DNA of 63,869 nt, counting the filler, from Reclinomonas americana ATCC 50394 (lineage: Eukaryota), in assembly GCA_048213135.1 (NCBI GenBank). It is 7 parts of 2 records of this genome, joined end to end, with 100 filler letters (N's around TTAATTAATTAA, not from the genome) between each part and the next. Parts side by side here need not be neighbours in the genome. Positions count along the whole stretch, not along the records: positions 42,599 to 51,654 come from PS015040.1; 6 more parts are not named here. One strand, 5' to 3'. Made by a program: the position numbers and the translations under genes. Under the pieces are notes generated by a model. The model was given only the letters and a program-made list of their open reading frames with translations. It was not told where the DNA came from and searched no databases. Positions 1 through 63,869 of the stretch are shown here, in pieces. The first letter of the stretch is position 1. The number at the start of each line of letters is the position of its first letter.

Positions 1-3000
1 TCGACGCTGGAGTCGATTGTACAAACAGTGCCGCGTCGCGCCAAGACATTGCGCGCGGTGGCCGGCACACTGGGTGCCACGACCGGTCGTCTGCAGGGCG
101 CGCTCATCGCCATGTACCGCGCCTTCAATCGCCTCTTCACGTTTGTGTTTTCGGAGAGTGACACTGGTGGCCGGAACGAGGAAGTTGCGTGTCGATGACA
201 CACCGCTCTCTCGCCAGTGTTGGCTCATATTGTTCTGTTTTTCCTCGCAGGTGGTTGCTGCCTTTGGGTATTTGCGCGAGTACGCAACCAAGCTACTCTC
301 CGGCAACAACGCCGACGACTCATTCCTTGCGTCGCTTGTCGTCGAGCTGCGACGACTGCTGGATCTCAGTGACCCTGTGCTGCGAAAGGGCGCCGCAGAG
401 TCGTGGAAGATCGTGATTGAGATGAAGCGACAGGAGCTGCGGGAGCTGCTGGTGTACAAGACCGCCGGTGGCGAGCAGCGCTCACTAATTGACGACGGCC
501 TGGACTTTTTGGCCTCGGATCCTCTCATCTTCTGGGAGTGGTACCGGGAGCACACGGCGCAGGTGGATGCCGTTTTCAAGGACACGGTGATGCCGTTCTG
601 GACGCAGCGACAGGAACACGAGCGGTCGTTGATGTTGAACAGCACCAAGCGCATGGAGGATCAGCAACGACAGAAGCGCAAGCGACACACGTTGCACGAC
701 ACGACGTGGGCCACGCGTTTGGCCGAGTTTGTGCGCGCCAAGGACTCGCTGCTGCAGACCTCGCTGCTGGACGAAATGGAGCGGCAGCGTCGTCAGCGTC
801 GTATGGCATACGATCGCTACCGCTTTGCGTGGGAGCAGTGGAAGACTTTGCGCCAGGAGATCAGGCGACCTCGCGCTGCCTGGGAGGTCTGTGGTGTCTG
901 TCGTGTGTGTAATGTGATGGTGGTAATTTGTTTATTTTTGCTGACACTGCATATTTGCTGCAATCGCAGTACAAGTCGAACAAGGCTCGTCGGTGGCGGT
1001 TGGACTACACCGAAGGACCCGATCGCATGCGTCTCAAGCTGGAACCGTATCCCGACGAAGACGAAGAGGAGGGAGCGAGTGCGGCGGAAATTGCGGCCGC
1101 TGCGGCTCGTGCCGGCATGAAGGCGGAGAAGTCGTCGAGTGCGACCAGCCTGCGCCGTGGCAGCCGCCCTGTGTCTCCGTTTGCTGGCAGCGACAACTCT
1201 GGTAGCTCACCCAACGGGTCACCACCACGCACTGCCGGTGTCGAAGGTCCGTCGGACGGCACGTCGCCGTTGTCGGTGGCGGTGCCAGCTGCTGGCAGCA
1301 GTGACTCGTTGCATCTGACGGTGATGCCGTCCGCCACGGGTCCCTTGACGCCGGAAGCTGGATCACCAGCGGTCAGCACACCGACCGATTTTGCCAGCGA
1401 GCAGGGGTCGCCCTTGTCGCGCGCCAGCTCTCTGCCGGCTGGCCCTCTGCCGTTGTCGTTGGGCGGCGAACACGAGTCGTCCACCGGCTCGCCCGATTTC
1501 CTGCTGACGTCAGCCCAGCGCGCCAAGTTGGTGGCGCTTTACGAGGGTCGCTCGGCGCAAGCGGGCGCCGAAGGGGTTGACGAAGATCCCGCAGACGACG
1601 CGGTGTTGGTATTCGACGCCGATTCGGGTGGGTCGGACGACAGCGACCGCGAGGGTGCGTCGCCGTCGGTCGAGGCCCTCCGAAACGAGCTCGGCGGTCC
1701 AAGTGCTATGCGTTCTCCGTCGCCGCTGGTGGTGCGTCATTGTCTCTCCATTGCTTTTCCCCCGTTCAAGTGTGTTTTTGTTGGTGCTCACATTGTATTT
1801 GTGTATGCGTGTGTTGCGCGGTTGCAGTCGCAGTCGGAGAAGCAGGCGCGACGCAAGTCCAAGCGGTTCACGCGGTTGGAGGGCATCAATCGACCCGAAC
1901 CGCTGACACTGCCGCCAGCATCCACCGCCGCTCTGGTGGGCCCGGCAGCGCGCGGCTCGCGCACGCCAGATGCCACCAGCTCGAGTTCCAACGCGGCATC
2001 TGTGCGACGCAGTCTGAAGCCCAAGGGCCGTCGTCAGCTGTCGATTGATCTCTCCAAGACACTGCAGTCGGGTGATATGTCGTCGCCCGAGGAGGGTGGT
2101 CATGGCCTACTGGATGTGGACGGTGCGGCCGACCATTTCTTGGAGGAAAGCTTCGAGTCGACCGACCTGGCCGGCGTGATTGGTGCGGCGGCTGCGGCCG
2201 CCTCTCTCGGTGAGCACCCTGGTGACGCAGGATCGTCGAGCGGCTCGCCGCTGCAAGGTGCGCCGCTCGAGCAATACCACCACCAGCGGCCGTTGCTGCC
2301 GCCGCTGCCGTCGGGGAACATCCCGCTTGCGGACGGCACTTCGCTGGCGTTCATGGCCGACGATGCACCGCCGTCTGCAACGGGCGATCGTTCGACCGCG
2401 ATTGGCACGGCCGAGGACTTCCACGCCGCTGGCGATTTCGGTGATGAGCCGGGTGCGTCGGCGGCGGGAGAGGGCTCGGTGTCGTCGGCCTCGCCGTCCA
2501 TGCTGTCGCCTCCAGAGGCCGTCATCGAGGAAGTGGCGAGCAGCAGCGAGGCAGAGAACGAGGAGGGTGGCGAAGCTGATGAAGACGACGACGATGACGA
2601 CGAGCATGGGCACAAGCAGTTGGCGCGCTTGATTGATCGCTTGGACCGAGTGGACCCCAACACCATCTTCAACTGTGCACGCGTGCAGGGTCAGGAGGTG
2701 GTCGAGGGCGTGCTCATGGTGTGCGAGCACCACTTGTACGTGATTGACAACTATTTTGTCAACCCCAACGGCGATGTCGTGGAGGTGAGTGCGGCAGTCC
2801 TTCCTCATTTTTTTTTTTTGAAGAGCTGTTGTTTCTAACTTGCTGTCACCCCGTGCAGCTGAACGACGAACCGGAGACGGCGCCCAAGTCGTGGGAGGAG
2901 CAGATCAACGAAAGCACCAGCAGCACGGCTCACGAGAGCATTGCGGTGCGAACTCGCCAGGTGGAGCGCGAGGTCACACGCAATCGATCGGGACGCACTG

Positions 3001-6000
3001 TGTCGCACCGCGTGCGTCGATGGTCTGCCGACGAGATTCGCGAGCTGCACAAGCGGCGCTACCTGCTTCGTCCCGTCGGTCTGGAGCTGTTTTGCACCGA
3101 CGGTCGGACGTACCTGCTGCTGTTCCATTTGTCGGAGCGCGACGAAGTGCACGACCTCATCTTGTCGCGTCCACTGCCGAACCTCAACTACGGCAACTTC
3201 CTGATGGCCGACGGTGGCGCCGCACAGACCACCAACCGTGCGCGCAGCTTTGCTCGGCATTTGAAGATGTGGCTGCGTACGACGACGCAGCGGTGGCAGC
3301 GCGGCGAAATCTCCAACTTCCAGTACCTCATGTTCCTCAACACGCTGGCCGGCCGCACCTACAACGACCTCACGCAGTACCCGGTGTTCCCGTGGGTGCT
3401 GTCGGACTACCACAGCGAGGAGCTCAATCTCAACGACCCGAGCGTGTATCGCGACCTGACCAAGCCGATGGGTGCCATTGGCGCCGATCGTGCCGAGGCC
3501 TTCAAGATGCGCTACGCCGAGTGGGACGAGCCGGGTGTGCCCAAGTGGCACTACGGCAGCCACTACTCGACGGCCGGTGTGGTGATGCACTATTTGGTGC
3601 GCCTGGAGCCGTTTGCGACCCTCGCGCAGCAGCTGCAGAGTGGCCGCTTCGACCAGCCGGACCGCATCTTCCACTCGCTCGCCGACTCGTGGCTGTCGGC
3701 GTCGGAGCTGAGCATGACGGACGTGAAGGAGCTGATCCCCGAGTTCTTCTACCTGCCTGACTTCCTGGACAACATGAACGGCTTCGACATGGGCGAGCGC
3801 TCATCCGGTGTCTTTGTCGACTCGGTGCTGCTGCCGCCGTGGGCACACAACTCGCCGCGCGAGTTCATTATCAAGCACCGGCAGGCGCTGGAGAGCGAGT
3901 ACGTCAGCAAGAACTTGCACCACTGGATCGATCTCATCTTTGGCTACAAGCAGGTATGAGAGGATCTTGGTCGTTGGCCTCCATCTCCTCCGTTGTGCTC
4001 ATTCTTTCCTCTCTTTCCCGCAGCGCGGTCCCGCGGCCGAGGCAGCGCAGAATGTGTTCTACTTTTTGACGTACGAGGGCGCTGTGGACATTGACCAGAT
4101 CACCGACCCGAAGGATCGTGCGGCCGTGATTGCGCAGATCAACAACTTTGGTCAGACGCCACAGCAACTCTTCACCAAGCCGCACCCACAGCGCACAGTC
4201 AGCAGCTCGGCCGATCCGTTCTACGTGTACACTCACCCCGAGCATCTGACGCCCAAGGAGGTGCGCAAGGCCGGCGAATCGGTGTACGAAGTGCGCATCA
4301 ACTCGCTGGAGAAGGTGTTCTTTGCCGGTCCCAACGCCGTGATGATTCCACCCAAGTACAACAAGCTGGTGGCATTTGGCTTCCCGGACAACAGTTTGCG
4401 CCTCATTCGTGTGGCGAACGGGCGCACGCTGGAGGTCTACGAGGCGGCGCATGAGGGACAGGTGCGCATGAAACCACTGTCTCTCTCTCTCACACACACT
4501 ACAGCCTCGTGCTAATTGTTGTTTCGCCGACGCAGGTGTTGTGTGCGGCCATTTCCAGCGACGGCAAGATCCTGGCCACGGGCGGAGTGGACGGTATCGT
4601 GAGTGTGTGGCGTGTGGACAGACACGACGAGGTCGGTCGCAAGATTGTCCACTTGGCGCGCTTCTACGGGCACTCTGGCCCGGTGACCNNNNNNNNNNNN
4701 NNNNNNNNNNNNNNNNNNNNNNNNNNNNNNNNNNNNNNNNNNNNNNNNNNNNNNNNNNNNNNNNNNNNNNNNNNNNNNNNNNNNNNNNNNNNNNNNNNNN
4801 NNNNNNNNNNNNNNNNNNNNNNNNNNNNNNNNNNNNNNNNNNNNNNNNNNNNNNNNNNNNNNNNNNNNNNNNNNNNNNNNNNNNNNNNNNNNNNNNNNNN
4901 NNNNNNNNNNNNNNNNNNNNNNNNNNNNNNNNNNNNNNNNNNNNNNNNNNNNNNNNNNNNNNNNNNNNNNNNNNNNNNNNNNNNNNNNNNNNNNNNNNNN
5001 NNNNNNNNNNNNNNNNNNNNNNNNNNNNNNNNNNNNNNNNNNNNNNNNNNNNNNNNNNNNNNNNNNNNNNNNNNNNNNNNNNNNNNNNNNNNNNNNNNNN
5101 NNNNNNNNNNNNNNNNNNNNNNNNNNNNNNNNNNNNNNNNNNNNNNNNNNNNNNNNNNNNNNNNNNNNNNNNNNNNNNNNNNNNNNNNNNNNNNNNNNNN
5201 NNNNNNNNNNNNNNNNNNNNNNNNNNNNNNNNNNNNNNNNNNNNNNNNNNNNNNNNNNNNNNNNNNNNNNNNNNNNNNNNNNNNNNNNNNNNNNNNNNNN
5301 NNNNNNNNNNNNNNNNNNNNNNNNNNNNNNNNNNNNNNNNNNNNNNNNNNNNNNNNNNNNNNNNNNNNNNNNNNNNNNNNNNNNNNNNNNNNNNNNNNNN
5401 NNNNNNNNNNNNNNNNNNNNNNNNNNAGTGTGTTTGTGTCGTCACCGTGGTCGATGGTGCTGTCGGGCTCGGAGGACGGCACGGCCATTGTGTGGGACTT
5501 GAATCGACGGCGATTTGTGCGCCAACTCGGTCAGCTGCGTGTGGATGATGGCTTGCCTCGGCGCAGTCGCCTGCTGCACCAGCAGCAACTCGGTACTGCG
5601 GGAGGCGGAGGAGCGTCGGCCCAGCGAGCTGGCTCACCTGAGCCGGCCTCCAACGGCACGCCAGCCGAGCCACCGCGCCATCGCACCGGTCACGGCGGCA
5701 GTGCAGCGCCGCTGCATCCGCATCCGCAGGCCGTGTCGTGTGTGTACGTGAACGAGGACTCTGGTGATTTGATCACGTGCAGCAGTGGCACGCTGAACGT
5801 GTGGAGCGCCAATGGAGAACTGTTGCACTGCAAGCTCACGTCCCTGCAATGGCGCGAACGCATCACGGCGGTGACTGTGTCTCGCGGTCCGCCGTGGGAT
5901 GAGCGCAACATGATTGTGACGGGTCACCAGGACGGCGTGCTGCGTGTGTGGTCGGTTCTGCTGCCGTCGGACTCGGCCAAGTTTGAGCGTTCGCGTTCGC

Positions 6001-7091
6001 CCACCATTCTCGACATTGTCGGCAAGGAGCAGCGGTCGCGCTCCCGGTCGGGATCGGTGTCGGGTGCACCGCCACCCCTGGCTCGCGTCAGTGGCAGTGC
6101 GAGTGCGGGGGCGGTAGACATTTTTGGCGACCCGCCGATGCTGGCACCGGAGACGGGCGAGTTGCCGAGACCAGCCATGACCGGAGCCGGCGGCGACTCA
6201 ACTGCCGATCTCACGCTCGACGTGCCAGTCTCCTCCGACGGCGTGCCCATGACGGCGGAGGCGCTGGCCGAACAAGCGATTGTCAGCACCAACTCGGTTC
6301 GCTGCCTGCCCGACGTGGGCACCAACAACGGCGCGTTGCTGCGCGAGACACCTCGCGAGCTCGTTCTGCGGTGCATGAAGCACGGCCATCAGGCGGCCGT
6401 CACCGCACTGTGCTCGTCCAAATCGAACCGCAAGATGGCCAGTGGCGACGCTGCGGGTGTCGTGCTGCAATGGGAGCTGCCGCAAGAGGGGCAGACGGAC
6501 TTTTGGATCGAGGACCAGCTGGTGGAGGAGTGTGCTCGATGCAAGAGCAAGTTCTCCGCCATCAACCGGAAGCATCACTGCCGCAATTGCGGTCGTGTGG
6601 TGTGCGGCTCGTGCTCGGATCGGAAGCAGAGGTGAGTGTGTGTCTGTGTGGGAGAGGGAGANNNNNNNNNNNNNNNNNNNNNNNNNNNNNNNNNNNNNNN
6701 NNNNNNNNNNNNNNNNNNNNNNNNNNNNNNNNNNNNNNNNNNNNNNNNNNNNNNNNNNNNNNNNNNNNNNNNNNNNNNNNNNNNNNNNNNNNNNNNNNNN
6801 NNNNNNNNNNNNNNNNNNNNNNNNNNNNNNNNNNNNNNNNNNNNNNNNNNNNNNNNNNNNNNNNNNNNNNNNNNNNNNNNNNNNNNNNNNNNNNNNNNNN
6901 NNNNNNNNNNNNNNNNNNNNNNNNNNNNNNNNNNNNNNNNNNNNNNNNNNNNNNNNNNNNNNNNNNNNNNNNNNNNNNNNNNNNGGTGATGTTTGTGGAG
7001 CTGACGTCCTGGCTGCAGGATTCCCGATCTCGGCTTCTTCGACGCCGTGCGTGTGTGTGAAGACTGCTTCGAGTTGCTCGGCAGCATGTGA
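1..7091 (+). CDS. BEACH domain protein, WDFY3/ALFY-like (PH-BEACH-WD40-FYVE); multi-exon, 5' end outside window, two N gaps
   Basis: PH-BEACH motifs (HKRRYLLRPVGLELF; TQRWQRGEISNFQYLMFLNTLAGRTYNDLTQYPVFPWV; HYGSHYS; DVKELIPEFFY; WIDLIFGYKQ), WD40 repeats and a C-terminal FYVE (WIED..CARC..F..INRKHHCRNCGRVVCGSCS, spliced to VRVCEDC), stop at 7089-7091. GT-AG introns restore the frame. Confidence 0.93.
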
Positions 7092-7280
7092 AAAGAAGCA
7101 ACAACAACTACTACTATAATCAAATGAGAGGGTAATTAGCGATGGTGTGTGTGGAATAAAGGCGAAACTGTTATGGTGAAGTCGACGTTGATATTGGTGT
7201 CACTCGTCCTCTCTTGCACTTTCCTCTCAGTGTGCCCGCGCGTGCATTGTGGTGTCTTTCCTTCTCGCAACAACGGCAAC

Positions 7281-9058
<1,778 letters not shown>

Positions 9059-9217
9059 TCATGTTAATGGAGGGCGGTGGTCAGTGGAATGCTGTGTGTC
9101 GGGGTCCTCTGCCTTTTTATTCACTGCCAACGAAGGGGAGCGAGCAGGCACACGAGGATGACCGACAAGAGCAGAACAACACACACGGGAGACAGGCTGA
9201 TCGAAGGATTGCCTCGC

Positions 9218-11681
<2,464 letters not shown>

Positions 11682-11695
11682 GTGATCTCCTTTTT

Positions 11696-11735
<40 letters not shown>

Positions 11736-11930
11736 GAGGGAGGCTGTCCAGTGGGATCGCAGCACTCTTGCGCGCACCAGTCAACAATGAGAACTGATAT
11801 TGTGTTGAGCGGCAGGACACGACTGAGACAACTCAATCCATATTTCGTTGTTCATTGCATAAAAGCTTTCAAGGAGAAGAGGGTCCGTGAGGAGGATGCG
11901 GCGGTTGATGCCGGGCAACAGAACCACTCG

Positions 11931-14900
11931 CTATCGCACTGCGAATGCTGTCACGAAGTTGTCTGCGCGCGAGGCCATGTAGATCAGCACCCGTGCAACA
12001 CAAAGACGACACTCATGGTGTAGGAGGTCGTAACGATACAGCGTCGCGTTGGCGGTCTTCCAGGGAGTCCCATTGCAGAATGCGATCGAATTGTAGCAGT
12101 GCTTCGTTGACATCGCCTTGGCCGTGATGCGCGCGGCCGACAATGATGGCGGCCTCCACGTGACGCGGCAGTCGCTCGAGAATAAGCTCGGCTTCGGACT
12201 TGGCCGCCGCGAAGCGCTGGCGACGAAGCTGACACTCAGCGGTACGCAGACGAAGCGAAACTGTACGGCTGACCACCGTCTCCGTCGACGGTTGTTTGTC
12301 TGCAGCAGCAACTACTTCAGGCTGTCGCGTGCATGCACACTGCAACAATTGGTCCTTCTTACACACCAAGTTTCTGCAACGCGTGCTGGAAGCAGCGGAG
12401 TGCCTGAGCATAGTCGCCAGCATCAATGGCGGCGTGACCTTGTCGTTCCCACTCCTGCGGATCGCGAACACAGGTCCATCAGAAACAACAGACACCACAG
12501 CAGCTCAGCGGCAGCAACTGACACTTGCCTCGATGTCTTCCGAAACAGGCAGCCCTTCTCCCATGCCACTCAGCATCGCGCCACCTTGTGCGACTTCTGT
12601 AAGCTCGCCAGCAAGCAGAGCAAAGTTGCCGTGTCGGGCAAAGTCAACGGCATTCTTCGCGTATTCGCAGAGTTGCGGATGTGGTGGTACGTGAGTGCAT
12701 TGCACTGACACACACACATAGAGAAACACAGGAGCGATGCACAAACCATGTGCAGCACCGAGTCGCACCGAAGCACCAGTTCAGGTTGCAGCCGTGCCAA
12801 ATAAAGCGCCGCTTCTCGATTGCCCTTTCTGTGGCCGACATCAGCGACGACTGTTTCAAGCAAGCCACGGTAGCAAAGTGACGCAACAAGGCAGCAATCG
12901 TCACAGGCAGCACGTGATTGTCAGCCTCCATGGCCACGGTGGCCGGATTGCACTCTGCGAGCAGTCGAACGCACTCCACAGATCCTTGCTGAGCTGCCAG
13001 GTGGATCGGCAGCCACGTGCGCGGATCCATCGCCAGTGCATAGTGGGGGGCGAATTCGAGAAGCGCGGCTAGCACCTCATAGTTGCCCTTGTTGGCGGCC
13101 AGATGTGCGGGACAGCGCTCGGCCTGAACGTGCACAGTGTCGGGACACAGCTCGCACACCAGCCGTACCAGAGCCGCCGTATCTTGCCGCAGTGCCAACA
13201 CGTGCAGAATTGTGAGAGACTCTTGAAACATGTGCACGCCCAGTGCAGGGTTCATGGTCAGCAGCGTGCGAATGGCCTCCATGTGGTTGCGAGCAGCGGC
13301 TACCAGCAGACAACAATGGCCGTCGCCGTCCTCCACCAGCGCCATTTCGATGCCACCGAACGCCAACAACAACTGCAATATCTCGGATCGCTGCTCCGTC
13401 CAGTGCTCGGCCAACACGCACAAATGAATGCAATATGTGCCAGCGTTATCGGGCAGCTGAATGGTGTTGAGGTCGGCGTCCAGCAAGATTGAGACGCACT
13501 CGGCGTGTCCACTCTGGCACGCCTGGTGGGTGGATCGATAGAAGACACTCAGGTGCGTCGCCGAATAATGTTGAGAATGCAACACACACATACCTGATGA
13601 ATCGGCAGACGACCGTCTCGCGAGGCAACACGAGCGCCAGATGGGGCACAGGCGAGCAGCATGCGCAGGACCGCTGCGTGGCCCTGCTGCGCAGCGAGGA
13701 AAATGGGAGTTCCGCCACGTGCCTCCTGCGCTAGAGCGCCTTCGGGCCATTCGGCAAGCAGACGTTCCACGGTGTCGTCATGGCCATTCTGCGCAGCAAA
13801 ATGCAGCGCTGTCCACTGGTCCTCTTCGACGCCGCGAACACGCTCCGGAGAAGCGCCTTCCAGCAATATCTCCAACATGCTCACGTGGCCAATGTTGGCG
13901 ACAGTGATCAGTGGCGTGCGCAAGCCCGCAAACCGGCAGTCTGCCAAGTCCGGGTGCTCCTGTAGCATCTGCTGGAATTTGTCGATCTTGCCGGCCACGA
14001 TTGCGCGCTCGAACGCGGCCACTGTATCGATCGAAATCAGCAAGATCGTGCGACTGTGAGTGACATGCGTCGTGGTGGACGCACCCACTGGCACGGGCAG
14101 CGTCATATTGGCAGACAATGCCGACTGCGAAGACGACGGCAACGACAGCAACGGCGACGGAGAGGGTGCAACATTGACCGAAGCGGAAGCTGACGCCGTG
14201 CCGGCAAGCTGCGCCGAATTCGGGAGCTCGCCGGCAAGCTGTGCGTGCCCCCTGTGACGTGCCACTTCCACTGGCGTGCGTCCGTCCGCATCCCTGACGT
14301 CCAGTGTCTCAGGCACGATGATAGCAAGCAGCAGTGCTGCTTTTCGATGTCCATTTTCACATGCCAAGTGCAGTAGCGTCGATCCTGCGCCACCACCACA
14401 TAATGTCAGCGATAAGAATGCACGTGCAAACAAGAATGCATGCATACCAGAATTTGTGCGGTGTCTCGCGGTTGCCGGTCGGCAGCGAATGAGTACAATG
14501 AGTGCCACTTCGTGACCAGCACTGCCGGAAAGAATGCGTGAGTACAGTTGAGCGCAGCACATCTTTCACAACCGACACCAGAAAACCTTGCTGCAAAGTG
14601 CACCGCCAGCCAACCGCGGTGATCAGCAATCTCACAAAGCTGTGCCGCCTGCTGCACCATGTCTTGAATCACAGAGGTATCGCCAACCTGCGCAGCTTCA
14701 TGCAGTGGACATTCGTCGTCGATCTCTACGACACGCGAGCCGTCGTTCGCCGCCGGTTGTGGCGCAGTCGCCACCGCGCTCGCCAGAGCCGACACTATGG
14801 CGGCGACGGATCCACCTTTGCCCTGCTGGTTCTCACTTTGTGGCAGTCGACCACCTCCACCGCTGCCCACTGCATCGGCATCCGAAACGAGTGAGTGACT

Positions 14901-17900
14901 TCACACTGCAACTGCACCGAAGTGACATGACACACAAGGTTCACGCACCGGCTTCACGAATCGCAGCATCGAGTTGTTGCTGCGAGCCACCGGCTTTTGG
15001 CCGGACAGCAGACGCATTGTTTTGTGGCATCAGGCTGCGCAAAATGGTGGCCAGTGGCTCGGGTGACATATTGAGCGGAACGCGGCCCTGCCGATCGGCC
15101 AGCGTGATGACTTCGGGTGCGCGCAGTGCCAGCTCGGTGGCAACCGCCACAAAGCCGCGTTGTGCTGCAATGTGGAGCGCACAGTAGCCATCGTCTGCCC
15201 GTGCTCGCACACAGTCAGGGTACGCAGCGCGCAGGAGGTCCACACAAGCCAGCGAATCGCTGCATGACACAAAGTGAGCCATCAACAGAAACAACACACA
15301 AGATCAGCGGTGACTCACCACTGGGCGGCAAAGTGGATAGGAAGCCACATGTTGGCCTCTGGCACTCGCGCAGCCTCCGGGCACCGACTCAAAATGGCCT
15401 TCACAGCAAGTGCATTCCCTTTTTCCGCGGCAAAATGCAGCGGCGTCCAGTCATTGGGCTGGTGCGGAGTCATCGCCGTTTCCGGGGCGCGGTCAAGTAG
15501 CAGCTCAATGACTTCGGCGTTGTCGGTAACCGCGGCCAAGTGGATGGGAAGACTGCCCTTGGCGTTCGGCAACAAAGCCATACTGGGATTGCAGTCCAGT
15601 AGCACTCTCATGACGTGCGGATATCCCTTCTGGGCGGCCACGTGGGTGCCGAGCGACTGTGATTGACCGCGCGGCACGAGGAGAGACTCGGGGAATCGTT
15701 CGGCCAAGTAGCGCACGGTGTCGGCATGCCCGTTCTGCACCGCCGCTTGGAGAGGCGTCCTTTGTCACAACAGATTATCAACGAACGGTGAGAGTTGCCA
15801 CACACTGCGAAAATCACTTGTCACTCACCGCCCGTCGTCACACTGGATCTTGTTGGCCTCCGGGCACGCCTCCACAATCACACGCACGCATTCCAGATGT
15901 CCGCCTTGCGCTGCCAGATCGAGACACGTGGCGCCGCCCTGTCGACAGGAGAGCGCGGTTGCATTATAGTTAGGTTGGTGAATAGCATACACACAAACAC
16001 ACACTAGAACGCGCTCCAACCTTGAGCTCCTGCATTAAGGCCATTGACGGATCGTACTTTAGCAGCAGTCGAACCACGTCCGAATAGCCGAACTGAGCCG
16101 CCAAGTGCGCACTGCTCCAGTTGAGCTGCTCGACGGTGCGAACCATGTCCGGATCGGCTGCCAGAAGCACTTCCAGGCACGCAACAGCGTTCTCCTCCGA
16201 CGCGGTGTGCAGTGGTAGGCGGCCGCGATAGTCCGCCGTGTACAGCATGCCCGGGAAGACGTTCAGCAGAGCCAATGCACACTTGGGCGAATTGGCTTTC
16301 GCGGCACAATGAAGCGGCGTAAGACCATTGGAGTCTTGCAGTTGACCAGCATCGGCGCCCATGTTGAAGCGTACGAGCACTTCGAGGATGGCCTCAACGC
16401 ACTCGTCGAATCCATTAAAGGCGGCCACGTGCAGCGGCGTCGGGAGTGCACTAAATGGACTGACAGCCAGCGCCAAGTGCGGCGCCGTGGCGAGAATGAA
16501 GCGAATGATTTCCGGCTGACAGTTCTGCGCGGCCACAATCACGGGCGAGGCCACCAAGACTTCTGGGTCGCGCAGCAGTCGCAGCTGCTCGGGGGTCTCC
16601 AGCAGCAGTCGCACAGCCTCCACGCTTCCGCACTGGCAGGCCAGCGGCAGTGGAGTCCAGTTCTTCGTGTCGGCAATGGTGACAGCGTCCGGCGCCAGCT
16701 CCAGCAGATACTTGATTGCTTCGGCATAACCAGAATACGCCGCCAAGTGCAACGCCAGTCGACCGCTCGAATCGGGGATTCGCAGCGTGTCGGGATCCAT
16801 CAGACCCAAGAAGCGACTGGCCACTGCATGGCCGTGCAGGCATGCCGTATGAAGTGGCAGGAGACTGGTGTCGCCGCGCGTGCGACGAGTCAGCGAGTGG
16901 TCCTGTCGCAGAAGCACAGACAGCACGGCCGCCTGCCCGCGCTCAGCGGCCGCGTGTGCAATCGAACCGCGTTTCGTTAGTCGATCAATCATCCCAGGCT
17001 GGGAACGCAGCAGCTGCATGACGAGCGGAACGTAGCCGCATCCAACGGCCACCTGGAACAGCTCGAACATATTCGATTCGGCAAGTACGAGGCTGCCCGG
17101 ACTCAGTCGGTGCAGCCCATGCAGACGCTCGGGGTCGTTACTCTTCGCCGCCGACACCACGCAGGCACCAAAGTCAGCTTCCGGCGTGCCGCCCACGGCC
17201 CACTGCAGCAGGAAGTCGTGATCGCGAGTATCGTCAACGGCGAAGCAGGAGAGTCGACCATCACGGCCGCCGACGAGCACACGGCCCAGCTGTCGTCCGT
17301 CGAGCGTTGGCGAAAGCGGCGCAGGCACCACACCGGATACACAGTCGGCTTGTCGCACGAAGCCACGCTCAACGCGCGGACGATTTTCCAACGAAAGCAA
17401 TCGCACCGCACCGTCGGCAGAGCTGACGGCCAGGAGCGGCAGAGCACTCGCCACACCCGACGGCACCATGCAAATACCACTAATGGGCGATCGCGCGACT
17501 CCGACACCGGCTTCTCGATGCACAGACGATGGCGGCTGTCGGAAGCGCTCCGCAGGTGACATGGACGATTCGAGATCGATGCCGTACCTTACCACCGTCA
17601 CCGAGCCGTCGCTCGATCCAATTACCAGTACCACCTCAAACGTCTGCACCACGACCTCGACGCACGACACTACAGCCTGGTGATTCTCACCCAGCCTATA
17701 CTCGCCCAACAGCATGTCGTCCATGTCGCTGCCGGAGAGATCGAGAAAGCGGAGCACATTGTCAAGTGCTGCTGTCACCAGCATAGTGCCGTCAAACACC
17801 GGCACCACACATATCACATAGTCGCCGTGCGGCAACATCTCGTGCAGTGGATCCAGCCACAAACTTGTTTTCCAGTCACCGCCACGCTCGCCACCGACAC

Positions 17901-20900
17901 TGCTGCTGCTGCTGCTGCTACCAGTGACCGCGTGGGGGCCTGGATCAGCTGGCGATTTGGCGCTCGAGGCGTCGCTGCTGTCCTTGAATTGCATCAAGCT
18001 CGCACTGATACCGGCAGAACTGGCCGTGCTCCGCACGCACAGAGTGGCATCGAGCAGTGAGCAGCGGAACACCGACAGACAGAGAACTGTGTCGAGCGAT
18101 GGCGGCGCCTCGATCTGCAGTAGTAGTTCTCCATTCTCTAGGTCGAACACTCGAACACCACCCTCACTGTCGCCGACGAATACGACACGATCGTCGGGCG
18201 AGATGGCCAACGCTGTCACCATGCGATTCGAGAGTGTGCTGGTCTGCGTAAAGTCCCACAGTAGCTCGCCGGTCTGGGTGCTGAAAACATGGCAGAGCGA
18301 GCCGGGACCGTGGCCACCCGTAACCACCAGCTCACCGTCGTGTGTAACCGCCATGGCATCACCAGCGGAGATGGAGACCGCCCCGCCGTCACTAATGTCG
18401 TCGAGACTTGGAATGGGCCACAGCAGCAGGCGACCATCCTGCGAGCCACTGATCACATGTCGACTGTCCATGGTGCCCTTGATGGTGTTGGTCGGCAGGA
18501 CATGCGCCTCGTACCGCCGATACACTTGACTACTGCCCGTCGCTGTGAGCGATACGTGACCGTCGGAGCCAGCAGCGGAAATCCAGTGACCGTCGGGTGT
18601 GAAGGAGATGGAGAGGATGTCGTCGTGTGCCTTGATTGTTTGCATACGGTCGCCAGTCAACAGCGACCAAACATAGATGCACCCATCGTCTGCAGCACCG
18701 ACAATCCTCTCTGCTTCCACTGACACATCAATGTCGTGAAACAGAGTCGACAGCGCCACGGTCTTGAGTGCAAACAATCGCCGCGCCTTCTTCAACGCCA
18801 CCTTGAGCAGATCCTTGCCACTGTCGCTGGACCGTTCGCATTCGTCCAGGCGCTGCATCACACCAGTAGAGTACACAGCCGTCTCCTTCCCAACGCCTCC
18901 AATAACAAGCAGATCACCGATCGAGCATCCAGCACAGCGTGCAGTCACAGGCAACGAGTTCCCTTGCAGCGGAGGCACACAGCGCATCGCAAAAACGCCA
19001 TTGTCGGTTGACAGCGACCATTGCTTCTCACCCGTTTCCACTGAAATGGCCCGAACCCCGTCGTCGTGACCGATCATCAGCGTGCGCCCGTCGGTGGAGA
19101 ACACCAGCGCCGAAATTCGGCCAGGCTTGTCAGGGCAGCCCGCATTGGGCGGTATTCCCGAGCGGCGCTCCCACTGCGGCAAATCCCACACGCCAACGTG
19201 GCCGGGTACATCGCCGCCAGCAGCCAGCATGCTGCCATCAGGAGACAGAGCCAGGGCGTGCGCGCTGCATTCGAATGGGTTCTTCAACCGGAACGTCTCG
19301 TGCCCGTCAACCAGGTGCCACATGACAATGTCGCCATTGTTGTGACCGCTGATCACCACCTCGCGGTTCGACCAAGCCGGATGGGCAACAACCGAACAGA
19401 GAACGGCCAGGTTGCATCGCATGCGCGACGGATACGGCAGCTTGGCATCGGTCATGTCGGCCTCTGAAAAATCAGTGTCGACGCAAAACGCCGTGTCCAA
19501 TGCCACATGCCGCAGGTCGGACCTCGCCAAGCTCGCGCGCTGCAAATTGGCGGTGGAGAGATCGGCATACGGAATGCGAATACCGTCCAGAATACGACCG
19601 GAGAAGGACACGTGCGCTCGGCACAGAATGGTGGCCGAGTTCGAGGCAATTGTCGCCAGCGACGCGTCTTCTCGCGAGGCGGCAATCACTCGCCACAGTC
19701 GCTGCTGCATGCGCTCGTTGCGGCGCACGCGCTCCGCAATCTGCGCCGTCAGACTCGTGTACCGCAACTCGGAGATGAAGTGGACATTCAGCACGTGTGC
19801 GCGCAGATCAATGTGACCGGAGAGCGTGTCAAAGTAATCGAGGTCCCACGACTTCAGCGCAAATACGTGACGCGCCAGGCAGTATTCGAGCAGCGACGGG
19901 TGCAAAAATGCCCACGCGCTGGTTCCCTGCCGTTGCACAATGGCACTGCAGTCGCGAATGGATCTGAGAGCGTCCGTCATGTACGGCAGAAAATCGACAC
20001 CCGTTGCACGAGTGGTTCCGCGAATGTGCATCATGGCCGCCAGCGACTCCAAGAAAGTAAAGCACAGGTCCGTATTCGGCCGTTGGTTGGGCGGCCGGCG
20101 ATTGCGTTCGCGCGCGATCCACTCGCGCACGAACACGTTCAGCACGTCCACTCGCAGCAGACGGCCGGCACGTACCGACATGGCCACGCGACCATCAATA
20201 CTGGCTGCAGGCACACCCTGGCGTCGACCGGCCGCGCCTTTCTTCTTTTGCTTCTCCAACAGTTGCGGCAGCACTTGTACCATGGTGGACAGCATGAACG
20301 GCGACGACTTGAGCACATCGGCGCCGTGCAGCGCCGCCAGCGCAACACGCAGATCGTCCAGCACTCTCCACGGAGATCGGGAGTTGGACGAAAGCGACGG
20401 CGGCGACGACAGTGCCGCAGCAGCGGAGGAGACCTCTGAGACAGGCATGTCGTCACCGGCCAGCAGCTGGCTGTTGCGAGTGCACATTGCCATGTAGTGC
20501 ACCAAGTACTCCTCGATCTGCGCTGGCGAGAACGGCACCAAATGTCGCACCACAAGACCGGAAAACGCAGACTGCAAGCTGGAGGCCCGTGACGAGGACT
20601 CGGCCGGTGCCGGCCTCTCGTCACCCTCGATCGGACTTGATTGGGGCTGCTGGTCAGCCACTGCATGCTGCTGTTCTTGCTGGAGCTGCTCACCGTTCTC
20701 GCCGCCGACCTGCACGGGAGCCAGCGACGCAGGTGGCGCGAACACATGTGTGTAGCCCGCGACCAGTCCGTCGGCAAAGTCACTGCGGCAAGTGATGATG
20801 ATTTTGACGTCGTCATATTGCGCGAGCTGTATGAGAGAACGCGTGGTGAGTGTGACGATGCATGCATGTGGTGGTGGCTCTGAGGCCGAACCTGGTTAGT

Positions 20901-23900
20901 GACAAAGAGATTGGCTGGCCGTTCCATGTCCTGCTGCCACTCGTCATAGCCATCGCACAGCAGCAGCAGGGGCAAATGTCGCAACTGCTGCACGTCATCC
21001 TCCTTGATGAATGGGTGCAGCTGCATGAGAGTTCCGGCCACAAGGTTGGTGGCCGGTTGCTGCAGGCTGGCCAGCGAAACACGCAGCGGCAGGCGTGCGG
21101 TGCCATCTGCGTGCTGCGCCAGCATCCGATTGGCCAGCACCGCCAAGCTCAGACTCTTACCGCTGCCGCCGTCACCGAGAACGAGCATTACACGTGCCGC
21201 TGGATCGGCCAGGAAGGTTTCAAACTGCACATCCACGAATGAGAAAGGCAATACTTAATGGTTCACAAAAATGCACAGTTACTACAGAAAGGAAGACAGT
21301 GTGCGGTGACCCTGACCGACACACAACACACCTCGTTCTGCAAACTCCTCTTGTCGGCGGCAAGCCTGGATGCTACGCACTCCAACGGAACATACAGCTC
21401 CAGTTCGCGTTGCATCTGCGGATTGTGCTGCAACTGCCAGGACTGTCGTTCGACAACTTGCGCCAGCTTCGCCTCCAAAGTGGTATACTGCACCAAGGTG
21501 TCGAACGGATCTGCAGCGTACATACGAGTGAGTCGCGCACGGCGTGGATGATGAAGCTCCACTGAGAGACAAAAGAGCGCTCACCACAACGGTACCGCTG
21601 CAGTCGGTCGAACCAACGCGGACTTTCCGCGTCACTGGGCACCTGCACCTCGAGGATGTGCAGGTACTTTGCCAGTTGCTCAAAAACGTGCTCCATGGCT
21701 TCGGCAGTGGACAGCTCCTCGTGGAACACACTGTTACGGATGTCTCTCATGCCCGCCACCGCGTCTCTCTGCCGTCCACAGTAAGCACAGCGAAAAAGAA
21801 GACTTTGACTGACTACGAGACCGCGATTCGCACACACGTACCACCACGGCGTCTGGCTCCAACAGCAACACAGTGCGGTCACAATGAATCGTGTTGTCCC
21901 AGTAACTCGCGATTGCTTCGTCGGCCGGGCGCACCGCCACGCGGCTGGGCAAGCGGTATCCGAGGAAGCAGATGAGCGACGACAGGAAGGTGAGTTCCAT
22001 GGAATCCGCATTGGCCTCCTCATCGAGCAATCGCAGTTGCTCCATTATCACGTCGCGAGATTTACCGGCAGAGGCCTGTGGACGGCAAGACTTGAATTTC
22101 TTGCCATCATCTGACGCGGTCCACCAGTATCTGCGATGTGTCGTTGTGTATCAGAATCCAGTGCAACGCCCACGGGTGGAGAAGAAGAGAAGCGCATGGC
22201 CAAACCTCCAGTCATGGTCCGAGAGAGCTGCAGGATCTCGGTCGGGTACAATCAGCCGGTAATCGAAAGGTGGCGACTCGCTTGCCGTGCGCCTCTTGAA
22301 GTCACGATACCGGTGTACTGCGTGAAACCGCAGTGCCGGAAGCACAACCTGACTGATGGCGCAGTCCAATCGCAACCACAGCTCGCGTTTGCGACTGTGC
22401 AATAATCGGGAGTTGAGAATCATGAAAGTAGACAAGCAAGCAAGAGATGCGGCACGTACCTTGCGGCCACACTCGCCGCGTGTGCCGACTTGCTGTCGGT
22501 GAGAGCTGCGCCAAGACTCACAGCCCACTCTGCGTAGCCAGCGGTTGAAGAATCAGCAAGTGACAAGAACACAATGAAATCATGACAACGGCGACGAAAC
22601 TGTCAAAGCACGCCAGCGGCGTAGTGTGCGCCAAGTTGCGCAGAGCAGATGTGATGTTGTTGCCGGCCAAGGCCATGGTAAACGCCTGGTCCACCATGTA
22701 GTAGGTGTCCGGTAATGTGCACAGCAGGAACGGCACAAAGAGGCGGCGTGAGGCCCATTGGCGCATCATGTCCATGATGCGGCGCATGCCAATGTCCGGT
22801 GACCACGGCGCTATTGTGCCAAGAGCCGGCGACGGTGATGCGTCGTCGCCCGCTGACCTCTCGCGGTCCGCTTCAGCACTGCCGCCGAGAGCGAGCGCGT
22901 GTTGGCCGCGCTTGGGAGCGCCAGCAACTGGCAGACCCTCCAACAGATTGGCGTCTGCCTCGTCAACTCGAGCGGCGCGTGGAAAGTGGATCTCCCACTC
23001 GCGACTGATGGTCACTAGTTGCGCGAAGCGGCTGGCCCACGTGAGGCACTCGTCGACAGACGGAATCGACCCGGGTTGGCCAGCTTGGATGATGCGCTCC
23101 CGCTCCGACACCATCCACGAAGCGAGAACGCCACAAACGTGTTCCCACGAACCAAACGACCCTTGAAATTGGTCCACGGCGGCCGCCGCAATGTGTGCAA
23201 AGCACTCGGTCAACAGCGCAGGCAGGCGACACAGCGCCAACAGTGCCGGCGACGCTTGCAACAGCGTCAGTTTGCTGATGGCACTGGCGCCAATCTCCAC
23301 CACCGGACTCGAATCATCGTTGGAGAGCTGCAGCTCGTCAATGGCCGACACCAACTCATCGTCGGCAAGTGGCAACAAAAGACGCTGGACAAGCCACTGC
23401 TGGTGTACGAGCGTGCCGGCCACTGCTGTCGGCCACATCACTTGCACGTAGTCGTCCTCGGAGGTGCCGAGTTGAGCCGCATACTCTGGTCGGCACACGA
23501 TGATGACCTTGACGTTCTGGTACTGCAACAACTGCAGGCGCCACGGGCAGACGGGTCAGCAGCAGAAGATATTGAAAAAATGACACACCTCGAGCACACA
23601 CAACGCAACTCCGTCTCTGGTAAAAATGTGCTCCTCAATGTTGGCGCTGTCAAAGCCGTCGACGAGCAGCAGCAGCGGCTGTTGGCGCAAACGATCGACA
23701 TCACTGGCCGAAAAGTCGCCCGAGTACAACTTGAGCGCCTCCGGAAGCAGTTGACTGCGCAGGCGATCCGCCGGCAGCTGCAACAGGTGCAGCGGAATGT
23801 ACACTGGCACTCGGCACTGCGAAAGCCTCTCCGACGTGTCGCCCTCGTGAAGAACGCGGCGAGCCAACTCCACCGTGGTGCGAGCCAGCACGTGTGATTT

Positions 23901-25190
23901 GCCGCTACCCGCGGCGCCAAACAAAAGCATGACGTGCGCTTTTTGGTTGGCCAAAAAGGTGCGCACCTGCCCGGACGAAATTCGATGACGGCGTCAGGTC
24001 CCATGCAACAAACACGCACACACACACACACACACACATCAGCAGCAGCGCTCACCTCATGAGCCACAGGCGCTCGATGATCGCGAGCATCTGGCGCGGC
24101 GCAGGAAACATCGAATGTGCACTGCACAGCGTCCTCGAACCTCGCCAGTTGCGAGTCGCACAGACGACGGACCTTGCCGTCAAAGTCCGACAGCATGGCG
24201 CTCACATCGCCGTGCATGATGCGATCGATTTCGCCGTACCAGTGCGAGTTGACAGTGACGTTGCACGAGGCCGCCAGTTCGCGCACACTGCGAACCAGGT
24301 CGTTCATGGTGTTGTTAAATTGGTCGTCGGTGAGACCAATGGACTCGGCGTGCACGATTTCGTTGCGGATCTGCTGCACGCAGTGAAACGCCAGTCTCTG
24401 TGGGGGAGGTGGACAGGAAGGGAAAGGGGAATAGACGGAGAAAGAGGAGGAGGGGGAAGAGGGCAATGAGAGAAAGCATGAGCGCAGGGAACGAGTGAGA
24501 TAAAGAGGAGACTTGCACGCACCGCTGGCTTGTCGGGCACCAACAGCACAGCTGCACGCTCCCGCTGGCACTCGGCGTCCCACAACTTGGCTTTGTCTGT
24601 GGTTTTCGGCTCTGTCGCGTACGCCTTCACCGGTCGATATCCAATGAGCTGCGCGCAATAATTCGCCGCCGTGATATCCAGATCGGCCGCAGACCCAGTC
24701 CTGAACAGCGTCTCCCACGCCGCCTTTTGCTCGGCTTGCTTGAGCTTGGAGCGCACACGGTACTCGGTGCCGTCAGCCTTGTGCACAACTCGATATCTGC
24801 GCAAAGGAGGCGAGTGCGTGAGCCATGCTGCGGGGAGGGATTAGGCTCGGAATAATGTGTGTGAGTGAGATGTACCTCCACTGCAAGTCAGGCGGCAGTG
24901 GTTTCGGATCAACAAAGTAGGTCGCATCGATCCGCACGGGAAGCGCGGTGTCGTCGAGAAGCACCTCTTGGCGGAACTTGATCACTGCCTGCTCGAGGTA
25001 GGCGCGCAGCACACGGAGAGCCGACTGCAGCGTGGCCAGGTGCAAGCGCAGTGCATTTTGTAACTTTCTGTGTTCGGTGGCCTGTGTGAGAACGAGCGGA
25101 GATCATCACTGCGCTCGAACACGAACGCGATCACCGTTGTGGGTCAACTCCGTCGTCGACCGGGGAGGGTGGAGGCACGTGTGGCCAGCT
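11931..25190 (-). CDS. Giant NLR/STAND-like protein: HEPN(DZIP3-like)-NACHT-HEPN-NACHT-pentapeptide-WD40-ankyrin repeats-TPR; true start upstream (unresolved, ~25200-26100), last exon approximate
   Basis: Two P-loops (VMLLFGAAGSGKS, VMLVLGDGGSGKS), Walker B (LLLVDGFDS, LLLCDGYDE), KVIIVCR/KIIITCR, FLHPSLLEY, pentapeptide ADLSTANLQRASLARSDLR, WD40 repeats, many TPLHxAA-type ankyrins and TPR helices (GHAAIDAGDYAQALRCFQHAL). Manual splicing keeps the frame from HEPN1 through NACHT2 into the ankyrins; a few distal junctions are uncertain. Confidence 0.85.
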
Positions 25191-26205
25191 GCAGAACAGA
25201 GGGAGAGGGAGGGAGAGGGAGAGAAAAGGAGGAAGAGAGAGGGCGAGAGCGATTGACGGAAACAGTGAGTTAGACAAGCAAGCACAGAGAGAGAGAGAGG
25301 AGGGAGGGAGGGAGAGAGTAGGGAGGGAGAGGGAGAGAGAGGCACACACGCGCACACACACTGACAGACCCGCTGCCACTTGCACTGTCACTTCGGGGAA
25401 ACGAGTGATCAATGGGTGCCTGTGCACACACATACAGCAAGTGAGCGGATGAGTGTCGCGCGCGCACACACACACATACACTTTGAAGGTGGAGACGCAC
25501 TGGTGTTGGGAAGGGAGAGGCTGAGACACCGGGTGAGGGCGGTGGAATGCGGTATGTATCGGGAGAGCTGCAGAGAGACAGGCAGTGAGAGAGAGAGAGA
25601 GCAGTGAGAGAAGTTGGAGAAGGTGTGCAGTGGGCGAAACTCGAGTGGGTTCATTGTCGACAGAGGGTGCTGTGAGAATCGGTGTCTCCGCACAGAAAGA
25701 GAGAGAGATTCGATGTTCGAGACACTCCAACCAAGCAATCCGAACGCGATCCGGACACGCTGTTGGTGGCAGCCAAAGAGCAAGTACAGAAGGCTTGTGC
25801 GACTACTCGGAGTCTATAGTGCGATTGGCGACGAAATGCCATGCGTTGGACTTCGATTTTTTCGATATCATCGACGTCGACGTCGCTGGAATCCTCGCGC
25901 TCACCGACGAATGCTTCTTTCGTTGGCGCTCTTGGAAATAGCAAAGTGTAAAACGCAGCAACAGGGTGCCTGATGTGGCGTGTGTGTTTGCATTCGTGCA
26001 CAGGCTGCGATGGAGTGAACGTCGGGATCATGCCGGCTTGCGCGTCGAAAATCATAACGGCCATGCTCTCCTGTAAGAGAGGAAGCAGAGCACTAGGGAA
26101 TGTAGGTGCCACGTACGCCGCACGTGCAGCACGGACGAGGAAGGTTTTGACAGGGGACGCGCAGGACTTCACACACACCGTCTTCTCTCTCACGAATCGA
26201 AAGCC

Positions 26206-26690
26206 ATGAACGTGCCCGCGCTGATTGACCCTGTTGTGCGTACTCTAGCAGCTGTGTGTTGTGTCTGTGTGTATGCTGTATGCGTGTGGGGGTCAATGTA
26301 TTCGCTGCAGTCAGATTCATGTTCTCACTCACTCTCTTTCTCTCCATCTCTCGCGTGCAGGGCCCTCTGGGTGGCCAGTTGCGTGCACACATGCTGTGCT
26401 CAACGCACAGCCAATCATAATATCTCTCTCATACAATCACTCGCTCCCTCTATGTCTATCTCTGTCGCAGCTACTCGGTGTTGCCTGGCATGGTGAACAG
26501 TGCCGACAACATGACCGCTTCCTCTCAGCAGTATGGCGTGCCCGGATACGGCTCGGATGGTGAGCGAAGAGCCTCTCCAACATCGAGTTGATGTGTTATC
26601 CGAATCTCATGCGTTTTGTTGGCAGTGTTGGGCTCGCTGCAGACCATTTCGCAGAACACGCAGGACTTCATGGCGGAGAATGGCATCTGA
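26206..26690 (+). CDS. 66-aa microprotein, copy 1 (exons 26206-26235, 26361-26377, 26471-26559, 26626-26690)
   Basis: GT-AG splicing gives MNVPALIDPVGPLGGHYSVLPGMVNSADNMTASSQQYGVPGYGSDVLGSLQTISQNTQDFMAENGI*. Exons are conserved with copy 2; introns have diverged. Confidence 0.8.
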
Positions 26691-26772
26691 AAGAGTCTTC
26701 CCCGTGCTGCGCAATTAATGAAACACCAACAGACTGACTGCACTCGATCACGTAACGATACGATACGATACG

Positions 26773-27299
26773 ATGAACGTCCCCGCGCTGATTGACCCTG
26801 TTGTGCGTGCACTTACGAAGCAGCACTTCTTGTTCTTGAGTGTGTGCGTCTAGTCAGTGTTCGATCAACCTGGTTACTTGCTTCAAGATCAGCAGCCGAC
26901 TCTCTGTCTCTCACTCACTCTCTCGCTCTCTCTCTCTCTCGCTGTGTGTGGATGCGGGTGTGTGTTTGTAGGGTCCTCTCGGTGGCCAGTTGCGTGTGTT
27001 TCGCTGACCACTCGACGTCACATCCGCTGTCTCGCTCACGCACATTCTCTCCTCTCTCCGCCTGCGGTCGCAGCTACTCGGTGTTGCCTGGTTTGGTGAA
27101 TGGTGCCGACAACTTCAGCGCAGCCTCGCAGCAGTATGGCGTAAGTGGGTTTGGCGCAGATGGTGAGCCACAATGCCATGCTCACATGCATAATCATCTG
27201 GACGCTGATCATCGTGAACTTCTTGCTGGTGCAGGCATGGCTTCTCTGCAAAACCTTTCGCAGAACACGCAGGACTTCATGGCGGAGAATGGCATCTGA
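26773..27299 (+). CDS. 66-aa microprotein, copy 2 (exons 26773-26802, 26972-26988, 27074-27162, 27235-27299)
   Basis: MNVPALIDPVGPLGGHYSVLPGLVNGADNFSAASQQYGVSGFGADGMASLQNLSQNTQDFMAENGI*. Exon lengths 30/17/89/65 nt are identical to copy 1, with synonymous and conservative changes. Confidence 0.8.
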
Positions 27300-28417
27300 G
27301 AGAGTCTTTGCAATTGTTCACTCTCCCATGCCAGTTGCCACTTATTTGCCTGTGGAGTACTAGTGAACCGGAATCCCCCCCTCTTGATTGACTACCAGAG
27401 AGTTTTTCGGAACAGTTGAGGTGCAGCGCTGCGGAGGAACCCAGACGTAGGACTCGGAAGAAGGGTCGATCGCAGAGTCTGTTCTCGCTTACGAGCAACA
27501 ACATCACGGTGTCTGCGCAGCGGTATGCCGACCCCTTGCAATTGTTGTTCTGTTGATTTTCACTGTGCAGCCACCGGTCAGTGGCTGCCACAGTGTTGAA
27601 GTCACTGCAGCTGCTGCTGCAACAATGACGACGACAACAACAACAACTGCGCCTACCACCTGCTCAAGCCACCACCGATATGAGCCTCACCAACAACATG
27701 ACAAGCTCTCTTTTATTTCAACCACGTCACACCTCCACTGCTTTGCTTTGCCTGTTTCACGGATCCNNNNNNNNNNNNNNNNNNNNNNNNNNNNNNNNNN
27801 NNNNNNNNNNNNNNNNNNNNNNNNNNNNNNNNNNNNNNNNNNNNNNNNNNNNNNNNNNNNNNNNNNNNNNNNNNNNNNNNNNNNNNNNNNNNNNNNNNNN
27901 NNNNNNNNNNNNNNNNNNNNNNNNNNNNNNNNNNNNNNNNNNNNNNNNNNNNNNNNNNNNNNNNNNNNNNNNNNNNNNNNNNNNNNNNNNNNNNNNNNNN
28001 NNNNNNNNNNNNNNNNNNNNNNNNNNNNNNNNNNNNNNNNNNNNNNNNNNNNNNNNNNNNNNNNNNNNNNNNNNNNNNNNNNNNNNNNNNNNNNNNNNNN
28101 NNNNNNNNNNNNNNNNNNNNNNNNNNNNNNNNNNNNNNNNNNNNNNNNNNNNNNNNNNNNNNNNNNNNNNNNNNNNNNNNNNNNNNNNNNNNNNNNNNNN
28201 NNNNNNNNNNNNNNNNNNNNNNNNNNNNNNNNNNNNNNNNNNNNNNNNNNNNNNNNNNNNNNNNNNNNNNNNNNNNNNNNNNNNNNNNNNNNNNNNNNNN
28301 NNNNNNNNNNNNNNNNNNNNNNNNNNNNNNNNNNNNNNNNNNNNNNNNNNNNNNNNNNNNNNNNNNNNNNNNNNNNNNNNNNNNNNNNNNNNNNNNNNNN
28401 NNNNNNGTGCGTCAAAT

Positions 28418-28575
28418 CCACTGTTCAACCACGCTTATGCGGTGAAGATTGCGGCTCTCGACTTGTGCGAAGCTCCATGAGCAAACTTACGAGGTCAACA
28501 ACACTTACGATCTATACACAGATCAAGACAGCTATTGATTGTTGTTGGTGAATGAATTGTTGTTGTTGTTGTTGG
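28418..28575 (+). repeat. Dispersed intergenic repeat, module B copy
   Basis: Similar to 40812-40990 (TGCGGTGAAGAT...TCTCGACTTGT...; ATCAAGACAGCT...TTGTTGGTGA..GAATTGTTGTTG). Confidence 0.7.
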
Positions 28576-28798
28576 AAGAACACGTGCGCATTGTCTGTGG
28601 GTTCGAATTCGAACATACTCGACAGCACCGTGGCCCCTTTGTCATCAACTCCTCGCGCACTGCGTATCTGGAAGCAGTCTTTGGCTGTCTTTCCGCTCCA
28701 ATCGCGAGCACTCACTGGATCGCGTCCATCATTGCAAATTAATTGTTCACCTTTTTCGGCGCGCGCGCACATGCGCATGCACAACGACAGCGCGCACA

Positions 28799-31700
28799 TG
28801 GAGTCACGAGAGCATCTCCACCTCCGTCGCCGTCGTCACGAGGGCGCTCGAGGTGTCGTCACACTCTCCCTCCTCCGTGTGAGAGCAAGACGACCTTGCT
28901 CCCACACATTGTCGAAATTGTTAACGTTGGCGTTGGCGATTCTTCTCATCGGTCTCGCCTGCGTGCCTTCCTCTGTCGACGCCGCCTGCCACACGGTTAC
29001 TGTTCTGCATGGCGTGAAGGACACGTTTGCCGCACCGACAGGTGAGTGACAGTGCCGGGGTCTCTGGTATGTCAGTGTGAGAAATCGCAGCGCGCGCATC
29101 TCGTCAGCCACACCAGTGCACGCTGCTGCTGCTGCTCATCACACACACATACACACACACACACGCACACACTTCCTGAGTGTGTGCTGGGATGTGTATG
29201 AGTGGGTATTCGGAGTGTGTTGCACACCCATTTCCCAACTGAACACATGATTGATTTTCGCGCGCAAAATCTCTGCACTCCATTCTGTTCTCCGCCAACT
29301 CCTCGTCTCTTCACGCACACTCCCCACGAGTTCCTTTCTTTCAATTGCCTTTTTGTGTCTTCATTACACTGTCATTGTGTGTGCTGATTCGCCGAAATGG
29401 CGCAACGAGAGATGACAATGCATCAGTAGTCAGCTCCTTGCATTCTTCTCCCACATTCACCGCAAAGAGGCAAACGCGGCGGTGGTCGAGGCGCAAGTGC
29501 CTTTTGTCACATCTGGGCACTTAAGTCGCAGTCGCGTGTTCACCTCTCTCTTCCTTCTCTTTTGTCTCCCTCTCTGTCCCCCCACTCTCTCTTTCTTTCT
29601 CTCTCTCCCTCCCATCCGCCCTCTCCTCCTCTCTCCTCCGTCTTCCCCCGCAGCGTCTTCCCCTTCCCTCCACTCCACCATGCAATCGATTGATTTCGAT
29701 GAAACCCTCACCGCTGCGCTCCTCCTCCTCTCTGCGCAGATGCCGTCTCGCCCTCCGCGGCGCTCATCGCGGCCTTCTCGCCATACAAAGCCTTTGACAA
29801 CATCACCTTCAATGCGCCTGTGATTACCACCTTCACCGGCTTGCCCAACAACATGACAGCGGCCACCGTCAAGATGTTGATCACTGGCTACGGCAGCACC
29901 GACCAACCGGAGAACGACACCGTGTGGATCGGCGTGTACTCGTCTGGGAGTGGGTGGGTTTCGCCGTACTACACGAGCTCTATCAGCAGCATCATCTCGC
30001 CGTGGAACAAGACGTTGTATCCGTCGGGAGTATTACTCACGTACAGCCTGAGCTCCCTGGCTGGTCTTCTCACGTCGGTCAACTCGAGCCAGCGAGTTTC
30101 GCGTGTCTGCCTTGCATTGTGATACGTGTCTCCTGTCAGCGATGGTTGACGCTGCGCTCGCAGATTGATGTGATGGTGTGGGACGATACCATGGTCGACT
30201 ACATTGAGCTGACGTACTCGTTTGTTGCGTGACCCGCGGCACTGTGAAGCCATGCGAGAGATTCTTGTGTCTCACGCGCCGCGCCATCTCTCTCTGCTCA
30301 GTGCGACACCTATGGAACAGCGCCGATCACTGGTATGATAGGCGACGTGCGTGCGCACCGGCATTTCGTTGGCTGTTGCTCACGCATGGTCTTCTTTTCG
30401 GTGCAGCGTGCGGATCGCAGGCAGTTCCGACATACACGTTCTCTAACACAGTAGGGAGTGTAGCATTGTGCGACGGCACATGGGGCGTCGTCAGTGACTC
30501 AACGGCCACCAATCTGTGCAACAAGTGTGTACCTCGTATGTGCACATGGTGCTGCTTGACGTCTCTGTACTCACTCCGCGTTCCACACACTCGCAGTGTG
30601 CGCTTTGCGGTGTGTACTTCCAGCAGTGCCAGCATCCTTGCTTCGGTGCCATACGCCACTGCGTCTGCGACTGTGCCGGGCTGCTACGCATATCGCGCGG
30701 TGCAGGATGCCAACGCATGCAACGTGATCAACTTCTTGAACCCGAGTTTCAACGACTTGGCTGGATTCGGCAAGGACTGCATGTTCAAACAGAGTGGAGT
30801 AACCTCGTGCCCGGGCAGTGGGTGGGGTCGCATCGACTACATGACAAACTCAGCGTCTGGTGCACCGAACGGCTCGTACTCTCCGAATGGCATTGCCTGT
30901 TGTGCGATTGGTTCGTTGCTGCCCACTGTCCGTGTTGTCACACCCACATTGCACGCGCACATCACGCGCTGCTTTACCCTCTCGAGTCTGCCAGACTATC
31001 TGCACTATGATCGACTCTGTTTTCCGTTCTAGTCGCTCTCACTCTCTGTCCATTTCTGCTCACCTGCGATCCACACAGGCAACACCCCGCCCACGTCGGT
31101 GTCGCTGTCGCCAAATACGTACATTGCGCCGTCTGCCGGCGCACCACTGGTCATTGGTACGTTGTCGGCGGTGGACCCCGATGTCAGCGAGAGCTTCACG
31201 TACAGCATTATCGCCGGAGGCAATTCGGCGTCATTTTCTCTCTCTGGCAGTACTGTGTCCATGACTGCCAATGGTNNNNNNNNNNNNNNNNNNNNATCAC
31301 GACGACCAGCCTGTCGGTAACCTTCCGAACCACCGACTCGGTGGGGAACTACATGCAGCAGACGCTGACAATCGTTCCCGGTGTGTATGTGTTTTCCTGA
31401 TGAGCACGATGTCTCGTGACCGCTCACTCATTTATTGTGCTTCGTCGCGACAGCAAATATCGCGCCGACGGGCATCACACTGTCGTCGACGACATACACA
31501 CCGCCGGCGACCGCCAATGTCGTTGTCGGCACGCTAACGGCGACAGGAGCTGTTGCTGGCCAGTCTTTCACGTACACGATTGTCGGTGGCGCGAGCTCGG
31601 CACTCTTCAACATCTCTGGCTCGCAGCTCCGCATCACGAATGCCGGACAGACGGGAAACGGTCTGGTGGTGATCGTGCGAGCAACGGACAGCGCGTACAG

Positions 31701-31859
31701 TACGATGTACGACGACGAGACGTTTACGATCGATGAAGGTACGGAAAGCTTTTCAGAGTGCGTGCTCGTGTAGACTCTCTCAGGAATGTTGTTCTTTCCA
31801 GCCAATGTCGCTCCGACCAACATTTCCTTGTCGGCCACCACGTACACTCCGCCCACCAC
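28799..31859 (+). CDS. Secreted/surface protein with Cys-rich segment and cadherin-like repeats; 3' truncated at scaffold end
   Basis: Hydrophobic signal (LLTLALAILLIGLACVPSSVDA), a beta-rich domain ending IDVMVWDDTMVDYIEL, then repeats NTPPTSVSLS..VIGTLSAVDPDVSESFTYSIIAGG..FSLSG, NIAPTGITLS..VGTLTATG..FTYTIVGG..FNISG..VIVRATD and NVAPTNISLS. Confidence 0.7.
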
Positions 31860-31959
31860 NNNNNNNNNNNNNNNNNNNNNNNNNNNNNNNNNNNNNNNNN
31901 NNNTTAATTAATTAANNNNNNNNNNNNNNNNNNNNNNNNNNNNNNNNNNNNNNNNNNNN
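31860..31959. other. Artificial scaffold linker (N-TTAATTAATTAA-N); the same linker core is at 37887, 42543, 51699, 54430 and 60555
   Basis: Identical 12-mer with stops in all six frames, centred in a 100-nt N spacer, present six times. Confidence 0.97.
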
Positions 31960-32002
31960 ATTTCGTCCCATTCTCATCCCTCTTCTCCTTCTCTTTCTGC
32001 AG

Positions 32003-32752
32003 GGCGTCAACGCTCCCATCCCCGCCGGCGCGGCCTACGGCTTCCACCCGGGCGGCTGGGGCAAGCCGCCAGTCGACGAGCAGGGCCAACCACTGTACGG
32101 TGGCGATCTGTTTGGCATGTCGCAGGACGCGGCCGTGCTGACCAACATGCCACTGTGGGGTGAGCTGGAGGAGCCGGAGCCGGAGAGCGAGGAGGAGGAG
32201 GAGAGCGAGGAGGAGCAGCCGGCGGAGGAGGAGGCTGGTGGCGAGGAGGAAGCGGAGCCCGAAGCGGTGCCCATGATGGAGCAGTTTGGCGTGTCGCACA
32301 CTCCAGTGCCGTCGGCCGACGCCGGTTTTGGCTCGGTACCGCTGGGCTTCGAGACGCCGGAGACGGTGGATTTGCGCAAGAAGAAGGGCGAGGAGAAGCT
32401 GTATCACGTGCTGGAGGAGCGCGAGACCTCGATCGGCAACGCCATTATGGGCTCGAGCCATCGGTATGTCATGCCCGGCGCCGCCGCCGCCGCCTCTGCT
32501 GCCGCCCCCAAGGCCTCTGGTCTGGGCGTGCAGGTGTCGATCGATGTGGGCGACTTGGAGGAGGGCGTGTCGGAGGAGATGATCAAGCAAAAGTACATGG
32601 AGCAGCTGGAGGCACAAAAGTCGGCACGGACGGCCGAATCCGGCAGCGACATTGTCATGGAGGAGATTGCGAAGCGCGAACGGAAGCGCAAGCGCGAGGA
32701 GAAGGAGAAGGATGCGAAGAAGAAGCGACAAAAGACCGACTTCAAGTTCTGA
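32003..32752 (+). CDS. SF3B2: Splicing factor 3B subunit 2 (SAP145/Cus1), last exon only
   Basis: GVNAPIPAGAAYGFHPGGWGKPPVDEQGQPLYG, WGELE, GFETPETVDLRK, LYHVLEE, MGSSHRY and C-terminal DFKF. Confidence 0.96.
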   Translation, partial: GVNAPIPAGAAYGFHPGGWGKPPVDEQGQPLYGGDLFGMSQDAAVLTNMPLWGELEEPEPESEEEEESEEEQPAEEEAGGEEEAEPEAVPMMEQFGVSHTPVPSADAGFGSVPLGFETPETVDLRKKKGEEKLYHVLEERETSIGNAIMGSSHRYVMPGAAAAASAAAPKASGLGVQVSIDVGDLEEGVSEEMIKQKYMEQLEAQKSARTAESGSDIVMEEIAKRERKRKREEKEKDAKKKRQKTDFKF

Positions 32753-32985
32753 GAGCTGCTGGCGCGGGAAAGAAGTGGGAGGAGGGAGGGAGTGGAGTGG
32801 AGGGGGAAAAATACACACAATTATCAAGTGGAAACGTATTCANNNNNNNNNNNNNNNNNNNNNNNNNNNNNNNNNNNNNNNNNNNNNNNNNNNNNNNNNN
32901 NNNNNNNNNNNNNNNNNNNNNNNNNNNNNNNNNNNNNNNNNNNNNNNNNNNNNNNNNNNNTTTGTTGTTGTTGTTGTCTCCTGCG

Positions 32986-35173
32986 TTAACTAATGATAGT
33001 GTGCACTCGGGGAGTGAGAATGCGGACGCCCCACAAGAGGCACGCGGCAATAATCATCTTCGCCGTCAGCACCTTGCCGCTCGGGCGGCGAATGAGGCCA
33101 AAGTAGGCGGTGGAGTCGGGGTCCTTGCTGGTGGATTCTGCGAGGTGAGGGAGGCGTGAGAAAGAAGGGAGGAAGAGGGGAGTGACTAGGGGGGCGGGGT
33201 GGAGCGACAAGGGGAGCGGGGTGGAGAGACAAGGAGCGACAAGGGAGCGGATGGAGCGACAAGGGAGCAGGTGGAGCGAAAAGAGAGGAGAGGAGTGGAG
33301 CGACAGGAGGAGCGGGGTGGAGCGACAAGGGGAGCGGGGTGGAGCGACAAGGGAAGCGGGGTGCAGCGACAAGCGACAAGAGGAACGGGGTGCAGCGACA
33401 AGAGGAACGGGGTGCAGCGACAAGAGGAGCGGGGTGGAGCGACAAGAGGAGCGGATGAGGCGACAAGAGGAGCGGGGTAGAGCGACAAGGAGCGACAGAC
33501 GGAGAGAACAGAGTGAAAGCAGAAGTGGCAGAGCGACAGAGAGAATGAACATTCAGATGCTCCTCTTCCTTTCCCCCAGCCTGACTCATGACACAAGGAC
33601 TCCTTTTTCCTCCTGTCTCCCTTTCCTCAAACTCACCGGCATACACGTTGTGCTTGGCCACTCTCTGCAACACGGGCACGGGAATGTACTCAAACTCCTC
33701 GCGCTTCATCAGCAGGAAGCTCTTGCGACCAATCACGCGCCAAAAAGTCGGTGTGAACACCCACACAAACACGACCAGGGCCACGAGCTGGTACACGACG
33801 CCGTTGAAGAAGTCGGCCACCGTGTTCCAGTCAATGTCGTCCTGCGCAAAGTGCGTCAGTTCGGCCACCCTCCTCCCCCTATGTCTGCTCGCTTACCTTG
33901 TAAATACCCAGCAGCACACTTCCGGCAATCAGATTCACCAAAAAGTCGACCGGTCGCAGCAACACTGGCGTGCGCGACACGTACACGTACAGAAGCACGC
34001 CACCGGCAAAGCCGGCCAACGCCTGTCCCAGCGACGCCGACCCATCCAGCAAACAACTCGCAAACAAGCCCGCATACGCCGCCACTGCCACCGGCCAACT
34101 CACCAACTCGGCGGCGAATCCCCCCAACACGGCCGTCGACGCCAGCTTCTCCGACGGCATCATGTACGAGTTACCGGTGATCGGATAATCGTTCTTGCAC
34201 ACACACGGCCCCTCTTGGCGAATGGTGGCCTGCAGGAAGGTGGCCATGGAGAGCGCCAGGCCGACGCCAAAGAGCACATTGACGACCACGAACAGTGCAT
34301 GTCCGCTGGCCGTGTGCGAGTTGGCGCTTCGTCGCTTGCCCCACGTGAGAATGCGGATGACCAGGATCATGATGAAGCACAGTTGGCAGATGGTTGTTGG
34401 CTGATAGGAGAGGGGGGGAGAAGAGGATGGGTGGGGGAAGGAGGGGGAAGGAGGGGGAAGGAGGGGGAAGGGAGGGTGACGAATGAGTCGGACTGCGTGC
34501 AGTGGTTGCGCAGATTGCAACAACTGAGCAAGTGCAGTGATGGAGCAGGTGGAGGAGTGCAATGACGGAACAGAGTGACGGAGGAGAGACTGAGCAGTGA
34601 CGGAATGGAGCAATAAGCAGTGGCTGAGCAGAGTGAGCAGAGAGCAGTGAGGCAAGGGCAGTAATGGAGCAGAGTGAAGTGATGGAGGAGTAGACTGACC
34701 AAACGCAGTGACGGAACAGAGCAACAACTGAGCAGACAGTGTAGTGACTGAGTAGAGTGATGGAGGAGTGTGCAACACATGAGTTGACTGACTGCACAGG
34801 CAACTGAGCGAACGCTGACTGACTGCAATGACTGTGTCGGAATGAATGCACGAGACTGCATGCATACGAAACATCAAACCAGATCTGGAACTGTGAGAGC
34901 GCAGCAGAAATGTTGGAGTCTGGCGTTGGACTGCGTAATCCCAGAGAGTGTGAGAGAGAAACACAAAAAAACACACACACTCTCTCTCTCTCACACACAC
35001 ACACTTGCACACAACTCCTTGTAACAGTTGTTAAAGGCGTCGACAAAGCCATTGCCGTGTTGCAAGTGCGGGTTGCTCTTGTTGCACTTGTCGATCTCCT
35101 CATCGTCGACGAATGCACTCACAAACACAACAAGCACAAGAAAGACAACAACAGAAACACACAAGCGCCTCAT
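32986..35173 (-). CDS. Multi-pass membrane protein with signal peptide and degenerate PAP2/dolichyldiphosphatase-like motifs
   Basis: N-terminal MRRLCVSVVVFLVLVVFVSA; core exon LQATIRQEGPC..YMMPSEK..SCLLDGSASLGQALAGFAGG parallels PAP2 motifs C1-C3; several further TM helices. Confidence 0.55.
33190..33540. repeat. Intronic ~20-nt minisatellite (GGAGCGGGGTGGAGCGACAA variants)
   Basis: More than 15 tandem degenerate copies of the AGCGACAA-containing unit. Confidence 0.9.
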
Positions 35174-35393
35174 CCTGTGTGTGAGAGAGAGAGAGAGTGA
35201 GAGTGAGTGTCTTGAGGAGCGCGTTACCTCTTGCTCACTCACGCACTTGGACTTTGTGTACTTGTATTCGGATCAATGAAAGAGTTCACCAGCAGTACAG
35301 CTGATAACATGGAACGAACCAAGTAAACAAAACGCTATTCACACTTGGGCATTTATCATCTTCATGCTCCTTGTTGTTCTTTTCTCTCGCACT

Positions 35394-36476
35394 TTAGACG
35401 CGCTGCTCGGCCTCGTCGGCCATCGGCGTGTAGGCCAGCGCGTGCGACTGGCGCATGACAGTGACAGTCGGGGCCGCTTGAGCCGGTGCGGCCACCAGCA
35501 GCTGGTTTCCGTTCAGCGACACCGTGTTGAGCTGGCGCTGGAGGCGACGCACGCGCACAAACATGAGCGCGGCCACGACCACAGCAGCCACCAGGGCCAC
35601 CACGCCCGTCACCATCAGCGCAATCGACCAGCCGGGCGGACCGCGAGGCGGCTGCTGCTGACCGTGCTGCTGCTCATCGCGAGAGTTGCCACCGCCCTGC
35701 TGCGGAGGACGGTTCTGGCCCTGTTGCTCGTGTCCGCCCTCTTGCGGCGGGCGACCCTGACCACCTTGCTGGTCGTGTCCACCCTGCTGCGGTGGGCGTC
35801 CCTGGCCACCTTGCTGGTCGTGGCCACCCTGCTGCGGTGGGCGACCCTGGCCACCTTGCTGCTGGCCGCCCTCTTGCGGTGGGCGACCCTGGCCACCCTG
35901 CTGCTGGCCACCCTCTTGCGGCGGGCGACCCTGGCCACCCTGCTGGTCGTGGCCACCCTCCTGCGGAGGGCGACCCTGGCCACCACCTTGCTGCGGCGGG
36001 CGACCCTCCTCGGGCTCCGGCTCTCCGGCCGCACGAGCGCGGATCTGCGAGCGAGCGTGTGCCGACGGAGCCGCCATGCGCTGCAACACAGCGTGGCCAC
36101 CAGTCAGCTCTGCGGAGACGGCAGTCGGTGTCGGCGCCGGGGCATCATCGTCGTCATCGCCACCAGCTGGCGGCGGTGGAGGCGGGTGAGTGGCATCATC
36201 ATCACCATCGGCACCACCAGCTGGGGGCGGCGGTGGCGGAGGCGGATGAGGATGAGTGGAGTCGTCGTCGCCACCAGCAGGCGGTGATGGAGGTGGTGGT
36301 GGCGGCGGGTGAGGGTGCGTGGAGGAGTCGCCGTCTGCTGGTGGTGGGGGTGGTGGTGGGGGAGGACGGTGAGCGGCAGCCAGTGGCAGAGCGCCAGCTT
36401 GTGCCGACGAGATGGCGAGGAGGAGAAGCACCGCCAGCGCGAGGAGCGCGGCAGTGACGCGTTGTTGAGTCGTCAT
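35394..36476 (-). CDS. Intronless type I membrane protein, Pro-rich plus GQGRPPQ(E/Q)GG repeats, copy 1
   Basis: Signal peptide MTTQQRVTAALLALAVLLLLAISSAQA, THPHPPPPP repeats, eight RPPQ repeats, TM WSIALMVTGVVALVAAVVVAALMFV, short tail with YTPM. Confidence 0.85.
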   Translation of the reverse strand: MTTQQRVTAALLALAVLLLLAISSAQAGALPLAAAHRPPPPPPPPPADGDSSTHPHPPPPPPPSPPAGGDDDSTHPHPPPPPPPPAGGADGDDDATHPPPPPPAGGDDDDDAPAPTPTAVSAELTGGHAVLQRMAAPSAHARSQIRARAAGEPEPEEGRPPQQGGGQGRPPQEGGHDQQGGQGRPPQEGGQQQGGQGRPPQEGGQQQGGQGRPPQQGGHDQQGGQGRPPQQGGHDQQGGQGRPPQEGGHEQQGQNRPPQQGGGNSRDEQQHGQQQPPRGPPGWSIALMVTGVVALVAAVVVAALMFVRVRRLQRQLNTVSLNGNQLLVAAPAQAAPTVTVMRQSHALAYTPMADEAEQRV

Positions 36477-36993
36477 GATTATTGTTGTGGTTGTGCTTGT
36501 TGTTGTTGCTGAGGTGGTTGTCTTGGCTCACAAGGTAGGTGTGAATGATTGAACCAACCTCTGCGATGTTGGCGTTTTATGCAGCCGCGGCGATCGCCCG
36601 GCGGGTGGGAGCATTGTGATCTGCGATGCACGCACAAAACCGAACTCTGCGGACAGACAGGAGGCTCAAATTGACGGTCGGTCGACGATGCACACTGTCG
36701 CGACGTGCTGGCGGTGGGCAGGCGCGGGTGGGGTGGAGGACGGGGTGGAGGGGAGAGAAAGGGTGGGAGAGGAGGGCGGCGACTGCATGCGAAAAATGAA
36801 ACACGGACCAAATTGCAATTATCGTCGTTGAAGAGGAGTTCCACTTCGATATCGTGGCCAAGAGGAATCAGGCTCGCCGTACCAAAGCACATCTCCAGCC
36901 AAGACGCCGACGGCGGTGTTTCGGAGTTGGTCGACGAATTGCGTGCAAATTCTCGCGCAATCACTCCCACGCAATCACACGCACGCACACACA

Positions 36994-37842
36994 ATGGAAG
37001 CTGAGGTGCGCTCGTGCGGATTCATGTCTCCTGCAGTCTGCGTGTGTTTCACTTGGGAATGCACAGCACACACAGATCTTTGAGGGGCACACTGGCGACG
37101 TGAAGTGTGTCACCGTCACTCCCGATGGCCAGCATGTGGTGAGCGGGAGCGAGGACAAGACTGTGCGCGTTTGGTCGTTGGCCACTGGCGAGCAAGTGCA
37201 CAAACTGCGTGGACACACTGGGGAGGTGCTCTCTGTCGCTGTCGCTCCCGACAGTGAGCACATTGTGAGTGGCAGCGATGACTGCACGATTCGTGTGTGG
37301 TCACTGGCCAGTGGGAAGGAAGTGCGACGATTGGAGGGGCACTGGAATTCGGTGAACTCTGTCGCTGTCGTCATTCCCGATGGTGAGTTCATTGTGAGTG
37401 GCAGTTCCGACAACACACTGCGGGTGTGGTCGCTGGCGACAGGAGAGCAGGTGGGACGAATTGAGAAGAACATTGGCTTGCTTTGGTCCGTCGCCGTTGC
37501 TCCCGCTGGAACGTTCATCGTGAGCGGGAGCAGTAGAAACGAAGTGCAAATGTGGTCCACGGACAATGGGCAGGAACTGCGACTGTTCAGTGGACACACT
37601 GACGGGGTGTACTCCGTCGCTGTCACTCCCGACAGTCAGCACATTGTGAGCGGGAGCGATGACTGCACGATTCGTGTGTGGTGTGTGGCGAGCGGTGAGG
37701 AATTGCGGCGGGTGAACGTGCACCCTGACTGTGCGCGCTCGATCGCCATCACGCCCGATGGTCTGCACATTGTGAGTGGATATTGGAGTCACTCAGTGCA
37801 TTTGTGGTCGCTGGCTAGTGGAGATGAAATGCTGGTGTTGAA
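36994..37842 (+). CDS. WD40-repeat-only protein (high internal repeat similarity); 3' truncated
   Basis: 4-codon first exon MEAE, then repeats GHTG.V..VAVTPDGQHIVSGSDD.TVRVWSLASG. Confidence 0.9.
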
Positions 37843-37973
37843 NNNNNNNNNNNNNNNNNNNNNNNNNNNNNNNNNNNNNNNNNNNNTTAATTAATTAANN
37901 NNNNNNNNNNNNNNNNNNNNNNNNNNNNNNNNNNNNNNNNNNCTCATTCTCACTCCCCCCCCCCCCCCCCCAG

Positions 37974-38327
37974 TGTCGAACATCGGCCTCCGCCCAGTTG
38001 CCGCATCGCCGGAGCCAGAAGTTGCCGATGAGATTGCGTCAGACGAACCGTTGCCATCGTCGCGACCGCCACCCACGTCAAGAATCGTTGCTGGCGGCTC
38101 GTATCGCTGGACTCGAGGCGGAGCTGCAAGCAGAGCGCGTCGCCGCGGCACAGCGACATGATGCTGTTGTCGCTGAACTCTTCGCCGTTCGTGCTCAGGC
38201 AGCGCAGCAGGCGGAAGTTGTCCTCCAATTGAGAGCGGAGCGAGACGACCTCGCCGCGCAGTTGGCAGCTTTGCGAGATCACCTGCACGACACCGAACCG
38301 TCGGCTGGAGGAGGGCAAGCTCCGTGA
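37974..38327 (+). CDS. Probable terminal exon encoding a coiled coil (gene truncated by scaffold start)
   Basis: Heptad-rich LAARIAGLEAELQAERV...LRAERDDLAAQLAALRDHL after a pyrimidine tract and CAG. Confidence 0.4.
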   Translation, partial: CRTSASAQLPHRRSQKLPMRLRQTNRCHRRDRHPRQESLLAARIAGLEAELQAERVAAAQRHDAVVAELFAVRAQAAQQAEVVLQLRAERDDLAAQLAALRDHLHDTEPSAGGGQAP

Positions 38328-38613
38328 AGATCTCCATGGTTCTTCATTCTTCACCGTGCGATGTGCTGTGATCCATTTGCTCATCACCGCGACTCGCACA
38401 GATGCGCCTGAGATCAGTGCAAGCTTTGTACATATAGCGATGAACTGCAGTGTTTGTGTGGATGTTGTGGATGTGACTTTTGTCATGAGGACCGCTGTTG
38501 GTGTTGCAGTGGCTGCTGTACAGAAGGAAGACATGTATGTGGAGTAAACAAAACACTATTCACACTTGGCATTTATCATCTTCATGCTCCTTGTTGTTCT
38601 TTTCTCTCACACT

Positions 38614-39640
38614 TTAGACGCGCTGCTCGGCCTCGTCGGCCATCGGCGTGTAGGCCAGCGCGTGCGACTGGCGCATGACAGTGACAGTCGGGGCCGCTTG
38701 AGCCGGCGCGGCCACCAGCAGCTGGTTACCGTTCAGCGACACCGTGTTGAGCTGGCGCTGGAGGCGTCGCACGCGCACAAACATGAGCGCGGCCACGACC
38801 ACAGCAGCCACCAGGGCCACCACGCCCGTCACCATCAGTGCAATCGACCACCCGGGCGGACCGCGAGGCGGCTGCTGCTGACCGTGCTGCTGCTCATCGC
38901 GAGAGTTGCCACCACCCTGCTGCGGAGGACGGTTCTGGCCCTGTTGCTCGTGTCCNNNNNNNNNNNNNNNNNNNNGGCCAGCAGCAGGGTGGCCAGGGTC
39001 GCCCACCGCAGGAGGGCGGCCAGCAGCAAGGTGGCCAGGGTCGCCCACCGCAGGAGGGCGGCCAGCAGCAGGGTGGCCAGGGTCGCCCACCGCAAGAGGG
39101 CNNNNNNNNNNNNNNNNNNNNGCCCTCTTGCGGTGGGCGACCCTGGCCACCACCTTGCTGCTGGCCGCCCTCCTGCGGTGGGCGACCCTGGCCACCACCT
39201 TGCTGCGGCGGGCGACCCTCCTCCGGCTCCGGCTCACCGGCCGCACGAGCGCGGATCAGCGACCGAGCATGTGCCGACGGAGCCGCCATGCGCTGCAGCA
39301 CAGCGTGGCCACCAGTCAGCTCCGCGCCAACGGCAGTCGGTGTCGGCGCTGGGGCATCGTCGTCGTCATCGCCACCAGCTGGCGGCGGCGGCGGTGGGGG
39401 AGGCGGGTGAGGATGAGTGGAGTCGTCGTCGCCACCAGCAGGCGGTGATGGCGGTGGTGGTGGCGGCGGCGGGTGAGGATGAGTGGAGGAGTCACCGTCT
39501 GCTGGTGGTGGGGGTGGTGGCGGGGGAGGACGGTGGGCGGCAGCCAGTGGCAGAGCGCCGGCTTGTGCCGATGAGATGGCGAGGAGGAGAAGCACCGCCA
39601 GCGCGAGGAGCGCGGCAGTGACGCGTTGTTGAGTCGTCAT
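38614..39640 (-). CDS. Pro/Gln-Gly repeat type I membrane protein, copy 2 (repeat region gapped and partly mis-oriented)
   Basis: N- and C-termini nearly identical to 35394-36476; the piece between the two N gaps (38976-39101) is inverted. Confidence 0.8.
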
Positions 39641-40641
39641 GATTGTTGTGGTTGTTGTGCTTGTTGTTGCTGAGGTGGTTGTCTTGTCTCACAAGGTAGG
39701 TGTGAATGATTGAACCAACCTCTGCGATGTTGGCGTTTTATGCAGCCGCGGCGATCGCCCGGCGGGTGGGAGCATTTGTGATCTGCGATGCAAAAAACAC
39801 AAAACCGCTGCGAACTCGGACAGACAGCAGGCTCAAATTGACGGTCGGTCGACGATGCACACTGCCGCGACGTGCTGGCGGTGGGCAGGCGGGGGTGGGG
39901 TGGAGGACGAGGTGGTGGGGAGAGAAAAGGGCGGGAGAGGAAGGCGGCGACTGCATGCGAAAAATGAAACACGGACAAAATTGCAATCATGATCGTTGAA
40001 GAGGAGTTCCACTTCGATATCGTGGCCAAGAGAAACCAGGCGATGCGTGCGAGTGGCGGTGTTCGGAGCTGGTCGACTGGCGAGGTTGTGCAAATCCCAA
40101 CAAAACACCACAGCTCTGCGGATTCGAATTCGAACCGGACGCAATCGGACGACATGTACAAGCGACTGAAACTGCAACAACAACTTTACTCCAAACAGCA
40201 ACAGCTGCATGATGATCAACACACAAGGAACCTGCTGCTGCCTCAAGATTGGTGTCTGTGTTGATGTTTTGGATACGGTTGAACTTGGTCATCAAGACAG
40301 CTGTTGCTTGTTTGTTGGTGAATGAATTGTTGTTGTTGCCATCTTGAGTGAGCACCAGAAACTCAGACATCACGAAAAAAGGCGAGAAAAAGTCGAGATG
40401 GCGAAGGCATACTGGCGTTTCTGCAAGAGAAACCACGAGTTGCACTTGAGTGGGCTTCTTCTTGCTGCAGTCTTGGTAATTCACTAGGGGGTGTACTGCG
40501 CACAAAGATCTTCAAGTGGCACACTGCAGAGCTTGTGATCTGCTCGCAGTTGCCGTTGCTGGCGAACCCGCTGTGTTCTTTCGAACTGCATTTGCCGCAC
40601 GCCTTGCTTCGGCACCGAGGAGTACATCCTAATCATGTAAT

Positions 40642-40990
40642 CCGTGTGTCCTGAATAGGGCTTTATTCTCAACATCGACAACACACTTAAAACAGTTTTA
40701 GTTGTAGAAGGAAAGCACACGAGACTTGTTGGCGATCACTGGTAGATGCTCATTGTTGTGTATGGATCAGTGAAGTTTCTATTATACAACCGTGACTGCA
40801 GCCGGCACCACTCGTTCACACAATTCTGCGGTGAAGATCGCAGTTCTCGACTTGTTCGAAGTTCTGAGAGCGAAAACACACACACGCAAGAAATCTGCTG
40901 CTGCCCTCAAGACTAGTTTTTGTGGTTTGGTTGGACTTGGTCATCAAGACAGCTGTTGCGTGTTTGTTGGTGACCGAATTGTTGTTGTAA
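40642..40990 (+). repeat. Dispersed intergenic repeat, modules A+B (possible non-autonomous element)
   Basis: 40642-40785 is nearly identical to 51854-51999; 40812-40990 resembles 28418-28575; partial copies at 40283-40337, 58680-58732 and 60028-60067. Confidence 0.8.
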
Positions 40991-41197
40991 TTGAATTGCA
41001 ACGCTCGATCTCGCGATTGCCAATTCGAAAAACACGAATTCCTGCTGCGCAAGTCGCACTAACATGCGCACACTCCCAAGCACACACACTGTTCACGCGC
41101 CACAGCTTGGATCGCCACGATGAAAACCACACGCGGACAATTTCCATTCGCCCAATCGCGCTCGCGACCGTTTCACCCTCTCTCACAACAACACAGC

Positions 41198-41427
41198 ATG
41201 GCAAGTCGCAGTGAAGGCGGTGGCGGTGGCGGCACTGATGTCAGCAAGATCATGCGCGGTCTGTGTGAGAAGAAGAAGATCGCGAACGCGACAAGAGAGA
41301 CTCACTGCTCACTGTTTGTTGCACACACACAGTCATTGACGACGCAGTGGAGGATCTGATCATCTTCTCCAGGTCCGCTTTTGAGTGTGTCTGAGAGAGT
41401 GTGTGTTTGTGTGCTCATTGTTATGTG

Positions 41428-41474
<47 letters not shown>

Positions 41475-41815
41475 ACTACCGCAAAGCTATGCGGCGTACG
41501 ACCCGTCGGCGTACTCGCACTTGCCACCGACGTTGATTGAGGCCTTGGATGTTGCGTGAGAGAAGAGAGAGAGAGAGAGAGAAAACGGAGAGGCCAGCAG
41601 CTCGTCAGTGTGATCAGTCTTCTCTCTCTCCTGTGTGTATGTGTGTGTGTCCCCCTCCCTTCCTTGCATCTCTCTATACCTCTTCCACAGCAGCTTGCTT
41701 CCCTTCCTTCTCTTTCAGTCTCTCTCTCTGTTGCCTTNNNNNNNNNNNNNNNNNNNNCACAGGAAAGACAGTTCACAGAGAGTGACAAGAAGCAATTTCC
41801 TTCTGTCTTATTCTC

Positions 41816-41860
<45 letters not shown>

Positions 41861-42402
41861 CGAACTGTTGCCATTGCTCTCCGCTCCCTGCTCTTCTTCC
41901 CAAAGAGAGTGATGGAAGAAGAAGAAGAGACAGACGAAAGACGGGCAGATAAAGCAAAATAGTGAGAAGAAAGAACATAGCGAGAGCACTTCTACCTTCC
42001 TCTCCGATTCCCTCACTTTCCTCCTCCTCCTCCTTCCCCACCACCTACAGGCCCACGGCGGCCCGGAGATCCTCGGCCCCGACTTGTCGGTGGACACACA
42101 CACTCCGATGCACCGATTCCTCGACACGATGCAGACTCTGCGCGATTTGTCTGCCGTGAAGCTGGCGACCTCGGCAGAGGATGAGCGCATGCGTCTGGAC
42201 TCGCTGGGCGAAGCACAGCGGAGAGACGAAAGAGTTGCGTGCTCTGCTTGTCGTGTCGATCGATGCCGCTCGTGTTGCTCATTCGTTGCCACACTGCAGA
42301 CGAAGAACGACGTGGCCAAGTTCCGTGCCGAGTTGGAGGCCGAGAGGCAGCGACGCGAGCGCGAGGTGTCGGAGAAGGACGAGCTGTTGCACCGATTGAA
42401 GG
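41198..42402 (+). CDS. DRC10: Dynein regulatory complex protein 10 (IQCD)-like, 5' part
   Basis: Spliced product includes FLDTMQTLRDLSAVKLATSAEDE..RDERTKNDVAKFRAELEAERQRREREVSEKDELLHRLK, matching the DRC10 coiled-coil pattern as I recall it; not searched. Confidence 0.6.
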
Positions 42403-42408
42403 GTGCGT

Positions 42409-42498
<90 letters not shown>

Positions 42499-42598
42499 NN
42501 NNNNNNNNNNNNNNNNNNNNNNNNNNNNNNNNNNNNNNNNNNTTAATTAATTAANNNNNNNNNNNNNNNNNNNNNNNNNNNNNNNNNNNNNNNNNNNN

Positions 42599-45490
42599 TT
42601 GAACTCAACACCATCTGCAGCATGCTCAGCAGTGCACTCTGTGCATTCGGTGCGGCCACCGCAGCGGCAGGCGGTGGCTGCGGTGGTGGCACTGCTGGTC
42701 GCACAGCTGGTGGTGGTGGTGGTGGAGCACCCGACGACGACGAAGGCTGCTGCTGCTGCAAAATGGCGGACTGCTGCAGAATGCTGACCAATTTGGACAG
42801 ATCGGGAGCGACAGTCGCGGGTGGCTGAGCAGAGATGGGTGCTCCCGTCGGTGGTGGAGGCCCAGGCGGCGGCGGGTACGGTGGGGGCACAGGCGCATAC
42901 CGTCCAGGTGGCGGAGGACCAGAGGGCAGTGGTGGTGGAGGTGCATACGCCGGTGGAGCTGCCATTCCGCCCCAGTGGTGCACGAGAATACCGTGCACGC
43001 CCGGTGAACCGGCCATACCACCCAATTGTGGCGACTGTGCGGTAACCGGCTGCAAAACGAAGACAAAAACGGAAAGTGAGCGCACTTGAACAAGGAAGAG
43101 TGGGAAGGCTGGCTGTAGCATTGTCGCACACAACTTCCTCGCCAGCCGGGAACACGACCACGCCGATGAGCGGATCGACGGCCATCGCCGCTGGATTCGC
43201 ACGCTCACTCATTGGTTCTTGTGGATCAGAGGGTACCTCGAGGAGCAGACGGCCAGTAAACGGCATCAAAGTCTGTTCGCGGGCAGGCTGCTCGACGCGC
43301 TCCGTCGAATAATCGCCGCTGCCGAGAGCCGACACGTCTGCATCGCCATCGAATGCCGGCTCTGTTTTCACGGCAACACGCTGTGGCGAGTACCACGCAA
43401 TCGACGGTCGCATCTCTCGCAACGCCTGCACTCTGCGGTCGTGCTCCTCCACACGCTTCTGCTTCTCCACAAAGCGTTCCCATTGTGCGGCAGTCATTGT
43501 GCCGCGACCATCTGCACCGCCTTGTCGCTCACCGCCCGATGCGGCAGGCATTGACCCGGGTGCATGGGAACCGACAAGGCCGGTAAAAAAGCCCAGACCA
43601 ACTGCGGAGGCCCCAGAGGCCCCAGAGGCCGCTGCCGCTGCAGTTGTCGCCGGTTCCTCGTACGGCAGTTCCTTTTTGAAGACGCGCACCTGCTCCAACT
43701 TGTCCGCCGACGCCCATCGCACTCGCTTTCGCGGTTTTCCTGCATTACGAGAGAAAAATGAGTGGCGCAGCAAAACTTGGAGTGCNNNNNNNNNNNNNNN
43801 NNNNNATCTATGTCCGAGAGGGTCACGAGATCTCGACATCACATGTGCAGTACCTGCTGGTAGTTTATCCGCCAGCTTGATGCAGCGCTGAATGGACCGG
43901 CCAAACTCGGTCTGACGAATCACGTCGATGGAGAATGGCAGTCGTCGACACTGGGCGAGGAGGCGCACGGCGAACCGTCGATATCTGTCGTGCAGGGACG
44001 AGCCGGTATCTTGTGCGACCAGACTGCTAACCGTGGCGTCCACCCAGTCCTTGATGATCTCGGCGGTGTTGCGGTCGTCGGCAATGCTGAGAGGTGGTGA
44101 TATGAGTGAGGAACGAGCAGGCAGAGGGATTGGAGAGGGAAAAGCGACAAGGAGAAGAAACATGGAAGCAAAGAATTTGCGAAAGAGTAGTAGCACCAAG
44201 AGAACATTAGAGAAAAGCGTCGTGTGGATGATGACTCACTGATAGACAATCACTTGTGCCGAGGTCTTTTCGACAACCTCCAGCAGTCGATCGCGAGCGG
44301 CCAGTGTCTGGTGCTCCCTCATGAGACGCCTCAATCCCGGCAGGTGGCTAATGTTGGCGAGACCACCCTGACGATCCAACGAGTCGCGGAGCTGGTGATT
44401 CTGTGACCGCATGCATTTCGAGGGTGGGTCATTGTCAAATATCGCGGAAAAACAGGGGAAATCAACACCAACCAATTTCTGGACGTCGAGGCGCGCTGCA
44501 GGTGGAATGCCACTGGATGTGCCCTGTATGGAGTGCGCTTTGTATGAGTGGCGCGGTCCTCTCACAGCGTTCGGTTTTCTACACACATAGCAAAGAACAC
44601 GGGTACAGGTTGAATGCGACTCTTTTCTCACTCGCACTCTCACTCGACCACATAGACACACGTGCGACACAGTCGCGCCGATTTCACATTTTCTCTCTTT
44701 CCTGCGTTTTTTTCTGCTTCATCTTTCGTCGCTGCGCTGCTGCTTGTTGCCGGCATTGACTTGGGAACAATGGGACGAAAAACAAGAACATGCACAGGCA
44801 CAACATTCTACTCGACGCGCAATCATGCGTATACCACAATGCCGTTGCCACCAAATACAGAGAGAGGGAGGGAAAGAGACGAAGGCACAAAGCGAGTAGT
44901 GGCGACATACCTTGATACCAGGCAGTTTGCTGGAAGACTGTGCGTATGGTGGCACCCCAATGTGTCTCAGCAACACATGTCGGTGTGAAGATTAAAGGCA
45001 GACGACACAAACCTTGCGCGGACGTTCATCTTCTACTGCCGCGTCATCTTCGCTGGAACCTGTCATCTCTGCATCCTCGTCTTGATCCACAACTCCGTCA
45101 TCGTCGCTGTCATCATCCTCCTCGTCGGCGCCATCGTCTTCCTCCGACAATAGATCGTCGAGGGGGAGGTGGAATTTGGTGGAGCGCTTGGGTCGCTGTG
45201 ACACGGCCGACGGCGGTGCGGTGCTGCTCTTGTCGCTCGCGGCACGCGATGTCGTGTTCTTCACGGCACTCTTTTTGACNNNNNNNNNNNNNNNNNNNNN
45301 NNNNNNNNNNNNNNNNNNNNNNNNNNNNNNNNNNNNNNNNNNNNNNNNNNNNNNNNNNNNNNNNNNNNNNNNNNNNNNNNNNNNNNNNNNNNNNNNNNNN
45401 NNNNNNNNNNNNNNNNNNNNNNNNNNNNNNNNNNNNNNNNNNNNNNNNNNNNNNNNNNNNNNNNNNNNNNNNNNNNNNNNNNNNNNNNNN

Positions 45491-45527
<37 letters not shown>

Positions 45528-46465
45528 AGAGAGAGAGAGAGAAACCAAGTCAATCATCGACGAGAGAGAGACTCGCTCACGCTATCCACTGCGGTAGAAA
45601 GACAATCTGAAATCGGGATAGAGAATGAAGAGATCGCACGCACCCTGGCAAAGTCCGTGTTGAACTTGACGGCCAGCAGCTCCATCTCCGCACGCTGTGG
45701 ATGAGGCGATACATCGAACGTCTTCTGCAGGATCCTTCGTTCTTCATCCGAGAAGCTGCAGCGGCGATGATGGGAGCGAAGAATGAGGAACACGAACACT
45801 GATGAAGTGCACTTTGAAAGCATGCAGCAGGGAGAGAGACCGAGAGACAGAAAGGAGTGCAAGGAAACCATCAATCAACTCGCACATACCGCTTCAACGG
45901 ACCACGCTTGCCGGCGAGTTGCGTGGCTTTCGGCGTCTTGCGCTTGTTCTGTAACAAAAATCACCAATCGCAACACACCAATGCAAAGAATCAGCAATCA
46001 ATGACCAACGCGACACCCCACAGGCGGCACATGCGTGTGTGTGCGTATGCGCGTGTGAGTGTGAGTGTGTGTGGGCCATGGCTCGACATTCACCTGCCTC
46101 TGCGCCCTCGACGTACGCCGCTTGATCTCACCGCCCGCCTGCGCATCGCCACCTTCCCCACCTTCGCCGGCGCCACCGTCGCTTTCATCGCCATCATCAT
46201 CATCATCATCATCGCGCAGACTCTCTGCATCATCATCCTCGTCTTCCTCGTCACCATCGTCGCGCTCACCGTCATCGTCGCCCTCGTCGTGCGCTTCACC
46301 CGGCAGCCACGCCCACAAATCCGGTCTCGACAGTCCATCCCATTGCATCGTCGGCAGCGCCGGGAACATGTCATCCGGCAACGGCGGCAGCTGCGACTCT
46401 TGCACCAGCGGCGGCAACGCAAACTGCGGCGACATGCCTCCGTCCATGTCACGCTCGCCCTCCAT
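42599..46465 (-). CDS. Homeodomain + TFIIS-N-like domain + PP1-docking motif protein (PNUTS/LUMINIDEPENDENS-like); 3' truncated
   Basis: Homeodomain helices 1-2 (KRFSDEERRILQKTFDVSPHPQRAEMELLAVKFN); PNUTS-like LDRQGGL..LRRLMRE..RDRLLEVVEKT..IIKDWV..RLPFSIDVIRQTEFGRSIQR; RKRVRWASADKLEQVRVF; Pro-rich tail. Confidence 0.72.
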
Positions 46466-46757
46466 CACTCACACGCGCGCGCACACACAGGCAACACACA
46501 GTCTTCGTTTTCGTTTGGGGTTTCACACAACGCTGAGCAGTGGCCTCTTTGCACTTTCACTGTGACTTTGCTGCGGCGGCCAACGTGAAAGTGCCCAAAC
46601 TGACGCCCAGAGGGTATCGCGCAGAAACCAAACGCCCTGCGACTTTCTCTGCGTCGCGCGCACACACACAGATGCTTGTCGGAAGCGGGTGCGGGGGGTT
46701 GCAGCCTCTCGACCAAAGTGCGCTTGATAAAAGTGCAATCAGTCGATCCGCCAGGCG

Positions 46758-49129
46758 ATGAAATCCTCTCGTGTGAGGATGCAACGTGTGCGCGTTCTCT
46801 GCCAGCACCTCGAGCACAATCAACGCGAGTTCTTCAACTGGAGTCGCACGCACAGTGTGCGACCACGACATGCAGTGTATGAGTGCGCGACAGCAGATGA
46901 AGTAGAGTGCGTGTTGTGCGAGTGTGCACAGCGGCGATGGAGAGTGCGGTGAGCGATGCATGCATGCGCAGGGAGAAGGAGAGAGGTGGCACGTTCATGT
47001 TGCGATGTTGCAGTGTGATGGGCAGTGGTTTGTCGCCAAATGCACTGGGATTTGGGGAGGAATGCATGCTGCGATTGGTGAACGATGATGCGAGGGCGCG
47101 TGTCAAGATCGATGCGGCGAGCATGCGAGTGCGTGTTCCGGCGGGCATGACAGTGGGCGATTTGGTGAGTCTCCCAAATCACGTTCACAGAGCCTGCGCT
47201 GATCGATGTTGCATCGCCAGACAGAGCTGCTGGCGTCGCACGACCTCACGCTCCAGAACTTTGGCTCGATCTCGTTGCAAGTTGCGCATTAACAACAGCA
47301 GCAGCAGCAGTGGGCGTTCGGCCTCCAGTATTCATCGTTCTCTCTCTCTCTCTCCCTCGCTGCAGACGGTCGCTGGCTTTGTGCAAGCTGGTGTGCACGG
47401 CTCGGGAGCACGCATTCCGCCTGTCAACGACATGGTGGTGGCGATGCAGGTGGTGACTCCGGCGCTCGGGGTGATGGAGTTGAGTGATGAAACTGGCGAC
47501 GGCGATCTCTTCCGGCTGGCCAAGGTGGGCATGGGTGCGCTGGGTGTGGTGACCGAGGTGACGGTGCAGTGCGTGCGACGACAGCAGCTGCGTGAGTGGG
47601 TGTGGGTCGTGCGACCGGAGCATGTGCGACAGCGGCATGCGCATTGGTTGCGTCTCTTTCGGCACGTGCGCTACATGTGGTATCCGTACGTGTCGGAGGC
47701 GGTGGTGGTGGTGGCGCTGGCGCCGGTGGAGGTGGAGGTGACGGAGGAGGATGTGGGGGATGTGGGGTGCGGGGATTCTCGGCAAGGTGAGGGGAAAGTG
47801 GGTGAAGAGGGTAAACAGGGGAAGGAGTGGGGAAGGGCAAGAGTGTGAAGAAGGGGCAAGGGTTGATGGTGGTCACTTGCTCGAAGAGAGAGTTGTCGTT
47901 GAAGAGCTGGAGGAGAAGAATGAGAGGCAATGACTGGTCGAAGAGTGGTGAAAGAAAATGGAGGAGGAAGAAGTGTCGATGCGTCGTCGTTGCGCAAGAG
48001 TGAAGTGGTAAGGAAGAGGACTGGTGACTTCGAGGAGAGAGTTGTTGTGGAAGAATAAGGGAGGAAGGATGCGGGGCACTGATTGTCGAATAGCAATTCA
48101 AGAAAAAGGAGGAGGAAGAAGTGATGATGCGTCGTCATTGAGCGAGAGGAGTATGAGGACGGTGCCATAAACAACGAGGAAGTAGAAGAGTTGCACAGTC
48201 ATTGCACTCGAGGAGAGAAGGAAGAGTGGCTTGGAGAGAGAAACTGTGCCTCATGCACTCATTCCTCGCGCTTCAGACTGGGACGACCCACTGGCGCCAC
48301 TGCGCAACCTCCTGCCGGCCGGCGTCACCCCCAAACAGCCGAATTCTCTGGCCAGTGTTCGCGACGCGGTGCTGCTGGAGTGCGGTGGGGCCATGCTGTC
48401 GGTCGATTTTGTGGCGGCAGTCAATCGGGCCGAGGTTGAGTGCTACCGGCGACTGGCACGACCATTCTCGCAGCCGCGTGTCGGCTGGCCGGACCAGCTG
48501 CTGTCGTTTGAGTGTGGCGGTGAGCAGCGTGTGTGCGAGGTGGCGTTCCCGTGCGGCACCTTGGAGGAGCCGTCGCTGCGCGATCTCGACTACGTCACGC
48601 GCGTGCTGCGCCTGGTGGAGGAGCACCAGCTGCCGGCGCCGGCGCCGATTGAGCAGCGATGGACGTGCGGCTCCAGTAGCGACATGAGCCCAGCCGCCGG
48701 CAAGGCGACAGACTTGTTTTCGTGGGTCGGCATCATCGTGTATCTGCCGGAGGAGAGGAGGGTGGAGGAGGCCAAGTTGCGGCAGCGTGCGAGTGCCGTG
48801 TTTGACCAGTACGTGGCCGCGTGCCGCGACGAGCTGTGGGACGAGTTTGAGTGTGTAGAGCACTGGGCCAAGACGGAGGGACCGCCGACGAATGATGACG
48901 CGGGAGAGTCGGCGTGGAGGAAGCGAGTGCAGAGGAGGTGAGGCGGGGGGTGTTTCTCTTGTGTGCGCACACAAGTGTGTGTGTGTAACGGATGGAGTGT
49001 TGCGGGCATCAGGNNNNNNNNNNNNNNNNNNNNTGTCCACTGGATCGTTTCGCTGAGGCGCGGAGGAGAGTTGATCCGACGGGCATGCTGAGCAATGCGC
49101 TGGTGGATCGGATTTTGGCGGCGAGGTAG
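46758..49129 (+). CDS. GLDH: L-galactono-1,4-lactone dehydrogenase/oxidase family FAD enzyme (plant GLDH-type), multi-exon
   Basis: NWSRTH, GSGLSPN, LTLQNFGSISLQTVAGFVQAGVHGSG, LFRLAKVGMGALGVV, HVRYMWYPY, FECGGEQ, PAPAPIEQRW, SWVGIIVYLP, EHWAK and RRELDPTGMLSN. Confidence 0.92.
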
Positions 49130-49251
49130 ATGAGTGAACAACTCTGCGCGCATCTTGCTCATCGTGTTACAAGAGTGGCCTCGCGCGTTTAACAATGGTG
49201 GCCTCTTGCGCATTACACAAATGATAGAGAGAGAGAGAACACCACTTCCCG

Positions 49252-50248
49252 TCATGATGACGTGGAGGCGTCGAGAATGGGTGCAGGAAAATCGAGGCCA
49301 TGCAGCACTCGGCCGGAGGGCGACTGGATCTTGGCCGGCAGCCGCTCCTTGGCGGTCGCAAAGAGCTTCCTCTTGTCCTCCTCGCCCTTGAAGTAGTCAA
49401 ACGCTGGATCCGGCGGGCTCCGGTCGGGAGTCCACATTGGCGGCACCCAGAACACGAGNNNNNNNNNNNNNNNNNNNNNNNNNNNNNNNNNNNNNNNNNN
49501 NNNNNNNNNNNNNNNNNNNNNNNNNNNNNNNNNNNNNNNNNNNNNNNNNNNNNNNNNNNNNNNNNNNNNNNNNNNNNNNNNNNNNNNNNNNNNNNNNNNN
49601 NNNNNNNNNNNNNNNNNNNNNNNNNNNNNNNNNNNNNNNNNNNNNNNNNNNNNNNNNNNNNNNNNNNNNNNNNNNNNNNNNNNNNNNNNNNNNNNNNNNN
49701 NNNNNNNNNNNNNNNNNNNNNNNNNNNNNNNNNNNNNNNNNNNNNNNNNNNNNNNNNNNNNNNNNNNNNNNNNNNNNNNNNNNNNNNNNNNNNNNNNNNN
49801 NNNNNNNNNNNNNNNNNNNNNNNNNNNNNNNNNNNNNNNNNNNNNNNNNNNCGCCTCGGGCGACGGCAACTCGCCGGCGTCCGCCCGCGGATCCACCGCC
49901 GTCTCCACGCACCACGCGGCCACACGATTGGCCTGCGCCACCTGGCGCTGCCTGCTCTGGTGGCGCTGATTGAAGGCGGCCAGGGCGGCCTCGGTCAGCG
50001 ACGACGACGAGGAGGAGGAGGAGGGGGAGGCCGGTGACAGCACGGCGGCCGTGAACTCGGACGAGCCGCGCCACACGACCGGCTGCTCTCGGCTTGCAGC
50101 ACGCTGCTCCTCTTGTCGTCGGCGTAGCTGTTGCTGACGCAGGCGGTGCAGTTGCTGCTGTTGTCGGAGAACACTGGCGTCCATCGGAGGCGCGGCTGCC
50201 GCGACAACGGAGGAATCTGCGTGAACAGCGCGCGCGGTGAGTGTCATG
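49252..50248 (-). CDS. Hypothetical protein (spans an N gap)
   Basis: GC-rich coding-like frame on both sides of the gap (MTLTARAVHA...; LVFWVPPMWTPD...DYFKGEEDKRKLF); no family recognised. Confidence 0.45.
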
Positions 50249-51853
50249 ACGTGGTGCGTGATGTGTGTGGGTGCAGTGAGATGTGCGGAGGGAGAGAGGG
50301 GAGGGAGGGAGAGTGGAGAAGGAGGGAGAAGTGAAGGAATCGAACAAATTTGCAGTCTAGTCAGCGAGTGTGACACAAACTCGACGACGCAACTGTTGCC
50401 GGTGGCGGGTTCATTGGCGGCGCCCATGAGAAGAGGGGATGAAGAGGAGGAGGAGTGGGGAGAGAGAGTGAAACAAAGAGAGAGAGAAAAGGTGGTGGTG
50501 AGGTGCGCTCACAGCGACAAGAAGAAATGCGGAAATGGACGGAAAGAGTTTTTCGCCTCTGCTGCGTGTTCGGAATTTTTTGCAGCAGTGGCGCAGTGTT
50601 GCACTGTGGCAGTGGAGGAGTGCGACTGGAGTGCGCGAGTGAGATGAGTGAGTGGGGGAGGTGGGAGTGATGTCACTCCCGGTTTTGGAGCAACGCGAGT
50701 GATGCAACAAGTGCTGCAATTAGCATTTCAGCGCGCAGCATGCTTGGTCATGGCCTTGTACGCTCGAACGAGGTGTACACATGGCCATGGGACGAGCCGG
50801 ACGGAGAGTGTCCAAGCGCAGAGGGCAATCACGAATTTGAAGACTGCAATCCAAGTCGCGCGCGAAGCAGTTCCCTTGAGATCTGCACGTCGAGGGTCGT
50901 ACAGCAAGCGCTGGTGCTCGAGGTTAGCGTACAGCTCGCGCGCAGTTTGATTTTGCAATTGCAATATTAATTGCAAGCGACTGCGCTGCGAATTCGACGT
51001 CGATGGGCGTCTGCGAAGGTTTGCAAGGCCACGGGTCTGGATCCGGTATATATTCAAGGCTTTCTGTGCACGAGTGTCCACGACCAACAGGAAAGCCGAT
51101 GAGCGTCGACAGGACAGCGTGCACAACAATTCCGCGACGTCCACGTCCACTCCGCCAACGTGCCACGCAAAAAAAGGAGGAACACCATGCGCAGATACGA
51201 TACTCGGCGAGCCTGCACACTCCAACACTTCCCCAAACGTTGGAAGGCCATCCTCACAAGAGGTGAATCTTGGCGCCCAAAAATTGAGAGGCTTCACCCA
51301 ATTTTCATCCTTCTGTGAGGACGCCGTGTGCTCTCAGTTGTATCACACCGGAGAGCTCCGCTACGTTAATGCGAAAACCCTTGTGTGAAGCAGTTGGGCA
51401 GGAAAAGAAGACAGGTGCTCATCTGTGTACGCGCTTGCAATGGCAGGCCTGCGCGTATCCGCACATGGGACGGTGGAAGAAGCCGGTTTGTTCTCGACCT
51501 CCACGTGGTGTGCGGCGGAAACAAGCTTGCCTGGTTGTGGTGGTAACCAGGTAAGGTTGGCTAACTGGGAACATCCCACCCCGCCGGCTTCTTTTTGGCC
51601 ATGGGGGCGTGGTTTGAGAGAAGCAACAGTTTCCCAATGCTTGCCCCACTGTTCNNNNNNNNNNNNNNNNNNNNNNNNNNNNNNNNNNNNNNNNNNNNTT
51701 AATTAATTAANNNNNNNNNNNNNNNNNNNNNNNNNNNNNNNNNNNNNNNNNNNNTTCTTGATATGATCAATTTCTCTTTGTCTTCTTCGTAGTTACTGCG
51801 ATGGACGTCTTCTGGTGGTCACTGCTGACGAAGTCTTCTTCCTGGCCTGGAGG

Positions 51854-51999
51854 CCGTGTGTCCTGAATATAGGGCTTTATTCTCAACATCGACAACACAC
51901 TTAAAACAGTTTTAGTTGTAGAAGGAAAGCACACGAGACTTGTTGGCGATCACTGGTAGATGCTCATTGTTGTGTATGGATCAGTGAAGTTTCTATTAT
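51854..51999 (+). repeat. Dispersed repeat module A, just upstream of syntaxin-5
   Basis: Near-identical to 40642-40785 on a different scaffold. Confidence 0.85.
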
Positions 52000-52062
52000 T
52001 ATTATTATTCACGGACAATCAGAATGTCCCACCACACAAAAAATCTTCGTTTTTTTGACAGA

Positions 52063-54263
52063 ATGCCACGCGTTGACCGCACCAACGATTTCCGTGCGCT
52101 GACCGGCCTCCTCGGCGCCTCCGGGAGTGGCGTGCACGCCGTCATCACACCCTCACTGGCCACGACCATTGTCGCCGCTGCGCCACCACAACCTCTCTTG
52201 CACAGTCACCAGCCGCCTCCGCCGCTGCTGTCTCCGTTCCAGTCGACGAGTGCACAGTTGGGAGTGTTGGCCTCGTCGCCGGCAGTTCATCGGTCGGCGG
52301 GGGCGAGTGGAAGTGGAGTGGGTGGCGCGTTGTTTGGGGCGGAGAGTGCGCAACCGTTGCGTAGACACGTGTGTGTCTGTGTGATAGAGAGAGGGAGCAG
52401 GGAGAGAGAGAGCAGTGAGCACAGGCGCGTCTTTCGTGTGTGTGCGTGTGTATGTGAGACAGTTGGGGAAGGAGAGACACGTGTGTCTGTGAGACAAGGA
52501 TCGACTCTTGCGTTCTTGTGTGTTGCTGTGTGTGAGAAGCTCGTCTTTCGTCTGCCTGCCTGTCTCCCTCTCTCCTCTTTCTCTCTTTCTTGTTGTCAGC
52601 AGTGAGCGTGCTGGGTGATTGCAACTCTGGATCAGTTGTCTTGTCGCACTTGCTGGAGCTTTCCTCGCAGTGTGTGTCTCTCTCCTTGTTCCCGTTCTTC
52701 TCGCGCTCTCCGTGTTTCTATCTTCATCTCGCCACCATTCGTCCCTCTTCTCCCTTCTCCTTCTTATTTGTACCCTTGCTCGTCTTCTCTCGTCTTTCTT
52801 AGCCTTCAGTCTCCCATCCTCTTGTTTCTCTCGCCCTCCTTTTTCGTCTTCTTTCATGCTCTCCTCATCTCTTCGTTTTCTTCTCGTCTTTCTTGCACGC
52901 CCCTTACCTTCATCTGCGTGTCTTCTTCTTCTCTGTCTTAGCCTTCAGTCTCCCATCCTCTTGTTTCTCTCCCTCCTTTCTTCCTCTTTATCGTCCTCTT
53001 TCTCTCTCATTCTCAGCTCCATCTGCGTGCTCTCCCTCGTCTCTTCACGTTCTTCTCATTGTCTTGTGCCTTTCTTCAGCTGCCTGTCTTCGATCTCCCA
53101 TCCTCTCGTTTCTCTCCCAAGCCTTTACCGTCCTCATTCATCTCTTCACGCTCTTCTCATTTCTTGCGCCTTTCATCAGCTGCATGTCTTCTTCTCTTTC
53201 TTAGCCTTCAGTCTCCCATCCCTCTCCTTCCTCTTTCCCTTCTCTTTCCCTTTGTCCTCTCACTCTCTCTTTCCTCTCGCTCTCTCTTTCCCCTCTTACT
53301 CTTCTCTTCCCCTTCTCCCTCTTCCCCTTCTACCTCATTCCCTTCACGCCTCTCACCCTCTCTCTCCTTCTCTCCCCCTCTCCCCCACGGCAGAATGGAA
53401 TTCTCAACACCCGGCGCCCTCCGCTCCGAGTTCCACGCCCGCGCCACTGGCCTCTCACAAGACATTACACGCACAATCGGCAAGCTGGGCCGCCTGGCCG
53501 ACAGTTGCGTGTTCTGCGACTCCTTCCCCCACCACGTCCTCCTCATTCCCGCCACCCCGCGCAGTCACCAGAAGTTCGCGTCTGTGCGACGACCGCGGCA
53601 GCGAGATCCACGAGTACACCGTGTCGGTCAAGGCCGACATGAAGGACTTGGGCGATCGCTTCCGCGAACTGCAGGAGTTCCACGCTTCACACGCCGCCAA
53701 CAATCCACAGTTGAAGGCGCATCACCAGACCGTCATCTCCAACATTGGCTCGCAGCTGCTGGGAGTGCGCGACTCGTTTGAGCAGGTGCTGAAGAAGCGA
53801 ACAACCAATCTGAAGGAGCAGCAGGAGCGCCGTAATGCGTTTGTGTCGAGTCCGGCAAAGAGTTGCGGAGGGAGAGAGAGAGTGAGTGAGTGAGTAGTTC
53901 TCTTGCGACATGTGTGCCGACGATTGCGGGTGCAGGCAAGACTCAAGGTCAGAGTGGTTGGAGGACGAGGGCACCAGTGGTGTCGGCCGCCGCGGATGCA
54001 GATGGTAGTGGTGGTGGTGGCCAGTCGATGGAGCAAACACAGGCGTTGATGCAGATGCAGGAGAGCTCTGTTGCGTACTCTGCGTCAATCTCGTCACTTG
54101 CACATCGCGTGCGCACTCACGCGTTGCACGCGCAGTCCCAACAAGACTACTATCAATCGAGAGCAGAGGCCGTTCGGCAAATAGAGACTACGCTGGTGGA
54201 GTTGCATCGCATGTTCCAGGATTTGGCCGTACTCGTCCGACAGCAGGAGGAGCTTGTGGAAAG
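52063..54263 (+). CDS. STX5: Syntaxin-5/Sed5 Qa-SNARE; 3' truncated
   Basis: N-terminal Sly1-binding-type motif VDRTNDF; RSEFHARATGLSQDI..KLGRLA; DDRGSEI; FEQVLKKRTTNLKEQQERR; SNARE motif YYQSRAEAVRQIETTLVELHRMFQDLAVLVRQQEELVER. Confidence 0.93.
52790..53230. repeat. Pyrimidine-rich intron with three copies of TTAGCCTTCAGTCTCCCATCC
   Basis: Copies at ~52799, ~52938 and ~53201 inside the long syntaxin intron. Confidence 0.8.
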
Positions 54264-54276
54264 GTTGGAGTTCATT

Positions 54277-54318
<42 letters not shown>

Positions 54319-54526
54319 GTGTAAGTGCATAGTGTGTATAGTGTATGTGTGTGTGTGTGTGTGTGTCATGCTTGTTTGTGTATGCNNNNNNNNNNNNNNN
54401 NNNNNNNNNNNNNNNNNNNNNNNNNNNNNTTAATTAATTAANNNNNNNNNNNNNNNNNNNNNNNNNNNNNNNNNNNNNNNNNNNNCACACTCAACAACTG
54501 TGCTGCTAGTGTGTGTGTGTGCGTAC

Positions 54527-54706
54527 CATGAAGGCCAGGTGCGCCCACCACAAGAAAGCCACGATCAGTCTGAACAGCCATGACTGATCGCTGTCCTCAC
54601 GAGGCGACAGCCACACAAACCACACACAGATGTGCGTCACGAGGCCAGAGAGGAGGCCCACAAACTGCGCTGTTTGCGTGGTCCTTCTCCTGCTCTCCGC
54701 CACCAT
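54527..54706 (-). CDS. First exon of a membrane protein (two TM helices), divergent from MZT1; truncated
   Basis: ATG, two hydrophobic stretches, then a GTACGC donor. The layout is compatible with a DHHC palmitoyltransferase N-terminus but this is unproven. Confidence 0.4.
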
Positions 54707-54768
54707 TGCCTCCTCTATCGAGTGGATGGATTTCGCGCCCTTCTTATCTCACTCACACACGCGCGCGA

Positions 54769-55035
54769 ATGGAGAGTGGAAGTGTCAGTGAAGCACGCGA
54801 GGCACTGGAGAGTTGCGTGTGGTGTGCGCGCTGTTCTTTTGCTCTCTCTTACACGCACAGCGCAACTGACGATTCCCTTGTGTCAGTTGTCCATGAGATC
54901 TCGCGCCTGTTGAACACAGGGCTCGATCGCGAGACTCTTGCAGTGCTCGTCTCACTGTGCGAGGCCGGTGTCAACCCGGAAGCACTGGCTGTGGTTGTCA
55001 AGGAGATTCGACGAGCGGCGAGTGGCGCAGAGTGA
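54769..55035 (+). CDS. MZT1: Mitotic spindle organizing protein 1 (MOZART1/GIP), 2 exons
   Basis: [49 protein letters not shown] after removing intron 54812-54885. Confidence 0.96.
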
Positions 55036-55068
55036 TTTCGTGAGGAGGAGTTGTAGTACAGTGTTGTT

Positions 55069-57149
55069 TTATGACGACGACAAGGAAGGCTTCTTCTTGT
55101 GGAGCTTTTCGTGCTTGATTATGGCGGTGGAGGGTGCTGGTGGTGGCGGTGGAGGCAATGCATCGCGCAGCAGTCGGACGATCGTTGGATAGACCTTGGT
55201 AGCGGATCGCTGACCCCACACGTGACTGCCGTGCCCGAACTTGCTGTTCTGCTGCGTGTAGATGACCTTGTTGGGCGGCATCTCCGCCAGCGCTCGTTCA
55301 ATGTCGACCAGCGCTGTTGCTGGAGGGTGAGCGCAGCGTGCATGCGATGATGGGATTAGGAGAGGAGGGCGACGAACCGGTCATCTTGTCGCGGCCGCCG
55401 TAAAAGACGGCGGTCTTGACAGCCAGCTGGCTCAGGTCGTACTGTGGAGGTGTGCCCTGGCCGTACGCTTGCTGGTTCTGCGCAGGGGTGGAGCAATGAG
55501 GGCAGCAGAAGAAAAAAAACAGGGCAGACAGAGGGAGTCGCCTCACTAGTTTCGCATTCTCAAAGTCGTACATCTGCAACAATCGAGGTGGAGTGAGTGC
55601 TTTCCCTGATCGGTGGGCAACGCACTGCAGCGCGTCGCACCTGGAACTTGTCAGTGGCAATGGCCTGCTTTAGACGGACCAAATTGCGCACACTGGTGGC
55701 CGCTGGATAATGTCGGAAAACAAAGGCCAGCCGCAGCGGATCGAACTCCTGCCTCGAGGAGTGAGTGTCCCCCACACTTATCTTGCAAACTCAGCCTCCA
55801 ACATTAGCACGCACCTCAATGTCCTCGCAGCCGGCCAGTGAACAGACGCCGCCGCGACACAGCTTCTGGTGTGCCCGACAGAACGATGGAGCGATACGCG
55901 CCATCATGGTGCTATCGGTCAACACACCGCGACGGCCGAGTGCCGCGTAGATGAGCTTGGTGGAGAGGCGAGCCATGCCGCGCAACAGCAGCGAATCTGC
56001 GCCGGGCGGTGAGATCCCTCAAAGGCGGAGGGGGAGAGGGAGTGAGCCACTCACCGACGTGGCCAATATATGTGGCCGGGGCCAGGGCCACAAAGAGATT
56101 CTGGGGACACGACAGAAGAGAGGAGGGGCGTTGGCGATGACCACACCGCACCAGGGCCGTGAAAGAAATAGAAACGCAACGACTTTGCTGGCAATGCTGT
56201 CGGGGTTGCGAGTGAAACACATGAAACCCTGCATGCCGCCCTGCGAGTGGCCCACGACCGACAAGGTCGCCTGTTTCGACACCTCCAGCGCGTACTTGAT
56301 GGCCGCCGGCAAATCCACAAGCGCCATGTCGTCGGCAGAGAACGCCCAGTACTCGTCTGCACGACGCATGAGGTTGTGGAACGGAAAAGCACGTGCATGC
56401 GAGGAGGAGGGAGGAGACGAACCGGTATCCCAGTTCGCGTTGGCATCCCTGCTGGCGTCTGTACCTCTGTCGTTCAGGAGCCACACTGCCAACAACAGCA
56501 AGCATGAGCACCACTGCCATCGCAGTCGCCGGGTCACGACACACCCTCAAATCCGGCCTTGACGAGCGACACGAGCAGCGAGTACTCTCTCGACAATGCC
56601 GTCCACGCAAACGCCGACGCAGACACGCCATGCAGCATCAACACTGTGTCCTCTGTGAGTCACCAGGTGCTCAACATCGCTGTGTGTCAAAGAACGCACC
56701 CACTGGCGCATCCTTCTGTTCACCACTGCCCTGCTCGCGAACGCGATGCATGGCGACGTTGAAGCCACTCGGTGTGGCCACTTTGTGATCCTCGCATGAC
56801 AACTCGAAGGATTGCACTGTGAGAGAGTGAGTGATTGAGGGAGAGATGTGTGTCGGAAACCGAAAGAGAAGAGACAGAGGCATGCACCAACGCTGCAGAC
56901 GGTTTCCAGCTGTGCTTCCACTGCACGTAGAGGCACACTGGTGTCCTCTTGGTGTGCAGTCAGACTGCGTGCGGTGTGCGTGAGTTGGTCAAGAGGGATT
57001 TATGAGTGATGTTTGACATGACGCAACAAGTCGAGTGCATCGTGCAAGTCGGCGTCGGTGAGTGTGGTGGCGTGGGCACTAGTGTGTGGCAATGCGAGGA
57101 GAGCGAGGAGGAGGAGGAGGAGCAGTAAGGGTAGCGTGCGGGGAAGCAT
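55069..57149 (-). CDS. Secreted/lysosomal acid lipase-like alpha/beta hydrolase, multi-exon
   Basis: Signal peptide; HKVATPSGFNVAMHRV; YWAFSADDMALVDLPAAIKY; nucleophile elbow VGHSQG; LFVALAP; YGQGTPPQYDL; YGGRD; FGHGSHVWG. Confidence 0.88.
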
Positions 57150-57354
57150 GATTGATATCACGGATATTTGCTCGCGAAGGAAGTACAATTACGATACAGG
57201 TGTAGGACGAATAGCAGAGACGCAACTTGAGAAGAACAACTGGAATGAGGCGACAACGAGGTCGCAGTGGCCGTGGCCGATCGCCAAGACAAGGGAGAAG
57301 CAGCAAAACAGTTAAAATACATTTCGTTATGTAATGTTTCAAAAGCAAACTGTA

Positions 57355-58512
57355 TCACCAAAACATCCCAGCTGGATCAACACGGCAGCGATGCATCACG
57401 ACTTCCGCATCCTCCACGATGAAACAGCGCAGCACCATCTCGGGAAGACACCGAGAATCCTCTCCCTCTTCCTGCATCTCCCACACGCCGCGCTGGGCCA
57501 AGCGAGCACAGTCGACCTCGAGACGAGCGAGGCCATACGGCGTGGACCACACGCGCATGGTGCCGTCCGCGCTGCCACTCACAATGTGCTGACCATCGGG
57601 AGAGACGGCAAGAGACCACACCTCATCCGTGCGTCCCTCCAGTCGTCGCACTTCCTCGCCACTCGCCAGCGACCACACTCGCACTGTTCGGCAAAGCATG
57701 CCATCAGCACTCACAACGTGCTGGCCATCGGGAGTGACGACCAAGTGCCGCACAGAGCCAGTGTGTCTCTCCTTCAGCCGTCGCACTTCCTCGCCGCTCA
57801 CCAAAGACCACACTCGTATGGTCATGTCAAGGGCGCCACCTCCACTCACAATGTACTGGCCATCGGGAGTGACAGCAACAGATTCGACGGTGAACAAGTG
57901 CCTCTCCAGCCGTCGCACTTCCTCACCACTCGCCAGGGACCACACTCGCACGGACTTGTCGACACTCCCACTCACAACATGCTGACCATCGGGAGTGACA
58001 GTGATGGACATCACACAATTAGTGTGCCCCTCCAGCCGTCGCACTTGTTCTCCAGTCGACAGTGACCACACACGCACTGTTCCGTCCATGCTCCCACTCA
58101 CCACATGCTGACCATCGGGAGTGACAGCGACAGACATCACAACGTGAGTGTGTCCCTTAAACCGTCGCACCTCCGCACCGATCCTCACCCACGACCACAC
58201 TCGCACTGTTAAGTCACTGGCCCCGCTGACAATGAAGTGACCGTCGGGTGTCGTGGTAACCGAGTTCACGATATGAGTGTGTCCCTCCAGTCGTCGTACT
58301 TCTTCGCCACTCGTGAGGGACCACACCCGCACTGTCTCGTCAGCAGCCCCACTCACAACGTGCCGACCGTCGGGAGTGATGGCGACAGTCATCACCAGCC
58401 TGGTGTGCCCTTTCAGTACCTGTTGCGCAAGACACTCACGGTGAGGTGCACGAGGAGGCAAAGAGTGTCCACGAGAAGGCTAGAGCACACGAAAACGAAC
58501 CCTCGTCGTCAT
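57355..58512 (-). CDS. WD40-repeat-only protein with conserved C-terminal tail, tandem copy 1
   Basis: First exon MTTR, seven near-identical WD40 repeats, tail STPYGLARLEVDCARLAQR..CLPEMVLRCFIVEDAEVVMHRCRVDPAGMFW. Confidence 0.92.
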
Positions 58513-58807
58513 TGCGTGTGTGGGTGTGAGAGAAATAAGGGATGGATGAATTTGACGGAATGTCAACAATAGTTTTGTCGCCTCACCGCATGCGCTTCTC
58601 CAATCTCCCACTTTGCTCATCATGCTGCCGTGCATCTTGAACCTACTCCCTTTTCCACAAGACTCGATTTATTATTCTACTTGGTCATCAAGACAGCTGT
58701 TTCTTGTTTGTTGGTGAACGATTGTTGTTGTTGACAGAAAGCAACATCAAGAAGAGCAAGGAACTAACACACAGACTGCAGGAAACCAGAGAGTTCTTGC
58801 CAGTGTC

Positions 58808-59956
58808 TCACCAAAACATCCCAGCCGCATCAACACGGCAGCGATGCATCACAACTTCCGCATCCTCGACGATGAAACAGCGCAGCACCATCTCGGGAAG
58901 ACACCGGCAGTCCGGTTCTTCTCCCTCTGTCTCCCCCTGCATCTCCCGCACAGCGCGCTGGGCCAAGCGTGCGCAGTCGATCTCGAGACGAGCGAGGCCA
59001 TACGGCGTGGACCACACGCGCACGGTGCCGTCCGCGCTGCCACTAATAATGTGCTGACCATCGGGAGAGACGGCGACAGACAACACCCCTTCAGCGTGTC
59101 CCTCCAGTTGTCGCACTTGCTCGCCACTCGCCAGCGACCACACGCGCACTGTCTTGTCGCTGCTCCCACTCACAACGTGCTGACCATCGGGAGTGACGAC
59201 CAAGGACCGCACAGCGCCAGTGTGTCTCTCCTCCAGCCGTCGCACTTCCTCGCCGCTCGCCAAAGACCATACGCACATGGTCATGTCAAGGATGCCACCT
59301 CCGCTCACAATGTACTGGCCATCGGGAGTGACAGCAACACATTCAACGGTCCAAAAGTGCCCCTCCAGCCGTCGCACCTCCTCACCGCTCGCCAACGACC
59401 ACAATCGCACAGACTTGTCGGCACTCCCACTCACCACATGCTGACCATTGGGAGTGACAGCGACAGACGTCACAGCATTAGTGTGCCCTTCCAGCCGTCG
59501 CACTTGTTCTCCACTTGCCAGTGACCACACAAGAACAGTCTTATCATAGCCTCCACTCACCACATGCTGACCATCGGGAGTGATAGCGACAGACGTCACA
59601 GCATTGGTGTGTCCCTTAAACCGCTGCACTTGTTCTCCACTCGCCACGGACCACACTCGCACTGACTTGTCCGTACTGCCACTCACGATGTGTTGACCAT
59701 CGGGAGTGACGGCGACCGATGACACCCCCCAAATGTGCCCCTTCAGTCGTCGTACTTCTTCTCCGCTCGCCAGCGACCACACCCGCACGGTCTTGTCTGA
59801 ACTGCCGCCGACAATGTGCCGGCCGTCGGGAGTGACGGCGACAGACTGCCCCTGTCCACTGTGCCCCTTCAAGACCTGCACTCACGGTGAGATGCACGAG
59901 GAGGCAAAGAGTGTCCACGAGAAGGCAAGAGCACACGAACGAACCTTTGTCGTCAT
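58808..59956 (-). CDS. WD40-repeat-only protein with conserved C-terminal tail, tandem copy 2
   Basis: First exon MTTK; same intron position, repeat count and tail as copy 1. Confidence 0.92.
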
Positions 59957-60125
59957 TGCGTGTGTGTGAGTGAGTGAGTGAGAGCAAAGGTGGATGAATT
60001 TGACGGAATGTCAAACAATGGTCTAGCACACTTGTTGGCGATCACTGGAAGGTGAAGTTTCTATTATGGAGGGCTCCATCGTTTCTCATTACACCCAATG
60101 ATCGTTTGTTTTTTTCACTCATCTC

Positions 60126-60292
60126 TCTACTTGCGCTTCGCCTCCTGCTCAATCACCGACGGACGCTGCGTAAACATTGCATTCACCAGTGCCATTCTCC
60201 GCACCCGCTGCAGCTCCTCCGCCGCACTCGCCTCCGTCATTCGCGCGGCCACAGAAGGCGACCGGAAGTCCTCGCGAATGTGTCTCAGTGCT
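60126..60292 (-). CDS. Probable terminal exon of an unknown helical protein
   Basis: After a CAG acceptor: LRHIREDFRSPSVAARMTEASAAEELQRVRRMALVNAMFTQRPSVIEQEAKRK*. Confidence 0.35.
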
Positions 60293-60874
60293 GCACGAAA
60301 AGAGAAGACGCAAATTCACGTGTGAGTCTCACTCGATGCACTGTGCATCCCTCAGTGAGAGAGAGAGTGTGTGTGTGTGTGGTTGTCTTCCCTTTTCTCG
60401 CCACTCTTCTCCTTGCTCTGTTTTTCTTCTTTCCTCTTCCTCTCCTTCTCTTCATTATCTTCATCATCTTTCTTCTTCTCCTTCTCCTCCTCCTCTTCTT
60501 CTTCTTTCTTNNNNNNNNNNNNNNNNNNNNNNNNNNNNNNNNNNNNNNNNNNNNTTAATTAATTAANNNNNNNNNNNNNNNNNNNNNNNNNNNNNNNNNN
60601 NNNNNNNNNNGTCAGTGTGTGTTGCTGCTCACTGTTGGATCCAACTCGACATTCTCTGGTCGTCCCCACGCGACTGTTCCAAAGCAAATGTCGATGACAT
60701 AGGTTGCTGAGCCAGGTGCCGACGACTTGCACGCAATCGCCTGCTGCAGCACAGACAAACACACATGAGTGGCCCACCTTTGTCACTTCTGTGTTGCAGC
60801 GCATCCTCAACAGCTGCTCCCTCGCTCTCCATCTGCGTGACAAACTGATTGTGTGACTCACTCACTGCTAACAA

Positions 60875-63345
60875 ATGGGTTCCTCGCAGAGCACAGACGA
60901 GAAGCCCGCAGTGCCACTGCCACCACCACCACCAGAAGCAGCTGTCTCCACAGACGCACCAGTGGTGGAGCAGGAGGCAGAAGAAGCAGAGGCAGAAGAA
61001 GAAGAAGAAGAGGAAGGGGAGGAGGAAGATCTGGACGAGGCTCTTGCTGAGATCGTGGCCGATGAAGCCACTCTTCACTCCCCGTTTACCACAGCAGCAG
61101 CAGCAGGAGCGTCATCGTCGTCTTCTGTGACAGACAAGGCGGAGCAGGAAGTGGAGGAGGCAGGCTCGCCAGTGTCACCAGTGACTCCACAGATTGTCGA
61201 GGGCAAGAAGATCAACTTTTTCAAGCGGTTTGTTTGCGCTCTCATTGTGCTCCTTGGCAGTGTGCTTACTCGTGGTGATGTGTGTGCGTTGACAGCATGT
61301 TCTCTCGACTGTTGCGTATGTGCCGTTCACTGATGTCATGACTGTTTCTCATTGTTTTCTCGTGGTGTCAGCAATCGACGCGTGGTGAAGATCGGGCGAC
61401 GATTGTTGCGTTGTTGGTGTGCGAGGCAGCAACGGGGAGATCGAGGTAACTGAGTGTAGTGCTTCTTTTTTGTTATAGGGAGAACCTGGCGGATCGGACG
61501 GGGAAGCGAGTGGAGGAGTTTACGCAGCGATGCCAGACGCGATTGGCGCAATCGCTGAAGATGCCGTGCTTCTTGCCGGGCTTCCGCTGGGGCTCCGACT
61601 TTGTGGGATCGATGGTCGTGCAGAGTGGTGAGTCGCGAGTGGCTGGTTGGCTCTCTAATGTGTGGCTCACTGCGGCCTGCGCGCGCAGTGAAACACATTG
61701 TCGCCAATCATCGATCGGAACCCATCGATGTGGAGCACTCGGATCCCGACGCGTATGCGGTGCGGTACAGCGTGCTGGTGCTGGCGATTACTCATGCGAA
61801 GGAGCTCACTTCACAATGCAGTTCATGACCGAAAACCCGCACGTCTTCAACTGCATGCTCTTGTCGACGGCGGCCTATGCCGACACTCTCGATGGCGTGT
61901 GCGAGGTCATGGAAGTCTGCGAGGTGACAAATACTTCTAGTGCCCCTGCCGTCGACTGCCCCTCACCTTGTATCGCAGCATGGCAACTTCAGCCGATTCG
62001 TCTACGAGTTCGAGCCGCAACACTCCAAGTTCACGCGGCAGCTGATTCGCAGCGAGCCGGCGTATTTCGCCTGCCGTGTCACTGACCTGCTCACTGGCGA
62101 ACTGGCGTTGGTGATTACGTGCAAAGGTAAGACGTGCTTTCTCCTTGCGCACAGCGGAAACGTGGAGTGCTGAATATCGCGTGAAAATAGGCTCGTCCAA
62201 ACCACACGACTTTTTGCAAGACATTCTCGCCACTCCAACTGTGTTCCCCGACGTGTGTCCCCCGTCCCTCCCTTCGTCGACGATACACGCCATTTGACTC
62301 CTCCTCTTCTCCTCCTCCGCCGCCTACAGATTGGTGATGCCGACGGACCGCCAGTGTTCCTGCATCAGGGAATCGGCATGTGGGCCTTGCGCATTTACAA
62401 GCACATCCGACTCGCCATCGAGGTCAGCCGTGAGACCACTGCACTGCTGCTCCTGCTGTGCGCTGCTCACTCGTCGTCGCTGGGTAGAGCTTCATCGCCG
62501 ACGGATTCCGCGAGGTGCTCTTCACGGGTCACTCGCTTGGCGGCGGTCTCACCGCCGTCCTCGTCATGATGGCCATTCGCGGTGCGTGGGTCTCTTCCTC
62601 CATCGCTCCTTGCCTTTGTGCGCTCACTTCTCCTTTTGCGTAGATTTCGGCGACCACATCAACTGCCACGGCTACACATTCGCCACGGCGGCCTCGGTGT
62701 CGCGCTCCATGCCGTGCCACCGCAACGTGACATCGATTGTGTACGGCAGCGACATGGTGCCGCGTCTCACCGTCCCCTCTCTCGTCAAGTACGGTGGTGC
62801 CATTGCTCGCGCCTTCCTCACCGGCCGCCTCGCCGCCACGGTGGCCGATCCGAATCAGGACCTGGTGGTGCCGGGCGAGAAGGTGCTGCACATCAATCCG
62901 GAGCCGAATGGTTTCGTGGTGCGCTTCCGCCCGCCCGAGTTCTTCTCCGAGTTTTCGGTTCGTCGAAGTCGCTGTCTCAGGAGTCTAGCGTTCTGCCGTG
63001 CTCACGCCTTGCAACAGTTTTCGCAATTGGCCCTCGAGCACCACTCGCTGGAGCACTATCACACGTGAGTGTGGCTGAGCAGGCAGCTTGCACACGTGCT
63101 CCCATGCTTACACCGCTCACCACAGCTTCTTCCGCTCACTGCGCGACCACTTTACGGCCACTGTGTGGAGCGAGCTGCGTCACAACGTCGACGTGGATCC
63201 ACCGGCCGAGGAGCCCGAAGTTGCAGATGCAGACGTGCCTCCAGAAGCCTCTGTCCAGGCAGCAGACGTGCCTCCAGAAGCACCCGTCCAGGTAGCAGAA
63301 GTACCTCGTGAGCAAGCTGGCGACGGCAGCGCTGCACCACAATGA
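60875..63345 (+). CDS. Class 3 (fungal-type/DAG-lipase-like) lipase, multi-exon, N-terminal MG myristoylation-type start
   Basis: PAYFAC, ALVITCKG..DIL, FLHQGI, VLFTGHSLGGG, CHGYTFAT, SIVYGSDMVPRL, LVVPG and LEHHSLEHY. Confidence 0.85.
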
Positions 63346-63547
63346 ACATTGAGTTGTCCTTCGCGCCTGTATTGGACACAAAGTCGACGACGATGTGGTA
63401 CGCCCGTCTTTCCTCACCACTCATACCACCACTCACACATGATCACAGGGCACAACCCTCCACCGATCGCCTCGTCGTTTCGTCACCGCTCTCTCATCAC
63501 CCACACACAAAGCACACTCTTCAATCACTGACACTCTCATCACACAG

Positions 63548-63832
63548 ATCCGCGCGATCGATGGCACCAGCTTCTCCTCCCTCTCCAGCCTCTCCGAGCT
63601 CATTCACTACATGCGCTCACTCACTCCATCCTCGCGACCGGCCTGGGACGTAAAACGCACACTGGCCGAGCACCCTCACATGGCCGTGTTGGTGCTCGAC
63701 AGCCCGCAGGCGGTGGCCACGTGCCTGGCCATGACCAACTTGGAGTACCGCGGTGTCAAGGTCAGTCTTGCCACCCAGTGCGGGGGGAGGCCAGTCGATT
63801 TGTTGACCAAGTCGACTGTAGATTGCATGTGA
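63548..63832 (+). CDS. Possible small RRM-like coding exon
   Basis: HMAVLVLDSPQAVATCLAMTNLEYRGVKVSL resembles RRM beta3-alpha2-beta4; start unresolved. Confidence 0.3.
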   Translation: MRAIDGTSFSSLSSLSELIHYMRSLTPSSRPAWDVKRTLAEHPHMAVLVLDSPQAVATCLAMTNLEYRGVKVSLATQCGGRPVDLLTKSTVDCM

Positions 63833-63869
63833 ACCGGGCAAGCCTCCAGCATCGCTTGGCGCGTCGCCT

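Follow-up and report, generated by a model that had tools for sequence, protein, structure and literature searches.

The locus described here raises the question of whether a single eukaryotic protein can carry two NACHT switches, each preceded by its own domain with an Rx4H motif, and whether these domains are HEPN nucleases that act together. An initial annotation of the window (the whole analysed stretch of Reclinomonas americana DNA, 63,869 nucleotides) had proposed such a chain, and the motifs that it named, RNEIVH, RNSVFH, DLDIT, LIGYR, (S)MELT and FLGYR, are all present on the minus strand where it had placed them. To our knowledge, it has yet to be established how a STAND module switches on a HEPN effector. 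A natural chain with two effector-switch units would provide a compact system for asking whether HEPN domains pair within or between chains, and what a second nucleotide-binding module contributes, a question shared with the plant tandem NB-ARC receptors. In invertebrates, HEPN-NACHT proteins belong to the most strongly expanded groups of predicted immune genes. Our answer, which is tentative, is that a NACHT-type STAND (NLR-like) protein is encoded here by one very large eukaryotic gene with introns, whose effector-NTPase unit was tandemly duplicated long ago and whose Rx4H domains are probable divergent HEPN domains.

Gene model and predicted domain order

The locus can be read as a minus-strand model of 12 GT-AG exons (25081-15973; Table 1), which together give 8208 nt without a stop codon, corresponding to 2736 aa. 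All introns of this model are GT-AG and 65-125 nt long, and such canonical short introns suffice to link both modules into one open reading frame. The codon table for the codon-usage test was trained on exon 12; each of the other 11 exons, including exon 1, has log-odds above zero in the model frame and below zero in both alternative frames. We infer from the sequence that both modules lie on one transcript, in which case the predicted domain order is Rx4H-NACHT-Rx4H-NACHT-pentapeptide-WD40-ankyrin. The locus is free of gaps: the N runs closest to it occupy 7729-7748 and 27767-28406, and there is none between 7749 and 27766.

Exon 1 contains no ATG, so the true 5' end of the gene lies further upstream, and exon 6 is the least certain piece of the model. 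At the other end, exon 12 probably has its true donor near 16021, and further ankyrin-repeat exons on the same strand probably continue the gene; the automatic exon chain in that region is indicative only, because it cannot end at a stop codon.

Table 1. Exons of the predicted gene and the motifs that they encode (positions along the window)
Feature	Position	Strand	Content
Exon 1	24876..25081	-	Helical lead-in of module 1; homologous to exon 7; codon log-odds +0.37 in frame
Exon 2	24523..24796	-	N-terminal half of Rx4H domain 1; DLDIT 24684-24670, LIGYR 24648-24634
Exon 3	24056..24397	-	C-terminal half of Rx4H domain 1, RNEIVH 24367-24350; then linker to NACHT-1
Exon 4	23610..23966	-	NACHT-1, P-loop GAAGSGKS 23918-23895 to Walker B LLLLVDGFD 23675-23649
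Exon 5	22601..23531	-	Remainder of NACHT-1: IIVCRP strand 23504-23487, then helical region
Exon 6	22460..22529	-	Putative 70-nt linker exon, module 1 to module 2; codon log-odds +0.14 in frame
Exon 7	22206..22394	-	Helical lead-in of module 2; homologue of exon 1
Exon 8	21842..22130	-	N-terminal half of Rx4H domain 2; SMELT 22003-21989, FLGYR 21967-21953
Exon 9	21585..21768	-	C-terminal half of Rx4H domain 2, RNSVFH 21738-21721
Exon 10	21332..21510	-	Helical linker and segment directly before the second P-loop
Exon 11	20892..21224	-	NACHT-2, P-loop GDGGSGKS 21176-21153 to Walker B LLLLCDGYDE 20969-20940
Exon 12	15973..20826	-	Remainder of NACHT-2, pentapeptide (~19566-19438), WD40 propellers, ankyrin repeats
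Further ankyrin-repeat exons	12640..15940	-	Ankyrin ORFs, hand-read splice sites, automatic exon chain

In exon 12, the Pfam matches include Ank_2 (2.2e-44) and WD40 (1.4e-19), and the first 450 aa of this exon match no Pfam family except, below threshold, Pentapeptide (E=0.02). No LRR family appears among the best 25 of the 41 Pfam families for the repeat-bearing ORF. With a C-terminus of pentapeptide, WD40 and ankyrin repeats and no LRR seen, the predicted protein is of the NACHT-WD40/ANK type rather than a canonical metazoan NLR (NACHT plus LRR). The NACHT-WD40/ANK type is reported outside animals (PMC3879445).

Two paralogous NACHT modules

Any Pfam family was found in 3 of the 10 ORF pieces scanned. 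Both P-loop exons passed the gathering threshold of the NACHT family (PF05729, 26.7 bits): the ORF 23556-23993 (exon 4) scored 26.9 bits over profile positions 1-93 of 167, and the ORF 20139-21254 (exon 11) scored 28.8 bits from position 1 to within 93-100 of 167. NACHT domains have a Walker A motif of the form GxxGxGKS/T and a Walker B motif of the form hhhhDGhD(E); both motifs, together with the subsequent ...CR(P/S) strand, are intact in modules 1 and 2. Searches of the NACHT exons against PADLOC and NCBIfam returned only weak P-loop matches, for example Avs2 at 14.8 bits, and exon 5 matched no Pfam family at E<=10. By eye, the C-terminal NACHT parts of both modules appear to follow the usual order CR(P/S), PxLL and a (Y/F)xxHxSxxE(Y)-like segment.

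When module 1 was compared with module 2 by BLASTP, 122 of 444 positions were identical (27%, E=1e-21), and MAFFT gave 119 identities in 448 columns. Identity is 23% (61/267) before the NACHT domain and 41% (58/141) inside it; the P-loop exons, 4 and 11, are likewise 41% identical, and exons 2 and 8 are 25% identical, with 23 invariant columns that include D40 and GYR. The alignment of exon 5 to module 2 covers just its first 36 aa (E=3e-4), and repeat domains are absent from module 1. In addition, the modules have four intron positions in common: three precede RY(R/W), R(L/D)A and (V/F)(R/E)TFLA, and the fourth follows the Walker B segment. On sequence comparison the two modules are true paralogues, and the tandem pair of Rx4H helical domain plus NACHT that the initial annotation had read is borne out by the module alignment and by both NACHT scores. 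Should the Rx4H domains turn out to be something other than HEPN, the locus would remain a clear example of an ancient internal duplication of a multi-exon effector-NTPase block.

Rx4H domains as candidate divergent HEPN domains

HEPN domains have a conserved acidic residue in helix 2, close to the Rx4-6H motif. In exon 2, residue D40 (in DLDIT) is invariant with respect to exon 8, two sequences being compared, and it lies at the start of the second predicted helix, 41-50, in an AF2 model of this half-domain that is poor (pLDDT 47.4; helices 20-32, 41-50 and 66-78). The superfamily is marked by the Rx4-6H motif (PMC3710099), in which an asparagine after the arginine is typical (PMC9646362), and both modules show this pattern. 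The two motifs occupy homologous positions, 120 and 127 residues before the respective P-loops, and they are the only RNxxxH occurrences in the 2736-aa model. A six-frame translation of the whole window contains 15 RNxxxH in 127,734 residues, so approximately 0.3 would be expected in a protein of this size. Around the motif, the residues I, R, N, H and E (IRNxxHxE-type) are invariant between the copies, although the exon is just 23% identical.

Among the eight pieces scanned, exon 3, alone and thus half of a domain, had HEPN_DZIP3 (PF18738) as its best Pfam match, at 13.0 bits (E=0.087) against a gathering threshold of 27 bits; its residues 7-48 align with profile positions 84-127 of 144, spanning the motif, and RiboL-PSP, a second HEPN family, is third among its Pfam matches. 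Exons 2, 8 and 9, scored singly with each domain split by an intron, had no Pfam match at E<=10, and none of the five Rx4H-domain pieces matched PADLOC or NCBIfam models. In the language-model Atlas, where scores below 0.9 count as a lead only, the nearest named clusters of exon 3 are PF18738 and DUF4559, the nearest being 100% PF18738 (0.88, 182/256 features, recognition value low). For exon 9, the best ten named matches all belong to one family or clan, with HEPN_Apea and Csm6 HEPN clusters first (0.88).

The HEPN fold is described as an up-down bundle of four helices, in which an insert separates helices 2 and 3 and the Rx4-6H motif closes helix 3, ahead of the loop that leads to helix 4 (PMC3710099). 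In the AF2 model of exon 3, which is a low-confidence half-domain model (pLDDT 61.6), helices span residues 2-20 and 24-45 and the motif residues 11-16, so that the first of the two helices has the motif at its end, followed by a short loop and then a long helix. The helix order in the half-domain models thus fits that of the HEPN bundle, with low confidence. Foldseek searches with these half-domain models gave no match at E<=0.001 and returned generic helical bundles only.

A profile of exons 3 and 9 searched against 1.84 billion representative proteins found no true relative, so the conservation of R and H rests on a single internal paralogue. The three matches of this profile are bacterial multi-GAF proteins, reached through 4-6 weak repeats, and were rejected as relatives. 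It is plausible from these data that the Rx4H domains are highly divergent HEPN domains of the DZIP3/hRUL138 kind. The HEPN pattern proposed initially is supported by the best Pfam match of exon 3 and by the nearest Atlas neighbours of both motif exons, but the domains stay below every family threshold.

Competing readings and comparison with known systems

A possible alternative, only slightly less likely, keeps the single chain but denies that the Rx4H domains work as HEPN nucleases. Instead, they could form a helical adaptor or regulatory domain restricted to this lineage, or a HEPN derivative that binds RNA or is inactive, and the receptor would signal otherwise, for example as a scaffold built on its WD40 and ankyrin repeats. 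The lack of any score at family threshold in Pfam, PADLOC or NCBIfam, of relatives for a conservation test, and of anything but generic helical bundles in the fold searches is consistent with this; furthermore, Table 1 of PMC3710099 includes inactive HEPN families and families without R or H, and that source describes the motif as just "mostly conserved" in the DZIP3 family. Against it stand the retention of I, R, N, H and E in both copies of so divergent an exon and the absence of the motif elsewhere in the chain, and three weak signals concur on HEPN, namely one from Pfam (exon 3) and two from the Atlas (exons 3 and 9).

Other readings dispute the chain itself. It is unlikely that the locus comprises two adjacent paralogous genes, A encoding Rx4H-NACHT without sensor repeats and B encoding Rx4H-NACHT-pentapeptide-WD40-ankyrin. 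Gene A would stop at a TGA (22520-22518), the in-frame ATG near 22421 would be the start of gene B, and exon 6 would be a modelling artefact. In favour of this, the frame of exon 5 meets a stop at 22518, intron 6 contains an ATG that is in frame with exon 7, and the lowest coding scores of the model are those of exons 6 and 7 (+0.14). Moreover, because 3611 stop-free GT-AG paths cross the inter-module gap, the sequence does not force the join, and an open chain across the junction is weak evidence; a single 127-nt intron (22521-22395) in place of exon 6 also keeps the frame. However, the stop and the following start would be only ~97 nt apart, compared with at least ~0.8 kb of non-coding sequence upstream of the gene, and the stop at 22518 overlaps a consensus-like donor, GTGAGT, that is in phase with the exon 7 acceptor. 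That acceptor (...GCACAG) is like the other 10, all of which end in CAG. Exon 1, which has no ATG and an acceptor homologous to that of exon 7, must be an internal exon, and an internal exon type favours the splicing of exon 7 to something upstream. A decaying, non-functional module 1, or an assembly artefact, is very unlikely. This draft assembly does contain many N runs, with artificial contig joins starting at 31.8 kb, and Pfam does not recognise the C-terminal part of NACHT-1, which can no longer be aligned to module 2, but the locus itself is free of N runs, copies that are just 27% identical are not an assembly duplication, and all module-1 exons are open, with coding-type codon usage (GC3 0.72-0.73) and an intact P-loop and Walker B.

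HEPN RNase activity is metal-independent and depends on dimerisation. If the reading of one gene with divergent HEPN domains is correct, then by analogy the C-terminal repeats would keep the protein off until ligand binding; nucleotide-dependent opening of the NACHT domains and oligomerisation would unite the Rx4H domains, either between chains or as the two copies within a chain; the paired domains would create a composite RNase site of the kind known from other HEPN enzymes; and RNA cleavage may lead to defence, growth arrest or cell death. The catalytic activity of the domains is assumed here by analogy, and their intramolecular pairing is pure conjecture. A single-chain receptor with two divergent HEPNs, each with its NACHT switch, forming a Cas13-like RNase site in cis and representing an orphan HEPN lineage without detectable relatives, is decidedly improbable. 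Were cis-pairing true, two nucleotide-dependent switches would both have to open before the nuclease fires.

In Cas13, two HEPN domains pair within one chain, and in RNase L and the Ire1 KEN domain, pairing occurs between chains. Similarly, if the present domains are HEPN, two Rx4H motifs per chain would make a composite site possible in cis, or in trans after oligomerisation. Unlike in these enzymes, of which RNase L and KEN are classed as HEPN (PMC3710099), ~725 residues including a whole NACHT module lie between the two motifs here, and no homology to them was found beyond the motif.

The closest architectural parallel is found in animals. An N-terminal DZIP3/hRUL138-like HEPN (PF18738) joined to a NACHT domain (PF05729) is reported to be common in bivalves and cnidarians, with more than 50 in pearl oyster and 17-83 per anthozoan genome (PMC9646362, PMC8260672), and lineage-specific expansions of DZIP3-type HEPN are listed for Nematostella, oyster and Capsaspora (PMC3710099 Table 1). 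The novelty suggested initially was thus overstated: the fusion itself is already known, and only the doubling of the HEPN-like plus NACHT unit in one chain appears to be undescribed. As in the animal proteins, the Rx4H domain has N after R and lies directly N-terminal to the NACHT, the usual place of the DZIP3-like HEPN in oysters and cnidarians according to these sources, and the C-terminus carries WD40 and ankyrin repeats; the presumed logic, a sensor-gated RNase, would also be the same. In contrast, the unit here occurs twice in tandem in one predicted chain, its Rx4H domain reaches 13 bits against a PF18738 threshold of 27 on the one matching exon and is without detectable sequence relatives, and the host is a eukaryote with short introns and no sign of being an animal. 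If true, HEPN-armed STAND receptors would extend to another unicellular or non-model eukaryote, which bears on whether the design predates animals.

Bacterial proteins with an N-terminal HEPN and a STAND NTPase exist (PMC3710099) and would share the same effector-switch logic, although the PADLOC and NCBIfam models do not match the Rx4H pieces. Two STAND nucleotide-binding modules per receptor chain are also reported in plant NLRs with tandem NB-ARC domains, such as wheat WTN1 (bioRxiv 10.1101/2024.08.30.610185); the modules there are NB-ARC and here NACHT, in another kingdom and by an independent duplication. One relative was found for exon 12, the NACHT-pentapeptide-WD40 STAND protein P0004 from a metagenome contig, at 23% identity. 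P0004 has just ~85 residues before its P-loop and, unlike the present protein, lacks an Rx4H domain, a second NACHT and an ankyrin tail; the first 450 aa of exon 12 align with it over 84% of the query region, including the ...GIRIPYADLS... pentapeptide junction.

Exon structure of the receptor gene and its two modules

The NLR-like receptor gene lies on the minus strand of eukaryotic nuclear sequence, in a segment (7749-27766) that is free of N runs, and its GC content is approximately 0.57-0.62. Minus-strand stop-to-stop ORFs are interrupted every few hundred bases and continue in a different frame, and within the receptor gene these interruptions coincide with GT...AG pairs. When the 12 exons are chained, all 11 introns (65-125 nt) are GT-AG, and the spliced model of 8208 nt is free of stop codons and encodes 2736 aa. 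In a codon-usage score trained solely on exon 12, the model frame of each of the other 11 exons is positive (+0.14 to +0.48 per codon) and both remaining frames are negative; GC3 in these exons is 0.63-0.75.

By comparing residues 1-726 with residue 727 onward, it was found that the two parts of the predicted protein are paralogous (BLASTP, 27% identity over 444 aa, E=1e-21). A MAFFT alignment of the two modules gives 119 identities in 448 columns, with 23% before the NACHT domain and 41% within it. Each module opens with a helical lead-in, encoded by exon 1 or exon 7, and continues with a segment with DLDIT or SMELT and (L/F)xGYR (exons 2 and 8), then with IRNxxxHxE (exons 3 and 9) and, about 120 residues further on, with the NACHT P-loop. 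Exons 4 and 11 carry this P-loop together with Walker B, and a ...CR(P/S) strand comes next. Both P-loop ORFs exceed the Pfam NACHT cut-off (26.9 and 28.8 bits versus 26.7), which, together with the paralogy, bears out the two tandem Rx4H-NACHT modules proposed in the initial annotation. Four homologous intron positions are common to both modules; therefore, the duplication is an old one and involved a block of several exons. A tblastn search with four segments of the model detected no third copy in the window. Module 1 ends in a helical region without repeats, which is not recognized by Pfam and has no remaining alignment to module 2; module 2 continues into pentapeptide repeats, WD40 propellers and ankyrin repeats.

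It is quite likely, on the predicted gene model, that a single chain carries both modules. The modules can be joined either through two introns (22600-22530 and 22459-22395) flanking a 70-nt exon or through one 127-nt intron (22521-22395), whose donor GTGAGT overlaps the stop codon closing the frame of exon 5. Since 3611 stop-free paths cross the inter-module gap, an open frame there is weak evidence in itself. The alternative is that two separate genes lie next to each other, and an ATG in frame with exon 7 at approximately 22421 would suit such an arrangement. However, the two genes would then be spaced by just about 97 nt, and the acceptor of exon 7 has the same form as the other acceptors and is the homologue of the exon 1 acceptor, although exon 1 cannot come first in a gene. 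These features argue for the single chain.

The predicted gene probably extends beyond the 12 exons at both ends. Exon 1 contains no ATG and has a stop 5' of it, and therefore at least one 5' exon is missing from the model. Among 7013 candidate paths from an ATG to exon 1, the top path starts at ATG 26064, and its candidate first exon, one of that many possibilities, has a codon log-odds of +0.21. A short way upstream of exon 1 there is a long CT-rich low-complexity tract, which probably lies within an intron or the 5' untranslated region, and intron 3 contains a (GT)n microsatellite. On the 3' side, the gene very probably runs on through more ankyrin exons to about 12.7 kb. The ankyrin-repeat ORFs found directly downstream of exon 12, with short GT-AG introns between them, probably belong to the same gene and would bring its product to well over 3500 aa. 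What may be a TPR-like tail appears only in the automatic exon chain, which never halts at a stop codon and so gives no 3' end for the gene.

Probable affinity of the Rx4H domains to HEPN

Each Rx4H domain is split by an intron, with its halves in different frames, and the family, fold and search tools were run on half-domains only. In a Pfam scan of eight exact exon pieces (E<=10), exon 3 alone was matched. The top match of exon 3 is HEPN_DZIP3 (E=0.087), in which exon 3 residues 7-48 align with profile positions 84-127 of 144, covering the motif, and the third-ranked match is HEPN_RiboL-PSP (E=0.11). The DZIP3-like HEPN pattern named in the initial annotation is thus the best-ranked family for exon 3, at a score of 13.0 bits, which is below the cut-off of 27. 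None of the Rx4H pieces reached a family threshold, and PADLOC and NCBIfam returned no match for any of the five. In the ESM Atlas, where scores below 0.9 are leads only by the tool's own rating, the nearest named cluster of exon 3 is 100% PF18738 (0.88, 182 of 256 features in common), and a DUF4559 cluster is also among the nearest named ones (0.87). Under the same rating, the ten best named matches of exon 9 all fall within a single family or clan, with HEPN_Apea and Csm6 HEPN clusters at the top (0.88).

RNxxxH occurs only twice in the 2736-aa model, both times at the homologous place, compared with about 0.3 occurrences expected from the window-wide rate. Its I, R, N, H and E residues are invariant between the copies, in an exon with only 23% identity overall. 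In low-confidence AF2 models of half-domains, the motif lies at a helix end, with a short loop and then a long helix after it, and the upstream half-domain forms two helices plus an insert helix. According to PMC3710099, the HEPN fold has four helices, with an insert between helices 2 and 3 and with Rx4-6H at the end of helix 3; the helix order in the low-confidence models would fit this description. Foldseek searches of the PDB with these poor models gave no match at E<=0.001, only generic helical bundles, and the sole match of the exon 3 and 9 profile in a PDB sequence search was TUP1 (E=2). On balance, the evidence leans towards a HEPN fold for the Rx4H domain.

Relatives, known architectures and a possible mechanism

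Neither 1.84 billion representatives nor the metagenome contigs searched yielded a true homologue of the Rx4H domain. Word-based searches of proteins of about 200-2000 aa gave none of 101 candidates at E<=0.01 with exon 3, and none of 8000 scored candidates at E<=0.001 with the NACHT alignment of exons 4 and 11. When a profile of exons 3 and 9 was run exhaustively against the 1.84 billion representatives, three matches were returned at E<=0.001; these are bacterial multi-GAF sensor proteins aligned in 4-6 short stretches, and they were rejected as spurious. Two scans of metagenome contigs gave 599 and 236 matches to the pattern, of which tblastn confirmed none. The sole relative found for any part of the receptor is P0004, a NACHT-pentapeptide-WD40 protein of 1378 aa from a metagenome contig, which shares 23% identity with the initial 450 aa of exon 12 across 84% of this stretch. 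Only about 85 residues precede the P-loop of P0004; the Rx4H domain has therefore been added to a NACHT-WD40 core that is itself widespread.

The combination of an N-terminal DZIP3-like HEPN with NACHT is a common design. The pearl oyster has more than 50 such fusion proteins, with Rx4-6H kept in 194 of 202 such HEPN domains (PMC9646362), and anthozoans have 17-83 per genome (PMC8260672). For animal lineages, Table 1 of PMC3710099 lists fusions of the DZIP3 family with NACHT, ankyrin and other domains, and it gives lineage-specific expansions of the family in Nematostella, oyster and Capsaspora. A literature phrase search returned no protein described as carrying two NACHT domains, or two HEPN-NACHT units, in a single chain, which is not proof of absence. 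Multiple NACHT wording in PMC3879445 and PMC3342036 means several NACHT genes per genome, and matches to phrases of the NACHT-NACHT type appear to treat plant NB-ARC proteins or the contacts that NLR molecules make with each other; tandem NB-ARC receptors are on record in plants (WTN1). Thus, the novelty suggested initially would apply to the doubled layout but not to the fusion, and the doubled unit is a reading of a predicted gene model and a sub-threshold domain call.

If the protein works as other STAND receptors and HEPN RNases do, its C-terminal repeats may act as the ligand sensor, and the NACHT modules would then mediate opening and oligomerisation. The clustered Rx4H domains could then pair into an active RNase, either between the two copies within one chain or between chains.

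Other features of the window

Six identical spacers (N44-TTAATTAATTAA-N44), each with stops in every one of the six frames, have the appearance of artificial links between contigs. In that case, the right half of the window would be several contigs strung together, and features on either side of a spacer would not be truly linked; genes beyond 31.8 kb are not reliable neighbours of the receptor gene. The BEACH/PH_BEACH, phosphoglucomutase, oxidase and MOZART1 genes are ordinary eukaryotic genes, and Rfam and tRNA scans of the window gave no match.

Coordinates of the receptor gene and other features in the window
Feature	Position	Strand	Detail
Receptor gene, 12-exon model	25081-15973	-	
Candidate first exon	26064-25852	-	
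CT-rich tract	25190-25400	-	
(GT)n microsatellite	24030-24050	-	
Ankyrin-repeat ORFs	12640-15940	-	Ank_2 E=3e-23, 2e-23, 8e-19
Possible TPR-like tail	near 12.0-12.5 kb	-	
Direct repeat	26200-27320		two copies, ~600 bp
BEACH/PH_BEACH protein gene	2748-4512	+	E=6e-102
Phosphoglucomutase gene	9709-11440	-	best solved relatives PGMs, incl. chain 1kfi, E=1.4e-30
FAD-linked ALO-type oxidase gene	46901-48938	+	
MOZART1 gene	54574-55032	+	E=1e-22
Two long WD40-propeller ORFs	57358-59881	-	WD40 E=2.6e-73 and 2.5e-80
Spacers	31860-31959, 37843-37942, 42499-42598, 51655-51754, 54386-54485, 60511-60610		

The two WD40-propeller ORFs may encode the sensor portion of a further STAND-type protein; no NACHT was found near them by tblastn, and their upstream side is cut by the artificial join at 60.5 kb. 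Upstream of the receptor gene, the copies of the direct repeat have one common segment near 26700 and 27300 and another near 26240 and 26810. In each copy, a plus-strand ORF without a Pfam match ends in ...QNTQDFMAENGI followed by a stop, and the repeat may represent a small gene that was duplicated and whose transcription leads away from the receptor gene.

Follow-up and report, generated by a model that had tools for sequence, protein, structure and literature searches.

Two tandem four-exon genes predicted to encode orphan 66-residue microproteins beside a NACHT-domain gene of Reclinomonas americana

The interval 26206–27299 in the sequence of Reclinomonas americana ATCC 50394 (GenBank assembly GCA_048213135.1) raises two questions: whether two adjacent blocks of similar sequence are intact protein-coding genes that escape ORF-based annotation, and whether their products have anything to do with the NACHT-domain gene that lies beside them on the opposite strand. 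The analysis was performed on a window of 63,869 nucleotides, filler included, which is the whole stretch of DNA considered here and to which all coordinates refer. The initial annotation, made from the sequence alone, had proposed a hidden tandem pair of four-exon microprotein genes arranged head-to-head with an NLR gene, and had suggested that their products might be self-assembling subunits or amyloid-type partners of that neighbour.

Both genes were rebuilt exon by exon (Table 1). Copy 1 spans 26206–26690 and copy 2 spans 26773–27299, both on the plus strand, with exons of 30, 17, 89 and 65 nt and with phases that are common to the two copies. When joined, the exons of either copy yield a coding sequence of 201 nt, which specifies 66 residues followed by TGA, and each of the two proposed start codons is the first in-frame ATG following a stop. 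The introns obey the GT..AG rule in 6/6 cases and measure 125, 93 and 66 nt in copy 1 and 169, 85 and 72 nt in copy 2. Intron 2 has the donor GTTGCG in both copies, with an atypical base at position +3. The rebuilt exons, splice sites and coding sequences bore out the proposed tandem pair of four-exon, 66-residue genes, including the identical exon sizes and phases next to introns that have diverged in length. The ORF list contained neither gene whole, again as first described, and its sole entry for the pair was a read-through ORF at 26844–27299, which arises because intron 3 of copy 2 (27163–27234, 72 nt) contains no stop and keeps the reading frame.

Table 1. Coordinates of the two predicted microprotein genes and of the NACHT genes nearby.
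Feature	Position	Strand	Remarks
Copy 1, exon 1	26206..26235	+	30 nt; first in-frame ATG after upstream stop; donor GTGCGT
Copy 1, exon 2	26361..26377	+	17-nt microexon; acceptor ..GCAG, donor GTTGCG
Copy 1, exon 3	26471..26559	+	89 nt; phase 2 on entry
Copy 1, exon 4	26626..26690	+	65 nt; TGA at end
Spacer, copy 1 stop to copy 2 ATG	26691..26772	+	82 nt
Copy 2, exon 1	26773..26802	+	30 nt; ATG is the first in-frame start; donor GTGCGT
Copy 2, exon 2	26972..26988	+	17-nt microexon; donor GTTGCG
Copy 2, exon 3	27074..27162	+	89 nt
Copy 2, exon 4	27235..27299	+	65 nt; TGA at end
Divergent neighbour with NACHT-type P-loop domain	22518..26064	-	Context; 5' end uncertain
Second NACHT gene	15970..22044	-	NACHT 28.8 bits; WD40 and ankyrin repeats; context

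An intron elsewhere in the window, whose position is pinned by BEACH-domain homology, is about 70 nt long and has the form GT..GCAG, so the proposed introns of the microprotein genes are of the host's usual kind. The genes found in the window are eukaryotic (BEACH, phosphoglucomutase, MOZART1, WD40 and NACHT) and are interrupted by short introns, and its BEACH ORF groups among eukaryotic BEACH/FAN proteins in the ESM Atlas.

The two copies were then compared segment by segment. Their exons align without any gap or indel and are identical at 170/201 nt, with 29/30, 15/17, 70/89 and 56/65 nt for exons 1 to 4, respectively, and the encoded proteins share 53/66 residues; the introns align at 59–61% with many gaps. 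The likeness starts at the ATG, whereas the 100 nt preceding it are dissimilar between the copies. Exon 2 stands out as a lone 30-nt stretch of similarity within diverged introns, and the two differences in this microexon both fall on third codon positions. In shuffle controls, the observed alignment score was reached by 0/1000 shuffles for every exon, and by 41/1000 and 443/1000 for the interiors of introns 2 and 3, respectively, which places these two introns at or close to the level of chance. The score of the intron 1 interior was also reached by 0/1000 shuffles, but this segment holds a CT microsatellite that is common to both copies and that mononucleotide shuffling does not preserve. 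Searches of the window with tblastn and blastn returned no further copy of the gene.

Twenty-four codons differ between the copies, comprising 11 synonymous changes and 13 replacements, of which 11 score at least 0 in BLOSUM62. This agrees with the earlier impression of mostly synonymous or conservative exon changes. By codon position, the differences are distributed 8/6/17 over positions 1/2/3, and the Nei-Gojobori estimates are dN 0.106 and dS 0.456, with a ratio of 0.23 (Fisher p 3e-4). The two alternative frames contain stops and give 2 and 1 synonymous codon differences vs 19 and 21 non-synonymous ones. The purifying selection postulated at the outset was upheld by the dN/dS ratio and by the control in the other frames, and the comparison shows selection acting on the predicted protein sequence in the proposed frame. 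Codon usage was evaluated with a log-odds score trained on seven long ORFs of the window. The proposed frame scored +38.4 and +28.5 bits in the two copies, with values between -51 and -21 bits out of frame and negative values for the introns; as a yardstick, in-frame 198-nt chunks of a neighbouring 1641-residue ORF scored 21 +/- 7 bits. The usage typical of the window's long ORFs is thus seen in the proposed frame and in no other.

That these blocks might instead be non-coding, or the remains of a decayed duplicate in which the open frame is accidental, would fit with the lack of any homologue in the searched databases. This explanation is nevertheless very improbable in view of the three-base periodicity of the substitutions and the dN/dS of 0.23, the frame-specific codon usage, and exon lengths that were kept exactly while all three introns changed length. 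Moreover, a search of 25900–27700 against Rfam returned 0 families at E up to 1. We thus predict with high confidence, from the sequence, that the pair consists of intact protein-coding genes. The 3' ends are a special case, as the final 44 nt of both coding sequences are identical, with zero synonymous change (P 0.007 under random placement of the 31 differences). Local gene conversion could account for such identity, and the case for selection on the C-terminal 13 residues would then be weaker.

The predicted proteins are of unusual composition. Lys, Arg, Cys and Trp are absent from both; each copy has five Asp plus Glu residues and a single His, for a net charge of about -5, and Gly, Ser, Asn, Gln and Tyr account for 29/66 residues (44%) in each. 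At the amino-acid frequencies of the window's long ORFs, the chance of finding zero Lys, Arg and Cys in 66 residues is 2.6e-4. The replacements are confined to residues 23–53. They are flanked by a Pro/Gly-rich segment of 22 residues at the N-terminus, which is identical between the copies despite four synonymous changes, and by 13 residues at the C-terminus, which are likewise identical. No segment resembling a signal peptide or a membrane span was found, with the highest 19-residue Kyte-Doolittle means at 0.8–0.9 and an N-terminus devoid of basic residues. The first description of the products as acidic, rich in Gly, Ser, Asn and Gln, free of Lys, Arg and Cys, and lacking a signal peptide was therefore accurate for both copies, as judged by residue counts and hydropathy.

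In the charge-hydropathy plot, the proteins fall on the ordered/collapsed side (H 0.49–0.50 vs a boundary at 0.44), which leaves the picture of a disordered linker peptide in doubt and would also permit a fold that is compact or self-associating. Internal repeats were not significant, since 138 and 132 of 300 shuffles reached the observed scores. An AlphaFold2 model was computed for the intron-3 read-through of copy 2, which includes 24 residues of translated intron and differs from the true spliced protein. In this model, whose overall confidence is low (mean pLDDT 63.8), the part encoded by exon 4 lies in a helix, with block pLDDT values of 72, 88 and 81, and the C-terminal segment is probably helical on this basis. 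The hydrophobic moment gave no significant indication that a C-terminal helix would be amphipathic, as about 13% of shuffles reached it.

Homologues were sought with the 74-residue read-through of copy 2 (exon 3, intron 3 and exon 4) or with single-exon peptides. These queries covered the 50/66 residues that come from exons 3 and 4, in some cases together with translated intron. Of the invariant N-terminal segment, whose codons are spread over three exons, the searches included the 10 residues of exon 1. Most of the libraries searched are poor in correctly spliced protist genes. A word-indexed protein search with the exon 3/4 query gave no candidate among proteins of similar length and 32 word-sharing candidates among longer ones, none of them at E up to 1. 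Against 1.84 billion representatives, phmmer reported two matches (E 3e-6 and 2e-5). The proteins concerned are long and repetitive (2081 and 608 residues) and were matched in 6 and 4 stretches, respectively, and we rejected both as compositional. Scanning of Pfam-A with hmmscan, using all four microprotein pieces from exons 3 and 4, gave 0 families even at E up to 10, and the best PDB sequence had an E of 0.28 in a search extended to E 10. The ESM Atlas contained no usable match to the exon 3/4 part. Pattern searches yielded 418 matches in metagenome contigs, 220 in prokaryotic genome contigs and 10 in viral contigs, of which 0 were confirmed in each case, and a back-translated pattern of exon 1 had 0 matches in the metagenome contigs. 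Exon-internal peptide strings of the microproteins were not found in the literature.

The absence of a recognisable family, remarked upon from the start, was thus substantiated for the exon 3/4 parts across the protein, Pfam, PDB, Atlas, metagenome, genome and viral searches. A known family could have been missed because the queries comprised 50/66 residues and included translated intron. Most likely, the pair represents a lineage-restricted orphan family with no detectable relatives in the searches made with exon 3/4 parts. It resembles the orphan microprotein or small-ORF genes of other eukaryotes in its very short coding sequence of 66 codons, the lack of detectable homologues, its omission from ORF-based annotation and the purifying selection between paralogues. 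It differs from the usual representatives in having four exons, including a 17-nt microexon, in a product without Lys, Arg, Cys or Trp, and in the distance of just 82 nt between copies.

The first of the functions suggested at the outset was that of self-assembling subunits of an extrusive or fibrous body, similar to Reb proteins of R-bodies or the ejectisome proteins of cryptomonads. These too are small products of clustered paralogous genes, and the small size, the tandem paralogues, the lack of basic residues and the collapsed-side position in the charge-hydropathy plot would all suit such a role. The present genes differ in being spliced eukaryotic genes without a sequence-family match for their exon 3/4 parts. 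No Pfam family, and hence no Reb-type match, was detected at E up to 10 for the 50/66 residues covered, no PDB match was found below E 0.28, and no relative was present in the prokaryotic genome contigs, even though reb genes are described from prokaryotes. With 0 Pfam families for the exon 3/4 parts and no significant internal repeat, the proposal of R-body- or ejectisome-like subunits found no confirmation, and we regard it as highly unlikely.

The second suggestion concerned the neighbouring receptor gene. The head-to-head arrangement with an NLR gene was verified insofar as the divergent gene carries a NACHT domain at 23556–23993 on the minus strand (26.9 bits, with a cut-off of 26.7; E 4.8e-6). 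The layout of a STAND protein, in which NACHT is followed by C-terminal repeats, was identified in the second NACHT gene, where the repeats are of the WD40 and ankyrin types. The adjacency of the pair and the NACHT gene is real because the pair and both NACHT genes lie within one single N-free stretch, 7749–27766. No other convincing ORF was found between the divergent NACHT gene and copy 1. The putative ATG of the receptor at 26064 is 142 nt from that of copy 1. The first exon that would start there has a codon-usage total of +1.5 bits over 138 codons, and the first clearly coding minus-strand ORF is located at 24776–25102, so coding in the receptor may begin about 1.1 kb away. The divergent NACHT gene also has a long upstream part of its own ahead of the P-loop.

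On these grounds, the microproteins could be envisaged as functional partners of the divergent NACHT gene, expressed from a shared bidirectional promoter. Their role would be that of a guarded target or decoy, or of a small acidic inhibitor by which the receptor or its N-terminal effector region is silenced. The divergent orientation, with 142 nt between starts if the receptor does begin at 26064, the NACHT domain of the neighbour, and the acidic, lysine-free nature of the microproteins are all consistent with such a partnership. In compact genomes, though, chance alone often produces divergent neighbours, and this weighs against the idea, as do the poor backing of the receptor's first exon by codon usage, with a start that may lie about 1.1 kb away, and the second NACHT gene of the window, which has no such pair: microproteins adjoin 1/2 NACHT genes, and none lies beside the gene at 15970–22044. 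Furthermore, relatives of either gene, which a demonstration of conserved linkage would require, were found nowhere in the searched databases; for the divergent NACHT gene, a search among proteins of 605–2000 residues gave none at E up to 0.001. Altogether, we consider a functional partnership improbable. We hold the same low expectation of its more ambitious version, according to which the pair would found a new family free of Lys and Arg, co-expressed with a NACHT STAND receptor through a bidirectional promoter and acting on it as guarded bait, silencing subunit or self-templating signal with an uncatalogued motif. Were it true, the range of pairs of an NLR and a small partner gene, which covers fungi and bacteria, would come to include a protist-like eukaryote, and were linkage to NACHT genes to hold genome-wide, the pair would be a candidate for a new receptor-partner module.

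A more specific form of partnership is an amyloid-signalling pair of the NWD2/HET-S type, in which a prion-like motif of the small protein would be templated by the same motif at the NLR N-terminus. In such pairs, as described in PMC5485727, one motif is found at the NLR N-terminus and at the C-terminus of the partner, the partner carries a cell-death domain, and the NLR has no effector domain of its own. Compared with these fungal and bacterial pairs, the present locus is similar in having a small gene beside a NACHT gene and a product rich in Gly, Asn, Gln and Ser. It is dissimilar in that no motif is shared with the putative N-terminus of the receptor, there is no effector domain in the small protein, and a long N-terminal region is present in the receptor itself.

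A composition with 29/66 Gly, Ser, Asn, Gln and Tyr residues and without Lys and Arg would suit such a pair, as would adjacency to a NACHT gene; the same proteins have no significant repeat, and their hydropathy falls outside the disordered range. When the microproteins were aligned by Smith-Waterman with the 138 residues of the putative receptor N-terminus, they gave scores that were reached by 1434/2000 shuffles for copy 1 and 526/2000 for copy 2, and against its first 40 residues by 1874/2000 and 1821/2000, respectively. The scores are at or below the shuffle mean, with the proviso that this N-terminus is itself uncertain. The would-be partner is, at just 66 residues, too small to hold an effector domain (0 Pfam families at E up to 10 for the exon 3/4 parts), whereas the NACHT gene possesses a long region upstream of its P-loop. 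The missing shared motif largely refutes the amyloid-pair idea, at least as far as sequence can tell. Given also that 1/2 NACHT genes is paired, the amyloid-type NLR partner of the initial annotation was not borne out, and its probability is to be set at next to nothing. It is likely, in our opinion, that no functional tie exists between the microproteins and the NACHT gene, and we provisionally treat their adjacency as chance.

We favour, with some reservation, an overall reading in which the locus encodes a spliced, lineage-restricted pair of soluble microproteins. Splicing would join the four small exons of each of two tandemly duplicated nuclear genes into an mRNA, and the product would be a soluble, non-secreted microprotein of 66 residues, either cytosolic or nuclear. 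The two invariant ends would probably be its working parts, as suggested by the identity of the first 22 and the last 13 residues, and the middle, rich in Gly, Ser, Asn, Gln and Tyr, would join them and tolerate conservative change. The protein might then dock on a partner via both termini, as a small binding or regulatory peptide. We put forward this particular mode of action tentatively, as one that conservation patterns suggest and that may well prove wrong. An enzymatic role is improbable for the microprotein, as is that of a structural polymer. Because it has no lysine, ubiquitination would be possible only at the N-terminus.

Viewed in this way, the pair is a well-supported orphan gene pair with unusual composition, as predicted from sequence, rather than a new mechanism, and we read it as a new orphan microprotein family of an ordinary kind. 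It provides a clean case of genes that escape ORF finders and the majority of gene callers, with a coding sequence of 201 nt distributed over four exons, one of them of 17 nt. A protein under selection that is wholly without Lys, Arg, Cys and Trp is also unusual in its own right. Since the absence of Lys and Arg leaves no tryptic site, standard trypsin-based shotgun proteomics most likely misses the product.

The mode of expression constitutes a separate matter from function. A scan for bacterial promoters and terminators gave nothing notable, and these bacterial models are irrelevant to a eukaryotic host. The motif TTGCAATTGTT, common to the 3' flanks of the two copies, had 3 matches vs 1.04 expected and was not significant, as 13/100 shuffles reached 3. 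An ordinary terminator and a promoter would not both fit into the spacer of 82 nt, which suggests that copy 2 either shares a transcript with copy 1 or has a promoter of very compact form. A single bicistronic, operon-like transcript for both genes is a possibility that we consider rather doubtful. It would account for the distance of 82 nt from one coding sequence to the next and for the dissimilar 100 nt upstream of the two ATGs, and it has a precedent in green algae, whose nuclear genes can give polycistronic mRNAs in which small ORFs lie close together (PMC7896298). In PMC11291117, the mechanism of translation is the question studied, with leaky scanning, going by the title, as a proposed route. 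Here, however, seven ATGs lie between the two start codons, four sharing the frame of copy 1, and these speak against leaky scanning. The pair is comparable to the green-algal loci of PMC7896298 in its same-strand small ORFs and very short inter-ORF distance, and it stands apart from them in that its ORFs are mutual paralogues with seven ATGs between their starts.

The final 44 nt of the coding sequences of copy 1 and copy 2, the tandem microprotein genes, were identical, and the synonymous sites outside this segment had diverged between the copies (dS of 0.46). With the differences placed at random, a change-free 3' segment of this length was obtained with P = 0.007, and the identity could stem from local gene conversion or from nucleotide-level constraint. 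Intron 3, which precedes exon 4, is in frame and devoid of stops in copy 2, so that a predicted transcript retaining it would encode a 90-aa variant. The counterpart in copy 1 spans 66 nt and contains a TGA.

Six identical spacers interrupt the window, each composed of 44 N, TTAATTAATTAA and a further 44 N, as read letter by letter in the first two of the six, and their sequence stops all six frames. The window is a concatenation of contigs, and contig order and adjacency across the spacers are therefore unproven. The microprotein pair and both NACHT genes are contained within a single N-free stretch.

Upstream of the P-loop, the two NACHT genes have in common a short region, which was aligned between them by BLASTP with an E-value of 0.018 and 16 of 68 residues identical and which contains the motif R-N-x-x-x-H. 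This motif presumably resembles the Rx4–6H signature of HEPN RNase domains. Because the region matched no family in a Pfam search, its putative HEPN-like reading, based on the motif, is only a lead.

Coordinates of the features within the window
Feature	Position	Strand	Details
Spacers	31860–31959, 37843–37942, 42499–42598, 51655–51754, 54386–54485, 60511–60610		100 nt each
N-free stretch	7749–27766
Identical 3' ends (copy 1; copy 2)	26647–26690; 27256–27299	+
Intron 3, copy 2	27163–27234	+	72 nt
R-N-x-x-x-H regions	23441–24772 and 21376–22044	-
MOZART1 gene	54574–55032	+	Pfam, 80 bits
BEACH + PH_BEACH gene	2748–4512	+	341 bits
CT/GA, GT/CA microsatellites	25131–25802	-
CT/GA, GT/CA microsatellites	26900–26950	+
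CT/GA, GT/CA microsatellites	elsewhere in window

Another microprotein gene in the window is that for MOZART1, in which a short intron appears to separate the start from the conserved domain. The BEACH + PH_BEACH gene, whose nearest ESM Atlas clusters were BEACH and FAN-type, carries a 70-nt intron (GT..GCAG) near 3955–4024. CT/GA and GT/CA microsatellites were frequent in introns and in the spacers between genes, and the long Leu/Ser-repeat entries of the ORF list are spurious products of them.

Follow-up and report, generated by a model that had tools for sequence, protein, structure and literature searches.

A change of alanine to glycine at position 113 of L-galactono-1,4-lactone dehydrogenase (also called GLDH or GalDH) was reportedly made in the Arabidopsis enzyme by Leferink and colleagues in 2009. 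According to a published account of the evolution of vitamin C synthesis, GLDH replaced GULO since GLDH makes no H2O2, and Ala113 is an invariant hallmark of the dehydrogenase (excerpts of PMC4396506 and PMC11099136). Residue 113 contacts the N5-C4a edge of the flavin, and Ala113 has been described as strictly conserved in GalDH (PMC11099136). The A113G change raised the oxidase kcat by 15-200-fold and kox by 70-300-fold, to rates that equal those of GULO, and in the structure of an A113G enzyme (8QNC) a water/O2 site is opened at C4a (PMC11099136). The engineered enzymes retain full cytochrome c activity, and Boverio et al. note that other flavin-side residues also count for O2 reactivity (PMC11099136).

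Here we describe a GLDH with a natural glycine at this position. The window that we analyzed is a 63,869-nucleotide stretch of DNA from Reclinomonas americana ATCC 50394 (GCA_048213135.1). It is gappy (3091 N) and contains one GLDH locus only, a six-exon GT-AG gene on the + strand at 46758-49129. Exon 1 (46758..46948) encodes an Arg-rich N-terminus and the start of the FAD-binding domain (NWSRTH...). Exon 2 (47014..47164) contains GSGLSPN, exon 3 (47221..47280) contains LQNFGSI, exon 4 (47366..47786) encodes the remainder of the FAD domain, and exon 5 (48277..48937) encodes the ALO or cap domain. All four complete introns have GT-AG borders. The fifth intron has a GT donor at 48938, and its acceptor lies within or beside an assembly gap of 20 N (49014..49033) that conceals the acceptor of the last exon and possibly its first codons. 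The readable part of the last exon (49037..49129, +; PLDRFAEARRRVDPTGMLSNALVDRILAAR) is in frame across 49037-49126 and ends with a TAG stop codon at 49127-49129. The protein ends in ...ILAAR, which is not a PTS1.

The 494 modelled codons contain no stops and no frameshifts, and exons 2-5 have codon scores of 0.29-0.44 bits/codon. Exon 1 is more peculiar: its score is low (-0.08 bits/codon), yet the highest of the three frames, and it encodes four Cys within 14 residues. There are two in-frame ATGs, at 46758 (MKSSRVRMQRVRV...) and at 46779 (MQRVRV...), and homologs align to exon 1 from about 46812-46836 onward. An in-frame TAA at 46728-46730 closes the frame 5' of both ATGs, so the frame cannot be extended upstream without splicing.

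The predicted protein is a divergent member of the GLDH clade of VAO-type flavoenzymes and a natural variant of a known enzyme. All 15 database matches and the top solved structures are GLDH, not GULO/ALO. The best match among solved structures is 8QMY (E = 3.3e-47 for exon 5 and E = 4.9e-37 for exon 4), while VAO structures other than GLDH score E = 5e-5 or worse against exon 4. Exon 5 also matches the ALO family from Pfam (24.9 bits versus a cut-off of 23.1). Exons 1, 2, and 4, scanned singly, matched no Pfam family; four exons each encode a piece of the FAD domain. We number residues as in vGalDH, via an alignment to P0178 (the 8QNR chain). By this alignment, Cys340, which we take to be a substrate-site residue in GLDH, is retained, as are Glu386, Arg388, and Gly413. 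Gly413 has a role in the substrate site (PMC11099136), and the substrate-site roles of Glu386 and Arg388 come from works in the reference list of that paper. Position 56 is Leu (TTG at 47030-47032, in GSGLSPN), where GULO and ALO have the His that binds FAD covalently, and we read it as an FAD site of the non-covalent type. An earlier note, made from the sequence of this locus, had called it a plant-type GLDH with Leu at the covalent-FAD position and a natural Gly in place of Ala113; the match to 8QMY and the conserved active site bear out the first of these claims, and the codons at 47030-47032 and 47263-47265 confirm the other two.

The protein is at most 44% identical to any sequence that we fetched, over its modelled length. 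Exon 5 alone reaches about 50% identity (90% clusters), identities were 46-57% among the 150 listed of 466 representatives, and full matches at 22 metagenome loci were 39-49% identical. For comparing N-termini, we found no close relative in the 90% clusters, the representatives listed, or the metagenome loci; the nearest is about 40-45% identical.

Position 113 is Gly (GGC at 47263-47265). Among 212 sequences from the family, this residue is Ala in 182, Ser in 21, Pro in 6, Gly in 2, and Thr in 1, and the only other Gly113 protein is from the choanoflagellate Didymoeca costata (together, 2 of 92 aligned rows). Ala113 is thus less strict than published, as Ser is found in a whole clade, including a cluster with a Nannochloropsis protein and a diplonemid sequence. 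To our knowledge, the Ser113 form of GLDH has never been assayed. Our literature search on the gatekeeper residue found no report of a natural Gly113 in the parts of the papers that it covered. Since the A113G mutants in the literature match GULO in oxidase rate, it is reasonable to expect that the window enzyme would react with O2. The mutant data (excerpts of PMC11099136) also back the earlier note's view of A113G as an oxidase switch.

The window protein has a second unusual residue: position 128 is Val (GTG at 47393-47395, in AGVHGSG). Val128 co-varies with gates other than Ala or Ser: it is present in 2/2 sequences with Gly113 and 5/6 with Pro113, versus 2/182 with Ala113 and 0/21 with Ser113. 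Val128 might fill the space freed by Gly113 and exclude O2. In a careful tree with columns 113 and 128 masked, the window protein pairs with P0020, which is anchored and has Ala113 and Ala128 (support 96/97), and Didymoeca is placed elsewhere. These placements suggest that the Gly113/Val128 pair arose on more than one occasion. On a quick tree, a clade of the window protein with Didymoeca was not rejected (AU p = 0.94). The two proteins share 11 rare residues, as compared to 10 shared with other sequences, so there is no excess.

The N-terminus is short. The conserved NWS is preceded by 26 residues from the first ATG or by 19 from the second. The best 17-residue hydropathy of this segment is -0.51, whereas 48 of 69 complete N-termini reach 1.2 or more. 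In the only defensible gene model, then, the predicted protein has no long presequence and no hydrophobic anchor, as the earlier note had proposed, and this holds on condition that the model is right. Across homologs, changes at the gate accompany loss of the N-terminal hydrophobic segment, which, like the co-variation of Val128 with the gate, strengthens the idea of a functional shift: the segment is absent from 6 of 7 proteins with Gly, Pro, or Thr at the gate versus 15 of 62 with Ala or Ser (Fisher p = 0.0025, a statistic that ignores phylogeny). This association comes partly from a clade that looks bacterial (at its locus L004, the ORF has no introns and is flanked by an epimerase and a hybrid histidine kinase), so the absence of an anchor there is trivial.

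The N-terminus also contains RVRVLCQHL (46785-46811, +; residues 10-18, or 3-11 from the second ATG), which the earlier note had read as a PTS2 directly before the catalytic domain. Presumably, the Cys at position 6 falls outside of a stricter PTS2 consensus. The peptide is present as described, ends 8 residues before NWS, which opens the FAD domain, and fits the definition [RK]-[LVI]-x5-[HQ]-[LAF], with a hydrophobic Leu at position 5 and within the first 40 residues (excerpts of PMC7710942). We would expect such a motif by chance in 0.1-0.2% of proteins of like composition (first 30 positions), and of 375 fetched proteins that begin with Met, none has it within its first 40 residues. Among homolog N-termini, 0 of 68 have a strict PTS2 and there is one loose internal match; the closest of these relatives is about 40-45% identical. 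The earlier note had suggested testing whether PTS2 and Gly113 co-occur across homologs; the Gly113 enzyme of Didymoeca lacks a PTS2. Our literature searches turned up no paper that combines galactonolactone dehydrogenase, a peroxisomal location, and PTS2, and none that contains the peptide strings we looked for.

This Arg-rich N-terminus also resembles a short mitochondrial presequence. The first 20 residues have a net charge of +4, one acidic residue, and a hydrophobic moment of 0.45, as against medians of +3, 0, and 0.48 across 67 homolog N-termini. If counting starts at the second ATG, the 20 residues that follow carry a net charge of just +1. PEX7-dependent import into peroxisomes via RVRVLCQHL would be the single most likely destination, although we put this at clearly less than even chances, and a short mitochondrial presequence comes a close second as a tentative reading of the address. 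The earlier note's statement that two independent changes agree was overstated: the change at the gate is solid, but the address is one way of interpreting a stretch of 18 residues.

We propose that the window encodes a soluble enzyme of the GLDH clade, with Gly113 and Val128, that is capable of using O2 and is untethered from the mitochondrial inner membrane; we hold this to be somewhat more probable than not. The enzyme would oxidize L-galactono-1,4-lactone to ascorbate as a soluble protein and would pass electrons to O2, yielding H2O2. Some use of cytochrome c is probably retained, as in the engineered A113G enzymes, and tethering at the mitochondrial inner membrane was presumably lost. If the protein is imported into peroxisomes via PTS2 and PEX7, then catalase there would remove the H2O2. 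The more specific reading, in which Gly113, Val128, and non-covalent FAD have naturally turned a GLDH into an L-galactonolactone oxidase and a new PTS2 has relocated it to peroxisomes, is more tentative, and we suspect that it is wrong in some part.

The first 18 residues could instead be a matrix-type targeting peptide, with the match to PTS2 as a by-product; the soluble enzyme would then use cytochrome c and/or O2 in mitochondria. The clade's ancestral address is mitochondrial (excerpts of PMC4396506), the charge of +4 and the moment of 0.45 are within the range of homolog presequences, A113G enzymes keep their cytochrome c activity in full (PMC11099136), and the Gly113 enzyme of Didymoeca has an anchorless 78-residue N-terminus that is rich in Arg, Leu, and Ser. 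However, the extension in the window protein is very short, only about 13 residues longer than in the 8QMY construct, whose N-terminus is of the mature plant type, and it lacks the hydrophobic sorting segment that most of the complete N-termini have (48/69). Also, the charge falls to +1 if the second ATG is used, and a full PTS2 match would arise by chance in just 0.1-0.2% of cases or so, or perhaps a few-fold more often in Arg-rich segments. We consider a mitochondrial address possible but doubtful. In a cytosolic enzyme, the N-terminus would carry no address at all. The short extension and the lack of both an anchor and a PTS1 fit with this, and there are anchorless homologs with N-termini of 22-30 residues (for example P0051, P0108, P0113, and P0155), but an oxidase that makes H2O2 while free in the cytosol would be unusual, and this reading would need two coincidences, the positive charge and the match to PTS2. 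We find a cytosolic address quite improbable. It is very unlikely that Gly113 is an error in base calling or that the gene is drifting without function. GGC and GCC differ by a single base, which was read from a gappy draft assembly, and exon 1 is odd in its codon score and its four Cys in 14 residues; but 494 codons without a stop or a frameshift, the retention of all the catalytic residues, and the scores of 0.29-0.44 bits/codon for exons 2-5 argue against decay. The Gly113/Val128 pair also recurs in an independent transcriptome sequence, from Didymoeca, which sequencing error does not predict.

A further 5' exon could supply both a presequence and an anchor, and RVRVLCQHL would then be internal and inert. 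The 5' end of our model is a prediction from genomic sequence alone, in a gappy assembly (3091 N), and there are AG acceptors at 46734, 46743, 46755, and 46778. We enumerated every combination of ATG, donor, and acceptor from 46300 onward and rejected them all as unlikely. The candidate exon at 46446-46561 (donor GTGACT) is in frame and encodes a Ser/Thr/His/Arg-rich segment with a mildly hydrophobic end, but it lies within CA-repeat sequence, scores -0.17 bits/codon, relies on a donor that is weaker than those of the remaining introns, and overlaps the start of an exon on the minus strand. That exon (46001..46468, -) is the first exon of a head-to-head neighbor, and at 0.32 bits/codon it scores like known exons, while all of the + frames there are negative. 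This leaves only about 290 bases between the start codons of the two genes for the GLDH promoter and the 5' UTR, and homolog N-termini matched nothing upstream, though presequences seldom align. Given these arguments on either side, we think that a missing 5' exon is unlikely.

The neighbor encodes an acidic protein, and a Pfam scan of it found no family. A + strand ORF at 45818-46588, whose poly-Ile stretch might be taken for a transmembrane segment, is the antisense of this acidic exon and reflects an (ATC)n repeat; its codon score is -0.07, versus 0.32 bits/codon for the exon. There is also an upstream ORF of 29 codons (46672..46761, +; codon score -0.13), whose stop codon overlaps the first start codon of the GLDH gene (ATGA). 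Elsewhere in the window, three WD40 ORFs consist of regularly arrayed repeats and lie close to NACHT/ankyrin genes. A search with a BEACH domain matched scattered eukaryotes (a heterolobosean, a malawimonad, an amoebozoan, animals, and fungi), with identities of 57% at most.

If the soluble, O2-capable enzyme that we propose is correct, then the natural Gly113 enzymes from the window and from the choanoflagellate would imply that the oxidase switch can occur naturally in an enzyme that lacks the covalent His. The two share Val128 as a second-site change and have no membrane anchor, and residues 113 and 128 would be a pair with which the control of O2 reactivity in VAO-type flavoenzymes can be tested directly. 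Should the PTS2 be functional, then this would be a clean case of the electron acceptor and the compartment changing together. Peroxisomal import of such an oxidase would mean that ascorbate synthesis in peroxisomes arose a second time independently, besides the GULO-type enzyme in the glycosomes of trypanosomatids.

As compared to GLDH of known structure (8QMY), the window protein belongs to the same clade, shares the fold, and keeps Leu56, Cys340, Glu386, Arg388, and Gly413, but it differs in having Gly in place of Ala at 113, Val in place of Ala at 128, and neither a long presequence nor a hydrophobic anchor. The ancestral vGalDH and sGalDH enzymes with A113G (Boverio 2024; 8QNC) have the same single change at the site that touches N5-C4a of the flavin, with Leu56 and Gly413 kept (excerpts of PMC11099136). 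In those proteins the change was engineered, whereas in the window it is natural, is joined by Val128 and many other substitutions, and is known from sequence. The natural oxidases, GULO and ALO, have Gly at the gate and His at position 56 (PMC11099136), but the window protein has Gly and Leu, so it is not a member of that group, although it could work like one. They also have Asn at the equivalent of position 413, which goes with the use of gulonolactone, and the window protein keeps Gly413.

The Didymoeca enzyme (P0041, from a EukProt transcriptome) resembles the window protein in having Gly113, Val128, and no hydrophobic N-terminal segment, but it is only 38% identical, its N-terminus is 78 residues long with no PTS2, and it ends in -SSL. 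GLDH has been reported in two choanoflagellates, and one survey lists the craspedid choanoflagellate Monosiga brevicollis as lacking most PEX proteins (PMC8172628). The ending -SSL is the PTS1 of diatom thiolases (excerpts of PMC7710942). If the window enzyme has moved to peroxisomes, it could belong to a broader trend, alongside the Didymoeca enzyme and P0057, an anchorless homolog with Ser113 that ends in -AKI.

The earlier note had likened the locus to the glycosomal enzyme of trypanosomatids. This is apt as an analogy: the L-galactonolactone oxidase of Trypanosoma performs the last step of ascorbate synthesis, uses O2, and resides in an organelle derived from peroxisomes (excerpts of PMC9512073), and the window enzyme is likened to it in predicted activity. 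The parallel does not extend to ancestry or to the type of signal. The Trypanosoma enzyme is placed in the GULO clade rather than with GLDH (excerpts of PMC4396506), and it has a C-terminal PTS1, while the candidate signal in the window is a PTS2; a targeting signal on L-galactonolactone oxidase was found in few other Euglenozoa (PMC9512073). The candidate signal itself is closer to that of yeast thiolase POT1 (SQRLQSIKDHLVESRS; PMC12173945): both peptides are of the form R-[LV]-x5-H-L, have a hydrophobic residue at position 5, and lie near the initiator Met. Unlike the PTS2 of POT1-type cargo, the window's motif has Cys at position 6, abuts a folded domain, has no strict counterpart among 68 homolog N-termini, and is known from sequence alone.

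The GLDH gene (L-galactono-1,4-lactone dehydrogenase, also GalDH) lies at 46758-49129 on the plus strand, and our gene model has six exons: 46758-46948, 47014-47164, 47221-47280, 47366-47786, 48277-48937, and a last exon with a readable frame at 49037-49126 and a TAG stop codon at 49127-49129. The acceptor of the last exon is masked by a 20-N gap (49014-49033); all four complete introns have GT-AG borders. The window is eukaryotic DNA (58% G+C, 3,091 N in gaps, short GT-AG introns), and this is its only GLDH locus. Exon 5 matches the ALO domain, and when it was compared to a large protein collection, all 15 matches were L-galactono-1,4-lactone dehydrogenases. Among solved structures, the ancestral GalDH 8QMY matched both exon 5 (E = 3.3e-47) and exon 4 (E = 4.9e-37), versus 5e-5 or worse for other VAO enzymes.

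The vGalDH numbering is taken from P0178, whose sequence is that of the 8QNR chain. In the alignment to P0178, Cys340, Glu386, Arg388, and Gly413 are all retained. The Leu of GSGLSPN (codon 47030-47032) is at position 56, which is the covalent-FAD His site of the aldonolactone oxidases GULO and ALO, and the Gly of LQNFGSI (GGC, 47263-47265) is at position 113, the gate residue that touches the N5-C4a edge of the flavin. The earlier note had read both residues correctly, along with the N-terminal peptide RVRVLCQHL (46785-46811), and all of its other statements on the sequence hold as well. The protein belongs to the GLDH clade and its L-galactonolactone site is intact; judging from these residues, its FAD site is of the non-covalent type.

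Ala113 has been termed strictly conserved in GalDH (Boverio et al. 2024, PMC11099136). When we aligned the window protein with 110 fetched relatives of at least 300 residues, 92 rows had a residue at the gate column: Ala 62, Ser 21, Pro 4, Gly 2, Thr 2, and Phe 1 (of these, the Phe row and one of the Thr rows are misaligned). A motif-based count gave Ala 182, Ser 21, Pro 6, Gly 2, and Thr 1 for the 212 of 237 sequences with the motif, in a redundant set with near-identical cluster members and many plants. Ala113 is less invariant than the literature states. Among the sequences sampled, only the window protein and P0041, a transcriptome protein from the choanoflagellate Didymoeca costata, have Gly113, so this state is real and rare. 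In the literature searched, we found no paper that reports a natural Gly113.

The Ser113 forms (21 of 212, including P0021, P0118, P0057, and P0059) are one clade, with a diplonemid sequence (Namystynia) and a cluster that holds a Nannochloropsis protein. In the literature searched, we found no discussion of the O2 reactivity of a Ser gate. Pro occurs at the gate in a foraminifer (P0101, Nonionella stella). The Pro113 group looks bacterial, because in locus L004 an intronless ORF of 536 amino acids (L004:840-2450, plus strand; P0008 type, Pro113/Val128) is packed tightly between genes for an NAD-dependent epimerase/dehydratase (GDP-mannose-dehydratase family) and a hybrid histidine kinase (L004:1-597 and L004:2541-4436, minus strand). 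A bacterial GLDH-clade enzyme beside a sugar-nucleotide epimerase may merit separate study.

The gate co-varies with position 128, the residue preceding HG[ST]G, which is Ala in most sequences. Val128 is present in both Gly113 proteins and 5 of 6 Pro113 proteins, in 2 of 182 Ala113 proteins, and in none of 21 Ser113 proteins. The two with Ala113 (P0029 and P0139) are immediate relatives of the Pro113 group. A careful tree that masks columns 113 and 128 pairs the window protein with P0020 (96/97 support). P0020 comes from a metagenome; it has Ala at both 113 and 128, and its N-terminus includes a clear hydrophobic segment. Didymoeca is placed elsewhere on an unresolved backbone, and the AU test on a quick tree did not reject a clade of the window and Didymoeca (p = 0.94). 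Whichever placement holds, the pattern of residues suggests that the 113/128 pairing is functional. Should these side chains be in contact, Val128 could take back part of the space left by Gly113, and this is the main caveat on the proposed oxidase activity.

The GLDH frame is closed upstream by TAA (46728-46730) and has two in-frame start codons, at 46758 and 46779. To score anchors, we considered the 69 family members with a complete N-terminus (Met start and at least 15 residues before NWS, the conserved start of the FAD domain), and we required a 17-residue stretch with mean hydropathy of at least 1.2, presumed to be an inner-membrane sorting segment. Such a stretch is present in 48 of the 69. 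In our best gene model, the window GLDH has no anchor: its best stretch scores -0.51 within a 26-residue extension. The anchor is absent from 6 of 7 proteins with Gly, Pro, or Thr at the gate versus 15 of 62 with Ala or Ser (Fisher p = 0.0025, with counts uncorrected for relatedness), and part of this association is trivial given the bacterial look of the Pro113 group. The sole exception is P0101, with a Pro gate and a strong hydrophobic N-terminal segment.

An unseen 5' exon, which would change the N-terminus, is unlikely. We listed every in-frame way to join an ATG, a GT donor, and an AG acceptor from 46300, and the only candidate that adds a sizeable peptide is located in CA-repeat sequence (score -0.17), has a weak donor, and overlaps the start of a head-to-head neighbour. 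By codon usage, the first exon of this neighbour is at 46001-46468 on the minus strand (0.32 bits per codon, like the window's known exons at 0.18-0.44; the plus frames there are all negative), and 290 bases separate the two genes' start codons. The neighbour's exon contains a (GAT)n run; the peptide it encodes is rich in Pro, very acidic, and matches no Pfam family. Read in antisense, the exon resembles a poly-Ile membrane segment. We also note an upstream ORF of 29 codons (46672-46761, plus strand); its stop codon, TGA, shares bases with the first start codon of GLDH (ATGA). This ORF could move initiation to the ATG at 46779, in which case the Arg of the PTS2-like peptide would be residue 3. 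Among the exons of the gene, exon 1 scores lowest for codon usage, and it encodes four Cys in 14 residues (YECATADEVECVLCEC, 46878-46925, plus strand), in a helix that is Glu/Lys-rich in relatives.

RVRVLCQHL ends eight residues ahead of NWS. It fits the PTS2 definition in PMC7710942 ([RK]-[LVI]-x5-[HQ]-[LAF], with position 5 hydrophobic, within residues 1-40), and its layout is identical to that of the yeast thiolase signal (PMC12173945). Counting against such a signal, the peptide has Cys at position 6 and abuts the fold. In the first 30 positions of proteins of this composition, R[LVI]x5HL would arise by chance at a rate of 0.18% and the fuller pattern at about 0.1%, although the earlier note might have picked up many kinds of signal. 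In a six-frame translation of the window, per-residue motif rates are similar to chance expectation. Of 375 fetched proteins with an initial Met, none has a PTS2-type motif in its first 40 residues. Against the signal, the motif is absent from the N-termini of the homologs (0 of 68, with one loose internal match). We found no paper linking GLDH with PTS2. We consider a peroxisomal address via PTS2 to be a good hypothesis, possible rather than probable. A mitochondrial address is only slightly less likely, and here the N-terminal segment (charge +4, amphipathicity 0.45) resembles the presumed mitochondrial presequences of homologs (medians +3 and 0.48). A cytosolic address is quite improbable, and an artefact would be very surprising.

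PTS1 signals are scarce in the family. The window GLDH ends in ...ILAAR and has none; among 223 complete C-termini, a canonical PTS1 is found only in P0057 (-AKI; anchorless, Ser113), with six loose matches. One of these is the Didymoeca end, -SSL, which is reported as a PTS1 of diatom thiolases (PMC7710942), so the only other eukaryotic Gly113 enzyme may also be marked for peroxisomes, by a signal of the other type. This observation leans toward the peroxisomal reading as a lead and does not amount to a test of it. The PTS2 route was lost in C. elegans, Thalassiosira pseudonana, and Galdieria sulphuraria, and one survey names Monosiga brevicollis among species without most PEX proteins (PMC8172628); these losses bear on the window only if its host belongs to such a lineage.

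Elsewhere in the window, a cluster of NACHT, WD40, and ankyrin-repeat ORFs (15973-21254, 12647-14565, and 57358-59881, minus strand; 36800-37891, plus strand) looks like an NLR-like expansion. An uninterrupted ORF of 1,641 residues (WD40 and ankyrin) adjoins a NACHT ORF, and very regular WD40 repeats make up three further ORFs, each about 360 residues long. A BEACH/PH-BEACH gene is at 2748-4512 (plus strand), and its identity to fetched relatives does not exceed 57%; at 9709-11440 (minus strand) is a phosphoglucomutase/phosphomannomutase gene split into small exons.

We propose that the window GLDH converts L-galactono-1,4-lactone to ascorbate, would be able to reduce O2 to H2O2, and would be soluble, released from the inner-membrane site near cytochrome c. 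Without the methyl group of Ala113, O2 gains a path to flavin C4a; A113G in a pair of ancestral GalDHs raised the oxidase kcat by 15-200-fold and kox by 70-300-fold, to GULO-like values, while cytochrome c activity was retained (PMC11099136). The earlier note's interpretation thus holds in part: the oxidase-type gate and the anchor loss stand, and the peroxisomal address is a hypothesis. What is solid and new is that a GLDH naturally carries an oxidase-type gate, together with a second site that co-varies and with anchor loss, as seen in the window and in one choanoflagellate.

The window protein is a member of the GLDH clade, yet it lacks two features typical of that clade, Ala113 and a presequence with an anchor. 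It may function as the engineered A113G GalDH does. It is neither a GULO nor an ALO, because it lacks His56 and Asn at 413 and is placed among GLDH. For the peroxisomal reading, the closest functional analogy is the glycosomal L-galactonolactone oxidase of trypanosomes. The parallel with trypanosomatids in the earlier note is apt at that level but does not extend to clade or signal: the trypanosome enzyme belongs to the GULO clade and is targeted by PTS1.
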